Shown here: in pieces, positions 1-64,000 of the stretch
Layout of the letters: each line of letters starts with the position of its first letter
Position numbering within the stretch: the first letter of the stretch is position 1
Source of the DNA: an uncultured delta proteobacterium
GTDB lineage: Bacteria > Desulfobacterota > Binatia > UBA9968
DNA length: 64,000 bases
NCBI GenBank assembly: GCA_963771465.1
Contig: CAVYTU010000007.1
Location: 1 to 64,000, forward strand
Reading direction: 5' to 3'
Translations under genes and position numbers: made by a program
The notes under the pieces: model-generated
The model's input: only the letters and a program-made list of their open reading frames with translations
Database searches by the model: none
What the model was told of the DNA's origin: nothing

Positions 1-543
1 CGCTGCTTCGATAAAGGCGAGGGACTCTTGCCACGACACATGACCCATACCGAGCGTGAGATCGTGGGCTTTGCAGCATTCGAGGATCTCGTAGCCGCTT
101 TTGATCAGCTTGCCTTTGTCATCAAGAAAGTAATAGTTCGGGTTCTCTAACTTGGCGTGGTTTTCATAGTAAGACTTGATGCGGCTGCTAAAACCTTTGC
201 GCTCCACGTCATTGCGCGCGCTCCAGGTCGGCAGGAAAATCATTTTGCCGCCGAGCGCGGCGCAAGCGTCGACGATGCACGGATTCGGTCCGCCAGCGGT
301 AATGTTCAGCGCGACGCTCGACCAGAGCGCGACGTTGGTTTGCACTGAAGACAAAATGTACGGCGTGACGTTCACCGTCGGCCACCAGTGCGATTTCAAC
401 ACCACGCCGCGCATGCCCATCGCCTCGGCTTTGGGAAGCCAGAGAAACTCCGGCTCGCGTTTGCGTTCCTGGGCGGAGAATTCAAAATCAATATGGCAGT
501 GAACGTCGATGACGCCTTCCATCATGTCGTCGTATAGAGTCAT
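1..543 (-). CDS. DUF6282-like amidohydrolase-fold protein (C-terminus runs off window)
   Basis: Manual translation from ATG at 543: MTLYDDMMEGVIDVHCH...GMRGVVLKSHWWPT...GHVS; HxH metal motif; not in ORF track. Confidence 0.7.
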   Translation of the reverse strand, partial: MTLYDDMMEGVIDVHCHIDFEFSAQERKREPEFLWLPKAEAMGMRGVVLKSHWWPTVNVTPYILSSVQTNVALWSSVALNITAGGPNPCIVDACAALGGKMIFLPTWSARNDVERKGFSSRIKSYYENHAKLENPNYYFLDDKGKLIKSGYEILECCKAHDLTLGMGHVSWQESLAFIEAA

Positions 544-710
544 GAGCTACTCCTTGGGAATTCGGAAATTCACCACAACAGGCGCACACGGATCACAAAG
601 CAAGGGAATCGGAGTCGGAGATTTAACCGCAATGAGCGCAAAGGGCGCAAAAGAAAATTCGTAAACCGACTACGCTCGAGCACGAGCACGAGCGACGGAC
701 ACGAATTTCG

Positions 711-1991
<1,281 letters not shown>

Positions 1992-2138
1992 AGGTTTGCC
2001 TCCAATAGTCGAACAGGCCGATTCGTCCTCCGAGGACTCTACTGAAAAAACCGCTGGAAGTCATCACCTGGCAATAGCGGCCCGGAGCGCTTGCGCTCCG
2101 CGCGTTTCACAAGCTACGATTCTTTTAGAATAACCTCT

Positions 2139-2690
2139 GTGGAGCTAAGCCAAAAACAAAAAGGCGTCGTGCGCGGCGTAATTCCTGCCGCGGTCAGCAC
2201 CGTCGTTGGCATGGGTGGCGTGTCGCTGCTGATTCCCATGAGCGCGCTGCCCGCGGACGAGGCTGGCGATCGGCTGGCATGGGCGATGCAGTGGGCGCTG
2301 TTGCCAATTCTTACTCTGATGATTTCCATTATGCGCGTGGCGAACCACAGATTCGCTTCGCCGGACGATATTGATGGCAGCGGTCTTACGGCGGGTACTG
2401 ATCGGGTGCTCGTGCTGCGGGCGATCTTGCAAAATACTTTAGAGCAGGCCGTGCTTGCGGTCGCGGCCTATCTGATTTGGGCAGTGGTCATGCCGTACGG
2501 CTGGCTACGCGCGATTCCCGTTGCGGCTTTGCTCTTCATGACGGGCCGGGTTTTCTTCGCGCGCGGATACGACGCCGGTGCGGCGGCACGGGCGATGGGA
2601 TTCGGCTTAACTGCCTATCCGACTTTCGGGATGTTGGCGACTGCGTCTGTTGCGCTACTGCTTCGCTTGATCCATTGGACGAACGGATGA
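2139..2690 (+). CDS. MAPEG family membrane protein (start uncertain)
   Basis: LQNTLEQ motif, GRVFF..GY, four hydrophobic helices. Confidence 0.75.
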   Translation: MELSQKQKGVVRGVIPAAVSTVVGMGGVSLLIPMSALPADEAGDRLAWAMQWALLPILTLMISIMRVANHRFASPDDIDGSGLTAGTDRVLVLRAILQNTLEQAVLAVAAYLIWAVVMPYGWLRAIPVAALLFMTGRVFFARGYDAGAAARAMGFGLTAYPTFGMLATASVALLLRLIHWTNG

Positions 2691-2807
2691 AATCTACGCG
2701 CCAAACCGGTTTTTCCTGATTGCAATGGCCGATCGGGTAGAGTTATTCAGTTGATGAGTCTTGGTTGGAAAGCTAGCCGCCAAATGAAACCGAGGGGAAG
2801 GCCGCCT

Positions 2808-3815
2808 ATGTTGCGCTCGCGTCGTTGCACGTTCGGTTTGCAAGAACTGTTCGTCGCGTTATTTCTCAACCTAACTGTGGTTTCGTTTTTGGACGCGGCG
2901 ACTCCCACCAAGAAGGTGACTCTCGTCTTCGCCGATTTCAGCGAGCGAGCCGGCCTACTGTTCGTCGCCAAGGATCAACGCTTTTTCGAAGAGCAAGGAT
3001 TGGATGTGGACGTGGTGCAGGTGCGCAGCGGGCCCATCGCCATTTCGGCACTGGCGGCCGGCGAGGCGCAGTTCTACAGCGTGTCGGCAACCGGCGCTTC
3101 GCTGGGCGCGATGGCCGGTGGGTTGGATATTGTTTTTGTCGCCGGGTTTATCAATCGACTCGACGGCTACTTCGCCGTGTCACCGCGAGTGCGCACGCCG
3201 GAAGACTTGAAGGGGAAAACGCTCGGCGTCCAAAGTATTGGCGGTGGTATCTGGATGTTCACACAGATATTGCTCGATCATTGGGGTCTCAGCGCCGAGC
3301 GAGACAAGATTCAGATTCGCGCGATTGGCGACGATTCCGTATTGGCCCAGTCCGTGATGACTGGTCTCATCGACGGCGCTGTGCTCGGTTATACCTATAG
3401 TCGAGTCGTTGCCCAGAAGGGCGGTCGTATCTTGGTGGAACTGCCGACGCTCAATATCAAATATCAAGGCACCGGCTTGGTGGCGCGCAAAAGTTTTATC
3501 GAAAGCTCGCCCGACGTGGTTGAGAAAACTCTCAGAGCGTTGATCAAAACAAACCGGTTCATTCAAGACAAAAGCAACCAGCCGGCGGTCGTGCGAAGTA
3601 TCAAAAAGTGGTTGCGCTTGGCGCCAACGGATAGCGGGGAAGATTTGTACGATCGCATCCGCTTGCTCTATGATCGGAGCATCATTCCAACCAGGGAAGG
3701 CGTGCAAAGCGCGCTGCAGTTGCTGGCCAAGACCGATGCGAAATTTGCTCGACTTAAGGCCGAGGACTTGATCGACGACCGCATTGCACGGAAACTGGAG
3801 AAGGAAAGCCCGTAG
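2808..3815 (+). CDS. ABC transporter substrate-binding protein, NMT1/SsuA-like
   Basis: Signal peptide, FFEEQGLDV, DLKGKTLGV. Confidence 0.85.
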   Translation: MLRSRRCTFGLQELFVALFLNLTVVSFLDAATPTKKVTLVFADFSERAGLLFVAKDQRFFEEQGLDVDVVQVRSGPIAISALAAGEAQFYSVSATGASLGAMAGGLDIVFVAGFINRLDGYFAVSPRVRTPEDLKGKTLGVQSIGGGIWMFTQILLDHWGLSAERDKIQIRAIGDDSVLAQSVMTGLIDGAVLGYTYSRVVAQKGGRILVELPTLNIKYQGTGLVARKSFIESSPDVVEKTLRALIKTNRFIQDKSNQPAVVRSIKKWLRLAPTDSGEDLYDRIRLLYDRSIIPTREGVQSALQLLAKTDAKFARLKAEDLIDDRIARKLEKESP

Positions 3816-3848
3816 TGAACATGCAATGAGGCAATTCGAACTCGGTGA

Positions 3849-3904
3849 TGTCATTTCGAGCGAAGCGAGAAATCTAAGATCCCTCACATTCGTTCGGGAT
3901 GACA
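3849..3904. repeat. REP-like intergenic palindrome
   Basis: TGTCATTTCGAGCGAAGCGAGAAATCT...GATCCCTCACATTCGTTCGGGATGACA forms an imperfect hairpin. Confidence 0.7.
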
Positions 3905-3950
3905 ACTAACGACTGGAGATCCCGATACCGTCTTTACGGAGGGGCAAATC

Positions 3951-5291
3951 ATGATCCGCATCGTGCATATCCTGAACCAGTTTTTCGCCGGCATCGGCGG
4001 TGAAGAGAAGGCTGATATTCCAGTTGTCATTGCCGACGGCGCGGCGGGAGCGGCGCGCGGGCTGCAAGCGCAGTTGGCTGAGCGTGGGGAAGTCGTCGCG
4101 ACGATTTACTTCGGCGACAATTATTTTCATGAACATAAGGACGAAGCGCTAGCGGTGATTACGGCTGAAATAGAAAAACGAAAACCCGATGTCGTGGTCG
4201 CCGGTCCGGCGTTTAACGCCGGACGCTACGGTCTGGCTTGCGTGGAGATTTGTCAGGCAGTCAACGAAAAGCTTGGCTTGCGCTGTGTTACCGGCATGGA
4301 GCCGGAAAATCCCGGTGTCAGCGTCTATCGCGATTATCACAATGACAAAGTATTTCTGCTGCCAACCAGCGAAACGGCGTCGGGAATGGCGCGTGCGCTG
4401 GCGGCACTGGCGCCGTTTGCATGCCGCTTGGCTAATGGTGAGGAAATTGGCTCCGCTGCTGCGGCAGGATATCTACCGCGCGGTATTCGCCGGTTGGTGC
4501 GGGTCGATCGTACCGGCGCGGATCGGGCGGTCGACATGTTGCTCGCCAAAGTTGCCGGCAAACCGTTTGCCACCGAAATACCGATGGAGGTTTGGGACAA
4601 GGTCGCACCAGCGGCGCCGCTCGCCGACGCGGCTCAGGCGAATTTGGCCGTCATTTGCACCGGCGGCGTGGTGCCGTGGGGCAATCCCGACGGCTTCAAG
4701 ACCTACCGCAATACGTTTTGGCGCAAGTATAATTTCGCTGAATTGAAAACCCTGGAGCCTGGCAAGTGGGAGGCGGTGCATGGCGGCTACAACATCGCCT
4801 TCATGAATCAAAATCCGCACTACGGCATGCCGCTCGACGCGCTGCGCGCGTTGGAAGCCGACGGCAAGATTGGCCGCGGCAAACTCTATCCCGCTTACTA
4901 TGTCATTCCCGGCAATCAAGGCTCGCCCGCGGTGATGCGCCAGGTCGGCCGGGAAATTTCCGCCGACTTGAAAAAAGACGGCGTCGACGGTGTGCTGCTG
5001 GTAGCGACCTGAGGAACCTGCAGTCGCAGCGGCGCTGTGATTAGCAAAGAACTCGACAGAGCAGGTCTTCCGGTGGCAGTGATCAGCGCAATGTATCCAG
5101 TGGCGCAGCAGGTTGGTGCTAGCCGCATTGTCAAAGGCGTAGCAATTCCTCATCCTTGTGGCGATCCCAGCTTGCCGGCGCAGTTGGATAGTCAACTGCG
5201 CCGCGAGATTGTAACGACGGCGCTTAAAGCTCTCGAAGCAAAAGTCGAAACGACCACCGTGTTCACGCCCAAAACCGGCGCGAATGGGTGA
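3951..5291 (+). CDS. glycine/sarcosine/betaine reductase selenoprotein B-like (Sec at UGA 5010-5012)
   Basis: NQFFAGIGGEEKAD, AGPAFNAGRYG, HGGY; in-frame VAT-UGA-GTCSRSG continues to GASRIVKGVAIPHPCGDP; hairpin 5022-5042. Confidence 0.9.
5019..5046 (+). promoter_or_regulatory. putative SECIS hairpin
   Basis: AGUCGCAGC-GGC-GCUGUGAUU stem-loop starting about 10 nt after the UGA. Confidence 0.7.
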
Positions 5292-5381
5292 GAGTCGTGA
5301 TCGTGTTCGTGGATCGTGTTCGTTTAGTTAGATTCTCGCGCAAAGACGCCACGAGACCAATATTTAACTTGAGGATGCGCT

Positions 5382-6689
5382 ATGCGACTTGAGATGGCTG
5401 AGTTTCCGGTACGCCAAATTCGTCTTGGCGATGCTTATGGCTATCAAGACGGTTTGCTGGACGTCGATCGCGAAGATTTGACTGGGCTCGTGTTGCGCGA
5501 TTCGCGCATTCAATCGGCTCGATTTGAAGTTGTCACACCTGGCGAACCGGTGCGCGTGACTGGCATTCGCGATGTGGTCGAGCCGCGCGCAAAGTTTGAC
5601 GGCGATGGCCAAGTATTTCCCGGCGTGATTGGTCCGGTATCGCCGGTGGGAATTGGCCTGACGCATCGACTCTCCGGCATGAGCGTGCTGGCCACGGCAG
5701 CTTATGAGGGAACGATTCGCGCCGGCACCGGCGTGCAGCGCAGCGCGATTCTCGATATGGCGGGCGCCGGCGCGGCGGCGTCGCGCTTCAGTGCGCTCAG
5801 CCATCTCGTCTTGATCATGGAGATCAAAAAAGGTTTGGCCGAGCTCGAAGCCCACGGCGCGATTCAACGCGCCGAGTTGGAAGTCGCGCGCAGATTGGCC
5901 GAAGCGACCCGCGGATTGACGCCCGCGAACGTAGAAATATTCGAATCGAATTTGGCGTCGCGCGATGCTCCCCGCGTGGCGCTGATCCAAGGCTGTTTGA
6001 CCGACGCGCAGCAGGCCCATTCCGGAATCAGCTATTACGGCCTGCCGATTCGCGAGTCGCTAACGACGGCGATGGATGCCAACGAGTTGCTCGACGGTGC
6101 GGTGACGGTCAACACGACGCGCTGTGTCGCCTATAGTCCGACGACTTGGGATTGGCAGAATCATCCGCTCGCTCTGGCGCTCCAACGAGCGCAGGCGGCG
6201 GGCCGGCTCAGTTTCGCCGGTGTGCTGCTTGAGCGGATCGCCTTCGATAATTTTCACGGCAAAGAAGTGGTGGCGCATAATACCGCGCAGCTGGCGGCGC
6301 AATTGGGCGCCGATGCGGCCTTGGTCACTTGGACCGGTTCGGGCAACGCATTTGTCGAAGTGATGCTGACGCTGCGCCGCCTGGAACAACGCGGCATCAA
6401 GACCACGCTGGTGACCTACGAATACGGCGGCAAAGACGGCGTCGATTCGCCGTTGTTGTACTATGTGCCCGAAGCGGATGCTGCGGTGAGCAGCGGTAGC
6501 CGCGATCGCTGGATCGAATTGCCCGAGGCGGAGAAAATCGTCGGGCCCTATCAAGAGATCAAAGTTCTTACTTATCCGGGCGCGCCGCTGACATCAGCGC
6601 GCGGCCGATTTACCCTCGACGCCCGCGACATGATCGTTGGCGGCGTCGACAACTGGGGCGGCGATCGTTGGGCTTGTGAATTATTCTGA
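5382..6689 (+). CDS. glycine/sarcosine/betaine reductase component B proprotein (GrdE-like)
   Basis: PGEPVRV..IRDVVEPRAK, GLTHRLSG, ELLDGAV, QNHP, GKDG.DSPL. Confidence 0.85.
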   Translation: MRLEMAEFPVRQIRLGDAYGYQDGLLDVDREDLTGLVLRDSRIQSARFEVVTPGEPVRVTGIRDVVEPRAKFDGDGQVFPGVIGPVSPVGIGLTHRLSGMSVLATAAYEGTIRAGTGVQRSAILDMAGAGAAASRFSALSHLVLIMEIKKGLAELEAHGAIQRAELEVARRLAEATRGLTPANVEIFESNLASRDAPRVALIQGCLTDAQQAHSGISYYGLPIRESLTTAMDANELLDGAVTVNTTRCVAYSPTTWDWQNHPLALALQRAQAAGRLSFAGVLLERIAFDNFHGKEVVAHNTAQLAAQLGADAALVTWTGSGNAFVEVMLTLRRLEQRGIKTTLVTYEYGGKDGVDSPLLYYVPEADAAVSSGSRDRWIELPEAEKIVGPYQEIKVLTYPGAPLTSARGRFTLDARDMIVGGVDNWGGDRWACELF

Positions 6690-6706
6690 GCCGTTTGGAG
6701 GCGTGA

Positions 6707-7429
6707 GTGGCGGACAAAGCGAAACAGATTATTCCCATCGGCGGCGGCGGTTTTTACCGCGATGCGGAGAATCTTGCGCTGGAGAAGTACGTCATCCGGC
6801 AAAGCGGCGCTGAAAATGCGCGGGTCTGCTTCGTGCCCACCGCGAGCGGCGAACCGGATCATTACGTCGCTAGCTTCTACTCTGCTTTTTTGAAACTTGG
6901 CTGCCGCCCATCGGTGCTGACGTTTTTCAAACGCACGCCCGACTTGCGCTCGTTGCTGCTCAATCAGGACGTGATTTACGTCGGCGGCGGCAACACCAAG
7001 AGTTTGCTCGCCGTATGGAGCGACTGGGGCGTCAGCGAGATTCTCCGTGAAGCGTGGCAATCCGGCGTCGTGCTCACCGGTGTAAGCGCGGGCGCGATCT
7101 GTTGGTTCGAACAGGGCCTCACCGATTCTTTTTCCGACGGTCTTCGTGTGCTCGATTGTTTGGGATTTCTCCCCGGCAGTTGTTGTCCGCATTTTGACGG
7201 CGAAGTGCAGCGCCGGCCGTCGTATCACAAACTGTTGGCGTCCGGTGCGATAACGGCCGGCGTCGCTATCGAAGACTGGGCCGGAGTGCATTTTATCGGC
7301 GGGGAAATTCATAAAGTGATCGCGTCCAAGCGTGGTGCGCGGGCTTACAGTATGCGCGAAACCCATGGCTCGGTGCAGGAGGTGGCGCTGGCGGGCGAAT
7401 TTCTCGAAGCGTCGTCGTCGATCGACTAA
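6707..7429 (+). CDS. pepE: peptidase E (S51 family)
   Basis: FVPTASG, IYVGGGNT, GVSAGAICW, CPHFD. Confidence 0.85.
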   Translation: MADKAKQIIPIGGGGFYRDAENLALEKYVIRQSGAENARVCFVPTASGEPDHYVASFYSAFLKLGCRPSVLTFFKRTPDLRSLLLNQDVIYVGGGNTKSLLAVWSDWGVSEILREAWQSGVVLTGVSAGAICWFEQGLTDSFSDGLRVLDCLGFLPGSCCPHFDGEVQRRPSYHKLLASGAITAGVAIEDWAGVHFIGGEIHKVIASKRGARAYSMRETHGSVQEVALAGEFLEASSSID

Positions 7430-7571
7430 TTCACGACTTCAAACCGCGTTGGTTCGCTGTCGATGCACAGACAAGCGATTGTCTGACTATCGTGTAGGCA
7501 ATTGCTCTTTCTGGCTCGCTATCGAATGAGCGGCAGCATCGAATTCTTTGATCTTATTGCTGTCGTCTTGA

Positions 7572-7586
7572 TGGCATAGTGATTGC
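7572..7586 (+). promoter_or_regulatory. sigma54 -24/-12 promoter of ackA-xfp
   Basis: TGGCATAGTGATTGC matches TGGCA-N6-TTGC (GG-N10-GC). Confidence 0.7.
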
Positions 7587-7621
7587 TGTCAGTAAATTTG
7601 ATCCCGGAAATTAAGCTTTCT

Positions 7622-8845
7622 ATGAATATCCTGGTGCTAAATTGCGGTAGCTCGTCAGTTAAATTTCAGCTGGTCGATAGCAAGGACGCTTCGACCGCTA
7701 CCCATACCGCTCGCAAGCTCGCCACCGGTTTAGTCGATCGTCTCGGCCCGAATTCAACGTTGAAGATCAAGTTCACCGGCGGGAGCGGTTCGACCGCTGA
7801 GAAAGTCGCTGCGCCCGATCACGAGGCTGCCGTGCGCTTGATTGTCGATCGTCTCGATTCGGACCTGTCCGGTGCTGCCGCGAGACGCGTTGATGCGGTC
7901 GGCCACCGGGTGGTGCACGGCGCCGATCTTTTTACTGCGGCGGCGGCACTCGACGATCAAACTCTGGCCAAGATCGAGTCGTTGAATGATCTCGCGCCGC
8001 TGCATAATCCGGCGGCGCTGAGCGGCATTTATGCGGCGCGAAAAATCTTCGGACCGGCACTGCCGATGGCGGCGGTTTTCGATACGGCATTTCACGCGAC
8101 CATTCCGCCGCTAGCCGCGACCTACGCGATCGACGACGAACTCGCCAAGAAGCACCATATTCGCCGTTACGGTTTTCACGGCATGGCCCATCGATATTCA
8201 CTCCTGCGTTATGCCGAACTCAGCGGGCGGGCCGAGCGCGACGTGAATATCGTGACTCTGCATCTCGGCAATGGTTGTTCCGCGTGTGCGATCCGCGCCG
8301 GCGCATCGACGGACACCTCGATGGGATTCACCCCACTCGAAGGTCTGGTGATGGGCACGCGCTCCGGTGATCTCGATGCGGCGCTGGTCGCATACTTGGC
8401 GCGCAAGGAAAACGTCAGTGCCGCCGAGGTCGAAAGCTGGCTCAATCATCGCTCCGGCCTGCTCGGCTTGTCCGGGCTTTCCAACGACATGCGCGAACTG
8501 CTCGCCGCTTACGATTCCAATCCACGCGCACGTCTCGCCGTGGAGGTGTTCTGCTATCGGGCGCGCAAATATCTAGGTGCGTACCTGGCCGCGCTCGGCG
8601 GCGCGCAAGCCGTGATCTTCAGCGGTGGTATCGGCGAGAACGCGCCAGTGGTCCGGGAAAAGATCTGCGCCGGCATGGAGTGGTGCGGCTTGCGGCTGGA
8701 CAAGGACAAGAATAATTCCACCGTCGGCGCTGAAGCGCGCATCTCGGCTGTGGACGCGCGCATTCAGGTTTACGTGATCCCGAGCGACGAAGAAGCGATC
8801 ATTGCGCGCGAGACGGCGCGTTTGTTTGAATCCGCGGCGGGTTAA
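7622..8845 (+). CDS. ackA: acetate kinase
   Basis: [57 protein letters not shown]. Confidence 0.96.
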
Positions 8846-8865
8846 CCGTCGGCGAGGAGGATGCC

Positions 8866-11229
8866 ATGGCCAACGTTCTATCGGAAAACGAGATCACCAG
8901 CCTCGACGCTTACTGGCGCGCCGCCAATTATCTCTCGGTGGGGCAAATTTATTTGCTCGATAACCCGCTGCTCAAGGAGCCGCTTAAAACGGCGCATATC
9001 AAGCCGCGGCTGCTCGGCCACTGGGGCACGACGCCGGGATTGAATTTTATCTACGCCCACTTGAATCGGGTGATCGGCAAAAACGATTTGAGCGTGATCT
9101 ACATCGCCGGTCCCGGTCACGGCGGTCCGGGCATCGTCGCCAACGTTTATCTCGAAGGAACGTACAGCGAAGTTTATCCCAACATCTCGCAAGACGAGGA
9201 AGGCATTAAAAATCTGTTCAAGCAGTTTTCTTTTCCCGGTGGGATTCCGAGCCACGTGGCGCCGGAAACGCCCGGCTCGATCCATGAGGGCGGCGAGCTC
9301 GGCTACGCGCTCTCCCATGCCTACGGCGCGGCGTTCGACAACCCCGACCTGGTCGTCGCCTGCGTCATCGGCGACGGCGAAGCGGAGACCGGTCCGCTGG
9401 CCACCGCGTGGCATTCGAATAAGTTTCTCAACCCGGTGAGCGACGGCGCGGTGCTGCCGATCCTGCATTTAAACGGCTACAAGATCGCCAACCCGACGGT
9501 GCTTGCTCGTATCAGTAAAGAAGAACTGGAAAGCCTGTTTCGCGGTTACGGTTACCATCCCTATTTCGTCGAAGGCCACGAGCCGATGGCGATGCACGAG
9601 GCCATGGCAGCGACGCTCGATACGGCGTGCGCCGAGATCAAAACGATCCAGGACGCCGCACGCCGCAACGGCGTCACTCAACGGCCGCGCTGGCCGATGA
9701 TCGTCCTGCGCACGCCGAAAGGCTGGACCGGGCCGAAGCAAGTCGACGGCGAGCAGGTTGAAGGCACCTGGCGCTCGCACCAAGTGCCGATGGGGCACAT
9801 GGAGTCGCCGGAGCATTTAAAGATTCTCGAAGCCTGGATGAAAAGTTACCGGCCCGAGGAGCTCTTCGACGCCGACGGCGCGCTGGTGGCGCGGCTTCAG
9901 GCGTTGGCGCCGAAAGGTGCTCGTCGCATGGGCGCCAATCCCGTGGCCAACGGCGGTTTGCTGCTCAAAGATTTGCGTATGCCCGACTTCCGCACCTATG
10001 CCGTGGAGGTCAAAGAACCCGGCGTGGTGATCGCCGAAGCGACCCGCGTCATGGGCAAGCTGCTGCGCGACGTGATGCGGCTCAACCTGGACGCTCGCAA
10101 TTTCCGCGTCTTCGGTCCCGACGAAACGAGCTCCAACCGCCTCGATGCGCTGTTCGAAGTGACCGACAAGACATGGCTCGCCGACACCACCGCCGACGAC
10201 ATTCAACTGTCGCCGCGCGGACGGGTGATGGAAATTTTGAGCGAGCATACCTGTCAGGGGTGGCTCGAGGGTTATCTGCTCACGGGACGCCATGGCCTGT
10301 TTTCTTCCTACGAGGCCTTCATTCACATCGTCGACTCGATGTTCAACCAGCACGCCAAATGGCTCAAGACCACGAGCAAGGAAATTCCCTGGCGCGCGCC
10401 CATCGCCTCGCTCAATTATCTGCTCTCGTCCCATGTCTGGCGTCAGGACCACAACGGCTTTTCGCATCAGGATCCCGGCTTCATCGATCATGCCTGCAAC
10501 AAAAAAGCCGACACGATCCGCGTCTATTTGCCGCCCGATGCTAACAGTTTGCTTTCGGTGACCGATCACTGTCTGCGCAGCCGCAACTTCATCAACATCA
10601 TCGTCGCCGGAAAACAGCCGGCGCTGCAGTATCTCGACATGGACGCGGCGATCAAACATTGCACGGCCGGCATCGGCATCTGGGAGTGGGCGAGCAACGA
10701 CAAGGACGGCGAGCCCGACGTCGTGATGGCCTGCGCCGGCGATATTCCGACATTGGAAACACTCGCGGCGGTGCACCTGCTACGCCGAACCATGCCCGAC
10801 TTGAAAATTCGCTTTATCAACGTCGTCGATCTGATGACGCTGCAGCCGGCGGAAGAGCATCCGCACGGCTTGTCTTCGAAGGATTTCGATGCGCTCTTTA
10901 CGCCCGACAAGCCGATTATCTTCGCCTACCATGGCTATCCCTGGCTGATTCACCGCCTGACCTATCGGCGCACCAATCATGACAATTTGCACGTGCGCGG
11001 CTACAAGGAAGAGGGAACCACGACTACGCCCTTCGACATGGTCGTGCTCAACGACATGGACCGGTTTCACCTGGTGGCGGATGTGATCGATCGTGTGCCC
11101 AAGCTCGGCTATCACGCGGCTTACGCCAAGCAGGCGACTCGCGACAAGCTGATCGAGCACAAAGAGTACATTACGAAGCACGGCGACGATTTGCCGGAGG
11201 TTCGCGATTGGCGCTGGACGAAATTGTAA
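8866..11229 (+). CDS. xfp: xylulose-5-P/fructose-6-P phosphoketolase
   Basis: [44 protein letters not shown]. Confidence 0.96.
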
Positions 11230-11324
11230 AACCGCTCACTTCGCTGTCGCCTTGCCGTCGCGCAGCGCTCGCTGCTGCAGTTTCAACTGTGGAATTCGGC
11301 TTGAATCGTTTGTGCGACGAAACG

Positions 11325-11714
11325 TCAAAGATCGTAGATCGGCGTGTGGATCGCGACATGTTCGCCCTGGGCAATGGCGCTGACGATATCGGCGCGGCTG
11401 ACGATGCCGACGATCGCCGCGCCGTTCATCACCGGTAGACGCTTGATCGCATGGGTCGTCATCAGTTGCGCGACCTCCTCGACGGTGGCATCTTCGCTGA
11501 CGCTGATCACTTTCTTGCTCATGATCGCGCGCACGTCTTTGCCTTTCTTGCTGATGATGTCGGCCTCCGAGACGACGCCGAGGATTTTGCCGTCTTTGCC
11601 CGCCACCGGCGCGCCGCTGATCTGGTTTTTGATTAGCGTCATGGCCAAGTCTTTTATCTTCATGCTTGGGCTGACGGTAATGATGTCCCGCGTCATGATT
11701 TCTTTGGCGTTCAT
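11325..11714 (-). CDS. CBS domain protein
   Basis: Tandem CBS repeats (ISGAPV..GVVSEAD; IKRLPV..GIVSRAD). Confidence 0.9.
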   Translation of the reverse strand: MNAKEIMTRDIITVSPSMKIKDLAMTLIKNQISGAPVAGKDGKILGVVSEADIISKKGKDVRAIMSKKVISVSEDATVEEVAQLMTTHAIKRLPVMNGAAIVGIVSRADIVSAIAQGEHVAIHTPIYDL

Positions 11715-11726
11715 CGCTGATTCCTC

Positions 11727-12740
11727 CTAGAGTCCTTTCTCGACCATTAGCATCGCGAGATCGGCGACGCGGCAACTGTAACCCCACTCATTGTCGTACC
11801 AACTGAGCACTTTGGCCATACTGCCGTCGAGGACGACGGTCGAAAGACCATCGACGATCGACGATGCCGGATTAGCACGGAAGTCGCTGGAAACCAACGG
11901 CTCGTCGCAAAAAACCAGCACGCCGTTCATCTTGCCATCGGCGGCGTTTTTAAGCGCGTCGTTGATCGATTCCACCGTCGCGGATCTCTTGAGATCGACG
12001 ACCAGGTCGACGACGGATACGGTGGTTGTCGGAACGCGCAAGGAAATGCCGTGCAGTTTGCCTTTCAGTTCGGGCATGACCAAGCCGATCGCTTTGGCCG
12101 CCCCGGTGCTGGTCGGCACGATGTTGACCGCCGCGGCGCGCGCACGGCGCAGATCTTTGTGCATGAGATCGAGAATTCTCTGATCGTTGGTGTAAGCATG
12201 GGTCGTGGTCATCAAGCCACGCTCGATACCGAAGGTGTCGTGCAGCACCTTGGCCACCGGCGCGAGGCAATTGGTCGTGCACGACGCGTTGGACACGATG
12301 TGATGCTTGCGCGGGTTGTAGTCTTTATCGTTGACGCCGAGCACCAGCGTGATGTCTTCGTTGGTTGCGGGGGCGGTGATGATCGCCTTCTTGGCGCCGG
12401 CGTCCAGATGGGCGCGTACTTGGGCGCCGTCGGTAAAGACGCCGGTGGCGTCGATGACGATATCGACGCCGAGTTGCTTCCAAGGCAGGCGCGCCGGCTC
12501 TTTCTGATTGAGCACGGCGATGTTGCGGCCGTCGACTTTCATCGCGCCGTCGCCGAGCTCGATCTTGCCGGGATAGATTCCATAGGTCGAATCGTAACGA
12601 AATAAATGGGCGTTGGTCTTTAAGTCGGCCATGTCGTTGATGGCGACGACGGCCAGTTCTTGCTTGTAACGTCCGAGCAGTGTGCGTAGGACGAGCCGGC
12701 CGATGCGGCCGAAGCCGTTGATTGCGATAGAAGTTGCCAT
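11727..12740 (-). CDS. gap: type I glyceraldehyde-3-phosphate dehydrogenase
   Basis: [30 protein letters not shown]. Confidence 0.97.
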
Positions 12741-12787
12741 GATCGTTCCTTTCAGCGAATTGCGGCTCCCATGACGATTAGAGTCAT

Positions 12788-12803
12788 AGCGATTTCCGTG
12801 CCG
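12788..12803 (-). promoter_or_regulatory. sigma54-like promoter of gap
   Basis: Minus strand CGGCACGGAAATCGCT (GG-N10-GC). Confidence 0.55.
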
Positions 12804-12854
12804 CTGATTTTTTCATTGTCGTGAGACAAGCACAAGCAATCGGTTGATTCTTTC

Positions 12855-13377
12855 GGTAGTGACGCATTTTGAAATCGAATAGGAGGTGTCGCAAAATTAT
12901 TTCAAACGCGTCCAATATTGAACAGAACTCTTTGCACACGTAGGGGATTGTCAGGAGCGAGAGCCTAAACCCTAAGGGGAAGTCCTGATGATACCCATAG
13001 AGATCAAACTGATTAGCTAAAAGAACGCGCCACCTAATCGAGGCGGCCAATTATACACTTGAGTATTCCAATACCATAATCGAGCAATCGAAAAAATTGA
13101 TTCTTAGCATGAACCAACAATACTTTATTGACACGAAGGATATCCGGGCGAATGCCTCCACACCCGGAAAGAGGCTATGATCGACAAACCCGACATCAAG
13201 CATGTTTCGACAAGCCAGATTGAGTGCCAGAATTTGACTATGCGAATGAATATGCGCCGGTTCACGCTGATTCACAAATCGTTGCGCGTAACCCCTGCAA
13301 TGGAAGCCGGAGTCAGCAATCATGTTTGGTCGGTCGAGGAAATCGCGGAATTACTAAATTGAAAATGAGTCACTACC
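12855..13377. mobile_element. non-autonomous IS1-family-derived element (523 bp)
   Basis: 21-bp terminal IRs GGTAGTGAC(G/T)CATTTT(G/C)AA(A/T)T; 8-bp TSD ATTCTTTC at 12847-12854 and 13378-13385. Confidence 0.85.
13177..13362 (+). pseudogene. IS1-family transposase C-terminal remnant with internal deletion
   Basis: STSQIECQNLTMRMNMRRFT joined directly to RVTPAMEAGVSNHVWSVEEI. Confidence 0.8.
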
Positions 13378-13480
13378 ATTCTTTCGCAGCGCTGCGAAAT
13401 GGCCGGGTTTTTGATTCCCGTGGCTGCGAAGATTTTCCCTGTCAAGCGGGCAAATCGGCTGAGATTCTAGCGAATTGTCA

Positions 13481-13495
13481 TGGCATATCGATTGC
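13481..13495 (+). promoter_or_regulatory. sigma54 promoter of the doxX-ferritin-USP operon
   Basis: TGGCATATCGATTGC. Confidence 0.7.
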
Positions 13496-13549
13496 GGTGG
13501 TGACTGGGCAGTAGAAACAGAAAATGGTGAGAAATCAGGAGGAGAGATT

Positions 13550-14116
13550 ATGAGTACAGCAAGAATTGCAATAGAGGAGCCGCGCATCGCCACGCTGCTA
13601 TTTAGCGATGTACGATTCGCTTGGCTTTGGCTGCCGCTACGGCTGTACCTCGGTTACATGTGGTTCGAGGCGGGCTGGCATAAATTCACCGATCCGAAGT
13701 GGATGGGGACAGGAGAGGCGTTGCTGGAATACTGGAAGCGCGGTCTCAAGATGACGCCGAAACCGGCGATCTCCTACGACTGGTATCGTAGCTTCATCGA
13801 ATACCTGGTGAGCGCGGAGGCTCACACCTGGTTCTCCAAAATTATTATTTTCGGCGAGCTGGCGATTGCTACCGCATTGATCCTCGGCGCGTTTGTCGGC
13901 ATCGCTGCGTTCTTTGGCGGCATGATGAACTGGAGTTTTATTATGGCCGGTTCGGCGTCGACCAACGGCATGTTGTTCGCAATCGCCACTTGGTTAGTGC
14001 TGGCGTGGCGCAACGCCGGATGGATTGGACTCGACCGCTGGCTGCTTCCGACCGTGGGCACACCGTGGAAACCCGGACATGTGTTTCGGCGGGCCGCTAC
14101 GGCGAAGGCGAATTAG
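13550..14116 (+). CDS. DoxX / thiosulfate:quinone oxidoreductase small subunit-like membrane protein
   Basis: LRLYLGYMWFEAGWHK, GELAI, AGSASTN, AGWIGLDRW; AGGAGG RBS. Confidence 0.8.
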   Translation: MSTARIAIEEPRIATLLFSDVRFAWLWLPLRLYLGYMWFEAGWHKFTDPKWMGTGEALLEYWKRGLKMTPKPAISYDWYRSFIEYLVSAEAHTWFSKIIIFGELAIATALILGAFVGIAAFFGGMMNWSFIMAGSASTNGMLFAIATWLVLAWRNAGWIGLDRWLLPTVGTPWKPGHVFRRAATAKAN

Positions 14117-14186
14117 CCGAGCGCATCCCTAAGCGGGCGGGCGAAAGTCCCGCCCGCAGCGCGATTTCAGAGGAAGGAGAAAGGTC

Positions 14187-14693
14187 ATGGAAGAGTTCAC
14201 TGATGTCAACGTGATGTCTGATTTCTTCAAAGGTGAGGATCAACCCTCGGCGATCGAAAAGCTCTTGAATGAATTTGAAACGCATGAGAGCAAAGAAGAA
14301 AAATCCCTCGAACATTATCGCAGCGCGCTCGGCGACATCAAGAACCCGGTGAATCGCTTCGTGCTTCAGTTGGTGGTCTCCGACGAAGAAAAACATCGGG
14401 CGGTGGTGCACGCGATGGCGGCGACGCTCAAGGGCAGTTTGACCTGGACCAAGCCGGCAGGCAGCCTCGAAGGCGACCCGGACAACGCGGCGACCAATCG
14501 CACACTTCTGGCCGTTACCGACGAGTTTATCAAACTTGAAAGGGATGGCATTAAAGAATACAAAAGTTTATTGACAGCGAGCGAGGATTACTATCACGGC
14601 TTGTTCAAGATCCTGATCGGTGCGATGATCCGCGACTCGGAAAAGCATATCGAATTGCTGAAATTCCTCCGCGACCGACTGACGGTACAATGA
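14187..14693 (+). CDS. ferritin-like (rubrerythrin-type diiron) protein
   Basis: Two ExxH motifs (DEEKH, DSEKH). Confidence 0.7.
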   Translation: MEEFTDVNVMSDFFKGEDQPSAIEKLLNEFETHESKEEKSLEHYRSALGDIKNPVNRFVLQLVVSDEEKHRAVVHAMAATLKGSLTWTKPAGSLEGDPDNAATNRTLLAVTDEFIKLERDGIKEYKSLLTASEDYYHGLFKILIGAMIRDSEKHIELLKFLRDRLTVQ

Positions 14694-14867
14694 GTGAGCG
14701 AGCCGTTCGATCCACTGTTGCGCTTCGCCGAGATCGAACGGCTCGTCTCCAAGATTTGTTTTCGCTTGTCCCATCTCTTTTTCGTGCGGCCGGAGTTGCG
14801 CGATTTTTGCTGGGAGATGGCCGCCCGTGAGGAAGAGCAGCACGCCTGCATTTTGCACGTGGATTGA
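14694..14867 (+). CDS. short ferritin-like protein or fragment (57 aa)
   Basis: Manual: VSEPFDPLLRFAEIERLVSK...WEMAAREEEQHACILHVD; starts directly after the upstream stop. Confidence 0.45.
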   Translation: MSEPFDPLLRFAEIERLVSKICFRLSHLFFVRPELRDFCWEMAAREEEQHACILHVD

Positions 14868-14891
14868 GAGCCATTGGCAGAGGAGAAAAAT

Positions 14892-15794
14892 ATGTACTCA
14901 AAGCTGCTGATTCCATTAGACGGTTCCAAAACTGCGGAGCAAGTATTGCCTTTTGCGCGCATCTTGGCTGCCAAGCTAAAGCTTCCGGTGGAACTGATGG
15001 ATGTGATCGACATCTCGGCAATGTCAGCTTACATCGCAAGCGATAAGGCGCGTTATCTCGACACATTTATTGCCGAAGGCGAACGAGTGAGCCGAGAATA
15101 CTTGGATGAAATCGCCGCTGGGCTTGCCGGTGTCAAGGTCTCGCGTACCGTCATCCGCGGCAAGCCCGCCGACGCGATCATCGAGCACGCCGGCGCGGAA
15201 AAAGGCACTTTGATCGCCATGGCGACCCACGGCCGGTCGGGTCTTGACCGCTGGATGCTCGGCAGCGTGGCCGAAAAGGTATTGCGCGGTTCGCACAATC
15301 CGCTGTTTCTCGTGCGCGTTCATGCGGAAGGGGTGACGGTTGGTGCAGCGATGATCAAATCCGTCGTCGTGCCGCTCGACGGGTCGGAGTTAGCTGAGTC
15401 GGTGCTGCCGACGGCAATGGAATTCGCTAAGGCGCTCGACCTCGAAGTCGTACTTTGCCGAGCCTACGAGCTTGCCGCGTCGGCGTACCAAGGAAACGAA
15501 GACTACTTGCCCAACTATGACGAGATGCTCCGGCAGGTCAAAGCGGAAGCGGAGAGTTATCTCGCCGAAAAAGCCGCCGCCCTTAATGCGGCGGGGTTGT
15601 CGAGAGTTTCCGTGGTCGCACTGGCAGGTTCCGGCGCGGAGGAGATCGTCCGTTACGCGCAGACGCACCGCGACGCGCTAGTGGTCATGTGTACCCACGG
15701 CCGCTCCGGTATATCCCGCTGGGTTCTTGGCAGTGTAACCGAACGAGTGGTGCGCCACTCCGATGTCCCGGTGCTGGTGCTTCACGGTTCATAG
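14892..15794 (+). CDS. universal stress protein (two USP domains)
   Basis: PLDGS twice; MATHGRSG..LGSVAEKV; MCTHGRSG..LGSVTERV. Confidence 0.92.
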   Translation: MYSKLLIPLDGSKTAEQVLPFARILAAKLKLPVELMDVIDISAMSAYIASDKARYLDTFIAEGERVSREYLDEIAAGLAGVKVSRTVIRGKPADAIIEHAGAEKGTLIAMATHGRSGLDRWMLGSVAEKVLRGSHNPLFLVRVHAEGVTVGAAMIKSVVVPLDGSELAESVLPTAMEFAKALDLEVVLCRAYELAASAYQGNEDYLPNYDEMLRQVKAEAESYLAEKAAALNAAGLSRVSVVALAGSGAEEIVRYAQTHRDALVVMCTHGRSGISRWVLGSVTERVVRHSDVPVLVLHGS

Positions 15795-15873
15795 CACGTG
15801 ACCATTCTTTGCACGGAGGCAGCAATGGGCTCACCTCAATAGACTTCATGGGTTCGCAACTGAGCAGGTAGTT

Positions 15874-16344
15874 ATGGTCAAGATCAAAAAAATACTGGCA
15901 CCCACGGACTATTCAGAGTTGTCTTGCATCGGGCTGCGCCGTGCCTTTGAAAACGCGCGGGAGTTTGGCGCCGAGTTGATCGTGCTGCATGTGGTGTCGA
16001 TGAACGACGATTGGTTCTCCAAACATGAGGAGCTTAGCCCGGTGCATAGTCTTTTGGCAGAGCAGAAAGAATGCCTCGATAGGTTTTTGCGCGAGAAGTT
16101 TGCCGATCTGATGAATCTTGTCGAAGTGCGCGAGAGAGTCGAGCTAGGCACCGCTTATGCGAACATAGCCGCGCTGGCGGAGCGCGAAGGGGTGGACTTA
16201 ATCATCATGTCGACCTATGGCCGGACGGGTTTCGATCACATCCTGCTCGGCAGCGTTACCGAGAAAGTGATCGCCCATGCAAGTTGCCCGGTGCTGGCGA
16301 TACCGTCGTCGAGCTCCCATGCGCCGGTCGCTGAAGCGGCGTGA
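15874..16344 (+). CDS. universal stress protein
   Basis: ILAPTDYS, GRTG..LLGSVTEKV..CPVL. Confidence 0.9.
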   Translation: MVKIKKILAPTDYSELSCIGLRRAFENAREFGAELIVLHVVSMNDDWFSKHEELSPVHSLLAEQKECLDRFLREKFADLMNLVEVRERVELGTAYANIAALAEREGVDLIIMSTYGRTGFDHILLGSVTEKVIAHASCPVLAIPSSSSHAPVAEAA

Positions 16345-16412
16345 GGTAAATTAAGAAGGCAAAAGTAAAAGGAAAAGTAAAAATGCTCCAACGGACGGTA
16401 CGATGACTGCCG

Positions 16413-17621
16413 CTAAGGATCACTTCTGACGCGAAAGCCTGAGTGGCGCAGGCTTTCGTGTAGTTGGTGGGCGTGATCGGGGCCGGTGGTTTCGAGAGTG
16501 ATTTCTACTTCGGTTTCGCCGATCGCCATCTGGCCGAAGCCGCGGCTTTGGTCAATCTGTAAAATATTGGCGCCCAGGTCGGCGATGCACTGGCTAAGCC
16601 GCGCGAGATTACCGGGCCGATCTGGGATGATGACATTCAAACGCGTCAAGCGGCCATCCTGAATCAAGCCCTTTTCGATGATGCGCGAGATCAGATTCAT
16701 GTCGATGTTACCGCCGGAGACGACCAGACCGACGTTTTTCCCGGCGAGCGAAACTTTCTTATTGAGCAATGCCGCCAGAGCCACGGCGGCCGCACCTTCC
16801 GCGACCGTCTTTTCGACTTCGAGCAGCATCAAGACTGCATTGGCGATCTCGCCTTCGCTCACCGTGACAATTTCATCGACATAATTTTTCACCAATTCCA
16901 ATGGCGTGGCGCCGACCGCGCGCACGGCGATACCGTCGGCGATGGTCGTCGCCGCAGGAAGCTTTTCCGGCGCGCCTTTTTCCAGTGCCGCTTTCATTGC
17001 CGGCACCGCTTCGCTCTGTACGCCGATAACTCGGACCTTAGGCAGCAATGTTTTCAGCGCCAGCGCGATGCCGGCGATAAGTCCGCCGCCACCGACCGGT
17101 ACCATTACCGCGTTCAGATCGGGATTCTGCTCATAAAGCTCGAGGCCGATGGTTCCCTGCCCGGCAACGATCCAAGGATCGTCAAACGCCGAGATGAAGG
17201 TGAGTGCTTTTTCTTGGCTGAGCCTTATAGCTTCGGCATAAGCGCCGTCATAATCGCTGCCATGAAGAACGCTCTCAGCGCCATAGTGGCGCACGCGCGT
17301 GACTTTGATGAGCGGCGCCGAGGTCGGCATGACGATAGTCGAAGCGATTTTCAAGCGCCGGCTGTGATACGCCACCGCCATGCCGTGATTACCGGCGCTG
17401 GCGGCAATTACGCCGCGCTTGCTCTCCTCAGGCGTCAGAGTGAGTAAGCGGTTAAGCGCGCCACGTTCCTTGAACGAGCCCGTGAGCTGCAAGTTTTCCA
17501 GCTTGAAAAAAACCCGATTGCCAGTGAGTTGGCTGACGGTTTCCGAGTGAGGAAAGGGCGAAAGATAGATCTGATCCTTAATCCGCTCGCGCGCTTCTTC
17601 GACATCGACAAAGCTGATCAT
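16413..17621 (-). CDS. ilvA: threonine ammonia-lyase (ACT-containing)
   Basis: KLENLQLTGSFKERGA, ASAGNHG, PVGGGGL, SGGNID, PDRPG. Confidence 0.92.
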   Translation of the reverse strand: MISFVDVEEARERIKDQIYLSPFPHSETVSQLTGNRVFFKLENLQLTGSFKERGALNRLLTLTPEESKRGVIAASAGNHGMAVAYHSRRLKIASTIVMPTSAPLIKVTRVRHYGAESVLHGSDYDGAYAEAIRLSQEKALTFISAFDDPWIVAGQGTIGLELYEQNPDLNAVMVPVGGGGLIAGIALALKTLLPKVRVIGVQSEAVPAMKAALEKGAPEKLPAATTIADGIAVRAVGATPLELVKNYVDEIVTVSEGEIANAVLMLLEVEKTVAEGAAAVALAALLNKKVSLAGKNVGLVVSGGNIDMNLISRIIEKGLIQDGRLTRLNVIIPDRPGNLARLSQCIADLGANILQIDQSRGFGQMAIGETEVEITLETTGPDHAHQLHESLRHSGFRVRSDP

Positions 17622-17750
17622 GGTGCACGACGTTAAGATAAAAAGCCTGGCATATGCAAGTTTGATCGGATAGAAAGTAGAAAGGTAAAAGTTAAAATGC
17701 GGTTCATGATGACGCTCGACAATTAAAAACTAAGCACTCAAACTAATTGC

Positions 17751-18882
17751 ATGGCTGATTCACACGCAGATTCGAACCAAGCTGATATCACCCGTTACGC
17801 TCAGAATTATCTGATCGAGATGGATGGCATCGAGCTTTACCGTCTGCTCGCCGAAGCGGAGAAAGACGACAAGCGCGCTGCGATTTTCCAAAAGATGATC
17901 AAGGCCGAGGAGCGCCACGCGCAACGCTGGGCGCGCTTGATTCAAAACGGCGGCGGCACGGTGCCGAATTACCGGCGCAGCATGCGAGTTAGGTTGTTCG
18001 GCTGGATGGCGCGCCACTTCGGCACTACGCGGGTTGTGCCGCTGATCAGCGCTCTAGAAGCGCGTGATGAAGCGGGCTACTTGCAGCAGGACGAAGCGGT
18101 GGGTTTGCCTGCCCAAGAGCGTGCTCATAGCCGAGCGCTACGCGAGATGGGTGAGACGCCCGCCGGGCAAAGCGATATCGTTGGCCGCGAAGGTTGGCAT
18201 ATCGCATCAGGGGGCGGCAGCCTGCGCGCGGCGGTTTTTGGCATCAACGATGGCTTGGTGTCGAACTTCAGTTTGGTCATGGGTTTCGCCGGTGCCGACG
18301 CAAAGCCGGAGTATATCCTGCTTGCGGGAGTTGCCGGATTGCTCGCCGGCTCATTTTCCATGGCTGCTGGCGAATATGTTTCGGTGAGTGCCCAGCGTGA
18401 GCTGTTCGAGCAGCAGATCGCCATGGAGAAACAAGAACTGGAGATGTCGCCCAAGGAAGAGGAAGAAGAGCTTTCGTTAATCTATCAGGCGAAAGGGAAT
18501 TCCGGAAGCTGACGCCCGCATGATGGCGCGCCGAATTATTCAGAACCCGAGAACCGCGATTGACACCTTGGCGCGCGAAGAGCTGGGTCTCGATCCATCG
18601 CAGCTAGGATCGCCGTGGATCGCCGCCGGAAGTTCTTTCGTTGCATTTATCGTCGGCGCCCTCGTCCCCGTGCTTCCCTACATCGTCACTTCGGGTGCGA
18701 AAGCATTCGGCGCGAGCGCGGTGCTGAGTTGTTTGGCGCTATTCGCCGTGGGCGCGCTGATTTCCATTTTCACCGCGCGCGGGCCGTTGTCGAGCGGCGC
18801 GCGTATGCTCGGCATCGGCCTGCTGGCTTCGGCGATTACGTATTTCGTGGGTTCATTGCTCGGTGTGTCCGTGGCGGGTTAG
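17751..18882 (+). CDS. rubrerythrin-like + VIT1/CCC1 transporter, +1 frameshift near 18497
   Basis: EERH N-terminal domain; LRAAVFGINDGLVS, SMAAGEYVSV; removing one base restores YQAKGIPEADAR into the 18520 ORF. Confidence 0.85.
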
Positions 18883-18907
18883 CCGTTGTGGGCGAGCTTG
18901 GTGTTAA

Positions 18908-20353
18908 TTAATTTGACTTCTTACCTTCGATGACCGCTTTTAGTTTCTTGCCGAAGTCAGCGTTGTCGTAATAACCCTTAAAGCGTTCGGCGCCGACGCC
19001 GAGGGCGCCGACTAAGACGGGTTGGTTGGTATGGGCGGCGGTCTGCCAATAGATTTGCGTGTTATTGGCGACCATCATGCCTAGCGCGTTCGTCGTTGGA
19101 TCCAAAAACATCGTGCGTGAAACCGGCTGGCGTTTGACGATGGCTTCTTTATATTCCGGCGCGAGAGTAAAGCCTGGAAAATGATCGCGCATGAGTTTGT
19201 CTACCGCTTCGCCGGTGGGGCTGCGGCCGAGTATTTGCGATGCTTTTCTAAGCGAAATGCCGATGGCCTGAAGCTTCTTAAAATCGTCCACCGTGCCGGA
19301 TACTAGATTGTCGCTTTTGGTGCTGGTCAAATCTTTGAGCGCTAGGGTAAAGCCGAGCCCGCCGGTCTCATGGTCGGACGCCACGAGTATCAACGTTTCG
19401 CGCGGATACTTTTTGTAAAAATCGTAAGCCAATCCGACCGCGCGGTCGAACTCGCGATAATCTTGAATTACGGAAGCAATGTCGGTGAGGTGTCCGGCGC
19501 TGTCGATGTTTTCCGATTCGATAAAGGCGAAAAATCCCCTCGGGTTCTGATCGTGCAGCAGACGAATGGTCGCGCTGGTCATATCGTAAATCGAAGGCTC
19601 GACGTTCTTATCGCGATCGAGTTCGAAGTTCATGTCGCGATCATTAAACAATCCCAAAACTTTGCCTTTCGATAGCCGCGCCAGATCGTCTTTGTTGCCG
19701 ACATGGCGATAACCCTTTTTCTCGAAGTCCGCGATCAGATTGGTTTCGTCGGCGCGTCGGCTGCCGGGTTGACTCTTCGGCAGGAACTGTTCTCTGCCGC
19801 CGCCCAAAAGAACATCGGGTGCGAGGTCGAGATAGCGATTCAATATCGCCGCATAGTCGCGGCGATTGGGCACATGGCAGACGAACGCCGCGGGACTGGC
19901 GTCGTAGACGCTGGAGTTCGTAACCAATCCGAGCTTCATGCCGCGTTGCCGGGCAATCTCCATCGCGCTCACCGCCACCGTCCCATCGGCACAGACGCCG
20001 AGGGCGCCGATGTTCGCCTTGCAGCCGCCGGCCATGGCGGTGGCCGCGGCCGCCGAGTCGGTGGATAGACTGTCGGCGGCGTGGGTTGTCATCACACCGA
20101 CGCTGCCCTCTTTTATGATTTTATCGACGATCACGAAGCCTTCGTTGTGAACGTGGCGGTTGTACTGGCGGGCGATCTCCAGATGCGCCATGCCGCCGCC
20201 GTCGGAGAGAAACAGAAAAATATACTTAGGCGCGCCGTTGGGGACGGATTGCGCATTGCTATTTTCACCACTCGCCAACAGTACGAGGAGGGTGATCGCT
20301 ATGCCGATGAGATATCGTAGTGATTGCAATGACAATGGTGTCGGTGTTTTCAT
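18908..20353 (-). CDS. secreted alkaline phosphatase (PhoA-like)
   Basis: Signal peptide, TDSAAAATA, DASPAAF, IDSAGH, SDHETGG, HT. Confidence 0.88.
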   Translation of the reverse strand: MKTPTPLSLQSLRYLIGIAITLLVLLASGENSNAQSVPNGAPKYIFLFLSDGGGMAHLEIARQYNRHVHNEGFVIVDKIIKEGSVGVMTTHAADSLSTDSAAAATAMAGGCKANIGALGVCADGTVAVSAMEIARQRGMKLGLVTNSSVYDASPAAFVCHVPNRRDYAAILNRYLDLAPDVLLGGGREQFLPKSQPGSRRADETNLIADFEKKGYRHVGNKDDLARLSKGKVLGLFNDRDMNFELDRDKNVEPSIYDMTSATIRLLHDQNPRGFFAFIESENIDSAGHLTDIASVIQDYREFDRAVGLAYDFYKKYPRETLILVASDHETGGLGFTLALKDLTSTKSDNLVSGTVDDFKKLQAIGISLRKASQILGRSPTGEAVDKLMRDHFPGFTLAPEYKEAIVKRQPVSRTMFLDPTTNALGMMVANNTQIYWQTAAHTNQPVLVGALGVGAERFKGYYDNADFGKKLKAVIEGKKSN

Positions 20354-21063
20354 TTAACCTCGTGCGACTGATGAATTGCCAAGCTTCGGAGCTGAAGCCA
20401 AAGCGATAGCGCGGTATAGTAGGCCGGATAGAAAAGCGACGCAAACAAAATCGCCCGCGGCGGCTCCGGCAGGCGATAGATGGCATAAAGAATAGCGGCG
20501 CCCCAGAGCGCGCCAAGCACATTGGACTGGACGCGAAAGCGCGGACTACGGCTTGGATAGATGTATTTGATCGGCACGAATATCAGGATCGAGAGCGCAA
20601 TAAGCGCAAACGCATTTAGCCACGCGGGTGATTTCAGCACATAGAGATAAAAGGCCACGATGTTCCAATAGGACGGAAAGCCAAGAAAGAAATTGTCGGC
20701 GGTCTTGGCGTCGCGCTGGCAAAATCCATAGGCGCTGGCGAGAAGCGGCAAGGCGGCGAGCCAGAGCGCATCTTGGCCGGGCAATAGATTTGCCCGCAGC
20801 ATGAAGAAGCAGGGTACGACCGCGTAATTGAAATAATCGACGATGGCATCGAGCATTTCGCCGTCGAACCAGGGGATAATCTCTTTGACGTGGGCAGCGC
20901 GGGCCAATGTGCCGTCAGTGGCGTCGATGACGACGGCCAAGGCCATTAAGAATAAAGCATCGCGAAATGCCGCCTGGTCGATGGCGAGAATCGTTAAAAA
21001 CCCGATGACCACGCCAAATGCGGTATAGAGGTGGACAAGCCAGGCGAGAACAAGCTTCGCCAT
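20350..21063 (-). CDS. phosphatidylcholine synthase-like CDP-alcohol phosphatidyltransferase
   Basis: VHLYTA, DATDGTLAR, FDG..LD.IVDY, FLGFPSYWN. Confidence 0.82.
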   Translation of the reverse strand: MAKLVLAWLVHLYTAFGVVIGFLTILAIDQAAFRDALFLMALAVVIDATDGTLARAAHVKEIIPWFDGEMLDAIVDYFNYAVVPCFFMLRANLLPGQDALWLAALPLLASAYGFCQRDAKTADNFFLGFPSYWNIVAFYLYVLKSPAWLNAFALIALSILIFVPIKYIYPSRSPRFRVQSNVLGALWGAAILYAIYRLPEPPRAILFASLFYPAYYTALSLWLQLRSLAIHQSHEVK

Positions 21064-21203
21064 GACTCGATCAGGCAGTTTCGCAGATGGAAGATGGAGA
21101 TTGAAAGGTCGCGATCTTCAAGCCTCGGCTCCCGCACCACTGACGGTTGCATGCGAATCGTTCATGATACGCGCGTCGAACCATGAACGGAGACATCTGC
21201 TTC

Positions 21204-21812
21204 TTACTGCGCCGAAGCGGCGAAACTGGGGCGCGCTTTGAGGCGGGCGATCCAGGCCACGGTGTTGGGGTATTTGGCCGCGTCGATGGCAATGCCAAAA
21301 CGATCGAGCAATTCAATGTTCGACATAAAGGCGACATCGGCGAGGCTAAAAGCGCCGGTGAGATATTCCTTGCCCTTGAGATCCTGCTCAATCTTATCGA
21401 ACGCTTTGTTGATCTCAGCCTTGGCGTTATCGATCCTGGCAGTGTCGCGTTCGCCTTCGGGCTTGCGCGTCTCTTGCATGATATGGACGAAGTAAGGGTT
21501 AAAGTGGCTGTCGCGAAAGTCTTCCATCAGCCGGGCGCGCGCCCGGCCTTCCGAGTCCTTGGGCATGAGCGACGGGTAAGGATATTCGTCTTCTAGATAC
21601 TCATTGATCACCGTCGAGTCATAAACGATGAAGCCTTCATCGTCCAATGCCGGAATTTGACCGAAGGGATGAATCTTTAAGTATTCCGGTGCCTTTTGCT
21701 CTCTTTTGGTAAGGTCGACGTTAATCCGTTCGAACTCCAATCCTTTTTCCAACAGGGCGATTCGCACCTTGCGCGAATTGGTCGAGGGCGGAAACGTGTA
21801 AAGCTTGATCAT
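21204..21812 (-). CDS. glutathione S-transferase family protein
   Basis: HPFGQIPAL, DSTVINEYL, FSLADVA, ARPSF. Confidence 0.92.
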   Translation of the reverse strand: MIKLYTFPPSTNSRKVRIALLEKGLEFERINVDLTKREQKAPEYLKIHPFGQIPALDDEGFIVYDSTVINEYLEDEYPYPSLMPKDSEGRARARLMEDFRDSHFNPYFVHIMQETRKPEGERDTARIDNAKAEINKAFDKIEQDLKGKEYLTGAFSLADVAFMSNIELLDRFGIAIDAAKYPNTVAWIARLKARPSFAASAQ

Positions 21813-21958
21813 CGACAGCGAACCTCCTTGAGCCACACAGCTGTAAGTATACTAACATAGAGTGTTTTTAGCTGCGAGGGTTTTTTCGCAAATAGTGGAA
21901 ATTTCCGCCAAAGCCGGCGGCGTGGGAGTCGCGGCTCGCACTCGCAGCTATTGAAGCG

Positions 21959-23812
21959 TTAGCCCCGAGCGCGCAGGATGGCCGTGAGAGTGGTCGGCAA
22001 ATCGCCGCGCAGAACGACAATCTCGACTTGGTCGCCGGGCTTTTTGCTGCGTAGGACCGCGGTTAAGTCTTCGATGTTTTGAATTTTTGCGCCCGCTAGT
22101 TGAATGATCACATCACCTTCTTTTAGGCCGGCGCGCGCCGCTGGACTGTCGCTGACCACGCCGGCGAGCCGGACGCCTTCGCTGGCGACACCATAATCCG
22201 GAATACTGCCAAGAAACGTGCCGACCGCGCGCCCATCGCGCGGCTGTGCCGATGGCGGCCGCGCCGGCAGGCTAACAAAGTTCACCGGCTCCTTGGAATT
22301 GGCCAGCCGCAGGGCTGTAACAAGTACTAGGTCGCTGACTCGGGCCATGCCTTCGATATTGAGTTTCTCCCAGGTGTCGGTCGGGCGGTGATAATCTGCG
22401 TGACTGCCGGTAAAAAAATGCAGCACCGGGATTTTCTTATTGTAGAAACTCATGTGATCGCTGCGTCCAACGTCGTCCGACTGGTTGACTTGTAAACCCA
22501 GGTCACGCGCGTTGGCGCTGACGATGTCGCTTAAGTTTTCGCCCGAGCGGGAGCCGAAGACCGTCACCCGGTCATCGCGCAGGCGGCCAACCATGTCCAA
22601 GTTGAGCATCGCTTTGGTCGATGCAAGAGATTGGAAACGGTCGACAAAATGTCTCGAGCCGAACAGGCCGAGCTCTTCTGCGCTGAAAGCGGCCAAGACC
22701 ACCGTGCGCGCCGGCCGGCTTGGTATTTGACTCAAGCGTCTTGCCAGATCGAGCAGCACGGCGGTGCCCGAAGCATTGTCGTCGGCGCCGTGATGAATTT
22801 GTCCTGCCGCGTTGGCGTTCATGGCGCCGATTTGGCCAAAGCCAAGATGATCGTAATGGGCGCCGATGACGATATTCTCGCGGCTTAAATTCGGATCGCT
22901 GCCGGGAATGATCGCGACGACATTTTCCGTGCGTTCGCGCTGTTCTTCTAGTGTTACTTGCAACGTGACCGAGGCCTCCGCGATGGCCATCGACGCCGGC
23001 TTCTCAGCGCGGTCGATCTGTTCCTTGAGCGTCTTAAGCGAGACGCCGTGGGGCTCAAGCCATTTTTCGATTATCCGTTGCTTGACCTGAGCCGCGACCA
23101 GGCTTGGGCCGCCGCGAGATAAGCTGCTTAGAGTGGTCAGCAGCTCGGCCTTTTCCGAGCCCGTATTGTTGAGGTCGACCAGGATCATGCCGGCGGCGCC
23201 GTGATCGCGGGCGTTGTTCGCCTTGTTGCGCAGGGTCGCATGGTTGGAGTAATTCGGCAATTTTTTAAACGGACTTTTGTCGTCTTTGGGCGGCGGCTCG
23301 TAGCGGAGCACCAGGACGATTTTTCCTTTCACATCGATGCCGTCGTAGTCGTCGTAGCCGTAGTCTTTGGCGGTGATGCCATAACCGGCGAAAACCAGCG
23401 GCGCTTGCGCCTTGTTGGAGGCGGAAAAGCCGAGCGCTGTCCAATCTTGATCCAGCGCTAAATCGCTCTCGCTGCCCAAGCTTAAACGGCTCGGTTGCTT
23501 GACGGTAACGCCGACGGCGACGTCAAAGGCTTGGAGAAAACTATTATTGTCACCGCCGGGTTTGAGGCCATACTTGGCGAATTCGCCGGCGAGATAATCC
23601 CGCGCGAGTTTAATGCCCGGCGTATTGACGCCGCGTCCGGTAAGCTCGGATGACGCGAGATATTTCGCGTGACGTAAAATTTCATCGGCGGCGCTCGGCA
23701 CCGGCAGTTCCAAGCTCCAGCCGGTGAGCGCGACGACGACGCTTAGGCCGAGGATTATGCCGGCGAGAACTTTTCGAAGCTTCGGTCTGCCAATGGGCCT
23801 GTCGGTGACCAT
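21959..23812 (-). CDS. M28 aminopeptidase with PA and PDZ domains (start uncertain)
   Basis: GAHYDH, GADDNASG, AEELGLFGS, NLDMVG, SDH, DYH; C-terminal GSIPDY PDZ. Confidence 0.9.
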   Translation of the reverse strand: MVTDRPIGRPKLRKVLAGIILGLSVVVALTGWSLELPVPSAADEILRHAKYLASSELTGRGVNTPGIKLARDYLAGEFAKYGLKPGGDNNSFLQAFDVAVGVTVKQPSRLSLGSESDLALDQDWTALGFSASNKAQAPLVFAGYGITAKDYGYDDYDGIDVKGKIVLVLRYEPPPKDDKSPFKKLPNYSNHATLRNKANNARDHGAAGMILVDLNNTGSEKAELLTTLSSLSRGGPSLVAAQVKQRIIEKWLEPHGVSLKTLKEQIDRAEKPASMAIAEASVTLQVTLEEQRERTENVVAIIPGSDPNLSRENIVIGAHYDHLGFGQIGAMNANAAGQIHHGADDNASGTAVLLDLARRLSQIPSRPARTVVLAAFSAEELGLFGSRHFVDRFQSLASTKAMLNLDMVGRLRDDRVTVFGSRSGENLSDIVSANARDLGLQVNQSDDVGRSDHMSFYNKKIPVLHFFTGSHADYHRPTDTWEKLNIEGMARVSDLVLVTALRLANSKEPVNFVSLPARPPSAQPRDGRAVGTFLGSIPDYGVASEGVRLAGVVSDSPAARAGLKEGDVIIQLAGAKIQNIEDLTAVLRSKKPGDQVEIVVLRGDLPTTLTAILRARG

Positions 23813-23974
23813 GGGCTCTGACGTTACCATGTTTGCCGCGGTCAATTGAAGCCATGCGACCGATTTGCGCACGCGAATTAAGCCACGCGCTTGCGGTCAT
23901 GGGCTCGGTTTTGCGGCGGTTTGAGGGAAGTGATATAAATTGCCTAACTTGCTGGCATGAAGGGAAGATTAACC

Positions 23975-24208
23975 ATGGCAAAATCAGTTGTCGTTTATAC
24001 TCAGCCCGGCTGAGGCCCTTGTCATAAAGAGGTAGAGTTTCTATCTCAAAAGGGCGTCGAGTTCGTCGAGAAAAATGTCCGCGCCGATAAGGATGCGATG
24101 AAAGAATTGATCGATCAAGGTTTTCAAAGCACGCCGGTGACGATTATAGACGGTCAGTCGGTGGTCGGGTTCGACCAGCTAAAGATTATGGAGCTGCTCG
24201 GTCTCTAG
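23975..24208 (+). CDS. glutaredoxin/NrdH-like selenoprotein (UGPC; Sec at 24011-24013)
   Basis: Manual: MAKSVVVYTQPG-U-GPCHKEVEFLSQKGVEF...STPVTIIDGQSVVGFD; absent from ORF track. Confidence 0.88.
24015..24055 (+). promoter_or_regulatory. putative SECIS element
   Basis: Lower stem GCCCUU/AAGGGC, upper stem GAGGUAGA/UCUAUCUC, GUU loop. Confidence 0.75.
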
Positions 24209-24258
24209 TTCCCACCGAGGCGCGGATTTGTCGACATTAGAATTAGGAGCCAAGGGAC

Positions 24259-24510
24259 ATGAAGAAACTTTCGACAGTAGTCTTTGCTGCAATGTTAGCG
24301 ATCTCATTCACCCAGCCCGTCTGGGCTCGCACCTGTCCCAAGCTGATCAAAGAAGGGCGTGATCTGCTCGCCAAATCAAAGCTCGCGCAGAGTGAAAAAA
24401 ACAAAGCCAAATCTTTAATCGACGAATCGGAAAAACTCCACGACGACGGCGATCATGGTCAGTCGATGAAAAAGGTCAAAGAAGCGCTGACGCTGCTCAA
24501 GAAAAAGTAA
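24259..24510 (+). CDS. small secreted helical hypothetical protein
   Basis: AGGAG RBS, signal peptide ending VWA, then RTCPKLI. Confidence 0.7.
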   Translation: MKKLSTVVFAAMLAISFTQPVWARTCPKLIKEGRDLLAKSKLAQSEKNKAKSLIDESEKLHDDGDHGQSMKKVKEALTLLKKK

Positions 24511-24541
24511 AAGTCGGCGGCAGCGTGGTCGCTCCGACGGT

Positions 24542-25243
24542 TTATTTCAGCTGTGATTTCCAGCCCGACGAGCTGAGCATCTTGCCGGTCACGCTCTTCG
24601 CTTCGTCCGACGCTAAAAACACAAACACCTCCGTCACCGATTCCGGCTTGCTACCGCTGTAGCCGGTTAATTTCGTTGCGACATAGCCCGGTTCGACGGA
24701 GTTGACGCGAATATTCGATGAGCGCGCTTCGGCGGCGAGGGTTTGGGAAAAACCTTCCAGTCCCCACTTGGAAGTCGCGTAGGCCAAGAAGTTGGCGTAG
24801 GCGCCGCGGCCGATCATGGACGACACATTGATAATCGAGCCGGTCTTTTGCTTCATCATTATCGGCAGGACTGCTTGGGTAATCAGGAATGGGCCGCGCA
24901 GGTTGACGGCGATGGTGTAATCCCATTTCTTCACGTCGAGCTCGGTCATCGGCGTCGGCCGGGTCATGACGCCGGCGTTGTTGACAAGAATATCAATGCG
25001 GCCAAATTGCTTGTGTGCATTGGCGACGAATGCTTTTACCGGCTCTTCGAGGGACACATCGCATGTCCAACCTTCCGCCTCGGCGTTAATGCCGCGCAGC
25101 TCTTTGACGGTTTGATCGAGTTCGGCGCTCGTGCGCGCGCACAGCGCAAGCTTGGCGCCTTCGCGCGCGTAGTGCATGGCAATCGCTTTGCCGATGCCAC
25201 GCCCGCCGCCGGTAATCAGAGCGACTTTGTCTTTGAGTTTCAT
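24542..25243 (-). CDS. SDR family oxidoreductase
   Basis: TGGGRGIG, NNAG, YATSK. Confidence 0.92.
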   Translation of the reverse strand: MKLKDKVALITGGGRGIGKAIAMHYAREGAKLALCARTSAELDQTVKELRGINAEAEGWTCDVSLEEPVKAFVANAHKQFGRIDILVNNAGVMTRPTPMTELDVKKWDYTIAVNLRGPFLITQAVLPIMMKQKTGSIINVSSMIGRGAYANFLAYATSKWGLEGFSQTLAAEARSSNIRVNSVEPGYVATKLTGYSGSKPESVTEVFVFLASDEAKSVTGKMLSSSGWKSQLK

Positions 25244-25370
25244 GATCGTTTCCTTTTGGGCGGATGGCCAAAGCATGGCGGCATATTAACTGGTTTCCAA
25301 TTGTGAAACCAACTTTTAGGCTTGAGGCTTACCGCGCGAAACGATAGTAAGAAGCGGCGGAGGAAAAACT

Positions 25371-26246
25371 ATGGACATACTCAGCATCACCGGTTACAAC
25401 CGCCGGCCGCCGCATCTGGTGGCCGAGTACAAAGGTTTTTTTGCCAAGCAAGATCTCGAAGTTAGATTTCACGAGACGACCTACGCGCCGGATCATAATA
25501 AAGGCATGGCGGAAGGGCGCTGGGATTTTACGCTCAGCAGCGCGGACACCATGATCGCTCGGACGACCACCGACGGTGTCGACTATATGCTCTTCATGCA
25601 AGCGGAAGAAGGGTTGAGCGCGTATCTGATCGGCCAGCCAGGCTACGATTCCCTCGACAAGCTGCGCGGCAAGTTGCTCGCCGGCGATCCCGGCGATTCC
25701 AATCTCGATCTAATCCGTAAAAAAATTCTCCGCAAACATGGCATCGACGATACCGAGTACGAGATTGAAATCATCGGCAGCTCGCCGGTGCGCTTGGAGG
25801 CGTTTCTCCAACGGCGCGTGGTCGCCGCCATGTTGACACCGCCGGCTTCCGACAAAGCGCTGGCTGCCGGCGGCATTCTGCTCGCCAGCGGCGACGATTA
25901 CGTGCCCGGCTGGCCGCTCACTTGCGGCTGGACGCTCAGGCCGTGGTTGCTGGATCACCGAGAACTGGTCGTCCGATTCATCCGCGCCTGGGCCGTGGCG
26001 ACGGATTGGTTACTCAAGCCGGAAAATCGCGACGAGACTTTGCAGCTATCGATGGACAAGGAAAAGCTCAATCGAGCCGCCGCCGAAATTGCATATTCCA
26101 AAGTCGTGCCGCGAGCGCGCATCAACCCAGCCGCGATCCAAACCGTGATCGAACTGAGAAAAGAGTTGGGCGTTTACAAACCGCCCTTCGCTCCGCCGGA
26201 GCGGTTCTACGATGAAAGTTATTGGCGCCAAGCGACGGAACGATGA
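25371..26246 (+). CDS. NMT1-like substrate-binding-fold protein
   Basis: KGFFAKQDLEV, LRGK, VVRFIRA; no evident signal peptide. Confidence 0.7.
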   Translation: MDILSITGYNRRPPHLVAEYKGFFAKQDLEVRFHETTYAPDHNKGMAEGRWDFTLSSADTMIARTTTDGVDYMLFMQAEEGLSAYLIGQPGYDSLDKLRGKLLAGDPGDSNLDLIRKKILRKHGIDDTEYEIEIIGSSPVRLEAFLQRRVVAAMLTPPASDKALAAGGILLASGDDYVPGWPLTCGWTLRPWLLDHRELVVRFIRAWAVATDWLLKPENRDETLQLSMDKEKLNRAAAEIAYSKVVPRARINPAAIQTVIELRKELGVYKPPFAPPERFYDESYWRQATER

Positions 26247-26402
26247 CCTGCAGGAACCCCCCAAAGGGCATAAAGATCACAAAGTAAGCACAATCGGATG
26301 CGGAAATAAGCCGCAAAGCTTGTCCTAGGCATATGCGCAGGAACTGGAGCCGCGCCAAGGATGCAAAAAAGAAATAGCGCGGGTTTGAAACCGCCCGCAA
26401 GA

Positions 26403-26741
26403 TCAGACGAATAGCGAGCGTAAGATCATGCTGACGATACTGAGCACGATGGCGCCAAAAAAGGCCGGCCAGAAACCGGCGACGGCGAAGCCGGGGACGA
26501 GGTAGGCGGCGAACATCAGCATCAGTGCGTTGATGACGAGTAGAAAAATGCCCAGCGTGAGGATGGTGATCGGAAAGGTGATGATTTTTACGATGAAGCC
26601 GATGGTCGCGTTAACCAGCCCGATGACGATCGGCGCGATCAGCGCCGGGCCGATGCCTTGTAATTGGATGCCGGGAATTAAATAGGCGGCGAGTATCAAG
26701 CTTGCCGCGCTAATCAGCCAGTGCACGATCAAGTTCCACAT
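26403..26741 (-). CDS. YvlD-like 4-TM membrane protein (phage_holin_4_2 family)
   Basis: GLVNA.I, P.TILTLG.F.LVINA, PGF.V.GFWPA. Confidence 0.85.
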   Translation of the reverse strand: MWNLIVHWLISAASLILAAYLIPGIQLQGIGPALIAPIVIGLVNATIGFIVKIITFPITILTLGIFLLVINALMLMFAAYLVPGFAVAGFWPAFFGAIVLSIVSMILRSLFV

Positions 26742-26875
26742 AATTCCTCCCGCGTGAGAGCGGTCATAGCAGAGAGCGGCGAAACGCGCAATTGCGCTGA
26801 CGCTTTCCCCTTGTCAGGGAACTTATAGAATGTAAAATGAATCGTTGCAAATTCGCATAAGGAGGCATAAACGCC

Positions 26876-27895
26876 ATGTCAAACCAGGAACTCGAAACAG
26901 TAGCTCAAACCATGGTGGCCAAGGGCAAGGGGATTCTCGCCGCGGACGAAAGCATGGGCACGATCAAGCGGCGTTTCGATAGCATCAAAATCGACTCCAA
27001 CGAGAACAACCGGCGCGCTTATCGCGAAACGCTATTCACGACCCCAGGCCTCGAAGAAGCGATCAGCGGCGTAATCCTGTTCGATGAAACCCTGCGCACG
27101 GCGGCGAGCGACGGCACGCCCTTCTCCCAAGTGTTATCCAAAAAAGGCATCATGCCGGGGATCAAGGTGGACAAGGGGCCAGTCGATATTCCCTTCTTCC
27201 CCGGCGAGACCGTGACCGAAGGACTCGATGGCCTGCGCGGGCGGGTAAAAGAATACAAAGAGCTCGGCGCCAAGTTCGCCAAATGGCGCGCCGTGATTAC
27301 CATCGGCGAAGGTATCCCGACGTATACTTGCTTGGCGGCCAATGCCCATGCCCTGGGACGCTACGCGGCGCTCTGTCAGGAAGGCGGCATCGTGCCCATC
27401 GTCGAGCCGGAAGTCTTGCTCGACGGCAACCACACGATCGAGCGTTGCGAGGAAGTGACCGAAGCGACGTTGAGAATAACCTTCTTGGCTCTAGCGGAAC
27501 AGCGCGTGCATCTTGAAGGTATGATTCTCAAACCGAGCATGGTGGTGTCGGGCAAGGACAACGCGCGCCAGGCCGGCGTTGACGAAGTCGCCGAGCGCAC
27601 GATTCGTTGCTTGAAGCGCACCGTCCCGGCCGCCGTGCCGGGGATCGCTTTTCTTTCCGGTGGACAAAGCGCCGTGAGCGCCACGGAGCACTTAAACCGA
27701 ATGAACCAAATGGGTCCTCACCCGTGGCAAGTGAGTTTTTCTTACGCGCGGGCGCTGCAGGATCCGGCGCTCAAAGCTTGGAAGGGCGAGGCCAGCAACG
27801 TCGCTGCGGCGCAAAAAATCTTCTACCACCGCGCCAAGATGAACAGCGCGGCGCGCAGCGGCGGTTATACCAAAAAGTTGGAGGATGCGGCGTAG
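26876..27895 (+). CDS. class I fructose-bisphosphate aldolase
   Basis: GILAADES, FAKWRAV, VPIVEPEV, FLSGGQS, FSYARALQ. Confidence 0.95.
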   Translation: MSNQELETVAQTMVAKGKGILAADESMGTIKRRFDSIKIDSNENNRRAYRETLFTTPGLEEAISGVILFDETLRTAASDGTPFSQVLSKKGIMPGIKVDKGPVDIPFFPGETVTEGLDGLRGRVKEYKELGAKFAKWRAVITIGEGIPTYTCLAANAHALGRYAALCQEGGIVPIVEPEVLLDGNHTIERCEEVTEATLRITFLALAEQRVHLEGMILKPSMVVSGKDNARQAGVDEVAERTIRCLKRTVPAAVPGIAFLSGGQSAVSATEHLNRMNQMGPHPWQVSFSYARALQDPALKAWKGEASNVAAAQKIFYHRAKMNSAARSGGYTKKLEDAA

Positions 27896-28033
27896 CGTTG
27901 TCAATTACCGTTGACAGCGAATTCAATTGTCGTTTTCAATCCGAGCGGGTGTCACTGCGTATCTGACGGGGGTACTTGTGGCAGCCGCTTGGTTTTGATA
28001 AGTGAAGCGGAAATTTTGCATACCGAAGTGAAC

Positions 28034-29074
28034 ATGACCTACAAAAAACCCCCGAGTAAAAAATGGTTAGTTTGGACAGGTGCGTTAGCAATCACGGTTT
28101 CTGCAATCATTGGGATGCTGATCTTACGCCAATGGTGCAACGCCAGTCATCATGTTGTGGCGCTCTTGAGCGACGTGGAAGTTCAGGCCGGTCGCCTGAA
28201 CGCCATTGAGTGGGAAGCCATGGCGCGCAAGGGGGTCTATTCCGAGCTTAAAGGCGAGCATGTTTTGACACGCCGGCTAATGGATCGCATGCTTGACGAA
28301 TTGAGTCAGCATATCGATCAATCCAACTTAACGGCGATTCGCAATGGCTATCGCGAGTACGCCCAGGCGATCGGCGAACGCTACCGCTTGCTGGAAGAGA
28401 AAAAGCCCGCTCAAGCGCTCGCGGTCGACGACGCGAAAGTCGATCCTGCCTACGACAAACTGATGGATCTCATAGGGCAAGCCCAGAATCGCTATGCCGC
28501 TTCATCGCGCTGGACCATGATGGTCGTCGATGTCGGTTCGACTGCTGTGTTGCTCTTGGCCGCGCTGTCGATTGGTTTGCTCTTTTCCAAATTCGAACAA
28601 GTGCAGCGGCTGAAAGAAGTCCTGATCGCCGAGCAAAACGTTTTACGCCAGAGCGAAGAACGTTTCCGCGCCTTGGTGCAGAACACCTCCGATATCATCG
28701 CGATCATCCACCCTCTGCCGCCGATGATCAAGTTCATGAGCGACTCGATTCACCGCGTGCTCGGCCATCGGCCCGAAAGCTTGCTTGGCACCGATATCAC
28801 CAAACTGTTGCATCCCGACGATGGTGGGAAAATGCAGCGCTTCCTAGCCAACTGCGCTTTCAATCCGCGCTCCACTTACTTGGCGGATGTGCGCTTGCGC
28901 CACTCCAACGGCAGTTGGAGCCATGTCGAAATGTTCGGCGACAATCGCGTCGACGACGCGGCGATCGGCGGCATCGTGATCAACCTCCGCGACGCTTCCG
29001 AGCGAATAAATAATGACGCCGTCGACGATACGGAACCAACGGATACCGAGTTTCCAGAGCGGCGACTGCACTAG
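28034..29074 (+). CDS. membrane sensor: TM, periplasmic helical bundle, TM, PAS; no output domain
   Basis: Two TM helices, SEERFRALVQNTSD, LHPDD, GIVINLRD. Confidence 0.75.
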   Translation: MTYKKPPSKKWLVWTGALAITVSAIIGMLILRQWCNASHHVVALLSDVEVQAGRLNAIEWEAMARKGVYSELKGEHVLTRRLMDRMLDELSQHIDQSNLTAIRNGYREYAQAIGERYRLLEEKKPAQALAVDDAKVDPAYDKLMDLIGQAQNRYAASSRWTMMVVDVGSTAVLLLAALSIGLLFSKFEQVQRLKEVLIAEQNVLRQSEERFRALVQNTSDIIAIIHPLPPMIKFMSDSIHRVLGHRPESLLGTDITKLLHPDDGGKMQRFLANCAFNPRSTYLADVRLRHSNGSWSHVEMFGDNRVDDAAIGGIVINLRDASERINNDAVDDTEPTDTEFPERRLH

Positions 29075-29156
29075 CACGACGGAGTTTGCGCATGACCGGC
29101 GCGATGAGTAATTTGGCGTTGTTCGATTTTCCACTCAATTCTCAGGAGTAGCAGCC

Positions 29157-29372
29157 ATGGGGATCGAAGGACTAGGCTTCGTTATCGGCGTCATCGGCGC
29201 AATCTGGCTGAAGAGCTCGATGAACTTGATGCGCGAGCAAAAGGAACAACCCGAGCTGAAGATGATCGGCCGCGAGCCGGAAGATCCGGCGCTGAAAGCC
29301 TTCATGCGCGGATTGACGTTAATCTTGCTCGGCTTGGGGTTGGAAACCTACGCGCGGCTGTTTCTAAACTAG
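29157..29372 (+). CDS. small 2-TM hypothetical protein
   Basis: AGGAG RBS, two hydrophobic segments. Confidence 0.6.
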   Translation: MGIEGLGFVIGVIGAIWLKSSMNLMREQKEQPELKMIGREPEDPALKAFMRGLTLILLGLGLETYARLFLN

Positions 29373-29780
29373 CCCGTCATCCGAGCTCCTGTCAACGAGG
29401 GCAATCATTGCGCAATAGCAGCGAGTGAACCGCACTCAACTCGAATGCCGCGATTGAAATTAAATCAGCGCGTGAGGCGCGATTCTTCCCTAGTGAAGAA
29501 ACGGTTCTCTGTCTGTAAGTAAGCAACCCACATCGTTCCCAGCAGGCAATCCCTGGGTAGCCATTGGAACGGCTTGCCAACCAAGCAAATCGACTTTGCA
29601 AACGCAGCGTCGGGTGTCTTCACTACTCCAGGAACACGCCTCCTGCGTACCCAGTATCTAACTTCGGAATTCGGGCTTCATGACTCCACGCATTTCATTG
29701 ATTTGGTAGACCCATCAATTTGTCTTTCTCCCGTTGGCAAAATCGCCGATAATAGCCGAATCAATTTCTAACGAGGTGTC

Positions 29781-31418
29781 TTGATGGGTCGTTCATCGCT
29801 GTTTGATCGTTTCGCCCGGACCGTTCGAGTCGCCCATTTTTGCGACCGTCGGCAAATTGCCACCCGCGAGGGGATAGAGATCTACGATGCTTGCCAGCAG
29901 CAACGGCGTCTTAGCCGGCGCGATTTTCTGGCCAACGCCGGAAGATTGGCAGCCGTTGCCGCCGCGGCGACCGTCGTCGATCCGTTGGCGCGCGCGCTTG
30001 CGGCGCAGCCGAGCGGATCGCCGCTACGAGTCGGTATCGTCGGCGCCGGTTTGGCCGGTCTCGCCTGTGCGCGCGAACTGCGGCGTAACGGTATCGTCGC
30101 GACATTGTTCGACGCCAACGATCGAGTCGGCGGGCGCTGTTGGTCGCTGCGCGACTTTTTTCCCGGGCAGGTCGCCGAACGCGGCGGCGAGTTCATCGAT
30201 ACGCCGCATAAAACCTTGCTCGGGTATGTCCGGGAATTCGGCTTGTCGCTGGAAGACGTCGACAAGAAAGTCGGCGAAGTTTTCTACTACTTCGGCGGCC
30301 AACGAGTTGGCGAAGCGGCAGTGATCGATGCCTACCGCGCCTTTGTCCCGACGATGCGCGACGACTTGCGTGATCTTTCGAGCGAACCGACGGCGGAGAG
30401 TCATAGCGCCGCAGACGTGGTTCTCGACGCCATGAGTCTCGGCGAATATCTCGCTAGCCGCGGCGCCGGCCAGCTGTTGAGCGCTGTTATCGAGCAGGCT
30501 TACAAAGCCGAGTACGGCTTGGAAATCGATGAGCAGAGCTGTCTCAACTTTCTGCTGTTTATTCATGCCGATCGGCGCTCGAAATTCACGCCCTTCGGCA
30601 TTTTCAGCGATGAGCGTTATCACGTCATCGAGGGCAACGATGGAATCACGGCCGGTCTGAGCCAACGCTTGCCAGGACAGATTCGCCTCGATCAGCGACT
30701 GCTTCGAGTGGTCAAGACCGCGGCCGGCAAGCTCGAGTTATCCTTTGCTCAGGGCGCAACCACGACGAGCGAAGTTTTCGACGCCGTCGTGCTGGCGATC
30801 CCGTTCACGACTTTGCGCGCCGTGGATTTGGATGGGAGTCTCGATCTGCCGACCTGGAAAACCGCGGCGATCAACAATCTCGGCTATGGAACCAACGCCA
30901 AGATGATGCTCGGTTTCGCTGCCAGGCCATGGGTTTCGCTTGGCAGCAGCGGCGAGTCTTATTCGGACCTGGCCAATCATCAGCTTACTTGGGAGACCAA
31001 TCCCACCCGCGCAACGGTCAACCGAGCGGTGCTGACCGATTATTCCAGCGGCACCCGCGGCGCCGGTTTGAATCCCGCCAATGCGCAAACTGAAGCGCAG
31101 TTATTTTTAAATGATCTCAATCTGGTTTATCCCGGCGCTCTGGCAGCGGCGAGCCTGGATGCGAGCGCGATGCTGCGCGTCCATCTGGAACACTGGCCGT
31201 CCAATCCTCTCACACTGGGTTCTTACACCTGTTATCGTCCGGGCCAGTTTACTTCAATCGCCGGTAACGAAGGCAAAGCGATCGGCAATCTGCACTTCGC
31301 CGGCGAGCACGCCAACTCGTTTTACGAATGGCAAGGCTTCATGGAAGGCGCGGCGCTTTCCGGCATCCAAGCGGCGCGGGAAATTTTACACGACGTCAAA
31401 GTCGGCGCGCTCGGTTAA
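29781..31418 (+). CDS. flavin monoamine oxidase family protein
   Basis: VGAGLAGL, RVGGR, ERGGEFID, HFAGEH, GFMEGA. Confidence 0.9.
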   Translation: MMGRSSLFDRFARTVRVAHFCDRRQIATREGIEIYDACQQQRRLSRRDFLANAGRLAAVAAAATVVDPLARALAAQPSGSPLRVGIVGAGLAGLACARELRRNGIVATLFDANDRVGGRCWSLRDFFPGQVAERGGEFIDTPHKTLLGYVREFGLSLEDVDKKVGEVFYYFGGQRVGEAAVIDAYRAFVPTMRDDLRDLSSEPTAESHSAADVVLDAMSLGEYLASRGAGQLLSAVIEQAYKAEYGLEIDEQSCLNFLLFIHADRRSKFTPFGIFSDERYHVIEGNDGITAGLSQRLPGQIRLDQRLLRVVKTAAGKLELSFAQGATTTSEVFDAVVLAIPFTTLRAVDLDGSLDLPTWKTAAINNLGYGTNAKMMLGFAARPWVSLGSSGESYSDLANHQLTWETNPTRATVNRAVLTDYSSGTRGAGLNPANAQTEAQLFLNDLNLVYPGALAAASLDASAMLRVHLEHWPSNPLTLGSYTCYRPGQFTSIAGNEGKAIGNLHFAGEHANSFYEWQGFMEGAALSGIQAAREILHDVKVGALG

Positions 31419-31801
31419 GTCCGCGTTTCGTTGAGAGTTTGGCAGCCGGCTCGAGCCGATATTTATCCACACCGCCAATCGGTGCGGCGGCAATCGTTTT
31501 GAGCCCATCTGCCGGCCATTTTATCCCCATCTATCGTTTCCCAGCACGCCGCGATGAGGTCATTAATTTCTTTTCAACATTGTCCACTATTAGACAGTAA
31601 TCTCTGCAGAGTAAGGGCAGGCTCATCGGACGGGTAGAAAAAGTTTTTGAATTTGTAATGGCGCGCAAGAGGTAGAAGGCCTGTCGACATACCCAACGGT
31701 GGCATGGATTTCCGCTCCGGTTCGGCAACGAACGTATTCCCGGTTCTGACCCCTTCCTCTTCCTATATCCAAAGGCTAACAGAGCCTGAAAAGGAGAGTT
31801 T

Positions 31802-32359
31802 ATGCATCCTATAATATTGGTCGTTGTACCTTTAGCGGTGGTGATCCTGGGGATGGTACTGAACAGTATCGATCTCGGCTTCAATCAACCACCGAGTTCG
31901 ACGGAGCACGATGCGGTCAAGAAACTGACGGCGGAAAAGGAGTCCTATCGCAAGTTTTTCGATCTCCAGAGAAGCCGGTCGATCAAGCGCCAGCAACGGG
32001 TCAGCCAGTATGGCTGGTTGGTGATGGCCACGTTTATCGGCGCCTTCATCTGGCTCTATGCGGATACCGTGAGCAAGACCAGCCTTTCGAGTCAGATTGC
32101 CGGGATTCAAACTTTGGCAACCGAAGAAGGCAAACAGATGGTTCTCTCGGTGACACAAAGCGACGGCGTCAATGTCAAATACCTGATCAAATTGCCCACA
32201 GCCGATAAGACAGCGGTTGCCGCAACAGAAGCCCCTGCCATTGAAAAGGTCTCAAAGTGGGAGATCGAGAGATTGGGCACGGCTCTAAGCACCGGCGATA
32301 ATCCATTAACGCTTGGCGTCGCGCTGAAACTTTCCCAACTCGCCATCGATCCCAAATAG
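31802..32359 (+). CDS. hypothetical membrane protein
   Basis: AGGAG RBS, two TM segments, followed by a terminator. Confidence 0.65.
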   Translation: MHPIILVVVPLAVVILGMVLNSIDLGFNQPPSSTEHDAVKKLTAEKESYRKFFDLQRSRSIKRQQRVSQYGWLVMATFIGAFIWLYADTVSKTSLSSQIAGIQTLATEEGKQMVLSVTQSDGVNVKYLIKLPTADKTAVAATEAPAIEKVSKWEIERLGTALSTGDNPLTLGVALKLSQLAIDPK

Positions 32360-32379
32360 ACGCGGGATTTCCACAGCTC

Positions 32380-32428
32380 AATCAGCCTGAGGTGCCGATC
32401 CGGCGCCTCGGGCTGATTGCTTTCGTTT
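32380..32428 (+). terminator. intrinsic terminator
   Basis: 18-bp stem AATCAGCCTGAGGTGCCG/CGGCGCCTCGGGCTGATT followed by a T-rich tail. Confidence 0.65.
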
Positions 32429-32512
32429 CCCTCTTTCGACGCTCCCCGTGACGTAGAAATTTTCCTGCCGAATACGTCGTTGAACATTCGCACGAGCTGC
32501 ACTAGCCGTGAT

Positions 32513-32553
32513 GGAAAAGGATAAGGGCTGAAGGATAATGGATAATGGATAAC
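32513..32553 (+). repeat. GGATAA(T/G) heptamer tract
   Basis: GGAAAAGGATAAGGGCTGAAGGATAATGGATAATGGATAA; near reverse complement of 34221-34247. Confidence 0.75.
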
Positions 32554-32569
32554 GCTGAAAGCCAACTGC

Positions 32570-32677
32570 GATCTAAAAATGCGGACGAAAGATTACGCGC
32601 TTTCGGTGATCCGGTTCTTTACGGAATTACCGAAGAGAACTGAAACTCAAATTCTCGAACGGCAGTTATTGCGCTCT
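32570..32677 (+). pseudogene. four-helix-bundle (IVS/TIGR02436-like) protein N-terminal remnant
   Basis: DLKMRTKDYALSVIRFFTELPKRTETQILERQLLRS, cut off at the palindrome. Confidence 0.7.
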
Positions 32678-32680
32678 TTG

Positions 32681-32701
32681 ACGTTTTGAGAATTCTCAAA
32701 A
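32681..32701. repeat. palindrome copy 1 (ACGTTTTGAGAATTCTCAAAA)
   Basis: Same core recurs at 33059 and 36269. Confidence 0.9.
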
Positions 32702-32749
32702 GCTGGAAAGGCTTGACAGGACAGGCCGACAAGTCTTAGACCGCCGGTC

Positions 32750-33048
32750 ATGGACGAGAAGCGTTATCGCGAGTCGCGTCTTTGCCGGCTGCTCGGCAAT
32801 CCTATCGTCTATCAGCTGGTCACGCTGCTTGAAATGGGCGGACCGACGACGCCAACCAGGCTCGCGAAACTCATCGGGCGCCACGTGTCCGCTATCAGTA
32901 TTCACCTGGGCAAGTTACGGGGCGCCGATGTCGTGTGTCATGATACCTCGGGAAAAGAGACGCGCTATTGGCTCAGCACAAGGACGAGATAAAAGGACTT
33001 CTGAAGATGCTGCAAAAAGTCGTAGACGTGTCAGCAAAATTCGATTGA
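32750..33048 (+). CDS. ArsR-type winged-helix protein, frameshift near 32976
   Basis: LGNPIVYQLV..TPTRLAKLIGRHVSAISIHLGKLR; other frame continues HKDEIKGLLKML..FD*. Confidence 0.7.
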
Positions 33049-33058
33049 GGCCCACTTT

Positions 33059-33082
33059 ACGTTTTGAGAATTCTCAAAACGT
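33059..33082. repeat. palindrome copy 2 (perfect 24 bp)
   Basis: ACGTTTTGAGAATTCTCAAAACGT. Confidence 0.9.
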
Positions 33083-33181
33083 GCAAGTTCCACCACCTCA
33101 GGTTCATCAGTGAAAGAACAAGCAACACAAAATCCAAATCGAAAAATCCAAGACTTTAGACAGGCAGTGTCGTTTTATAAA

Positions 33182-33272
33182 TTTATCCTTTATCCTTTCA
33201 CCGGCACCAGTTTTCCCCTTCATCCCTTTATCCTTTTGCCGTCATCCCTTTCGCTGCGCCTTTATCCTCTCC
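33182..33272 (+). repeat. TTATCCT/TCATCC pyrimidine heptamer tract
   Basis: TTTATCCTTTATCCTTTC...CATCCCTTTATCCTTTT. Confidence 0.75.
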
Positions 33273-33277
33273 TATAG

Positions 33278-33306
33278 TTGACGGGTTTATATAAAGACGA
33301 TATAAA
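33278..33306 (+). promoter_or_regulatory. sigma70 promoter, likely leaderless, with AT palindromes
   Basis: TTGACG-17bp-TATAAA, 6 nt before the ATG at 33313. Confidence 0.7.
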
Positions 33307-33312
33307 GTTTAT

Positions 33313-33591
33313 ATGAAGACCCTAACGATTACCGACGCCAAAAAAAATCTCGGGCGTTGGCTGGCAGCCGCGGCGCGGGGCGACGATATTGGAATCATTT
33401 GCGGCGCGGACATCGTCGCGCTGCGCAAAGTTGACGTCGAGTCCACCGACTATGCCCAGCGAGAATACGGCGCCACCGCGGCGCAGCTGGCCGCCTTGGA
33501 AAAAGCCACCGAGCAGCGCTATCAGCGCCTGAAGCGGAGTAAAAAGCTCGCGTCGACCACCGCGCAGGAACTCAGGAAGATGCTTGAGTAA
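33313..33591 (+). CDS. Phd/YefM-like antitoxin
   Basis: MKTLTITDAKKNLGRWLAAAARGDDIGI; overlaps toxin start. Confidence 0.7.
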   Translation: MKTLTITDAKKNLGRWLAAAARGDDIGIICGADIVALRKVDVESTDYAQREYGATAAQLAALEKATEQRYQRLKRSKKLASTTAQELRKMLE

Positions 33592-33874
33592 GCTTCTTGC
33601 CATCGACCCCGCGGTCATCCGCCGCCTGCGTGAACTGCCAAAAAACGAAAAGGTTGAATGCTTGCTTGCCATTTGCGATCTGGTTGACGGTTATGGTCAA
33701 CCTCATGTTCATAGCGGGCTTGGCATCCGCAAGCTAGGAGGCAAGCTTTTCGAATGCCGCGGCAACCGCGATCTCCGATTTATCTTCCAAGACCGAGGCG
33801 CCGAGCTTTACGTTTCGTTCCTCGGCAATCACGACGAGATCAGAACGCTCCTCCGCCGCGGCAACTATCGATGA
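33584..33874 (+). CDS. RelE-superfamily toxin
   Basis: HSGLGIRKL..LFECR...DLRFIF...LGNHDEI. Confidence 0.7.
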   Translation: MSKLLAIDPAVIRRLRELPKNEKVECLLAICDLVDGYGQPHVHSGLGIRKLGGKLFECRGNRDLRFIFQDRGAELYVSFLGNHDEIRTLLRRGNYR

Positions 33875-33943
33875 ACGATTCGAGGTAATTGGACTTTCCA
33901 GTGATAACTCAGGCCGGGCGCCAAAGTTGTTGGCAAGATCGCA

Positions 33944-34102
33944 ATGAAACGAAAAGCCAAACTTACGACGAGTAAAGAATTTTCCGCGGCGGTCGGCCGG
34001 GCGCTGCGCCGCGCCGCCAAGGTCGCCCGCAAGACCGCGCGCATGCACGGCACGCCGATTTATGTCTGGAAGAACGGCAAAGTAGTCGCCGAAAAACCGT
34101 AG
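33944..34102 (+). CDS. small basic protein of the type paired with zeta-like ATPases (52 aa)
   Basis: Manual: MKRKAK...ARKTARMHGTPIYVWKNGKVVAEKP; preceded by an overlapping DNSGRAPKLLARSQ* remnant. Confidence 0.6.
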   Translation: MKRKAKLTTSKEFSAAVGRALRRAAKVARKTARMHGTPIYVWKNGKVVAEKP

Positions 34103-34143
34103 AGCGAAATCGCAAAGCCCAAAACGGTAATTCGGCTTTCCGG

Positions 34144-34310
34144 TTTATCCTTTATCCTTTCGCCTTCGTCCTTTTTCGTGTCCTTCCGCCCTTATCCTTT
34201 CCACGTTGTTTCTCCTTCATCCCTTATCCTTTAGCCCTCATCCTTTCTAAGCCCACGCCCACGGCCTTTCTCCGACCCACGAACACGGCTTTTGCCCGAT
34301 CACGATCACG
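34144..34310 (+). repeat. TTATCCT heptamer plus CACGA(A/T) hexamer tract
   Basis: Direct inspection; includes CCACGAACACGGCTTTT at 34277-34293. Confidence 0.75.
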
Positions 34311-34533
34311 TCAATTCTCCCCATCACGCGCCCGATCCTATAAATTTTTGCGCACATATTATTATCGTCAACAATTTTGATAATCTTGTGGTAGCGGCGA
34401 GGTCAATTGACCTACGAAATTGTCGTCCACGGTGGGAAGTAAGCTAAAAGCCGTGGACACGGCAAAGGCAAAAATTTATGAAGTGTCCTCACCCGTCCCG
34501 GGAATGCCGGCGGCCAGGGCAGCGGAGTGAACT

Positions 34534-35223
34534 ATGCGCCACAACTCCATGAGATCGACTCGCCGCGCGGTTTTAGCCGTCACCTTCGCCGTGGGTGCCA
34601 GTGCATGGGCAGCCGAACGCGTCGTCGTCGAGGACTGGCGCTCGAATCCGCTCGGTGCGCGGGGCATTCCGCGGGAATGGAAGGAGCAGACCTGGGGAAA
34701 GCCCGGCTACGACCTCGGGATCGTTTCGGACAACGGTCAGCCGGTCCTGCACCTGAGGAGCAAGGGTGAAACTTCGACGATCATTCGCGACCTCAAAACT
34801 TCCGTCGATCTCAAAGCGACGCCGATCATGGAGTGGAAATGGAAGGTCATGACGCTTCCCGCCGGCGGCCATGCCTGCCAGCAGGCGACCGACGACGAGG
34901 CCGCGCAGGTTTACGTCGGCTGGCTGCGCTCGCCGGAGACGGTGCGCTCGCGCATCATCGGCTACGTTTGGGATTCGACGGCGCCGGCTGGCACGATCTG
35001 CAAGAGCCAGAAGACCTCCACGGTGACCTATATCGTCCTGCGCTCGGGCTCCGACGAACTCGGCAAATGGATTACCGAGCGCCGCAATGTCGTCGAAGAC
35101 TTCCGTAAGATCTATGGCGAAGCGCCGGACAACTCGACCGCCCTCTCGCTCGGCATCGATTCGGACGATACGCGCTCCAGTGCCGAGTCGTTCATCGGAC
35201 CGATCGTCTTCACGCGCCCTTGA
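34534..35223 (+). CDS. DUF3047 family secreted protein
   Basis: Signal peptide, TPIMEWKWKV, DDEAAQVYV, IGYVWD, WITERRNV.EDF, IDSDDT. Confidence 0.8.
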   Translation: MRHNSMRSTRRAVLAVTFAVGASAWAAERVVVEDWRSNPLGARGIPREWKEQTWGKPGYDLGIVSDNGQPVLHLRSKGETSTIIRDLKTSVDLKATPIMEWKWKVMTLPAGGHACQQATDDEAAQVYVGWLRSPETVRSRIIGYVWDSTAPAGTICKSQKTSTVTYIVLRSGSDELGKWITERRNVVEDFRKIYGEAPDNSTALSLGIDSDDTRSSAESFIGPIVFTRP

Positions 35224-35240
35224 CGAGCGCAGTTTCCCCC

Positions 35241-35388
35241 ACACGATCACGTTTTTGTATTTCAATTGCATCCCTTCATCCCTTCGCCTTTTTCCTTTTC
35301 CCAGCGCCCACGATCACGGCATTCCCCACCAGGACCACGAACACGGCTTTTCCTATTTCATCCTTTATCCCTTTGCCTTTATCCTTTC
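35241..35388 (+). repeat. CACGATCACG / TTATCC tract
   Basis: Includes the second CCACGAACACGGCTTTT at 35335-35351. Confidence 0.75.
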
Positions 35389-35389
35389 C

Positions 35390-35614
35390 GATCTAGCTGT
35401 GCTGTACGGCATCACTGTAGGAAGACTGAACGAAGCTGTTAAACGCAATCGCGATCGTTTTCCCGCCGATTTCATGTTTCAGCTAACGGCCGAGGAGTTT
35501 AGTTCTTTGAGGTCACAAATTGCGACGTCAAACTTGAAATCGCAAATTGCGATATCAAGTTATGATTGGTGTGGTCGGCGTCACCCGCCATTTGCCTTTA
35601 CTGAACAGGGTGTG
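35390..35614 (+). pseudogene. ORF6N-domain protein fragment
   Basis: DLAVLYG...LNEAVKRNRDRFPADFMFQLT...SQIA...PFAFTEQGV; both ends missing. Confidence 0.85.
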
Positions 35615-35682
35615 AGTGACAGTCTGAATTGGCGGTTGCTGCGGTGATTGCGTGGAATTGCTCGCTGCCGTATCTTAGGATC

Positions 35683-35992
35683 GTGAAAATAATTAGGGAT
35701 TGCTTCGGCACCTCAGTTAGGCTCACTGACGAACGACTGGCGCATATCTTGGAGCATACTGAGATGGCAGGGATGGAGGATGAACTTGAGCGGGTATTGC
35801 GAACGCCGAGCGAAGTGCGACGATCGCGATCCGATGATAACGTAAGGCTCTTCTACGAATTTTACACGCGCACTCGAGTGGGTGGAATGGTTGTGTGTGG
35901 TGGTAAAGTATTCGGCGGACGCGGCTTTCGTCATTACTGCGTACTGGAGGGACACATTGAAAGCAGGAGAAACCGTATGGCCGAAAAAGTAA
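35683..35992 (+). pseudogene. DUF4258/BrnT-like toxin, frameshift near 35887
   Basis: VRLTDERLAHILEH..; other frame WLCVVVKY...FVITAY...VWPKK*. Confidence 0.7.
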
Positions 35993-36189
35993 AAGTCTGG
36001 TTCGATCCCGAAGGCGACTTCTTAGAAGTACGGTTCAGCGACGTACCCGGGTTTATGCGTGAAACCGCCCATGACGCGCTGATGGAGCGAGTCGACGATC
36101 ACGGACAAGTGGTCGGGTTCAGCATTCTCGGCGTCAGCCGCTTTCGCAAGGGGCGGCCTTTCGAAGCAGAGTTAACCGCCGGCAAATAA
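35977..36189 (+). CDS. DUF2283 family antitoxin
   Basis: VKVWFDPEGDFLEV...VDDHGQVVGFSILG; AGGAG RBS. Confidence 0.8.
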   Translation: MAEKVKVWFDPEGDFLEVRFSDVPGFMRETAHDALMERVDDHGQVVGFSILGVSRFRKGRPFEAELTAGK

Positions 36190-36268
36190 GCTCGCGGAAA
36201 ACCGCTAGCGGAGAAAGCGTAACGAACGAAGTAGTCGTTGACGATCCTTCTCCTTAAAACTCATTTTG

Positions 36269-36292
36269 ACGTTTTGAGAATTCTCAAAACGT
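36269..36292. repeat. palindrome copy 3 (perfect 24 bp)
   Basis: ACGTTTTGAGAATTCTCAAAACGT followed by GCAA as in copy 2. Confidence 0.9.
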
Positions 36293-36410
36293 GCAACTCC
36301 CCCATCCGAATCTGTCATTGAACCTTTTAACCTTCAACATTGAACCGGCGAGTTAATTGAAGCGACGACATGACAGTGATAATCTGAGTGGGCCGTCGAG
36401 GTGTAATCAA

Positions 36411-36617
36411 ATGAAAACAAGGCGAAATCGAAAAGATCCTGAATTCGTGATGCGGGGAGGAAAGCCTACCGCCGTTATTCTGAGTATCGAGGAGTATCGA
36501 AAGCTGCTCGAACGAGTCGAGGATGCCGAAGATCTCAAGACGCTCAAGGCGATGAGGAAGCGACCGCTAAAATTCCGCAAACTCGAAGACTTCCTAAAGG
36601 ACGCCGCTGGTGTATGA
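36411..36617 (+). CDS. Phd/YefM-like antitoxin
   Basis: GKPTAVILSIEEYRKLLERVEDAED. Confidence 0.8.
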   Translation: MKTRRNRKDPEFVMRGGKPTAVILSIEEYRKLLERVEDAEDLKTLKAMRKRPLKFRKLEDFLKDAAGV

Positions 36618-36862
36618 GGTTCTGATAGAGCGGACCGCCGAGCGTGATCTAAAATCTCTCCCCACCAATCTCTTTGATCGTATCGTTCCTCGTATTAAAG
36701 CCCTCGCCGAGATTCCACGGCCATCCGGATGCCATAAACTAGCCGGTTCCAAGAATGACTGGCGCATTCGGATCGCGGACTAGAGTCGTCTATGAAATTG
36801 ATGATGCGCACAAACGCGTGAGAATCTTCCGGGTTAGGCACCGCCGAGAGGTGTATCGCTAA
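36610..36862 (+). pseudogene. RelE/StbE toxin with 2-nt deletion and stop at 36781
   Basis: VYEVLIERTAERDL...PRPSGCHKL..WRIRIAD* then RVVYEIDD...VRHRREVYR*. Confidence 0.8.
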
Positions 36863-36916
36863 GGTGAGCTAGAGTGAGCAGTCGGCTTGGCGCTGCTGCG
36901 ACCGCCATTAGCCAGC

Positions 36917-37102
36917 GCTCATTATCGTATTTTTCGTGCGTAAGAGGACTCAGCAAGCTTTAGTTGTGTCGGCACGGGGCATGACCACAGTGAAAGAAAA
37001 CGATATGAAAAAAATTAAAAGTTCGCTTTCGAAAGCTCGGTCGTATGCGGAAATCGGAGAATACTGGGACCAACACGACTTGAGCGATGTTTGGAGAAAC
37101 AC
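36917..37102 (+). pseudogene. BrnT-like toxin C-terminus plus antitoxin N-terminus, interrupted by an IS
   Basis: IIVFFVRK..ALVVSARGMT; MKKIKSS..SYAEIGEYWDQHDLSD from 37005. Confidence 0.65.
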
Positions 37103-37350
37103 TGGACTGCGCCCCATTGACTGGAGAGAAAAGCTGAGAATTAGAGGGAGGGTGAGATCGGCTCAACCAGCGGGTAAGATGGACTCGGGAGAAGGAGTCG
37201 ATCGATGGGGAAACAACGACGGAAGTTTGAAACGGGGTTCAAGCAGCAGATTGTCAGTGAAGTGGAATCGGGTCTGTTGTCAGTCAGCGCTGCCAGCCGC
37301 AAGTACCAAATCTCTGACAGTGTGATCGATGGCTGGCGGCAAAAAGCCCG
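37103..37350 (+). mobile_element. IS3-family left end and orfA remnant
   Basis: TGGACTGCGCCCC end; MGKQRRKFETGFKQQIV...ASRKYQIS..IDGWR HTH. Confidence 0.7.
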
Positions 37351-37668
37351 GCAAAGCAAGCGTCGAGCAATTTATACATGTGTTCCTTCTCTTTATCGGT
37401 GGAAACGATGGGCAAAGGATGCCCGCAAGGTGTGCCCGTGATGATCATCTTTTCTAAAACGCGCAAACGCCTCTCGATCTCGGTCGACATTTCTACCTCA
37501 CTGGCGGGCAAGTGCCGCCTCTAGGAGTTCAAGACGCTTCTCCAGCTCTTCAACCTGGCGAATCTTAATCCCCTGCTCAAGAATCAGCGCAGCACACCTT
37601 GCCCGAACGTCCTGCTTGCCGGCCTTCATAAGCTCAAGCAGCGTGTCTACCGCCGCCGTGGCGTTGAT
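37350..37668 (-). pseudogene. phage/integrative-element small gene remnants
   Basis: ..AVDTLLELM..DVRARCAALILEQG..ELEKRLELLE* followed by MSTEIERRLRVLEK; family resemblance only. Confidence 0.4.
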
Positions 37669-38103
37669 CTATACCTTGCACCGAATGCGTCGTCCTGCCC
37701 CTATTGTAGCGCGTCCCTAAACGTTTCCTATTTACTTCCACACAAATAGAGCGTTGATCGGCTAAGCTTCGCTTGATCGCATGCTTGCTGCTCGGATGGC
37801 ATCGACACTAACAGCGGAATCAATCTTTTTTGCCGGCGGGTCAGGCTATTTGTCGGTGTGTCGTTCATTTCGGGTTAGTTCGGTCCAGTACTTTCCAAAA
37901 TGTTCTGAAATTATTGCGCCATTGGAACTACGAGGAAGGGGTGGCCGGTCGATTTCCCGGGGGTGGGGTAGGCGATCTTGCTAATTTGTGCCCAATTGCG
38001 GAGATAAAACAAGGAAAAAGCAAGCAAGTCGAGCGGGCTGCCAAGCTCGGGCTTACCTGCTTGCTCTTGACGTTTCTTGATGCTGGTTGCAGTAGACGAA
38101 AAG

Positions 38104-38161
38104 CTCGAAATCAAGTTCACGGGGAACCGTGACGGGGGTTCGAATCCCTCCCTCTCCGCCA
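38104..38161 (+). pseudogene. tRNA-Ser(CGA) 3' fragment, att-like site
   Basis: CTCGAAA loop, long variable arm, GGTTCGAATCC, CCTCTCCGCCA; no GGAGAG acceptor or D arm upstream. Confidence 0.8.
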
Positions 38162-38356
38162 ACTTTTTCACTCGAGCTTTCCGATCGATCTCGTTTCGCC
38201 TAGAGTCCTGCGTGAACCCGCCAAAGTTTTAGCCGAAAAATTACCGCGTTCAGCGCGCGGGTGCCGATGCAATCCGGCAGGAAAGTTGCGGCAACTGGGT
38301 CAGCTCGATCTTGACCGCAAGCGAATTGGGTTTGGGATATGCAGATCAGTGCAGGG

Positions 38357-38641
38357 TTAATTGCGCTTGTCACAGTTCCAGGACCACGCGCCGCGATCGT
38401 CGAAGATCGCCTCTCTGAAAAGCGTATTATAAAAGACTTCGATCATCTCGCCGTTGCCGCGAACCCTAGCGACTCTGAGGGACGACCAAATATCTGACCA
38501 GGGGATGAGCTTGAGTGGTTGCTCGTTGGTGGCTGACCCTGTCTCGCGCGCTAAGCTGGGCGAGGTGCCATCGCGGGAATGCGCTGTATTCACTGTGTCG
38601 GTCGGTGATGCTTGTTTCGGGTCTTTAAGAAACGGTGGCAT
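38357..38641 (-). CDS. hypothetical protein
   Basis: ORF with GAGG RBS and sigma54 motif upstream. Confidence 0.45.
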   Translation of the reverse strand: MPPFLKDPKQASPTDTVNTAHSRDGTSPSLARETGSATNEQPLKLIPWSDIWSSLRVARVRGNGEMIEVFYNTLFREAIFDDRGAWSWNCDKRN

Positions 38642-38725
38642 GGGTCGCCTCGTTGCTAACCTGTAAGATTTTCTGACAGAAACCTGGTCCCTTGGGATCG
38701 TTTGGATCGGATGATTTAATTTGGA

Positions 38726-38740
38726 GCAATTGGAATGCCA
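38726..38740 (-). promoter_or_regulatory. sigma54 promoter
   Basis: Minus strand TGGCATTCCAATTGC, AT-rich upstream region. Confidence 0.6.
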
Positions 38741-39087
38741 CTAGCATTGAAGCGTGCAATATCAACGACTTGTGACGCAGTAGCGATTGGAGCGTGTAAT
38801 GAAATCCGTAAACTAGTTTTACAGTTTATTTTTCATCTAAAATTACTTTTCATTCGTAATTAAAAATACTTTTATTGAAATAGTACTTAGAGTGTTTTCG
38901 CAAGCCATTTTGCGCTTTGGATAAAGCGTAAACTGTTTTAACAACACGGACAAAATTTTCACTGCACAGAGCGGCAGAAATTTATCGTGGACCTTTCCAT
39001 TGTCTGGCGCTACTTTGTAGTAAAGTGAGTGCGCCTATGTTAATTTTGAACCGGTCGACGGTGATTTGTGACCAGGATGCTCGATAA

Positions 39088-39179
<92 letters not shown>

Positions 39180-39246
39180 AAACATCGACTTCGGTTGAGC
39201 GCTACCTTTAAGCTGGTATAACGGAGATAATCGTTGACCGATATGA

Positions 39247-39381
39247 CCAGGATGTCGATTGCTGATAGTTAGGTCCCGTGCAAGGCGGCCCCGCGAACCC
39301 CGTCAGGTCCGGAAGGAAGCAGCGGTAACGGCACACCCCTGTGCCACGGGGAAACCTGGCTGTCAGCAATGGGCATCCTGG
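39247..39381 (+). ncRNA. ffs: signal recognition particle RNA
   Basis: TCAGGTCCGGAAGGAAGCAGC helix 8; long closing stem; upstream of dnaX. Confidence 0.92.
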
Positions 39382-39447
39382 CCTCACTCCGCGAGGCATC
39401 TCAGATGCGTCTTGTGAGCTTTGAAATTTGCGATTCCGAAGGGATAA

Positions 39448-41151
39448 ATGTCCTACTTAGTCGTCGCGCGTAAATGGCGGCCGCAGAATTTCGAAGATAT
39501 TGCCGGCCAGGAGCATATTACTCACACGCTGCAGAACGCTATCCGTTCCGAGCGCGTTGCCCACGCCTACTTGTTCACCGGTGTGCGCGGCGTTGGCAAG
39601 ACCACCGCGGCGCGCATTCTTGCCAAGGCGCTTAATTGCGAGCAGGGTCCGACCGCCACGCCATGTAATCATTGCAGTCACTGTGACGAGATCACCCAAG
39701 GTAGCTGTTTAGACGTTCTTGAGATCGACGGTGCGTCCAATCGTGGCATCGATGAGATCCGCCAGATTATCGAGAACGTGCGTTACCAACCGGCAAAATG
39801 CCGCTTTAAAATTTATATCATCGACGAAGTGCATCAAGTCACCAAGGACGCTTTCAACGCCCTGCTCAAAACGCTGGAAGAACCGCCGCCGTCGGTGAAG
39901 TTCATTCTGGCGACCACCGAACCGCATCGCTTGCCGGAAACGATCCTGTCGCGTTGCCAGCGTTATGATTTTCGCCGAATTAATCTGCGAGAAATCGTCC
40001 AACGCCTCGGTGCCATCGCTAAAAGCGAAGGGCTGAACATTACCGAAGGCGCACTCGTTCTGCTCGCCCGGGAAGCTGACGGCAGCATGCGCGACGCGCA
40101 GTCGTTGCTCGAGCAAGTGCTGGCTTGCGCCGATCCTGCCGGCGGCAAGGCCGAGAGAACCGCCGTCGACGAAACTTTGCTGCAAGAGATTCTCGGCCTG
40201 GCCGAGCGTCGAGTGCTTTATGAGATTTCGGCGGCGGTGCTTTCAGGCCAGGCCGCTAAATGTCTCGCGGTGGTCGCCGAAGTGGTTAACCAGGGACGTG
40301 ATCTTAATCGACTGTCGCGCGATCTTGTCGAACAATTTAGAAACCTTTTAGTGGCGCGGGTGGCCGGCCAGAAGAGCGCGCCAGCGAGCGGTGGCGGCGC
40401 GCCGTCGCTGCTGGATTTGCCCGACCAGGAGATCGCCGATCTCATTGAGCAAGCCGGCTCGGTTGCCGTCGAAATGCTGCTCGATTATTTCGATTTCATG
40501 GCTGCCGGCGATGAAGAGATCGCCCGCTCGGCGACGCCGAGGTTTGCTTTAGAAACTGTCTTGATTCGATTGGCGACTTTACCGCAGACGCTGCCGGTGG
40601 CAGAATTGATCGAGCGTTTGGAACAGTTGGAGGGCAAAGCGCCGGCCCCGGTGCGGCCTCAAGTGATGGCTCAACGGATCAGTGAACCGACGGCCGTTGC
40701 GCCGGCGCCGACGATTCGCGCAGCGTCGCCCTCAGTTGCCACCGTGCCTTATGTCGCCGAGCCGCCAGGGCGCGTTCCATCGGGCGATGTTTGGCGCGAT
40801 TTTGTCGCCTTCGTCGGTAAAGAGAAAAAGTTTCTCGCCTCTCATCTCGACGCCGCGACAGCGCAAAGTTTACCCCCGGGACAATTAAAGATCAGCGTCG
40901 CCGAGCGCCATCATTTGGTCTTCCTGCAAGACAGCGATAATTTCGCGACGCTGAAGGATCTAGCCAAGAGATTTTTCGCCGCCGATGTCGCCGTGCAAAT
41001 TTCCGCGATGCTTGCGGATACTTCGGTGCTGCCGGCCGATGGTGGTGCACGCGCATCGGCCGGGCCGGCGGCCGATCGTAGCGAGATGGTCAAAGAGGCG
41101 CTGCGGATATTCGGCGGATCGGTGCGCACGGTGCGACGGGAAAACAACTAA
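39448..41151 (+). CDS. dnaX: DNA polymerase III gamma/tau
   Basis: ARKWRPQ, GVRGVGKTT, IDEVH, AFNALLKTLEEPP, SRCQ, GSMRDA. Confidence 0.97.
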   Translation: MSYLVVARKWRPQNFEDIAGQEHITHTLQNAIRSERVAHAYLFTGVRGVGKTTAARILAKALNCEQGPTATPCNHCSHCDEITQGSCLDVLEIDGASNRGIDEIRQIIENVRYQPAKCRFKIYIIDEVHQVTKDAFNALLKTLEEPPPSVKFILATTEPHRLPETILSRCQRYDFRRINLREIVQRLGAIAKSEGLNITEGALVLLAREADGSMRDAQSLLEQVLACADPAGGKAERTAVDETLLQEILGLAERRVLYEISAAVLSGQAAKCLAVVAEVVNQGRDLNRLSRDLVEQFRNLLVARVAGQKSAPASGGGAPSLLDLPDQEIADLIEQAGSVAVEMLLDYFDFMAAGDEEIARSATPRFALETVLIRLATLPQTLPVAELIERLEQLEGKAPAPVRPQVMAQRISEPTAVAPAPTIRAASPSVATVPYVAEPPGRVPSGDVWRDFVAFVGKEKKFLASHLDAATAQSLPPGQLKISVAERHHLVFLQDSDNFATLKDLAKRFFAADVAVQISAMLADTSVLPADGGARASAGPAADRSEMVKEALRIFGGSVRTVRRENN

Positions 41152-41194
41152 CGAATTTAAGTCGGTTCAAATGGCGGCATTGCCAGGAGGAATG

Positions 41195-41518
41195 ATGGCA
41201 AGTATCGGTGGTATGGGAAACCTACTCAAGCAAGCCCAAGAGATGCAAGCGCGGATGGCCAAAATTCAGGATGAGCTGGCCGGCAAGACAGTGCAGGGTT
41301 CCTCCGGAGGCGGCATGGTGCAAGTGACGGTGAACGGTCAGTTCAATCTCACCGCAGTGAAGATCGAAGCCGCCGCGGTCAATGCCGATGAAAAAGATAT
41401 GTTAGAGGACTTGATCTTGACGGCGGTCAACGACGGCATGCGCAAAGCACGCGAGATGGCCTCGGCGGAAATGGCCAAGCTTACCGGCGGCCTAAAAATT
41501 CCCGGCTTGATGCCGTAA
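41195..41518 (+). CDS. ybaB: nucleoid-associated protein YbaB/EbfC
   Basis: LLKQAQEMQ, SGGGMV.V..NG, MLEDLI..AVN. Confidence 0.95.
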   Translation: MASIGGMGNLLKQAQEMQARMAKIQDELAGKTVQGSSGGGMVQVTVNGQFNLTAVKIEAAAVNADEKDMLEDLILTAVNDGMRKAREMASAEMAKLTGGLKIPGLMP

Positions 41519-41620
41519 TCCATCCCGTTAAGTCTGGTGTAATAGATTTCCGTTTCCAGCATCCGGAATTTAAAGTATGAAATTTGACAATTCAAAGGCC
41601 AAAGGCAGCGAGGCCCATTC

Positions 41621-42241
41621 ATGACGATGTATCCGGCGCCGCTGGCCCGGCTGATTCAAGAGCTCTCCAAGCTTCCCGGTATTGGCGAGAAATCCGCCGC
41701 GCGCTTGGCGTTTCACATGTTGAAGGGCAAAAAAGACGATGTCTTTCGTTTGTCCGAGAGCATTGGCAGATTGCGCCAAGAGATTGGATTGTGCCAACGC
41801 TGCTTCGGTTTCAGCGAGGTAAAAGCGCAAGATGAAGACGGCGCGCTGTGTGATGTCTGCCGCAATTTCGACCGGGAAGCTGACAAGATCTGCGTCGTCG
41901 AAGAGCCCGCTGACATGATCGCAGTGGAAAAGTCCCAGGAATTTCGCGGCCTCTATCATGTTCTGCACGGCACGATTTCACCGCTCGACGGGATTGGACC
42001 GGACGCTTTGCGAATTAAAGAGCTGCTTGAGCGATTGCGCGATACCGCGGTCAAAGAAGTCATCGTCGCGACCAATCCGACCATGGACGGCGAAGCAACC
42101 GCGCTCTATCTTTCCAAAGTGATTAAACCGCTCGGAGTTTCAGTCACGCGCATCGCGCGTGGCCTGCCCATGGGTGGTGATCTCGAATATACGGATGCCG
42201 TGACTTTGGGAAAGGCTCTGGAAGGTCGGAGAGAAATTTAG
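41621..42241 (+). CDS. recR: recombination protein RecR
   Basis: LPGIGEKSAARLA, C4 zinc finger, YHVLHG, ATNPTMDGEATA. Confidence 0.97.
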   Translation: MTMYPAPLARLIQELSKLPGIGEKSAARLAFHMLKGKKDDVFRLSESIGRLRQEIGLCQRCFGFSEVKAQDEDGALCDVCRNFDREADKICVVEEPADMIAVEKSQEFRGLYHVLHGTISPLDGIGPDALRIKELLERLRDTAVKEVIVATNPTMDGEATALYLSKVIKPLGVSVTRIARGLPMGGDLEYTDAVTLGKALEGRREI

Positions 42242-42275
42242 CCGCGGCTTGCCGACCGTTAAGCGAATCGACTCA

Positions 42276-43310
42276 CTAGCCGAAAATTTTTCGCGCGAAA
42301 TCGATCATCAACCAGCTCAACATTGCGATTGCCGCCGAAGCCGGGATCGTAAGAATCCACGCCCAGACGATTCTGCCCGCAACATTCCAACGCACCGAAC
42401 GCAGCCGGCGCAAGGAGCCGACGCCGATGATCGCGCCCGTGATCGTGTGCGTGGTCGAAACCGGGATGCCAAAGTGAGCCGCGCCGAACAGGGTGAACGC
42501 GCCCGCCGCTTCTGCGGCGAAACCGCCGATTGGCTGAAGGCGCGTAATGCGCGATCCCATGGTGTGGACGATGCGCCAGCCTCCCGATAGCGTGCCGAGT
42601 CCGATGGCCGCATGCGCCATTAAAACAATCCAAAACGGGATAAGGAGTTTGCCCATCTCGTCGCTGACCAAATAGCGATACTCGGGGACAATGAACAGCG
42701 CGCCGGCGATAATGCCCATGGTTTTCTGCGCGTCGTTGGTGCCATGGCCGAGACTGTAAGCGGCCGCGGAGATCAGCTGGCCGCGGCGAAAAATATGGTC
42801 GACGCTGGCCGGAATCGACCGCTTGAAAATGTTGAGGATCGCCACCAAATTCAGCATGCCTAAACCCATGCCGAGGAGCGGTGCGAGGACAATAAATATT
42901 AGCGTCATGATCCACCCACCCGGTATAATGATGCCGAGTCCTGCCTTGGCGATGCCAGCACCGGCATAACCGCCGATCAAAGCGTGTGACGAGCTGGTTG
43001 GCAGCCCGACGTACCATGTGATCAGATCCCAAACGATGGCGCCGATCAGTGCCGCGAGGATAACGTAGGAATCGACCTGTTTGACGTCGAGCAGGCCGCT
43101 GCCGATGGTTTTGGCCACCGCGGTGCCGAAGGTAAAAGCCGCAACGAAGTTCCAAAAAGCGGCCCAGACGACGCCTTGCAGCGGCGTCAGCACTCGCGTC
43201 GAGACCACGGTGGCGATGGAATTGGCGGCGTCGTGAAAACCGTTGACGTAGTCGAAAGCGAGAGCGACGACGATGATAAAAATAGTCAGGACCAGAACCG
43301 GATCAGCCAT
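42276..43310 (-). CDS. pit: PiT inorganic phosphate transporter
   Basis: NGFHDAANSIAT, GLPTSSSHA, HGTNDAQK, PVSTTH. Confidence 0.95.
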   Translation of the reverse strand: MADPVLVLTIFIIVVALAFDYVNGFHDAANSIATVVSTRVLTPLQGVVWAAFWNFVAAFTFGTAVAKTIGSGLLDVKQVDSYVILAALIGAIVWDLITWYVGLPTSSSHALIGGYAGAGIAKAGLGIIIPGGWIMTLIFIVLAPLLGMGLGMLNLVAILNIFKRSIPASVDHIFRRGQLISAAAYSLGHGTNDAQKTMGIIAGALFIVPEYRYLVSDEMGKLLIPFWIVLMAHAAIGLGTLSGGWRIVHTMGSRITRLQPIGGFAAEAAGAFTLFGAAHFGIPVSTTHTITGAIIGVGSLRRLRSVRWNVAGRIVWAWILTIPASAAIAMLSWLMIDFARKIFG

Positions 43311-43929
43311 TTTTGATTACCACCCGTTGCAGCACGTCGGCGACATCTTCCATTCGGTCGGTGGTTTCTTCGAGCATTTCGTAGATTTCTTTCCAGCGAA
43401 TCAAGTTGAATAGGTCGTCTTTGTGACTGACGATATCCACCAGCGCTTCACGTAAAACACGGTCGCCGTTATTCTCGATGGTGTTGATCTCCTTAATGTG
43501 TTCCGCGACCAGACGAAAGTTTTTCTTTTCGCGCAGGTTGTGCATGGCTTCGTGGAGTTCGATGGCGCCGCTGCGGATCAATTGCCCCAACTGCCTGGCG
43601 CGTTCCGTCGGCGCTTCGATGCGAAAGATGACCATGCGAACGGCGGTGGCTTCGATGGCGTCCATGGTGTCATCCAAAGCCGAGATCAGCCTTTCAATAT
43701 CTTCGCTGTCGAGTGGGATGATCAAGGTGTGCATCAATAGATGCATCACTTCGTGGACGACGAAGTCGCCGCGGTGTTCCAGCTCAGTGATGTGGGCCAC
43801 TTTCGCTTCCACATGCTCATAATTGTCTAATAGATCTTGCAAAGCATCGGCCGCTTCAACCAGGTTGGCGGTGGCTTTCTCAAACCAGTCGTAGAATTTA
43901 GTTTCAGCCGGCAAAAACTGAAATTTCAT
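43303..43929 (-). CDS. DUF47 Pit accessory protein
   Basis: LEHRGD, PLDSEDI, IENNGD, IRWKEIYE.LE..TD. Confidence 0.92.
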   Translation of the reverse strand: MKFQFLPAETKFYDWFEKATANLVEAADALQDLLDNYEHVEAKVAHITELEHRGDFVVHEVMHLLMHTLIIPLDSEDIERLISALDDTMDAIEATAVRMVIFRIEAPTERARQLGQLIRSGAIELHEAMHNLREKKNFRLVAEHIKEINTIENNGDRVLREALVDIVSHKDDLFNLIRWKEIYEMLEETTDRMEDVADVLQRVVIKNG

Positions 43930-44044
43930 TATGATCGCTCCGAAAATATTGTCGATTAAATGGAAATTAGAATTCGGGAACTGGAAACGCGATGATACTT
44001 AGCACGCGCTCAGCCGAGGTTCAACTGAATCTGGAAAATTTGGA

Positions 44045-46255
44045 TTAAGCGAACAAGGCTTCTACACGCCGGCGAATCTCATCTCGCACTTGGCGGAAAA
44101 TAGGCAGGATTTCTTCTTCGGTCCCAGCGGCCGCAGCCGGGTCAGGAAGCGGCCAGTGAGAACGTTTTACTGTGGCAGCTAAGGTCGGACAATGTTCATC
44201 GGCATCGCCGCAAAGCGTGATCACTTGGTCGATGTCGTTCAGCGGTACCTTATCGAGTCCTTTTGAAGATTGCATGGAAATGTCGACGCCGGCTTCTTGC
44301 ATTACGCGCACAGCGAGCGGATGAATGGATTTCGGATCGGTGCCGGCGCTGAAAAATCGATAACGGCCATTGCCGAGATGACGCGCGAAGCCTTCGGCCA
44401 TCTGGCTGCGACACGAGTTGCCGGTGCACAGAAATAATAAAGACTGTGCTGGCTGGGCCGGCGCGACAGCCGGCAAGCGTACGCGCACCGTGGTTCCTTG
44501 GCTTATCACGCTGTCGATGCTGAATTCTCCGGCGTGAGCCTGGACGATATATTTGACGATGGCAAGGCCGAGTCCGGTGCCGCCAAGATCGCGCGAACGC
44601 GCCTTGTCGACGCGATAAAAGCGTTCGGTCAAGCGCGGCAGATCTTTTTCCGGTATGCCGGTGCCCGTGTCTTTGACGACAATCTCCACCCGAGACGGTT
44701 CGCCGTTTCTGCTTTGCACCTCACTCGCAGTTAGCGAGACGGCGCCGCCCGCGGGTGTATATTTGATCGCGTTGTCGACCAGATTGATAAACAACTGTTG
44801 CAAGCGATCGGTATCGCCAAGAATTTCTGGCAGGTTATCGTCGACTCCCTGGCTCAGTTTCACGTTTTTCTTGGCCGCCTGGTCCCAGAAAACTTCCAAG
44901 ACCCGCTGAATCAATTGTCGCGGTTTTAACCCTTTTGACGATAACTGAATTTTGCCGGATTCGAGATCGGATAAAGTGAGCAAATCTTCGGTCAACCGGC
45001 TCAGCCGTTCGGCATGACGCTCGATAATTTCGAGGAATTGCCGGCGATCCTCGGCGTCAGCGGGCGGTGTGTGCAGCAATGTCTCGACGTACCCCCTAAT
45101 CGCGGTGAGCGGTGTGCGCAGTTCATGGGACACGTTGGCGACGAAATCCGATCGCATGTTTTCCAATTTCTTGATGTCGGTGATGTCGTGGAAAACCATG
45201 ATCGATCCCAACGACATGCCAAGTGGCGTTCTTAACGGCACGGCGTTGATGCGAAACCAGCGCGTGTCGTCGAGCTCGACTTCCTTGGAATAGGACGCGC
45301 TGGCAAAATTCAACTTGAGCACATCTTGCAGGATGTTGTGAATTTCCGGATGGCGTGAAAGTTCGAGCACCGAGATGCCGTGCAGATCTCGGTCCGTAGG
45401 GGCGTGAAACATCGCCTTAGCTTGGTCGTTGATCACCATCACTTTGCCTTTGGGGTCGAGCACCAATACGCCTTCGACCATGCAGCGCAGGATCGATTCG
45501 GTTTTTTCTTTTTCGCCGGTGATCTGCCCGATATCGCCCCGGAGTTTTCGGCTCATCTCGTTTAGGTGCCGTTCGAGCAGCGCGATCTCGTCGCGGCCGC
45601 CATGGGGAAAGAAGTTATCCGGAAACGTGCCACTGGTAACTTGTCCCGAAAAGCGCACCAAACGGCGCACGCGACGGCTCAGGTCGCGCGAAAAAGCCCA
45701 GGCCAACAGTAGCCCGATCGCCGATGCGACGATCAAGCCGGTGAGCAACGACCGGCGAAACGAGCCGATAACGGTCTCAACCTCTTTGAGCGCTGTGGCG
45801 ACGCGCACGACGCGTTCCTGTCCGGCGCCGGATTGGTGGAAGGCGCGATAGAGCAGATCATAGCCAACGGTTGTGCTGTAGCGGATCGCCGTGCCGGCGC
45901 CGCTTCGCCTCGCTTCGATCACCTCAGGCCGCGCAGCGTGATTTTCCATGCGTATCGACGGTTCTGAGGAGTCACCTAAGACGCGTCCGTCCATGGCGAT
46001 TACAGTGATGCGCGAGCCCAAGTCGCGCGCCAACTGTCGGCAAAGGGCGTCCAAGGGCTGTCCCTCGATATCGAATGGGAGCACGCGGCCGAGCAGATGG
46101 GCTTCCTGGTCCATGCGTGCGCTCAGGGTGGCGATGTGAAATTCGCGAACTTGATTGTTCGAGTAAAAATAGAAGCCGGCGAAGAGCAGCGCGACGACGG
46201 AGAAATAGGAAAGAAAGACCTTGGCGACTAGGCTATTGTTCCAAAGCCTTTTCAT
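44045..46255 (-). CDS. phoR: PhoR sensor kinase fused to a C-terminal ArsC/LMW-PTP domain
   Basis: TM-HAMP-PAS, FVANVSHELRTPLT, NAIKY, ERFYRVDKARSR..GGTGLGL, then [15 protein letters not shown]...TLCGDADEHCP. Confidence 0.93.
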   Translation of the reverse strand: MKRLWNNSLVAKVFLSYFSVVALLFAGFYFYSNNQVREFHIATLSARMDQEAHLLGRVLPFDIEGQPLDALCRQLARDLGSRITVIAMDGRVLGDSSEPSIRMENHAARPEVIEARRSGAGTAIRYSTTVGYDLLYRAFHQSGAGQERVVRVATALKEVETVIGSFRRSLLTGLIVASAIGLLLAWAFSRDLSRRVRRLVRFSGQVTSGTFPDNFFPHGGRDEIALLERHLNEMSRKLRGDIGQITGEKEKTESILRCMVEGVLVLDPKGKVMVINDQAKAMFHAPTDRDLHGISVLELSRHPEIHNILQDVLKLNFASASYSKEVELDDTRWFRINAVPLRTPLGMSLGSIMVFHDITDIKKLENMRSDFVANVSHELRTPLTAIRGYVETLLHTPPADAEDRRQFLEIIERHAERLSRLTEDLLTLSDLESGKIQLSSKGLKPRQLIQRVLEVFWDQAAKKNVKLSQGVDDNLPEILGDTDRLQQLFINLVDNAIKYTPAGGAVSLTASEVQSRNGEPSRVEIVVKDTGTGIPEKDLPRLTERFYRVDKARSRDLGGTGLGLAIVKYIVQAHAGEFSIDSVISQGTTVRVRLPAVAPAQPAQSLLFLCTGNSCRSQMAEGFARHLGNGRYRFFSAGTDPKSIHPLAVRVMQEAGVDISMQSSKGLDKVPLNDIDQVITLCGDADEHCPTLAATVKRSHWPLPDPAAAAGTEEEILPIFRQVRDEIRRRVEALFA

Positions 46256-46952
46256 CAAACTTGTAGCCGACACCACGCAGAGTGAGGATCCACTGGGGTT
46301 TACTATCGTCCTTTTCGATCGCTTTGCGCAAGCGGCGGATATGGACGTCGACGGTGCGCGGCGTGACGAAGGTGTCGCCGCCCCAGACGCGGTCGAGCAG
46401 TTGGTCGCGATTCAAAACCCGGTTGGGGTTTTGCACCAAAAATTTTAGCAACTCAAATTCCTTGAGCGTAAGTTTGACGGTCTGGCCACGGGCGAACACT
46501 TCGTAAGTCGAAAAATCGATTTTGAGCCCACCTTTGTCGTAGGCGGGCACCTGTTCCGCGTTCGCCGCGCCATTGGCGCGGCGCAGGATGGCGCGCACTC
46601 GCGCCACCAGCTCGCGTGGACTAAAGGGTTTCGCCAAGTAATCGTCCGCTCCCATCTCCAGGCCGACCACTCGATCGGCTTCTCCGGCTTTGGCCGTCAG
46701 CATGAGTATCGGCAGCTTTGCCGTATCGGGCCGCTCTCTCAGCAGCCTGCAGACTTCAAGGCCGGACAATCCCGGCAACATGAGATCGAGAATGACCAAG
46801 TTCGGCTTGTCGCGCTGAACGATCTTGAGGGCGTGCTCGCCGTCCTCGGCTTCCAGCACCTTGTAACGCTCCTGAACTAGATTGTAGTGAACCAGCTTAC
46901 GAATATCGGGTTCATCTTCGACGATGAGAATTTTATGCGCGTTTGTTGACAT
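46233..46952 (-). CDS. phoB: OmpR-family response regulator PhoB
   Basis: ILDLMLP, GADDY..KPF, RTVDVHIRRLR, RGVGY; lies in pst operon. Confidence 0.92.
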   Translation of the reverse strand: MSTNAHKILIVEDEPDIRKLVHYNLVQERYKVLEAEDGEHALKIVQRDKPNLVILDLMLPGLSGLEVCRLLRERPDTAKLPILMLTAKAGEADRVVGLEMGADDYLAKPFSPRELVARVRAILRRANGAANAEQVPAYDKGGLKIDFSTYEVFARGQTVKLTLKEFELLKFLVQNPNRVLNRDQLLDRVWGGDTFVTPRTVDVHIRRLRKAIEKDDSKPQWILTLRGVGYKFDEKALEQ

Positions 46953-46958
46953 AAACCC

Positions 46959-47651
46959 TTATACCGACGGTGGCAACTGTTTCATGTGACGGATGCTCTT
47001 GCCCTTGACCATGAAGATGACCATTTCGGCGATGTTGGTGGCGTGATCAGCGATGCGTTCGAGATATTTGGAGATCGAGCTGATTTTCGTCGCCCGGCTG
47101 ATGGTCTGAACGTTTTCCAGCATAAAGGTGAGCGTCTCGCGGAATATCTGCGAGTTGAGTTGATCGACCTCGTCATCGTCCTTACAAACCTTGAGCGCTA
47201 AATCGGTATCTTCCCGCACGAAGGCGTCGAGACTTTCGCGGATCATGCGTTGGGAAATGCGCGCCATCCTTGGAATATCGATATAGGGCTTGAGTTGCGG
47301 CTCTTGATTGAGTTCCAACGCGCGTTCGCAGATATTGACCGCCATGTCGCCGATCCGTTCCAAATCGGTGGTGATTTTTAGTCCGGTAGTAATGAAGCGC
47401 AGGTCGCGTCCCGCGGGTTGGTGCAGGGCTAAGAGCTTGATGCACTGATCATCGATGTTGACGTCGAGTCGGTTCACTTCATGGTCGCGTTCGATGATGA
47501 TATTGCACAGGTCGGAATCGCGGTCGACTAAAGATTTGACCGCTTTCTGAATTTGGTCTTCGACCAATCCTCCCATGTAGAGGATTTCTTCGCGGAGTTT
47601 GGTCAGCTCTTCCTCGTATCGTTTGTCGGTATGCTCGTTTAACATCGGCAT
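46959..47651 (-). CDS. phoU: phosphate signalling protein PhoU
   Basis: QPAGRDLR, DLERIGD, LERIADHATNIAE. Confidence 0.96.
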   Translation of the reverse strand: MPMLNEHTDKRYEEELTKLREEILYMGGLVEDQIQKAVKSLVDRDSDLCNIIIERDHEVNRLDVNIDDQCIKLLALHQPAGRDLRFITTGLKITTDLERIGDMAVNICERALELNQEPQLKPYIDIPRMARISQRMIRESLDAFVREDTDLALKVCKDDDEVDQLNSQIFRETLTFMLENVQTISRATKISSISKYLERIADHATNIAEMVIFMVKGKSIRHMKQLPPSV

Positions 47652-47656
47652 CTCCC

Positions 47657-48506
47657 TTATCCGAAACGGCCGGTAATATAATCTTCAGTCTGACGCTTTT
47701 CCGGCGCGGTGAAGAGCTTGCCCGTTTCGCCAAATTCTACCAACTCGCCCAGATAGAAAAAAGCGGTGTAGTCCGACACCCGTGCCGCTTGTTGCATGTT
47801 GTGGGTGACGATGACGATGGTGAAAGTGTCTTTCAATTCGTGAATCAGCTCTTCGACTTTTGCCGTCGAGATCGGGTCCAAGGCGGAGCAGGGTTCATCC
47901 ATCAGCAGCACTTCGGGCTCCACCGCCATTGCCCGGGCGATGCAGAGGCGTTGCTGTTGGCCGCCGGATAAATCCGCCGCGCTCTTGTGCAAGTTGTCCT
48001 TGACTTCGTCCCAGAGGGCGGCGCGGCGCAAGCTTTTCTCGACGACTTCATCGAGAAAATGGCGATTGTTAATACCGACGATACGCAGGCCGTAGACGAC
48101 GTTCTCATAAATGCTTTTTGGGAAGGGATTCCATTTCTGAAAGATCATACCGACCCGGCGTCGCAGCTGAATGACGTCGGTCGACGGATCGTAGATGTTC
48201 TTGCCGTCGAGTTTGATGCTGCCGGTCACTCGGGTGCCCAGTACCAGATCGTTCATCCGGTTAAGACAGCGTAAAAGAGTCGTCTTGCCGCAACCGGAAG
48301 GACCGATGAACGCGGTAGCCTTCTTAGGCGCGATTTCTACGTTGATGGACTTCAGAGCCTGTTTTTCACCGTAATAAAAGTCGAGCGTCTTCCACGTTAA
48401 TCAACGGCGCGGCGGCCGATGCGTCAATCATGGGTTTCGCGATGCTCTCTAGTTTCACTTTGGGTGTGTCGCGCCGAATCGATCCGGCCGCCTCCTGTAA
48501 GTCCAT
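47657..48506 (-). CDS. pstB: phosphate ABC ATPase, +1 frameshift near 48392
   Basis: [32 protein letters not shown]; N-terminus MDLQ..LINV in another frame with GGAGG RBS. Confidence 0.92.
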
Positions 48507-48541
48507 CTTACCTCCATCTATTGAGTTTTTCACGACAGCGC

Positions 48542-49450
48542 CTACCATTTTATTCGTTTGCGGAAGCGATAGCGGAAATAGATCGCAATGCCATTCATGA
48601 CCAGGGTCATGACCATTAGAACCAGCCCGGTCGCGGCGGCGTTCAAATGGAACTCCTGTTGCGGACGGGAAACCCAATTGAACATTTGAATCGGCATTAC
48701 CGTGAACGGAGACATCAGCCAGTCAAACGAAATAAAGGGAAACTCAGGTTTGACCGGCGCGTCGGGAAGAAAGGCGATAAAAGTCAACGCGCCGATGGTA
48801 ATCAGCGGCGCGGTTTCACCGATAGCGCGTGAGAGCGCGATAATGATCCCGGTCAATATGCCTCCCATAGAGTAGGGAAGCACATGGTCTCGGGTGGTTT
48901 GCCATTTGGTCGCTCCTAGCGCTAACGCGGCTTCCCTCATACCGGCGGGGACGGCGCGAATCGATTCGCGAGTCGCGACGATCACGATCGGTAGGATGAG
49001 CAAGGCTAAGGTGAGCCCGGCGGTAAGAATGCTCTGACCCAACCCGAGCTGATAAACGAACAGACCCAGCGCCATGAGGCCGTAGACGATCGATGGAACG
49101 CCGGCAAGATTGGCGATGTTAATTTCAATCAGACCGGTCAACCAATTTTTTGGCGCGTATTCTTCAAGGTACGCGCCAGCCGCGACGCCCATCGGCACGG
49201 CCGCTAAGGCGGTGACGAACATGATCAAACAGGTGCCGACCCAGGCTGAGAGTATTCCGGCCTGGCCGGCGAAACGGGAAGGGAAGGAAGTAAAAAATGT
49301 CGCGGTCAACCGGCCGGCGCCATCGGCGGCCAATTGCACGATCAGCGCGGCGAGCGTAATCAGGCCGACACAGGTCGCCAACAGACCTAGGATGCCGAAT
49401 AAGCTGTCCAGCCGTTTGCGACGATGATTATTTTTCTCAGCGGCAGTCAT
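48542..49450 (-). CDS. pstA: phosphate ABC permease PstA
   Basis: NLAGVPSIVYG, RAIGETAP. Confidence 0.95.
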   Translation of the reverse strand: MTAAEKNNHRRKRLDSLFGILGLLATCVGLITLAALIVQLAADGAGRLTATFFTSFPSRFAGQAGILSAWVGTCLIMFVTALAAVPMGVAAGAYLEEYAPKNWLTGLIEINIANLAGVPSIVYGLMALGLFVYQLGLGQSILTAGLTLALLILPIVIVATRESIRAVPAGMREAALALGATKWQTTRDHVLPYSMGGILTGIIIALSRAIGETAPLITIGALTFIAFLPDAPVKPEFPFISFDWLMSPFTVMPIQMFNWVSRPQQEFHLNAAATGLVLMVMTLVMNGIAIYFRYRFRKRIKW

Positions 49451-49451
49451 G

Positions 49452-50402
49452 TCAGTAAATCTCCCGGTAGCGTTTGCGCAAGAGATATCCGGCGATATTG
49501 AAGACCAAAGTCATTGCCATCAATGTCAGCCCGGCAGCGAATATACTCTGATAGGCGATGCTGCCGTGGGGCAGATCGCCCAAGCTCACCTGAACGATGT
49601 ACGCGGTGATGGTGGCGGCACCCTCCATTGGGTTCAGGGTTAAGTTAGGCTGTTGGCCGGCCGCAATGGCCACAACCATGGTTTCCCCTACCGCCCTGGA
49701 GAACGCCAAAACATAAGCTGACGCGATACCGGAAAAAGCCGAGGGGAAGAGCACCCGTAACGCGGTCTGGAGCCGCGTCGCACCCATGGCATAGGAGCCT
49801 TCGCGAATAGTTACCGGCACGGCTCTCATGGCATCTTCACTCAAGGAACTGACGTACGGGATGATCATAATGCCGATGACGACGCCGGCGCTAAGCATGT
49901 TGAAACCCGGCAGTTCAGGCAAAAGTTTTTGCAGTATCGGGGTTACGAACAGTAGCGCGAAGTAACCAAAAACTACGGTCGGCACGGCGCTCAAAAGTTC
50001 CAGGATCGGTTTTAAAACTTCTTTGACCCGACTATTGGCATATTCACTAAGATAAATGGCGATGGTGGTGCCCACGGGCAGCGCTAGTAGCAAGGCGACC
50101 GACGAGGTTACCACCGTGCCGGCGACCAAGGGCATGATGCCATAGTGGGGATTCTCGAATAACACGGTCCACTGGGTGTCGGTTAGAAAATCGACGATCG
50201 AGACGCTTTTAAAGAATGACCAGGATTCAGTAAGTAAAATTCCAACAATGCCCACCGTGATCGCGATGGAAGAGAGTGCGCACAAAAACATCGCAAACTC
50301 GATGATCCGTTCACGGATTTTTTGCATACTCAAATGCGCAGCCGACGCCTGCAGCGAAATCTTTCCTGCCAGATAGCCGGCTTGAGCCTGGTTGGCTTCC
50401 AT
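49452..50402 (-). CDS. pstC: phosphate ABC permease PstC
   Basis: ELLSAVPTVVFG, RAVGETM. Confidence 0.95.
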   Translation of the reverse strand: MEANQAQAGYLAGKISLQASAAHLSMQKIRERIIEFAMFLCALSSIAITVGIVGILLTESWSFFKSVSIVDFLTDTQWTVLFENPHYGIMPLVAGTVVTSSVALLLALPVGTTIAIYLSEYANSRVKEVLKPILELLSAVPTVVFGYFALLFVTPILQKLLPELPGFNMLSAGVVIGIMIIPYVSSLSEDAMRAVPVTIREGSYAMGATRLQTALRVLFPSAFSGIASAYVLAFSRAVGETMVVAIAAGQQPNLTLNPMEGAATITAYIVQVSLGDLPHGSIAYQSIFAAGLTLMAMTLVFNIAGYLLRKRYREIY

Positions 50403-50438
50403 ACTCTGGTTTCCTTCTATTCCTTAGAGACAGAGGAA

Positions 50439-50475
50439 GAATTGACGGGATACGGTCAAAGCATCCCGCCAATTC
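50439..50475 (-). terminator. hairpin between pstS and pstC (partial terminator or mRNA stabiliser)
   Basis: GAATTGACGGGAT...ATCCCGCCAATTC. Confidence 0.55.
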
Positions 50476-50487
50476 AACCGGGGGAGG

Positions 50488-51474
50488 TTAGAACTTCGCT
50501 TCTCGCTTCAGTAGGTCTTCGATTTTCACACCTACTTCGGCCTCGCCGCCGAACACGGTCCCGATCTTGTTCTTCTTCAAATGATCGAGGCCCACGCTAT
50601 AGGCGCTCTGGGGAAGCGCTACATATTTTACGTCTTTAACCAGCTTTGGAGCGTTTTTCAGATAGAACTCGACGAACTCCTTGACATCCGGCTTGTCCAT
50701 GGATTTTTTAGCAACGTAAATAAAAATCGGACGGGAGAGAGGTTGATAAGAGCCGTCTTCAACAGTTTTGGGTGACGGAACGACGGGACCTTTGCCGCCG
50801 TCGATCGCGACCGCCTTGAGCTTTTTCTGGTTCTCGACATAGTAAGCAAAACCAAAATATCCCAGAGCATTGCGGTCGTTGCCGATGCCTTGGACCAGGA
50901 CGTTATCGTCCTCGCTGGCGGTAAAGTCACCGCGACTGGACTTGGCCTTTCCGACAATCGCTTCGGTGAAGTAATCGAAGGTCCCGGAATCAGCGCCGGC
51001 ACCAAACAGTTTCAACGGCGCATTGGGCCAGTTGGGGCGGACTTGGTTCCAGTTTGTTATCTTGCCTTGCGCGCCGGGTTCCCAAATCTTCTTGAGCTCT
51101 GCCACGGTCATTGACCCGGCCCAATCATTTTTTGGGTTCACCATCACGGTCAATGCGTCATAAGCGACCGGTAGTTCAAAATACTCAATGCCGGCACCCT
51201 TGCATGCTTCCATCTCTTGCTTAAGGATGGGTCGCGAAGCGTCCTGGACATCGGTCTCACCGCGGCAGAACTTCTTGAAACCGCCGCCGGTGCCGGCGAT
51301 GCCGACCGTGACTTTGACTTTGCCTTTTTTAGATTTTTGAAATTCTTCGGCGACCGCTTCGGTTATGGGAAACACCGTGCTTGAGCCGTCGATCTGGATA
51401 ACTTGTGCCTTGGCCGCAGGCGGGGCGACCCCGAGGAGGGCGAGAAGTGAAACTGCCAATAATGCATTTTTCAT
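50488..51474 (-). CDS. pstS: phosphate-binding protein PstS
   Basis: [33 protein letters not shown]. Confidence 0.95.
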
Positions 51475-51511
51475 CTTTTTCTCCTTTTTCTACGAGTTAA
51501 TTAGCGATCCA

Positions 51512-51551
51512 ATGTTACGGTTATGTTACAAGCGTCTTAACGTTTGATGAA
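51512..51551 (-). promoter_or_regulatory. Pho-box-like 11-bp direct repeats
   Basis: ATGTTAC at 51512 and 51523, plus weaker units at 51534 and 51545. Confidence 0.7.
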
Positions 51552-51669
51552 TGCGACGGCTGCATCAAATCGTTTATCTCAATCATTCGACGGTGAACGT
51601 AAGCGCCAATTGTAAATGCTACGTGACGGTTGGATTAAGACCGAATTAAATAGGGACGGCCATCCATCG

Positions 51670-52668
51670 CTACGGTTGGGGTTCACGCTGGAGAAGCGTG
51701 TCAATTTTTATGGCGATTTCAGCCTTGCCACCGAAGGCAGTCCCGTAGCGTCCGATTCTTACTCGCTCGATAGCGAGCTCATATCCGCGAGTCGGCAGGG
51801 GCACATATTTCAATTGCTTGACGATTTGTGACGCCCTGGTGAGATAGAACGCGATGAACTGGCGCATTTCAGCCCCATCAAGGCTCTTTTTGCTGATGTA
51901 AATAAACAGCGGTCGCGACAGCGGTTGGTAGGTGCCATCTTCTACGCTCTTAACCGACGGCGACACCGGTCCGTTGCCGCCGTCGATGGGCACAGCCCGC
52001 AATTTCTTCTGATTTTGAACGTAGTAACCGTAGCCAAAATAGCCAAGCGCATCGGGCTCTTTGGCGATGGCTTGAACCAGAACGTTGTCGTCTTCGCTAG
52101 CGCTGTAATCGCTTCGGCTCGCTTTGGACTTACCGACGATCGCTTCAGTGAAGTAATCGAAGGTGCCTGAATCGGCGCCTGGAGCAAACAGTTTGATCAG
52201 CCGGTCGGGCCAAGCGGCGCGAATCTGTCGCCAATGGGTAATTCGACTCTGCGCCGCCGGTTCCCAGATTCTTTTCAGCTCGCCGATCGAAAATGAGTTC
52301 GCCCAATTGTTCTGGGGATTTACCAGTACCGTTAAAGCATCGTAGGCGAGCGGGATCTCGATGAATTGAACGCCGAATTTTTTGCAGAGATCCAGCTCGT
52401 GTTTGAGAATCGGCCGGGACGCATTGTTGATATTCGACACTTCAAGGCAAAAATTTCTAAAGCCGCCGCCGGTTCCTGATATTCCAATGGTCGCGGTGAT
52501 CGAGCCGTGCATTAGTTTTTGAAAGTCATCCGCGGCTTTCTTGGATATCGGATAGACCGTGCTCGAACCGTCGATTTTGATCGCTTGAGCGTAGAGCAGC
52601 GCCGGCAATATAAAGCCTAAAGCGGCGACAAAATTTTTTTGCAGCAATGCCTTTAGAAGCTCTTTCAT
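51670..52668 (-). CDS. pstS: second PstS paralog
   Basis: [29 protein letters not shown]. Confidence 0.92.
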   Translation of the reverse strand: MKELLKALLQKNFVAALGFILPALLYAQAIKIDGSSTVYPISKKAADDFQKLMHGSITATIGISGTGGGFRNFCLEVSNINNASRPILKHELDLCKKFGVQFIEIPLAYDALTVLVNPQNNWANSFSIGELKRIWEPAAQSRITHWRQIRAAWPDRLIKLFAPGADSGTFDYFTEAIVGKSKASRSDYSASEDDNVLVQAIAKEPDALGYFGYGYYVQNQKKLRAVPIDGGNGPVSPSVKSVEDGTYQPLSRPLFIYISKKSLDGAEMRQFIAFYLTRASQIVKQLKYVPLPTRGYELAIERVRIGRYGTAFGGKAEIAIKIDTLLQREPQP

Positions 52669-52694
52669 TTGTTTATGGCAATACTAGGCAACCA

Positions 52695-52786
52695 ATGTTA
52701 CGGCTAGGTTGCGCTCCGATGAATAAGCTCCGCGTGAATGGGGCTACAGCTAGGGATACGCGATTTTCGTAACAAGGATTTAACAA
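52695..52786. promoter_or_regulatory. divergent Pho-box-like repeats (pstS2 and Tmk-like pair)
   Basis: ATGTTAC/AGGTTGC at 52695/52706; GTAACAA/TTAACAA at 52769/52780. Confidence 0.6.
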
Positions 52787-52873
52787 TTGGCAGGATCGGG
52801 ACTGCTGGCGCTTCGCAGGCGACATTTGATAAGTTGGACCCGAATACGACGCGAATTGGAGGGTTAATTTCTC

Positions 52874-53608
52874 ATGGCTGGCGGCATGAAAATGTACGGC
52901 AAACATCGCTTTCCTGGGCGATTGTTCATCGTCGAAGGAATTGACGGCTCGGGTAAGAGCACGCAATTGATGCTGCTCAAGAAGTGGCTTGAGTCCGAGG
53001 GTTATGTCGTCTATTTCAGTGAGTGGAACTCTTCGCCGCTGGTTCACGATGTGACCAAGCGCGGCAAGAAAAAGAAAATGCTGACGCCGATGACCTTTAG
53101 CTTAATTCATGCTACCGATTTTGCCGACCGCACGGAACACCACATCATTCCGCCGTTGAAAGCGGGCGCCGTCGTGTTGGCCGATCGTTACGTTTATACC
53201 GCGTTCGCCCGCGACGTGGTTCGCGGTGTCAGTCCCAAGTGGGTCAGGGATCTTTACGCCTTCGCCGTCAAGCCGACCATCGCCTTCTACTTTCGCACGC
53301 CGCTGGACGTGTCCATGAAGCGAATTCTTGGTGGCCGTGATGCGATCAAGTATTACGAAGCGGGCATGGACCTCGGTCTCAGCGACGATTTGGAACAGAG
53401 TTTCAAGCTATTTCAAGGACATATCATCGAGGAATACGAAAAGATGGTCGATGAGTTCGGTCTCGTCGTGATCGACGCCACCCGTTCCATCGAAGAGCAG
53501 CAGGCGGAAGTGCGCCAGATTGTCGGCGATGCGCTGGCCGGAACGAAGAAAACCAAGGTGAGGCGATGGCTCGATTTAACTTCTTTGGCGAAGGGCTCCC
53601 GGATATAG
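52874..53608 (+). CDS. thymidylate-kinase-like protein 1
   Basis: EGIDGSGKST, ADRY, YEAGMD. Confidence 0.88.
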   Translation: MAGGMKMYGKHRFPGRLFIVEGIDGSGKSTQLMLLKKWLESEGYVVYFSEWNSSPLVHDVTKRGKKKKMLTPMTFSLIHATDFADRTEHHIIPPLKAGAVVLADRYVYTAFARDVVRGVSPKWVRDLYAFAVKPTIAFYFRTPLDVSMKRILGGRDAIKYYEAGMDLGLSDDLEQSFKLFQGHIIEEYEKMVDEFGLVVIDATRSIEEQQAEVRQIVGDALAGTKKTKVRRWLDLTSLAKGSRI

Positions 53609-54261
53609 ATCTCGCTGAGTTGAAGGGCAAGCTCATCGTCTTGGAAGGCACGGACGGTGTCGGCCGCTCGACTCAGATCGGGCTGCTCAAGCAGTGGCTC
53701 GAAAACCACGGCCATGCCGTGCTCGACACTGGTATGACTCGCTCGGCCCTGGCCGGCAAGCGGCTAAAGATTGCCAAGGAAGGCCACACGCTGGGCGGCA
53801 TCACGATGAGTTTGTTTTATGCCACCGATTTCGCCGATCGCTTGGAGAACGAAATCATTCCGGCGTTGCGCGCCGGCTTCATCGTGCTCACCGACCGATA
53901 CACTTATTCGCTGATGGCGCGGGCGATTGTCCGCGGCGCCGATCCGGAGTGGCTGCGCGAGGTGTACGGTTTCGCACTCATCCCCGACGCGATTTTCTAT
54001 TTGCGCGTGCAGATCGACGACCTGATCACGCGCGTGCTGCAAAGCCGCGGCTTTAATTACTGGGAGTCGGGCATGGATCTCCACATGGGCGAAGACATGT
54101 ATGAAAGTTTTGTCCGCTATCAGAAATGGCTGTTGGCCGAGTTCGATAAGATGGTCGAGGTTTATGGATTTCAACCCATCGATGCGGCGGGCTCGGTGGA
54201 GGATGTTTTCAATGACTTGCGTGACCGAGTCGACGCCGTGGTCGCGCGCAACGGCGCCTAG
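53566..54261 (+). CDS. thymidylate-kinase-like protein 2 (GRST P-loop)
   Basis: EGTDGVGRST, TDRY, WESGMD. Confidence 0.88.
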   Translation: MARFNFFGEGLPDIDLAELKGKLIVLEGTDGVGRSTQIGLLKQWLENHGHAVLDTGMTRSALAGKRLKIAKEGHTLGGITMSLFYATDFADRLENEIIPALRAGFIVLTDRYTYSLMARAIVRGADPEWLREVYGFALIPDAIFYLRVQIDDLITRVLQSRGFNYWESGMDLHMGEDMYESFVRYQKWLLAEFDKMVEVYGFQPIDAAGSVEDVFNDLRDRVDAVVARNGA

Positions 54262-55181
54262 CGCTTGGGGTGCGGCGCCTCGATCAGCGGTTTCCAGCGC
54301 ACCCAACATTCAGGGACTTTGGCGGCGTCGCTGAGAAGTTGATTGATTGTCGTCTGAGTGTGGAGTTTTTCTTTTTCCATTTCAGTGAGCAGAGATCGGC
54401 CGATGTCGGGATGATCGGCCAGGAAATTGGCCCGGCCGATGAATTCCGCAAGGTCGGCGATGAGCAGTAAGCGGTCATGCCAGTCGCCGAGAGCGTTTTG
54501 TAGTTCCTTGAGTGCTTGCACCAAGGGCTTGGCCTTGTTTTCTCCCAACTCTGCGAGTAGTTCGACCCGGTAGCGCAAACGTTTGCCAGCGATGCGGAAC
54601 TGGTGGAGGTGAACTTCATCGCTCTGCTCGGTCGCCGAAACGAACGCTTCCTGCCAAGCTGCCATCGATTTCGCGACTGCGTTTTCAAGTATCTTGACCG
54701 GATCGGCGTCGCTGTCGGCGGCTGCGATCAGCGCCTGCGCGCGGGTGATGAAGCTAAACAAATCGTGCCGGGCGATCTCGTGGCGTGCGCGCTCGAGTAG
54801 CCGGCCGCGTTGCGCTTCAAGCTCATCTTGAACCGCACCCCACGCAAGCTGCACTGCGGCTGCGCCGGCGCGCCGGCGTTTTTCCTTTATCAGATCGAGG
54901 TTGACGTCGAGATTGCGGCAAGATCCAAGCGCTTGGCGCACCTGGCGCAGAAGGCGCAGCACTTTTTTGATTTTTGGTGGTTTGGCTGCCGGATGGATTG
55001 CGCGCAGCACCTGCTGTAGACGACGACTCCCAACGCGCAGATGATGGATCGTTTCCGGATCGTCGTTAACCAGCAATTTTGGCATGAGGGTGGCGAACCG
55101 TTGCAGACGTTTGCGGGCGAGCTTTAGCAACCTTTTCTGGTTCGAGATAGCCGCCTCAGAGGGGTTTGCCGTAGCGTCCAT
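54258..55181 (-). CDS. CHAD domain polyphosphate-binding protein
   Basis: IHHLRVGSRRL, LG..RNLDV, LHQFRIAGKRLRY, Q..LGDWHD. Confidence 0.92.
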   Translation of the reverse strand: MDATANPSEAAISNQKRLLKLARKRLQRFATLMPKLLVNDDPETIHHLRVGSRRLQQVLRAIHPAAKPPKIKKVLRLLRQVRQALGSCRNLDVNLDLIKEKRRRAGAAAVQLAWGAVQDELEAQRGRLLERARHEIARHDLFSFITRAQALIAAADSDADPVKILENAVAKSMAAWQEAFVSATEQSDEVHLHQFRIAGKRLRYRVELLAELGENKAKPLVQALKELQNALGDWHDRLLLIADLAEFIGRANFLADHPDIGRSLLTEMEKEKLHTQTTINQLLSDAAKVPECWVRWKPLIEAPHPKR

Positions 55182-55189
55182 GGCTAGCT

Positions 55190-55714
55190 TCAATGTTTCG
55201 CCGCTCGGGTTCCGAGTAGACGCAGCTGTTTGGGCGCCAGGTGCCAATGCAGGATGGCTGGACTCGACGGCGGCAAGCCGTCGATTTCGATCCGGCAGAG
55301 CGATCCTTTGCGCAGATCGATTTTCATTCCATGGCCGCGGCTGCCGCAGAGCAACGAGCTTATCGTTTTACTGAGCAAAGGCTCATGACCGACCATGAGG
55401 AGGTGGTCGCGATCATGATAGCGCGTTAGGCTGAACAGCAGATGCTCCAGGTCACTTTCCGGCGCGAGGCCGGAGACTTCTTCGAGACAAGATTCCAGAC
55501 CCAGTGCGGTCGCGACAATTTCCGCGGTCTGGCGCGCGCGCAAGACCGGACTGGTCAAAATCCCGTCAAAGGCAACGTCTAGACGGCGAATTCCGCGTGC
55601 CGCCCGGCGTAGACGTTTAACGCCCTTAGGCGTGAGCGGCCGCTCGTTGTCACGCGTTACTGCGGGTTCGTCCGCCGCGACCGCGATACCATGACGCATG
55701 AGATAGAGATTCAT
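55190..55714 (-). CDS. sixA: phosphohistidine phosphatase SixA
   Basis: LMRHG, RPLT.KG, SP.LRARQTA, VGHEP. Confidence 0.92.
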   Translation of the reverse strand: MNLYLMRHGIAVAADEPAVTRDNERPLTPKGVKRLRRAARGIRRLDVAFDGILTSPVLRARQTAEIVATALGLESCLEEVSGLAPESDLEHLLFSLTRYHDRDHLLMVGHEPLLSKTISSLLCGSRGHGMKIDLRKGSLCRIEIDGLPPSSPAILHWHLAPKQLRLLGTRAAKH

Positions 55715-55746
55715 TGCGATTGGGCTTTCCTAACATTTCTTCCATG

Positions 55747-56187
55747 CTAAGAAATATTGCGCCAGTGATCGAGAAACAAGGCGAAAACTCTTTTGTCGAT
55801 TTCGTCGCGGTTCTCCCGAATCGCCTTTAGCGTTGGCTGGTCGTCACCGCCACTCGCCGGATGGTTTGGCACGTTCCAGTTTTCGACGCTGGCGCGACCC
55901 GGTAGATTCGAACATTTTTTGTGGGCGTCATCGAAGCTCACGACGAGATCGATCTCTTGGATCGGCACATCGGCCAAACCCTTACTACTTTGACCGAGCA
56001 TGCTGATGCCCAATTCTTGCATCGCTTGTACCACATGGAGAGGAATGACTCCTGGCTTGATGCCGGCGCTAAATATTCTCGTTCGCGGCGGCGCCAGATG
56101 CTTGGCGCTGGCTTCGGCAATCTGGCTTAAGCAGGTATTGTCTTGGCAAAGGAAGAGAACGTTACGTTGAATGCTTTCGCGGCGCAT
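55747..56187 (-). CDS. degenerate ArsC/LMW-PTP-fold protein
   Basis: VLFLCQDNTCLSQIAE, FSAG, MQELGI...QSSK, RDEIDKRV; P-loop Arg replaced by Leu. Confidence 0.8.
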   Translation of the reverse strand: MRRESIQRNVLFLCQDNTCLSQIAEASAKHLAPPRTRIFSAGIKPGVIPLHVVQAMQELGISMLGQSSKGLADVPIQEIDLVVSFDDAHKKCSNLPGRASVENWNVPNHPASGGDDQPTLKAIRENRDEIDKRVFALFLDHWRNIS

Positions 56188-56203
56188 TTCGACCTCCTAT
56201 TTT

Positions 56204-57754
56204 TTATCGTGAATGGTTGGTTGGCTTACGTTTGAGCGAAAGGTTGAGATTGAAAACTTCTTCCAGCAGCCTGCCTTTTTTGAGCGCCCGGTCGATTTCA
56301 TCGTCAATGTTGGCGCGCGCGGTCACCGCGATCGTCAAGATTTTGTTCTTGGCGAGGGCGGCGCTCACCGATTCGACTCTTTGCTCGCGGCGAAAGTCGA
56401 GCGCGTCGGCGATGCGCACCAGCGCGCTCAATTTGCGCACCACGTCCTGATCCGCCGGCGCCAGTTGGCTAAAGCCGAGATGTTTGGGACTGGGGTGCGC
56501 TTTGCGGTGATAGCGCGCGATGTTGGCGACCAGCTCGAGGTCGAGTTTGTTGAACGACTTCATGCCGGAGCTCTTGACCAAGTAGTAAGAGTGCTTATGG
56601 TGCTTGGGTTGAGCGATGAAAAGTCCGATATCATGCAGCAGCGCCGCGGCGTTGAGCACGCTGGCGTATTTTTCCGGCAACTGGTGCACGCGATGCAGTT
56701 GATAGAAAAGATTGAGCGCCAGCTGACTGACGTGATGAGAATGGGCGGCATCGTAAAGATATTTCTGCGAGACCTGTTCGAGCGACTCGGCACGCTCAGC
56801 GTCGGGATACCAGGGACCGGTTTCTTCGTAGTGCCGGCGCAGCAAATCGACCATCAAGCCGTCGCGTAGGCCACGGCGCGATACAAAAATATAATCCAGC
56901 CCGATCTCTGCCATAATTTCATGGAGCACCAGGCCGCCGGCGACGACAATGTCGGCGCGTTTGGGATCGCCGCTGATCATCTTGGCGCGCTCCGCGGCGG
57001 GCTCGTTGATCAAGATCTCAAGCAACGCTCTGAGCCGCTGGCGCCGTAAGACGGTGAGTGAGCCGGCTTTGTTGGGATCGCCGGTGACCCGCGTGTCGGT
57101 TTCGGCCAGTGCCGTGATCGTGCCGCCGCTACCGAAGGCCATGGTGAATTTTTCGCGTTGAACTCGCCGCACCACCGGTTTCAGCTTGGCCCGAACGAAC
57201 TCTCGAAGCTGTTTAACTTCCTTGTGATGGGGCGGGTCGTTGGCCAGGTAACCTTCCGTTAAGCGCACCGCGCCCAAAGGCAGACTGAACAAGCAGAAAG
57301 TATTGGTCGTGTTGGCCACCGCGATCTCGACGCTGCCGCCGCCGATATCGAGGAACAAGCCGAGGGGCAAATGAAAACGGAGTCCGCTCATAATGCCGAG
57401 GCTGATCAAGCGCGCTTCTTCCTCCTCGGACAGGACTTCCAGCGGTATGCCGATCTTGGCCGCGCGTTTGACAAATGCGCGGCCATCGGACGCTTCGCGC
57501 AATGCGCTGGTGCCGGTGGCGCGAATCGCTTTGACGCGAAAACGGTCGGCTAGTTTCTTGAAATCGGCGAGGACATTAAGTGCGGCTTCGGCTGTCTGTG
57601 GGTTGAGCTTGCCGGTATTGAAGACATCGCGCCCCAAGCGCACTGGCTGACGCTCCTGCTCTAACACCCGATAATGCTTGGGGTGATCGACCACCGCGAC
57701 TTGGCAACGCATGGCGTTGCTGCCGACATCGATTACCGCGAAATGATCTGCCAT
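56204..57754 (-). CDS. ppx: exopolyphosphatase Ppx/GppA with HD domain
   Basis: IDVGSNA, EEEARL, DIGGGS.E, LPLGAVRL, GLRDG, LHDIG. Confidence 0.93.
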   Translation of the reverse strand: MADHFAVIDVGSNAMRCQVAVVDHPKHYRVLEQERQPVRLGRDVFNTGKLNPQTAEAALNVLADFKKLADRFRVKAIRATGTSALREASDGRAFVKRAAKIGIPLEVLSEEEEARLISLGIMSGLRFHLPLGLFLDIGGGSVEIAVANTTNTFCLFSLPLGAVRLTEGYLANDPPHHKEVKQLREFVRAKLKPVVRRVQREKFTMAFGSGGTITALAETDTRVTGDPNKAGSLTVLRRQRLRALLEILINEPAAERAKMISGDPKRADIVVAGGLVLHEIMAEIGLDYIFVSRRGLRDGLMVDLLRRHYEETGPWYPDAERAESLEQVSQKYLYDAAHSHHVSQLALNLFYQLHRVHQLPEKYASVLNAAALLHDIGLFIAQPKHHKHSYYLVKSSGMKSFNKLDLELVANIARYHRKAHPSPKHLGFSQLAPADQDVVRKLSALVRIADALDFRREQRVESVSAALAKNKILTIAVTARANIDDEIDRALKKGRLLEEVFNLNLSLKRKPTNHSR

Positions 57755-57810
57755 TGAAAGGTTTCATATCATATCGCGCCAGGGTAGCGAGCCCCATGTC
57801 GAGGACGATC

Positions 57811-57839
57811 GGTTAAATTTAGGTTAAATCTGAGTAAAT
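57811..57839 (-). promoter_or_regulatory. Pho-box-like 11-bp repeats upstream of ppx
   Basis: GGTTAAA at 57811 and 57822, AGTAAAT at 57833. Confidence 0.65.
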
Positions 57840-57873
57840 TCGAATAGTCCAAAAACGACCTCGCATTACTCGA

Positions 57874-58221
57874 TCATGATTCGAACAAACGGTAGACGTT
57901 ACCGGCTTTGCGGCGTGATTTGCCGGCACGGGCGGCGCCGTGAGTGGCGCGCGTGGCGGCGCATGCGCCAATCTCCTTGGCAAGTCGATCGGCTAATTGC
58001 ACGATTTCTTCGACAACGTGCTCAAGCGCTTTAAGATCGCTGTCCGCCCGTGACGGAGCCTTATCTTCATGCTCGCGTCGAAGCGAACCACGGATTTTGA
58101 AACTATAAAGACTGATCACGCTCAATTGGTTGAGCATTTCGTGCAGAATCCGGCGCGCTTCATTGGCGCGATCTATGGGCTTGGGTTTTTCTGATTTTGG
58201 GGTTGCCGGAACGATGCGCAT
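57874..58221 (-). CDS. stand-alone HisKA-like helical protein
   Basis: RRILHEMLNQLSVI resembles an H-box; second helix LKALEHVVEEIVQLADRL. Confidence 0.5.
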   Translation of the reverse strand: MRIVPATPKSEKPKPIDRANEARRILHEMLNQLSVISLYSFKIRGSLRREHEDKAPSRADSDLKALEHVVEEIVQLADRLAKEIGACAATRATHGAARAGKSRRKAGNVYRLFES

Positions 58222-58604
58222 CGTGAGCTAGCTCCTTGTGCCTTGATGCACGGGCGCGATTAAAGTTGCCCGGATCCTGCTGTGCCGCGCTCTTGGTTCG
58301 GGTTCGGCCGATTACATTTTGTCCGACCAAACTTTTGACAATATTTCTCTCCATGGCCGAGGCGCAACCCTTCCGGAAAGAAGGCAAAGCAGACGTGCCT
58401 TGAAGCTCGCAGCAATGCATTTGTCTATGAGAATCAGCAGTGACAATGTCAATCATCGTGCCACGCGGGCATAAAATGAAACATTCGCCCCGCTGCCCTC
58501 TTTCCTCCAGGGTCACGCCTCGATCGGTACGCTGTCATCCGTTGTCCTGGTTGCCTGAATGATGCGGACTAGCGGTGTTGGGTGGTGCTGAAAACGCCCG
58601 ACCG

Positions 58605-59147
58605 TCAAATACTCGCGGTGCTTTGGCGCGGCCAGCCGAAGAGATACGGCACAAACTTCTTGCGCCACGGCTGGGACGGCAACGGCGGTGTGATCGACAA
58701 CACCGGACAGGGGCTTAGCCGCGTGACGCGGTCAGTGATGCCGCCGTTCAACCAATGGCGCAGGCTGCGGCTGCGGCGCGGCGACATGATGATCAGATCG
58801 GTTTTTTCCTCCGCCGCGATCGAGGTGATGTGCTCGGTGACGCTGCCGAGCACAACTCTCTTGGTCGCGCACGGCAGCTGCTTGAGCTTGGCGAGATGGG
58901 GCTCCAAGAAATGGTTCAGATCGAGAGTCGCTTCGGCAAGAACGCGATCGAGCGGCCATACCTTATTCTGGTTACCGGTGTAGATTTCGAACTCTGACGC
59001 CAATTCCCATGCGTTGGTTTCGCTGGCGACGTGGAGTATGACCAGTGCGGCTTTTTCTTCCGCTGCCAGCCAGCAGCCATACGACAGGGCACGCCGGGAA
59101 TGCTCCGACAGATCGGTCGGTACCAAGATTTTGCTTAATCGTTTCAT
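58605..59147 (-). CDS. universal stress protein
   Basis: ILVPTDLSEHS, DLIIMS, GGITDRV..SPCPVL. Confidence 0.88.
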   Translation of the reverse strand: MKRLSKILVPTDLSEHSRRALSYGCWLAAEEKAALVILHVASETNAWELASEFEIYTGNQNKVWPLDRVLAEATLDLNHFLEPHLAKLKQLPCATKRVVLGSVTEHITSIAAEEKTDLIIMSPRRSRSLRHWLNGGITDRVTRLSPCPVLSITPPLPSQPWRKKFVPYLFGWPRQSTASI

Positions 59148-59226
59148 AAATCCTCCTTGACAGTTTTACTGTAGGTACTCTAACTCGGCCGTGTTAGCGC
59201 GTGATGACGGCGCGAAAAACTGTCGA

Positions 59227-59790
59227 TTAAGCCAGGGCGAGATGGCTTGGCTGTCTGCTGATTAGGATTTCTGGAATAGGAGTGCCGTCGATGATCGGCA
59301 GCAGGAGATCGCATCTTTGTTTGTGGCGCACCGATTCCAGACAGAATACCATCTTGAGTTGTGGCGTATCGATGGCGCCAAAAATCCCCAGGCGAGTATC
59401 TGATTTATCGATGCCGATCCACTCTTCGACGCGAAATCCGAGCTCGTCAAAGAGTTCGTCGATGACGTGCTCCGCCACTCGGATGCCGCGGCCGGCAACG
59501 CGGAGTTGGATCCAGTAGCTCGGTTTGATGCCGATAAAGCTATTGAGATCGTTCAGACAAGTCCTGCGCCTGAGCGATACTTCGATGGCGGCGTCGGGGT
59601 CGCTGGTCAGGAGCGTCTCGTAAAGAAAGCGGCGCACGAAATCTTGCGCCGTCTGGTTGTGCCAGGGTACCTGCGTAAACGTAGGAGCGAGGGTTACGAA
59701 GACCGGCGGTTTGTCGCCGATACGGTTGCGGCTAAATCTTGAAATCGCGTCCTGAATGACCGTGCCGAAATCCAATTTTTCCATCATCAT
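59227..59790 (-). CDS. hypothetical protein, degenerate HATPase_c-like fold
   Basis: LDFGTVIQDAI..., IEVSL, IQLRVAGRG, ELF, ES....CDLLLP follow HATPase order but lack N/G1/G2 boxes. Confidence 0.5.
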   Translation of the reverse strand: MMMEKLDFGTVIQDAISRFSRNRIGDKPPVFVTLAPTFTQVPWHNQTAQDFVRRFLYETLLTSDPDAAIEVSLRRRTCLNDLNSFIGIKPSYWIQLRVAGRGIRVAEHVIDELFDELGFRVEEWIGIDKSDTRLGIFGAIDTPQLKMVFCLESVRHKQRCDLLLPIIDGTPIPEILISRQPSHLALA

Positions 59791-60041
59791 CTCCTTTGAT
59801 CTTTTTGCTCTAACTCTGACGAAGCTTGGTTAACGCGGTGTTACCGACGAATTAAATTCATAATAGCTTGGCGTTTCGGCGGCGGCTGTGTTGGGGACAA
59901 AATGGGCTGGCGCTTGGGTCGGCGAGCTCTGCCGCGCCGATGGCTTGCGTATATGTGTGGCAAAGAAACTTTCGTAAAATTCTTGCCGATGTGGGAGAGC
60001 GTCTCGGCGGGTATGACTCGCCGAGACGCCCGTAGATTTCA

Positions 60042-62025
60042 TCAACTGCCGATCGGACCACCGTCGTCCTTGGTGATCACGATGCAGGCCGAGCGCGGAC
60101 GCCCACCGGCAGCGCCGTCGGGCCAGGAGCTTAACGCCTTCGGATTGGCCGGGTTGGTGGGCGTGTCGTCGGGCGTCTCGCCCGGGTGCTGGATGCCGAC
60201 GAACATGGCGAGCTCGTCGGGAGTGGTGAACACGCCGGTGATTTCGCACTGCTTGGGACCGACGAGAAAGCGGCGAATTTCGCCGGACTCCGGATCAGCG
60301 CACAACATCTGGTTGTGGCCAAACCCCGCGTACGCACCCGAGTTGATCGTCGACGTCGACACGTCGGTTTCGATCCAGAGTCGGCCGCTCGGCGCCACGT
60401 ATATCCCGTCGGGCGAGCCGAACTTATCCCCCTCGATGTCAGAGCCATGGGCTGGAACGCTTGGGTCACCGCAGAGCGCGAAGATCTCCCACTCGAAGTC
60501 GGGCTCATCAAAGTCCTTATCGTATTTCCAAGTGATGATATGCCCGTAGTCATTGATGGCGCGCGGATTGGCTGCGTCCACAGCCGGTCGTGCCGCACCC
60601 GCGGTAGTGCTGCCGTTAGGGTTGTTGACGGAAAGTGGGTTGCTGCCCCGGCGGTTATTGTTGGTGAGGGTGGCGATGGCCGTAAGCGCTTTGGGAAAAG
60701 TATCGATCCATTCGGGACGATCCATCATCGTGGCACCGACCGCGTCGGCGGCGCCACGGGTATTGATCAAAATATCATTCAACGTCCAGCCCATCGGGTG
60801 ATCCGGCGTGGGCGGAACATCTGCCGGCGTGAGCGGCAGCCAGTTGCCGGTGCCATCGGCGTTAAACTTGGCGACGTAGAGGATGCCATCGTCGAGGGGA
60901 TTGATTCCCTTGCGGCGCGCCTGGCGCCACGGCAGGTTTGACACGTACCGATAGATGTATTCGTTGCGCTCATCATCGCCCATATAAACGACGATCTTGC
61001 CGCTCTTGGTCTCCTGCACCCAAGCGCCTTCATGTTTGATACGGCCGAGTGCGGTGCGCTTTACCGGCGTTGAAGTCGGATCGAAAGGATCGATCTCGAC
61101 CACCCAGCCGAAGCGGTTGGGCTCGTTCCGTTCGACGTCGGCGTTGAAGCGCGGATGAGTCGTGTGCCAGCGAAAGCCCGACGTGAGCGGCGAGATACCG
61201 TAGCGCTTCTCAAATGCGCTGCGCGGGTCCGGTGCCGTCGATGGTCCGGAAAAAGAAACCATTGAAATTCTCCTCGCAACTGAGATACGTGCCCCACGGA
61301 GTAAAGCCCATGGCGCAGTTGTTCACCGTGCCGAGCACGAGTTTGCCGGTGGGATCCGCGCTCGTCTTCAGCCGATCATCTCCCGCGGCCGGGCCGCCGA
61401 TCTCGATCGGAGTCTGACCGGTAATGCGGCGTGCGTACTGCGACGGCCGCACGACGCGCCACTCGCCGCCCTTTTGGCCTTTGCCGCCTTGCTTGGTGAT
61501 CTCGATGATCGATACGCCGTGGGCGTTGATCGATTTGTTGGTTTTTTCCGCGTTCCAGTTGGCGATGCCGTCGGTGAAAAGCAGACCTTCATCGGCGTAC
61601 TCGTTGTTCTGCACCAGTAGTCCGCGCGCCGAACCGTTTATCGGAAAATACACCACGCCGTCGTTGTGCGCGCCCCACTGGAGCGCCTGATCGGCGGCGC
61701 TGTTGCTGGCATCCTGCTTGAACGCTGGCCCGTTCGACACCGGGTCGCCCCAGGCGATCAATACACGCGCTGTGTATCCCGGAGGCACAACGACCTCGTC
61801 GGCCGTGGACACCGGAATCGCCTGAAAGCCGAGCAGCGGTCCGCCATTGGCTTTTGCCGAAGCCGGTACGGCTTTCAGCAAAGCATCGACGCCGACTAAT
61901 GAAAGGGCCGCCGCGGTAAGACCGCTTTTTAGAAAGCCGCGTCGAGACACTCGCGCGTCGACAACGTCCTGTAAGGACTGGTTGCCGGAAGTGTTGCAGA
62001 CATTATCATCATCAGGATTGTTCAT
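60042..62025 (-). CDS. phoX: Tat-exported PhoX alkaline phosphatase, frameshift at about 61225-61260
   Basis: SRRGFLK, HNDG, NNCA.G.TPWGTYLSCEENF, NEPNRFGWVVEIDP, HEG, MDRPEW, QHPGE. Confidence 0.92.
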
Positions 62026-62107
62026 GTTGATCTCCTCGTGTGTTTAGATTGTGCGATCTTTAATATCCCCGCTAGATTGCGCGCGAGTCACGAGGCTGCG
62101 ACATGAT

Positions 62108-62136
62108 GATTAATGTTCGGTTACGTTGACGTTGCG
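62108..62136 (-). promoter_or_regulatory. Pho-box-like repeats upstream of phoX
   Basis: GATTAAT/GGTTACG/CGTTGCG at 11-bp spacing. Confidence 0.55.
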
Positions 62137-62195
62137 CCGCCGGCCGGTTCGAACTTTTCTGGGCATTGGCCGAAAGCCTCACTTGATCTGAATGT

Positions 62196-62217
62196 TATTT
62201 CGATGATAGTGGAAATA
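62196..62217. promoter_or_regulatory. ArsR operator-like inverted repeat
   Basis: TATTTCGA-N6-TGGAAATA abutting the arsR start. Confidence 0.65.
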
Positions 62218-62597
62218 TGGAAATAAGGGCGGCGGTAACGACTCTAGCGGCACTCGCGCAGGAAACCCGGCTGTCGATTTTCCGTCTCCTTGTCGAGGCG
62301 GGAAGAGACGGCGAATCAGTTGGGCGCATCGGCGAGAGTTTGAAAGTCGCCGGGGCTACGTTGTCGTTTCATTTAAAGGAACTGGCGCGGGCGGGCCTGG
62401 TGACTTCAAGGCAAGAGCGGCAGTTTATTTACTACACCGTCGATTTCGAACGCATGGCTGAGATCATGACTTTCCTTACCCAGAATTGTTGCCACGGCAT
62501 GCCGCAGGCTTGCCTCAACGTAGTCGAAACGGCCCTGGGAAGCTGCTGCCCACCTAGCCCATCTAAACCCAAGAAGAAGAAAAGGAGTCGATCATGA
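62217..62597 (+). CDS. arsR: arsenic repressor ArsR (C-terminal CC type)
   Basis: ALAQETRLSIFRLL, TLSFHLKEL, FLTQNCCHG...C. Confidence 0.92.
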   Translation: MEIRAAVTTLAALAQETRLSIFRLLVEAGRDGESVGRIGESLKVAGATLSFHLKELARAGLVTSRQERQFIYYTVDFERMAEIMTFLTQNCCHGMPQACLNVVETALGSCCPPSPSKPKKKKRSRS

Positions 62598-63055
62598 AGC
62601 GTTTTCACGTTCATGTCATCGTTAACGATCTCGATGCCAGCATTCAGTTTTATTCGACCGTGTTCGGCATCCCACCTACGGTTCTGAAGCCCGACTATGT
62701 GAAATGGATGGTGGATGATCCGCGGATAAATTTCGCGATTTCGACGCGCGGCAGTGCGCCGGGTATCGATCATCTCGGCGTGCAGGTGGATTCGGACGAT
62801 GAATTGAGTGAATTGCGTGAGCAAGCGAAGGCGGCTGAAGTCGTTGTGTTCGACCAGGCCGACGCGACGTGCTGCTATGCGCGCTCCGACAAGTATTGGA
62901 TGACCGATCCGCAGGGGATTCCGTGGGAGACTTTCCATACGCTCGACACAATTCCCCTTTACGGCAACACGGAGCTCGCGCAGACAAGCGCTTGCTGCAG
63001 TGCCGCGCCAACCGGCGAAACCGCGTCCAACAAATCCACTGCGTGCTGCGGGTAA
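62594..63055 (+). CDS. arsI: ArsI/CadI glyoxalase-fold protein
   Basis: [38 protein letters not shown]. Confidence 0.88.
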
Positions 63056-63066
63056 GGGAGACATTT

Positions 63067-63563
63067 GTGAAACAGGAAAATCTAAATGTTCTGTTTTTGT
63101 GCACAGGCAATTCGGCGCGCAGTATTATGGCTGAGGTCATTCTTAACTCCCTCGGAAAAAACAAATTCAAAGCTTTAGTGCGGGGAGCCATCCAGCGGGC
63201 AGCGTGAATCCACTGGCGCTGGCGCTTCTAGAAGAGTACCGCCTTCCAACCGAAGGCCTGCGCAGTAAGGACTGGAGTGAATTCTCCCAGCCGGACGCGC
63301 CGTTCATGCATTTCGTGTTCACGGTTTGTGATCAAGCCGCGGCCGAACCTTGTCCGGTCTGGCCCGGCCAACCGATGACCGCGCATTGGGGCGTTCATGA
63401 CCCGGCGGCGGTTCAAGGTAGCGACGAAGACAAGCGGAAGGCTTTTCTTAAGGCATATACGGAGCTTTATCGGCGCATATCGTTATTTATCAATCTGCCG
63501 TTCGGGACACTCAGCAAGCTCGCTCTCAAAGAAAAACTTGACGAGATCGGTCGCGCGCAATGA
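63067..63563 (+). CDS. arsC: thioredoxin-type arsenate reductase, frameshift near 63175
   Basis: [15 protein letters not shown]; adding one T restores AFSAGSHP; [24 protein letters not shown]. Confidence 0.9.
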
Positions 63564-64000
63564 GTTTTGGTCGGACAGCGACGGCAGAGGCGGTTGGAAC
63601 GGCCTTATTGCTGGCGATTGTGGTGGGTTCCGGCATCATGGGCGAGCGGCTCGCGCAGGGAAACGCGGCGATTGCTTTGTTGGCGAATTCGATCGCCACC
63701 GGCGCCGGGCTCTATACTTTGATTGTCATCTTCGGGCCAATTTCTGGGGCGCACTTCAATCCGGTTGTCTCAGCGGTCAGCGTGTGGCAGGGCGATCTTA
63801 CTGGAAGTCGCGGCATCGCTTATGCGTTGGCGCAAATCGCCGGCGCGTTCACGGGAGTGATTGCGGCGCACGCGATGTTCGGGTTGCCGATTGTTCAGGT
63901 CTCGGCGCATGTGCGCTCGACATTTGGAGAAGGATTCGGCGAAGTAATCGCAACATTTGGTTTGGTCCTGACGATCACTCTTACTTCGCGGTTTCGCGCT
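63560..64000 (+). CDS. MIP/aquaglyceroporin, AqpS-like arsenite channel (partial)
   Basis: Manual: AEAVGTALLL..VVGSGIMGE.L, LLANSIATGA, GPISGAHFNPVV. Confidence 0.9.
   Translation, partial: MSFGRTATAEAVGTALLLAIVVGSGIMGERLAQGNAAIALLANSIATGAGLYTLIVIFGPISGAHFNPVVSAVSVWQGDLTGSRGIAYALAQIAGAFTGVIAAHAMFGLPIVQVSAHVRSTFGEGFGEVIATFGLVLTITLTSRFRA

Follow-up and report, generated by a model that had tools for sequence, protein, structure and literature searches.

How PhoR perceives phosphate is still argued, with PhoU, PstB and the PAS domain of the kinase all involved in the process. The shielding of phosphate uptake and signalling from arsenate is known mainly as selectivity of transporters and as gene neighbourhood. 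A gene in the stretch of DNA analysed here (64,000 nucleotides, referred to as the window) joins both problems in one polypeptide, since it attaches the domain of an arsenate-recognising enzyme covalently to a phosphate sensor, and the same fold is found on PhoU elsewhere. The question raised by this locus is whether the fusion is real and, if so, what an ArsC domain does at the end of a PhoR kinase.

A PhoR kinase that continues into an ArsC domain

The phoR::arsC fusion gene occupies 44045..46255 on the minus strand and encodes 736 amino acids from an ATG at 46255. The open reading frame as listed is longer (44045..46276, minus strand, 743 amino acids) and begins at an upstream in-frame GTG at 46276. 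The ATG is taken as the start because the database representative has 736 amino acids, and it is also the end coordinate of the original prediction; residue numbers given here follow the 743-residue frame. The predicted protein starts with an sCache-like sensor domain that lies between two hydrophobic segments and would be extracytoplasmic (residues 47-145, 45842..46138; Pfam PF16736, 31.4 bits), which is followed by a HAMP domain (residues 195-246, 45539..45694; Pfam) and a cytoplasmic PAS domain (residues 260-367, 45176..45499; Pfam). The kinase core consists of a HisKA/DHp domain with the phospho-acceptor His384 in the motif SHELRTP (residues 374-441, 44954..45157; PF00512, 82.6 bits) and a HATPase_c catalytic domain whose C-terminal end reads GTTVRVRLP (residues 487-603, 44468..44818; PF02518, 104.6 bits). 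An 11-residue linker, AVAPAQPAQSL (residues 603-613, 44438..44470), leads into a thioredoxin-type ArsC/LMWPc domain (residues 614-743, 44048..44437) with the P-loop C617-TGNS-C622-R623-S and the further residues C689, C696 and D712. The LMWPc match (PF01451, residues 614-742) has an E-value of 3.3e-19 and a score of 70 bits with a cut-off of 23.2, and it spans profile positions 2-144 of 144.

Gene context identifies the kinase as the single PhoR of the organism. Upstream, and likewise on the minus strand, lie a phoB-type response regulator gene (46233..46952; ORF and Pfam) which shares the 23 bases at its 3' end with the start of phoR, phoU (46959..47651; Pfam), and pstB, pstA, pstC and two pstS genes (47657..52668), with the frame of pstB broken near 48385 in the window only. 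Downstream on the same strand are a PhoU_div/DUF47 gene (43303..43929; Pfam), which is separated from the fusion gene by 115 bases in which no terminator-like site was found, and a gene for a Pit-type (PHO4) phosphate transporter (42276..43310; Pfam). The same order, pstS-pstS-pstC-pstA-pstB-phoU-phoB-phoR::arsC-duf47-pit, occurs in relatives, and the fusion gene is the sole match in its own genome (G000) at E<=1e-80. Gene order and uniqueness thus bear out the earlier assignment of the kinase to the pst-phoU-phoB locus, and the accompanying statement that canonical PhoR ends at the HATPase domain is true of the unfused sister genomes. The best NCBIfam models for the kinase are PnpS and PhoR, and all of the scores fall below the cut-offs (PnpS, 371.5 vs 400; TIGR02966, 305.4 vs 334.2; and the further PhoR models NF053855, 224 vs 500, and PRK11006, 195.4 vs 390). 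The fusion protein resembles the PhoR/PnpS families (NF046044, TIGR02966, NF053855) in its PAS-HisKA-HATPase core, in its H-box SHELRTP and in being encoded directly after phoU-phoB and pstSCAB by the only such gene in the genome. It differs from them in scoring below all three equivalog cut-offs and in possessing an extracytoplasmic sCache-like domain and, C-terminal to the ATPase domain, an additional enzyme domain.

The window does have indel errors elsewhere, as apparent frameshifts in pstB (48385-48386) and phoX (61241) differ from the public sequencing runs, which could raise the suspicion that an assembly or sequencing artefact joined two genes. Since these two frameshifts were revealed by comparison with contigs of the runs over 44001-64000, the same comparison is able to expose indel errors at the junction. 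The DNA between GTTVRVRLP and the ArsC domain contains no stop and its frame is unchanged; no letters are inserted or missing in the run contigs over 44001-44667, where there is depth in all four runs, and one contig of run X2, an independent soil metagenome, bridges the junction (44250-45148) with 0 gaps. PF01451, PF00512 and PF02518 are listed together for 120 of the 120 best homologs, which come from many sources and are 61-100% identical over the last 304 residues, and within the window's taxonomic family some 36 genomes have the architecture. The artefact is refuted by the homologs, the family genomes and the run contigs, and the fusion is far beyond chance. The original prediction of an in-frame PhoR-ArsC fusion in a single open reading frame therefore stands, both at the junction and in its occurrence among relatives. 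Contigs of run X15, an RNA library that may contain DNA, map to the locus as well (for example 44564-44897). A possible internal start for a free ArsC was considered at the in-frame GTG of Val597, which has AAGGAA 5 bases to its 5' side, and was rejected because this hexamer overlaps the codons of the conserved QGTTV and is indistinguishable from coding constraint.

Conservation and ancestry of the fused domain

The fused domain aligns to B. subtilis ArsC (1JL3) without gaps over 127 residues (E 6e-38), an alignment that fixes the fold of the domain. C617, C622, R623, C689, C696 and D712 align with Cys10, Cys15, Arg16, Cys82, Cys89 and Asp105 of 1JL3, respectively. All six catalytic positions are matched, which upholds the earlier description of a complete ArsC signature, with a CX5R oxyanion loop that includes the nucleophile Cys10 and Arg16 together with both resolving cysteines. 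The fold is shared with B. subtilis ArsC, S. aureus pI258 ArsC (1LJL, 1JF8) and TIGR02691, and the P-loop CTGNSCRS is identical to that of 1JL3. Unlike these enzymes, which are free proteins of 130-140 residues, the domain forms the C-terminus of a membrane histidine kinase and is encoded outside an ars operon. It also falls short of the equivalog cut-off of TIGR02691 (arsC_pI258_fam), where the last 133 residues score 164.6 bits against 174.3, or 159.3 bits inside the whole protein; a fused relative (G361) reaches 179 bits.

Of the homologs aligned, 99 of 108 retain all six catalytic residues, and the individual residues are kept in 106 (C617), 107 (R623), 104 (C689), 105 (C696) and 107 (D712). 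With a mean pairwise identity of 0.64 vs 0.66, the ArsC domain is as conserved as the PAS domain, and it is under purifying selection. The HisKA positions H384, E385, L386, T388 and P389 are invariant in the same homologs. The sequence of the linker is free (mean pairwise identity 0.23), whereas its length is 11-12 residues in 104 of the 108. Conservation of the resolving cysteines and the fixed length of the linker show that both redox chemistry and geometry are under selection. The invariant positions of the fused copies are those also present in B. subtilis ArsC, and no surface or motif specific to the fused copies stood out when the homolog alignment was compared with that enzyme.

The fusion is kept in about 36 of 70 genomes of the window's family and was not found in 350 sampled genomes outside of it. 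A phylogenetic tree places all 29 fused domains in a single clade (SH-aLRT 94), together with 4 derivatives that are split or cut, and sets this clade apart from the family's free ArsCs. The fusion thus has a single origin and arose once, at the base of the family. It is old, and it persists through divergence to ~51-57% protein identity in roughly half of the family genomes. The domain has also been lost many times, with remnants left behind. At least ~13 losses are counted in the family, and the kinase, PhoB and PhoU stayed in place, from which it follows that PhoR works without the ArsC domain. In one genome (G368) a descendant of the fused domain is a free-standing gene with its motif set intact, which fits a self-sufficient enzyme. 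A likely precursor state of the fusion is seen in another family of the phylum (G059), where the genes are ordered phoB-phoR-arsC and the arsC start overlaps the phoR stop. That a free ArsC replaces a lost fused domain was suggested by 19 family genomes and was abandoned since the contrast in a larger sample was too weak, free TIGR02691 matches of >=100 bits being counted by hand in 9 of 32 unfused vs 5 of 36 fused family genomes. Public collections hold the architecture hundreds of times under the automatic names 'PhoR', 'ATP-binding protein' and 'thioredoxin type arsenate reductase'. No published description of a PhoR-ArsC fusion was found in a search of the full-text literature, in agreement with the earlier remark that the architecture is undescribed.

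A proposed arsenate reductase tied to the Pho system

The favoured reading, to which we assign a probability of roughly 45%, is that the fused domain actively reduces arsenate and came under the Pho system by a single fusion to the only PhoR of the organism. PhoR, PhoB and PhoU would signal the phosphate supply in the usual way, and the reductase, being part of PhoR, would be produced whenever the Pho system is produced. It would sit at the membrane beside the Pst/PhoU/PhoR complex. The gene for the Pit-type transporter lies just downstream of its own, past the DUF47 gene, and transporters of this type are a usual route of entry for arsenate. Arsenate that enters in the place of phosphate would be attacked by Cys617, a Cys617-Cys689 disulfide and then a Cys689-Cys696 disulfide would form with release of arsenite, and thioredoxin would reset the ArsC domain. 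We infer enzymatic activity for the domain and, as the benefit of the fusion, either tethering or co-expression. Arsenite presumably leaves through a MIP channel, the aquaglyceroporin encoded in a nearby ars operon.

This ars operon is located 16 kb from the fusion gene on the plus strand (62217..64000) and comprises arsR, a glyoxalase-fold gene, a broken LMWPc-type arsC and the MIP aquaglyceroporin gene, which continues past the end of the window. The frame change in its arsC (~63150-63170) is also present in an independent contig. A second LMWPc paralog, linked to ppx, is without Arg16 and Cys82. The other LMWPc genes of the genome are defective, which argues for the reductase reading, as does the intact catalytic set in most fused homologs; neither Acr3 nor ArsB was found in the genome.

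Arsenic genes adjoin phoBR or pst in other lineages too, which again favours a role in arsenate reduction. A Vicinamibacterales MAG has the order phoB-phoR-methyltransferase-LMWPc-MIP, and in three other genomes (G233, G411, G359) an LMWPc ArsC gene is convergent with phoR, with a MIP gene alongside in G233. Among 80 unfused PhoR-like loci of other phyla, a set that was found by patterns from the kinase part and contains no fused relatives, an ArsC-like gene lies within 5 kb in 4, which is a mild excess over a rough expectation of <1 and is given no weight here. Free ArsC genes are not generally linked to PhoR: of nine top-ranking free ArsC loci from the phylum (L005, L006, L008, L010-L015), L013 alone has any kinase nearby, with a weak score (36.8 bits). 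The pst and phn operons have been found in arsenic islands (Li et al. 2013, PMC3834237), and arsenite oxidation is under the control of PhoBR (Chen et al. 2015, PMC4563254), so that the same link between arsenic and phosphate has been described by neighbourhood of ars, pst, phn and pho genes and by regulation, respectively. The systems treated in these two papers involve separate genes in proteobacterial aio/ars islands, whereas the link described here is covalent and lies within the Pho locus itself. PMC3834237 contains none of the words 'fusion', 'fused' or 'phoR'.

Several observations fit less well with the reductase reading. The TIGR02691 score is just under the cut-off, and a sensor kinase, which is normally low in copy number, would seem an odd vehicle for a detoxifying enzyme. 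Had the domain simply taken over from a housekeeping ArsC, a free copy would be expected in the genomes that have lost it, and one is present in only the 9 of 32 mentioned above. Nor would tethering alone require a linker kept at 11-12 residues; such constancy points to contact with the kinase in a defined way. The copies of the fold that are fused to PhoU, described below, have mostly lost the nucleophile Cys10 and Cys89. Should detoxification be the only role of the domain, the fusion would be a modest example of Pho-coupled arsenic defence in abundant uncultured soil bacteria.

Possible signalling and other roles for the domain

Alternatively, the ArsC domain could be a signalling input for arsenate or redox state, with detoxification secondary, which we regard as a serious rival although less probable. 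Both readings, a tethered reductase and a built-in sensor, were put forward in the original prediction. Turnover of arsenate, or the state of the thioredoxin pool, would lead to the Cys689-Cys696 disulfide and a rearranged loop, and through the short fixed linker this change would alter the reach of the ATP-binding domain to His384. PhoR could in this way discriminate between arsenate and phosphate, or match the output of the Pho system to the redox state. The linker, constant in length despite its free sequence, is consistent with such a mechanism, as is conservation of the resolving cysteines, which are the makers of a long-lived oxidised state. A Thermodesulfobacteriota MAG also points in this direction: an arsC-like gene, a response regulator gene and a gene for a soluble PAS kinase make up a single unit there, and neither ars nor pst genes were seen in the vicinity. 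A precedent for thiol-switch control of a histidine kinase is ArcB, which is silenced when its cytosolic cysteines are oxidised (PMC3364231). The cysteines of ArcB are located in the linker and PAS region of the kinase itself, where they make intermolecular bonds, and no enzyme domain is involved. The repeated losses of the domain with retention of kinase, PhoB and PhoU argue against the signalling role, since Pho signalling is evidently independent of the domain, and so does the lack of any surface or motif peculiar to fused copies relative to B. subtilis ArsC. A predicted complex of the kinase core dimer (two copies of 368-606) with the ArsC domain (611-743) scored 0.00 in both runs, which were made without controls and carry no weight on either side. 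A pure phosphate sensor is less likely, because Cys82 and Cys89 would not be needed for one. If a signalling role is true, the domain would give a textbook two-component system an input mechanism of a new kind. The cytoplasmic fragment should be soluble and expressible, offering a direct experimental handle on kinase, phosphatase and reductase activities, and closely related fused, split and unfused versions occur naturally for comparison.

The argument for signalling is strengthened by a second fusion, in which an ArsC-like fold is found at the C-terminus of PhoU, the partner of PhoR (proteins P0268 and P0320-P0367, loci L187-L192). PhoU-LMWPc fusions comprise at least 45 protein clusters and occur in 6 of 301 sampled genomes of the phylum; their source name is only 'phosphate signaling complex protein PhoU', and in the two loci in which pstA and pstB were detected (L187, L192) the gene directly follows pstA-pstB. 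The same fold is thus appended C-terminally to a member of the same signalling complex, whereas the carrier protein is another one, the event is independent of the PhoR fusion and most copies are catalytically degenerate. CX5R[ST] is kept in 2 of 48 PhoU-fused copies, and in most of them Cys10 is changed to Asp or Gly and Cys89 is lost, with the domain at full length. The full catalytic set is kept in P0268, P0358 and L192, and in L187 the P-loop and Asp are kept with a shorter spacing of the cysteines. These fusions show that the Pho signalling complex has acquired the fold on more than one occasion. The degenerate copies are probably non-catalytic, and loss of the residues with retention of full length suggests that, at least in PhoU, the role of the fold at the Pho complex is not a catalytic one.

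A broader and more speculative proposal, which we think unlikely as a whole, is that ArsC/LMW-PTP folds are a recurrent unrecognised accessory module of the phosphate-signalling complex, fused to PhoR here and to PhoU in several lineages, with a dead paralog beside ppx. In PhoR the module would be an arsenate-triggered, thioredoxin-reset thiol switch that lets the phosphate sensor distinguish intracellular arsenate from phosphate, and the copies on PhoU that lack catalysis would act as sensors that bind oxyanions in the cytoplasm.

It is improbable that the domain is a passenger, fused when the stop codon separating phoR from arsC, its neighbour in the operon, was lost in a nearly neutral accident that left two independent halves and no benefit. 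The overlapping phoR-arsC pair in G059, the confinement of the fusion to one family and its frequent loss or splitting are what such an accident would produce. It would not account for survival of the fusion across the divergence given above in about half of the family genomes, for the constant length of the linker or for the purifying selection on the domain, and a second independent fusion to another Pho signalling protein would be unexpected by accident alone.

A protein phosphatase that acts on phospho-PhoR, phospho-PhoB or another phosphoprotein, with no arsenate reductase activity, is more improbable still, even though the domain has the fold and the CX5R loop typical of LMW phosphatases (PF01451) and pI258 ArsC has weak phosphatase activity. 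Cys82 and Cys89 are dispensable in phosphatases with this fold but are kept here in 104 and 105 of the 108 homologs, and the closest solved relatives of the domain are all arsenate reductases. In addition, the kinase retains its own HisKA motif H-E-x-x-T, which we take to be a phosphatase motif, and this motif is invariant in the 108 homologs.

The phoR::arsC gene and the surrounding Pho island

The phoR::arsC fusion gene is a single open frame on the minus strand that extends from 46276 (GTG) or 46255 (ATG) to a stop at 44045. Since the identical protein in the database has 736 residues, the start chosen by gene callers is the ATG at 46255. From this ATG, the gene shares 23 bases with the 3' end of the response-regulator gene upstream of it. 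Residue numbers used here refer to the 743-residue frame from the GTG. Pfam places sCache_like (residues 47-145), HAMP (195-246), PAS (260-367), HisKA (374-441), HATPase_c (487-603) and LMWPc (614-742) domains in this frame. The top NCBIfam models for the kinase part are PnpS, WalK and PhoR, each of which scores below its own cut-off, and the top model for the last 133 residues is arsC_pI258_fam (TIGR02691; 164.6 bits versus a cut-off of 174.3). The halves are joined by an 11-residue linker, AVAPAQPAQSL, which follows the GTTVRVRLP that closes the ATPase domain and precedes the first ArsC strand, and the DNA of the window has no stop or frame change between these two domains.

Near-identical DNA is found in soil and rhizosphere metagenome runs, 12 of which contain at least half of the sampled words. 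Three DNA runs from three studies (X1, X2 and X4) and one RNA-library run (X15) were compared with the window over 44001-64000; X1 may be the source sample of the window's assembly and hence does not offer independent support, while X2 and X4 were sequenced in other studies. Over 44001-44667, where no inserted or missing letters are listed, each of the four runs has depth, and an X2 contig spans 44250-45148 with 0 gaps. The same comparison picks up indels elsewhere. The frame of pstB (47657-48722, minus strand) is broken near 48385-48400, the N-terminal residues being encoded in a different frame from Walker A and the rest of the protein, and the X1, X2 and X15 contigs are each one letter shorter than the window at 48385-48386, so that the break is most likely an indel error in the window's assembly. 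Likewise, phoX (60042-62025, minus strand) is present as two ORFs of 271 and 406 residues that overlap at 61210-61262, and X1 is one letter shorter at 61241; this split is probably also an assembly indel. Because the run contigs differ from the window at pstB and phoX and not over 44001-44667, the window seems to contain a few indel errors and none at the junction. An artefactual junction is excluded, and the original prediction that the kinase continues in frame into an ArsC domain is confirmed, including by contigs of the metagenome runs.

Upstream of the fusion gene and on the same strand are two pstS genes, pstC, pstA, pstB, phoU and the gene for a phoB-type regulator. Downstream, a gap of 115 bases that contains no terminator-like site is followed by a PhoU_div/DUF47 gene and then a gene for a Pit (PHO4) transporter. 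The 6.9-Mb genome contains no second kinase match of this kind, and the fused kinase, located within the Pho genes, can therefore be identified as PhoR by context. Farther along the island, two adjacent, overlapping genes of the thymidylate-kinase family (52874-54261, plus strand; 244 and 231 residues) lie between pstS and a four-gene cluster, on the strand opposite to the Pho genes. The cluster consists of a CHAD gene (54258-55247), a SixA-like His_Phos_1 gene (55190-55714), an LMWPc-like gene (55747-56187, minus strand) and ppx (56204-57754), each beside the next. A universal stress protein gene, phoX and an ars operon are also found in this part of the island.

Catalytic residues and the other arsenic genes

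The fused domain aligns without gaps with B. subtilis ArsC (1JL3; E value of 6e-38), and the next-ranking matches, too, are arsenate reductases of this class. By the 1JL3 offset, C617, C622, R623, C689, C696 and D712 correspond to Cys10, Cys15, Arg16, Cys82, Cys89 and Asp105 of B. subtilis ArsC, residues with roles in the disulfide cascade. Conservation was assessed in an alignment of 108 near-full-length fused homologs taken from the best 120 matches, the other 12 being shorter than about 700 residues or identical to the window's protein. All six residues are present in 99 of the 108, and in each of the remaining nine one or a few of the positions are altered. Mean pairwise identity in the ArsC domain (0.64) is close to that in the PAS domain (0.66); values for the periplasmic, DHp and ATPase domains are 0.59, 0.83 and 0.76, respectively. 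The linker has a mean identity of 0.23 and a length of 11 or 12 residues in 104 of the 108 homologs. As judged from this alignment, the reductase motif set is complete and under purifying selection, and the length of the linker is constrained.

The other LMWPc genes in the genome are defective. The LMWPc-like gene beside ppx encodes a paralog of the fused domain (42% identity) in which the loop reads CQDNTCLS, with Leu in place of Arg16, and Phe replaces Cys82. In at least 17 genomes of the family, both fused and unfused, matches scoring 62-90 bits recur on the contig that carries phoR, at a distance of about 10 kb from it, which suggests that the paralog is a conserved pseudo-enzyme of the Pho island. 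The ars operon has the order arsR, glyoxalase-fold gene, arsC and MIP channel. In its LMWPc-type arsC (63067-63563, plus strand), the frame changes next to a run of A, at about 63150-63170. The break is common to the window and an X1 contig that crosses 62055-63389 with 0 gaps, and for that reason seems to be real rather than an assembly error. One match to PF03960 (the glutaredoxin-type ArsC/Spx family), on another contig, contains an internal TGA. Given these defects, the domain fused to PhoR is the only LMWPc-type arsenate reductase of the genome with intact motifs. Neither Acr3 (TIGR00832) nor ArsB (PF02040) has a match in this genome, which is 99% complete, and the one candidate for arsenite exit seen in it is the MIP channel of the ars operon.

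Distribution and history of the fusion

The best 120 homologs, as matched to the last 304 residues (61-100% identity), are all listed with PF01451, PF00512 and PF02518, and their source names, where given, are those of 'Candidatus Binatia', 'Candidatus Binatota' and 'Deltaproteobacteria bacterium' MAGs, apart from a few MAGs labeled otherwise. No match spanning both halves was found outside the window's family among the sampled species representatives of the phylum (201) and class (151). As far as sampled genomes go, the fusion is limited to a single family of soil bacteria. Among 50%-identity representatives, about 11 of the 150 top matches to residues 543-743 cross the junction; one, P0170, is full length (740 residues) and the others are fragments, including P0179 (51% identity), in which the linker is longer and the Cys spacing shorter and which may represent a deeper branch. 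The rest of the 150 are free ArsCs, tandem LMWPc proteins and other fusions such as LMWPc-NUDIX. Close ArsC relatives in clusters P0201, P0252, P0175 and P0187 either are LMWPc-NUDIX hydrolase fusions or carry two or three LMWPc domains in tandem.

A search of 81 genomes of the family gave a PhoR match in 70, the states of which were tallied by hand. The ArsC domain is contiguous with PhoR in 36, including one genome in which the fusion is interrupted by frame changes (G415), two in which it is split over two contig ends (G425 and G387) and one with a linker of about 43 residues (G373). Two others have a frame change at the junction (G391 and G427), and PhoR ends after the ATPase domain in 32. 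Three of the 70 are flagged as unpublished (G370, fused; G374 and G397, unfused), without which the counts are 35, 2 and 30 of 67. Fused and unfused states occur together within seven genera. One genome of the window's own genus, G428, has two full-length phoR::arsC genes (G428:C141 and G428:C202; 83% and 69% identical to the window's), which are explained by either genuine duplication or mixing within the bin (6% contamination).

A kinase-part tree of 53 family rows, with G370 left out, and 11 outgroup rows (quick IQ-TREE, LG+G4) has fused forms on every deep branch of the family and requires at least 14 changes between presence of the domain or a remnant and its absence. Such counts give no direction by themselves; the remnants do. 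In G403, ArsC fragments of 60 and 26 bits remain in two different frames 3' of the kinase stop, in G424 a fragment of 19 bits lies between the kinase gene and DUF47, and in G206 the domain, DUF47 and most of pit are gone in one deletion that left only the last Pit residues, all of which point to losses rather than repeated gains. A tree of 64 ArsC domains places all 29 fused copies and 4 split or cut copies in one clade (SH-aLRT of 94), separate from 17 free ArsCs of the same family. Our reading of these trees is that a single fusion in the ancestor of the family would have been followed by vertical descent with the kinase and many losses. The fusion is old and conserved and is set in a Pho and Pit context, and the domain is dispensable for PhoR. 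The state before fusion is plausibly modeled by a phoB-phoR-arsC operon in another family of the phylum (G059:C10, 2992-5932), where the ATG of arsC (148 residues) overlaps the stop of a phoR (603 residues) with the same domain order as the window's kinase, and a histone-deacetylase-family gene comes next. At the other end of this history, G368 carries a descendant of the fused domain that is now a free-standing gene with its motif set intact.

Possible roles of the fused domain

We infer, with a probability of roughly 0.45, that the fused domain would be an active arsenate reductase, with its production and its place in the cell coupled to the Pho, Pst and Pit machinery. This tentative reading is favored because the resolving cysteines are conserved, the alternatives in the genome are defective, and both an operon-neighbor precursor (G059) and a viable free-standing descendant (G368) exist. 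ArsC-like genes are found near Pho genes elsewhere, also in other phyla. A Vicinamibacterales MAG (L052, 2717-9946) has pit, phoB, phoR and genes for a methyltransferase, an LMWPc ArsC, a MIP channel and a metallophosphoesterase, and a 'Proteobacteria' MAG (L080, 2017-7872) has LMWPc, DUF155, phoB, phoR and pstS. In G233, G411 and G359 an LMWPc ArsC gene is convergent with an unfused phoR, facing its 3' end, and in G233 this ArsC gene is adjoined by a MIP gene.

Alternatively, the domain could provide PhoR with a regulatory input from arsenate or the thiol redox state, a less probable but serious possibility. It would account for the fixed linker length, and it draws on a Thermodesulfobacteriota MAG (L085, 4989-7202) in which an arsC-like gene is translationally coupled to genes for a phoB-like regulator and a soluble PAS kinase. 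PhoU fusions that do without catalysis also favor it. P0268 combines PhoU with LMWPc as its C-terminal domain, and the family to which it belongs (P0268 and P0320-P0367; loci L187-L192) includes at least 45 clusters with both PF01895 and PF01451 among the best 120 relatives of P0268. Full-length matches occur in 6 of 301 sampled genomes of the phylum, two of them in the window's class, and pstA-pstB lie directly upstream at two of the six loci (L187 and L192). The CX5R[ST] motif and the Cys pair are present in only 2 of 48 of these proteins; in most, Asp or Gly stands at Cys10 and Cys89 is missing, with Arg16 and the full domain length kept. The catalytic set is kept at L192, and at L187 the P-loop and Asp are kept and the Cys spacing is shorter. 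The fold has therefore become joined at least twice, in PhoR and independently in PhoU, to members of one signaling complex, and on PhoU it appears to be retained mostly without reductase chemistry. The two roles are compatible, since an enzyme whose oxidized state also biases the kinase would satisfy both. What the original prediction said of the fusion, the complete ArsC motifs and the PhoR context stands, and its interpretation is partly supported; of the two roles that it offered, a built-in sensor and a tethered reductase, the sensor comes out as less probable. The mechanism is directly testable, and a sensor, if real, would provide a textbook system with a new input.

PhoR and ArsC are each known, and their joined form is a variant with a sister phenomenon in PhoU. 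No description of a histidine kinase or PhoU fused to ArsC/LMWPc was found in full-text searches of a collection with few subscription journals. A preprint on Binatota (10.1101/2020.09.14.296780) has arsenate in a reference title only and contains no mention of PhoR, phosphate or histidine kinase. PMC3834237 describes islands of ars and aio genes in which pst and phn operons also occur, and the words 'fusion', 'fused' and 'phoR' are absent from it.

It is unlikely that the domain is a neutral passenger, as this would leave the constraint on linker length and the second fusion of the fold, to PhoU, unexplained. A protein phosphatase role is highly improbable given the conservation of Cys82 and Cys89 and of the kinase's own phosphatase motif, H-E-x-x-T, which is invariant in the 108 homologs.
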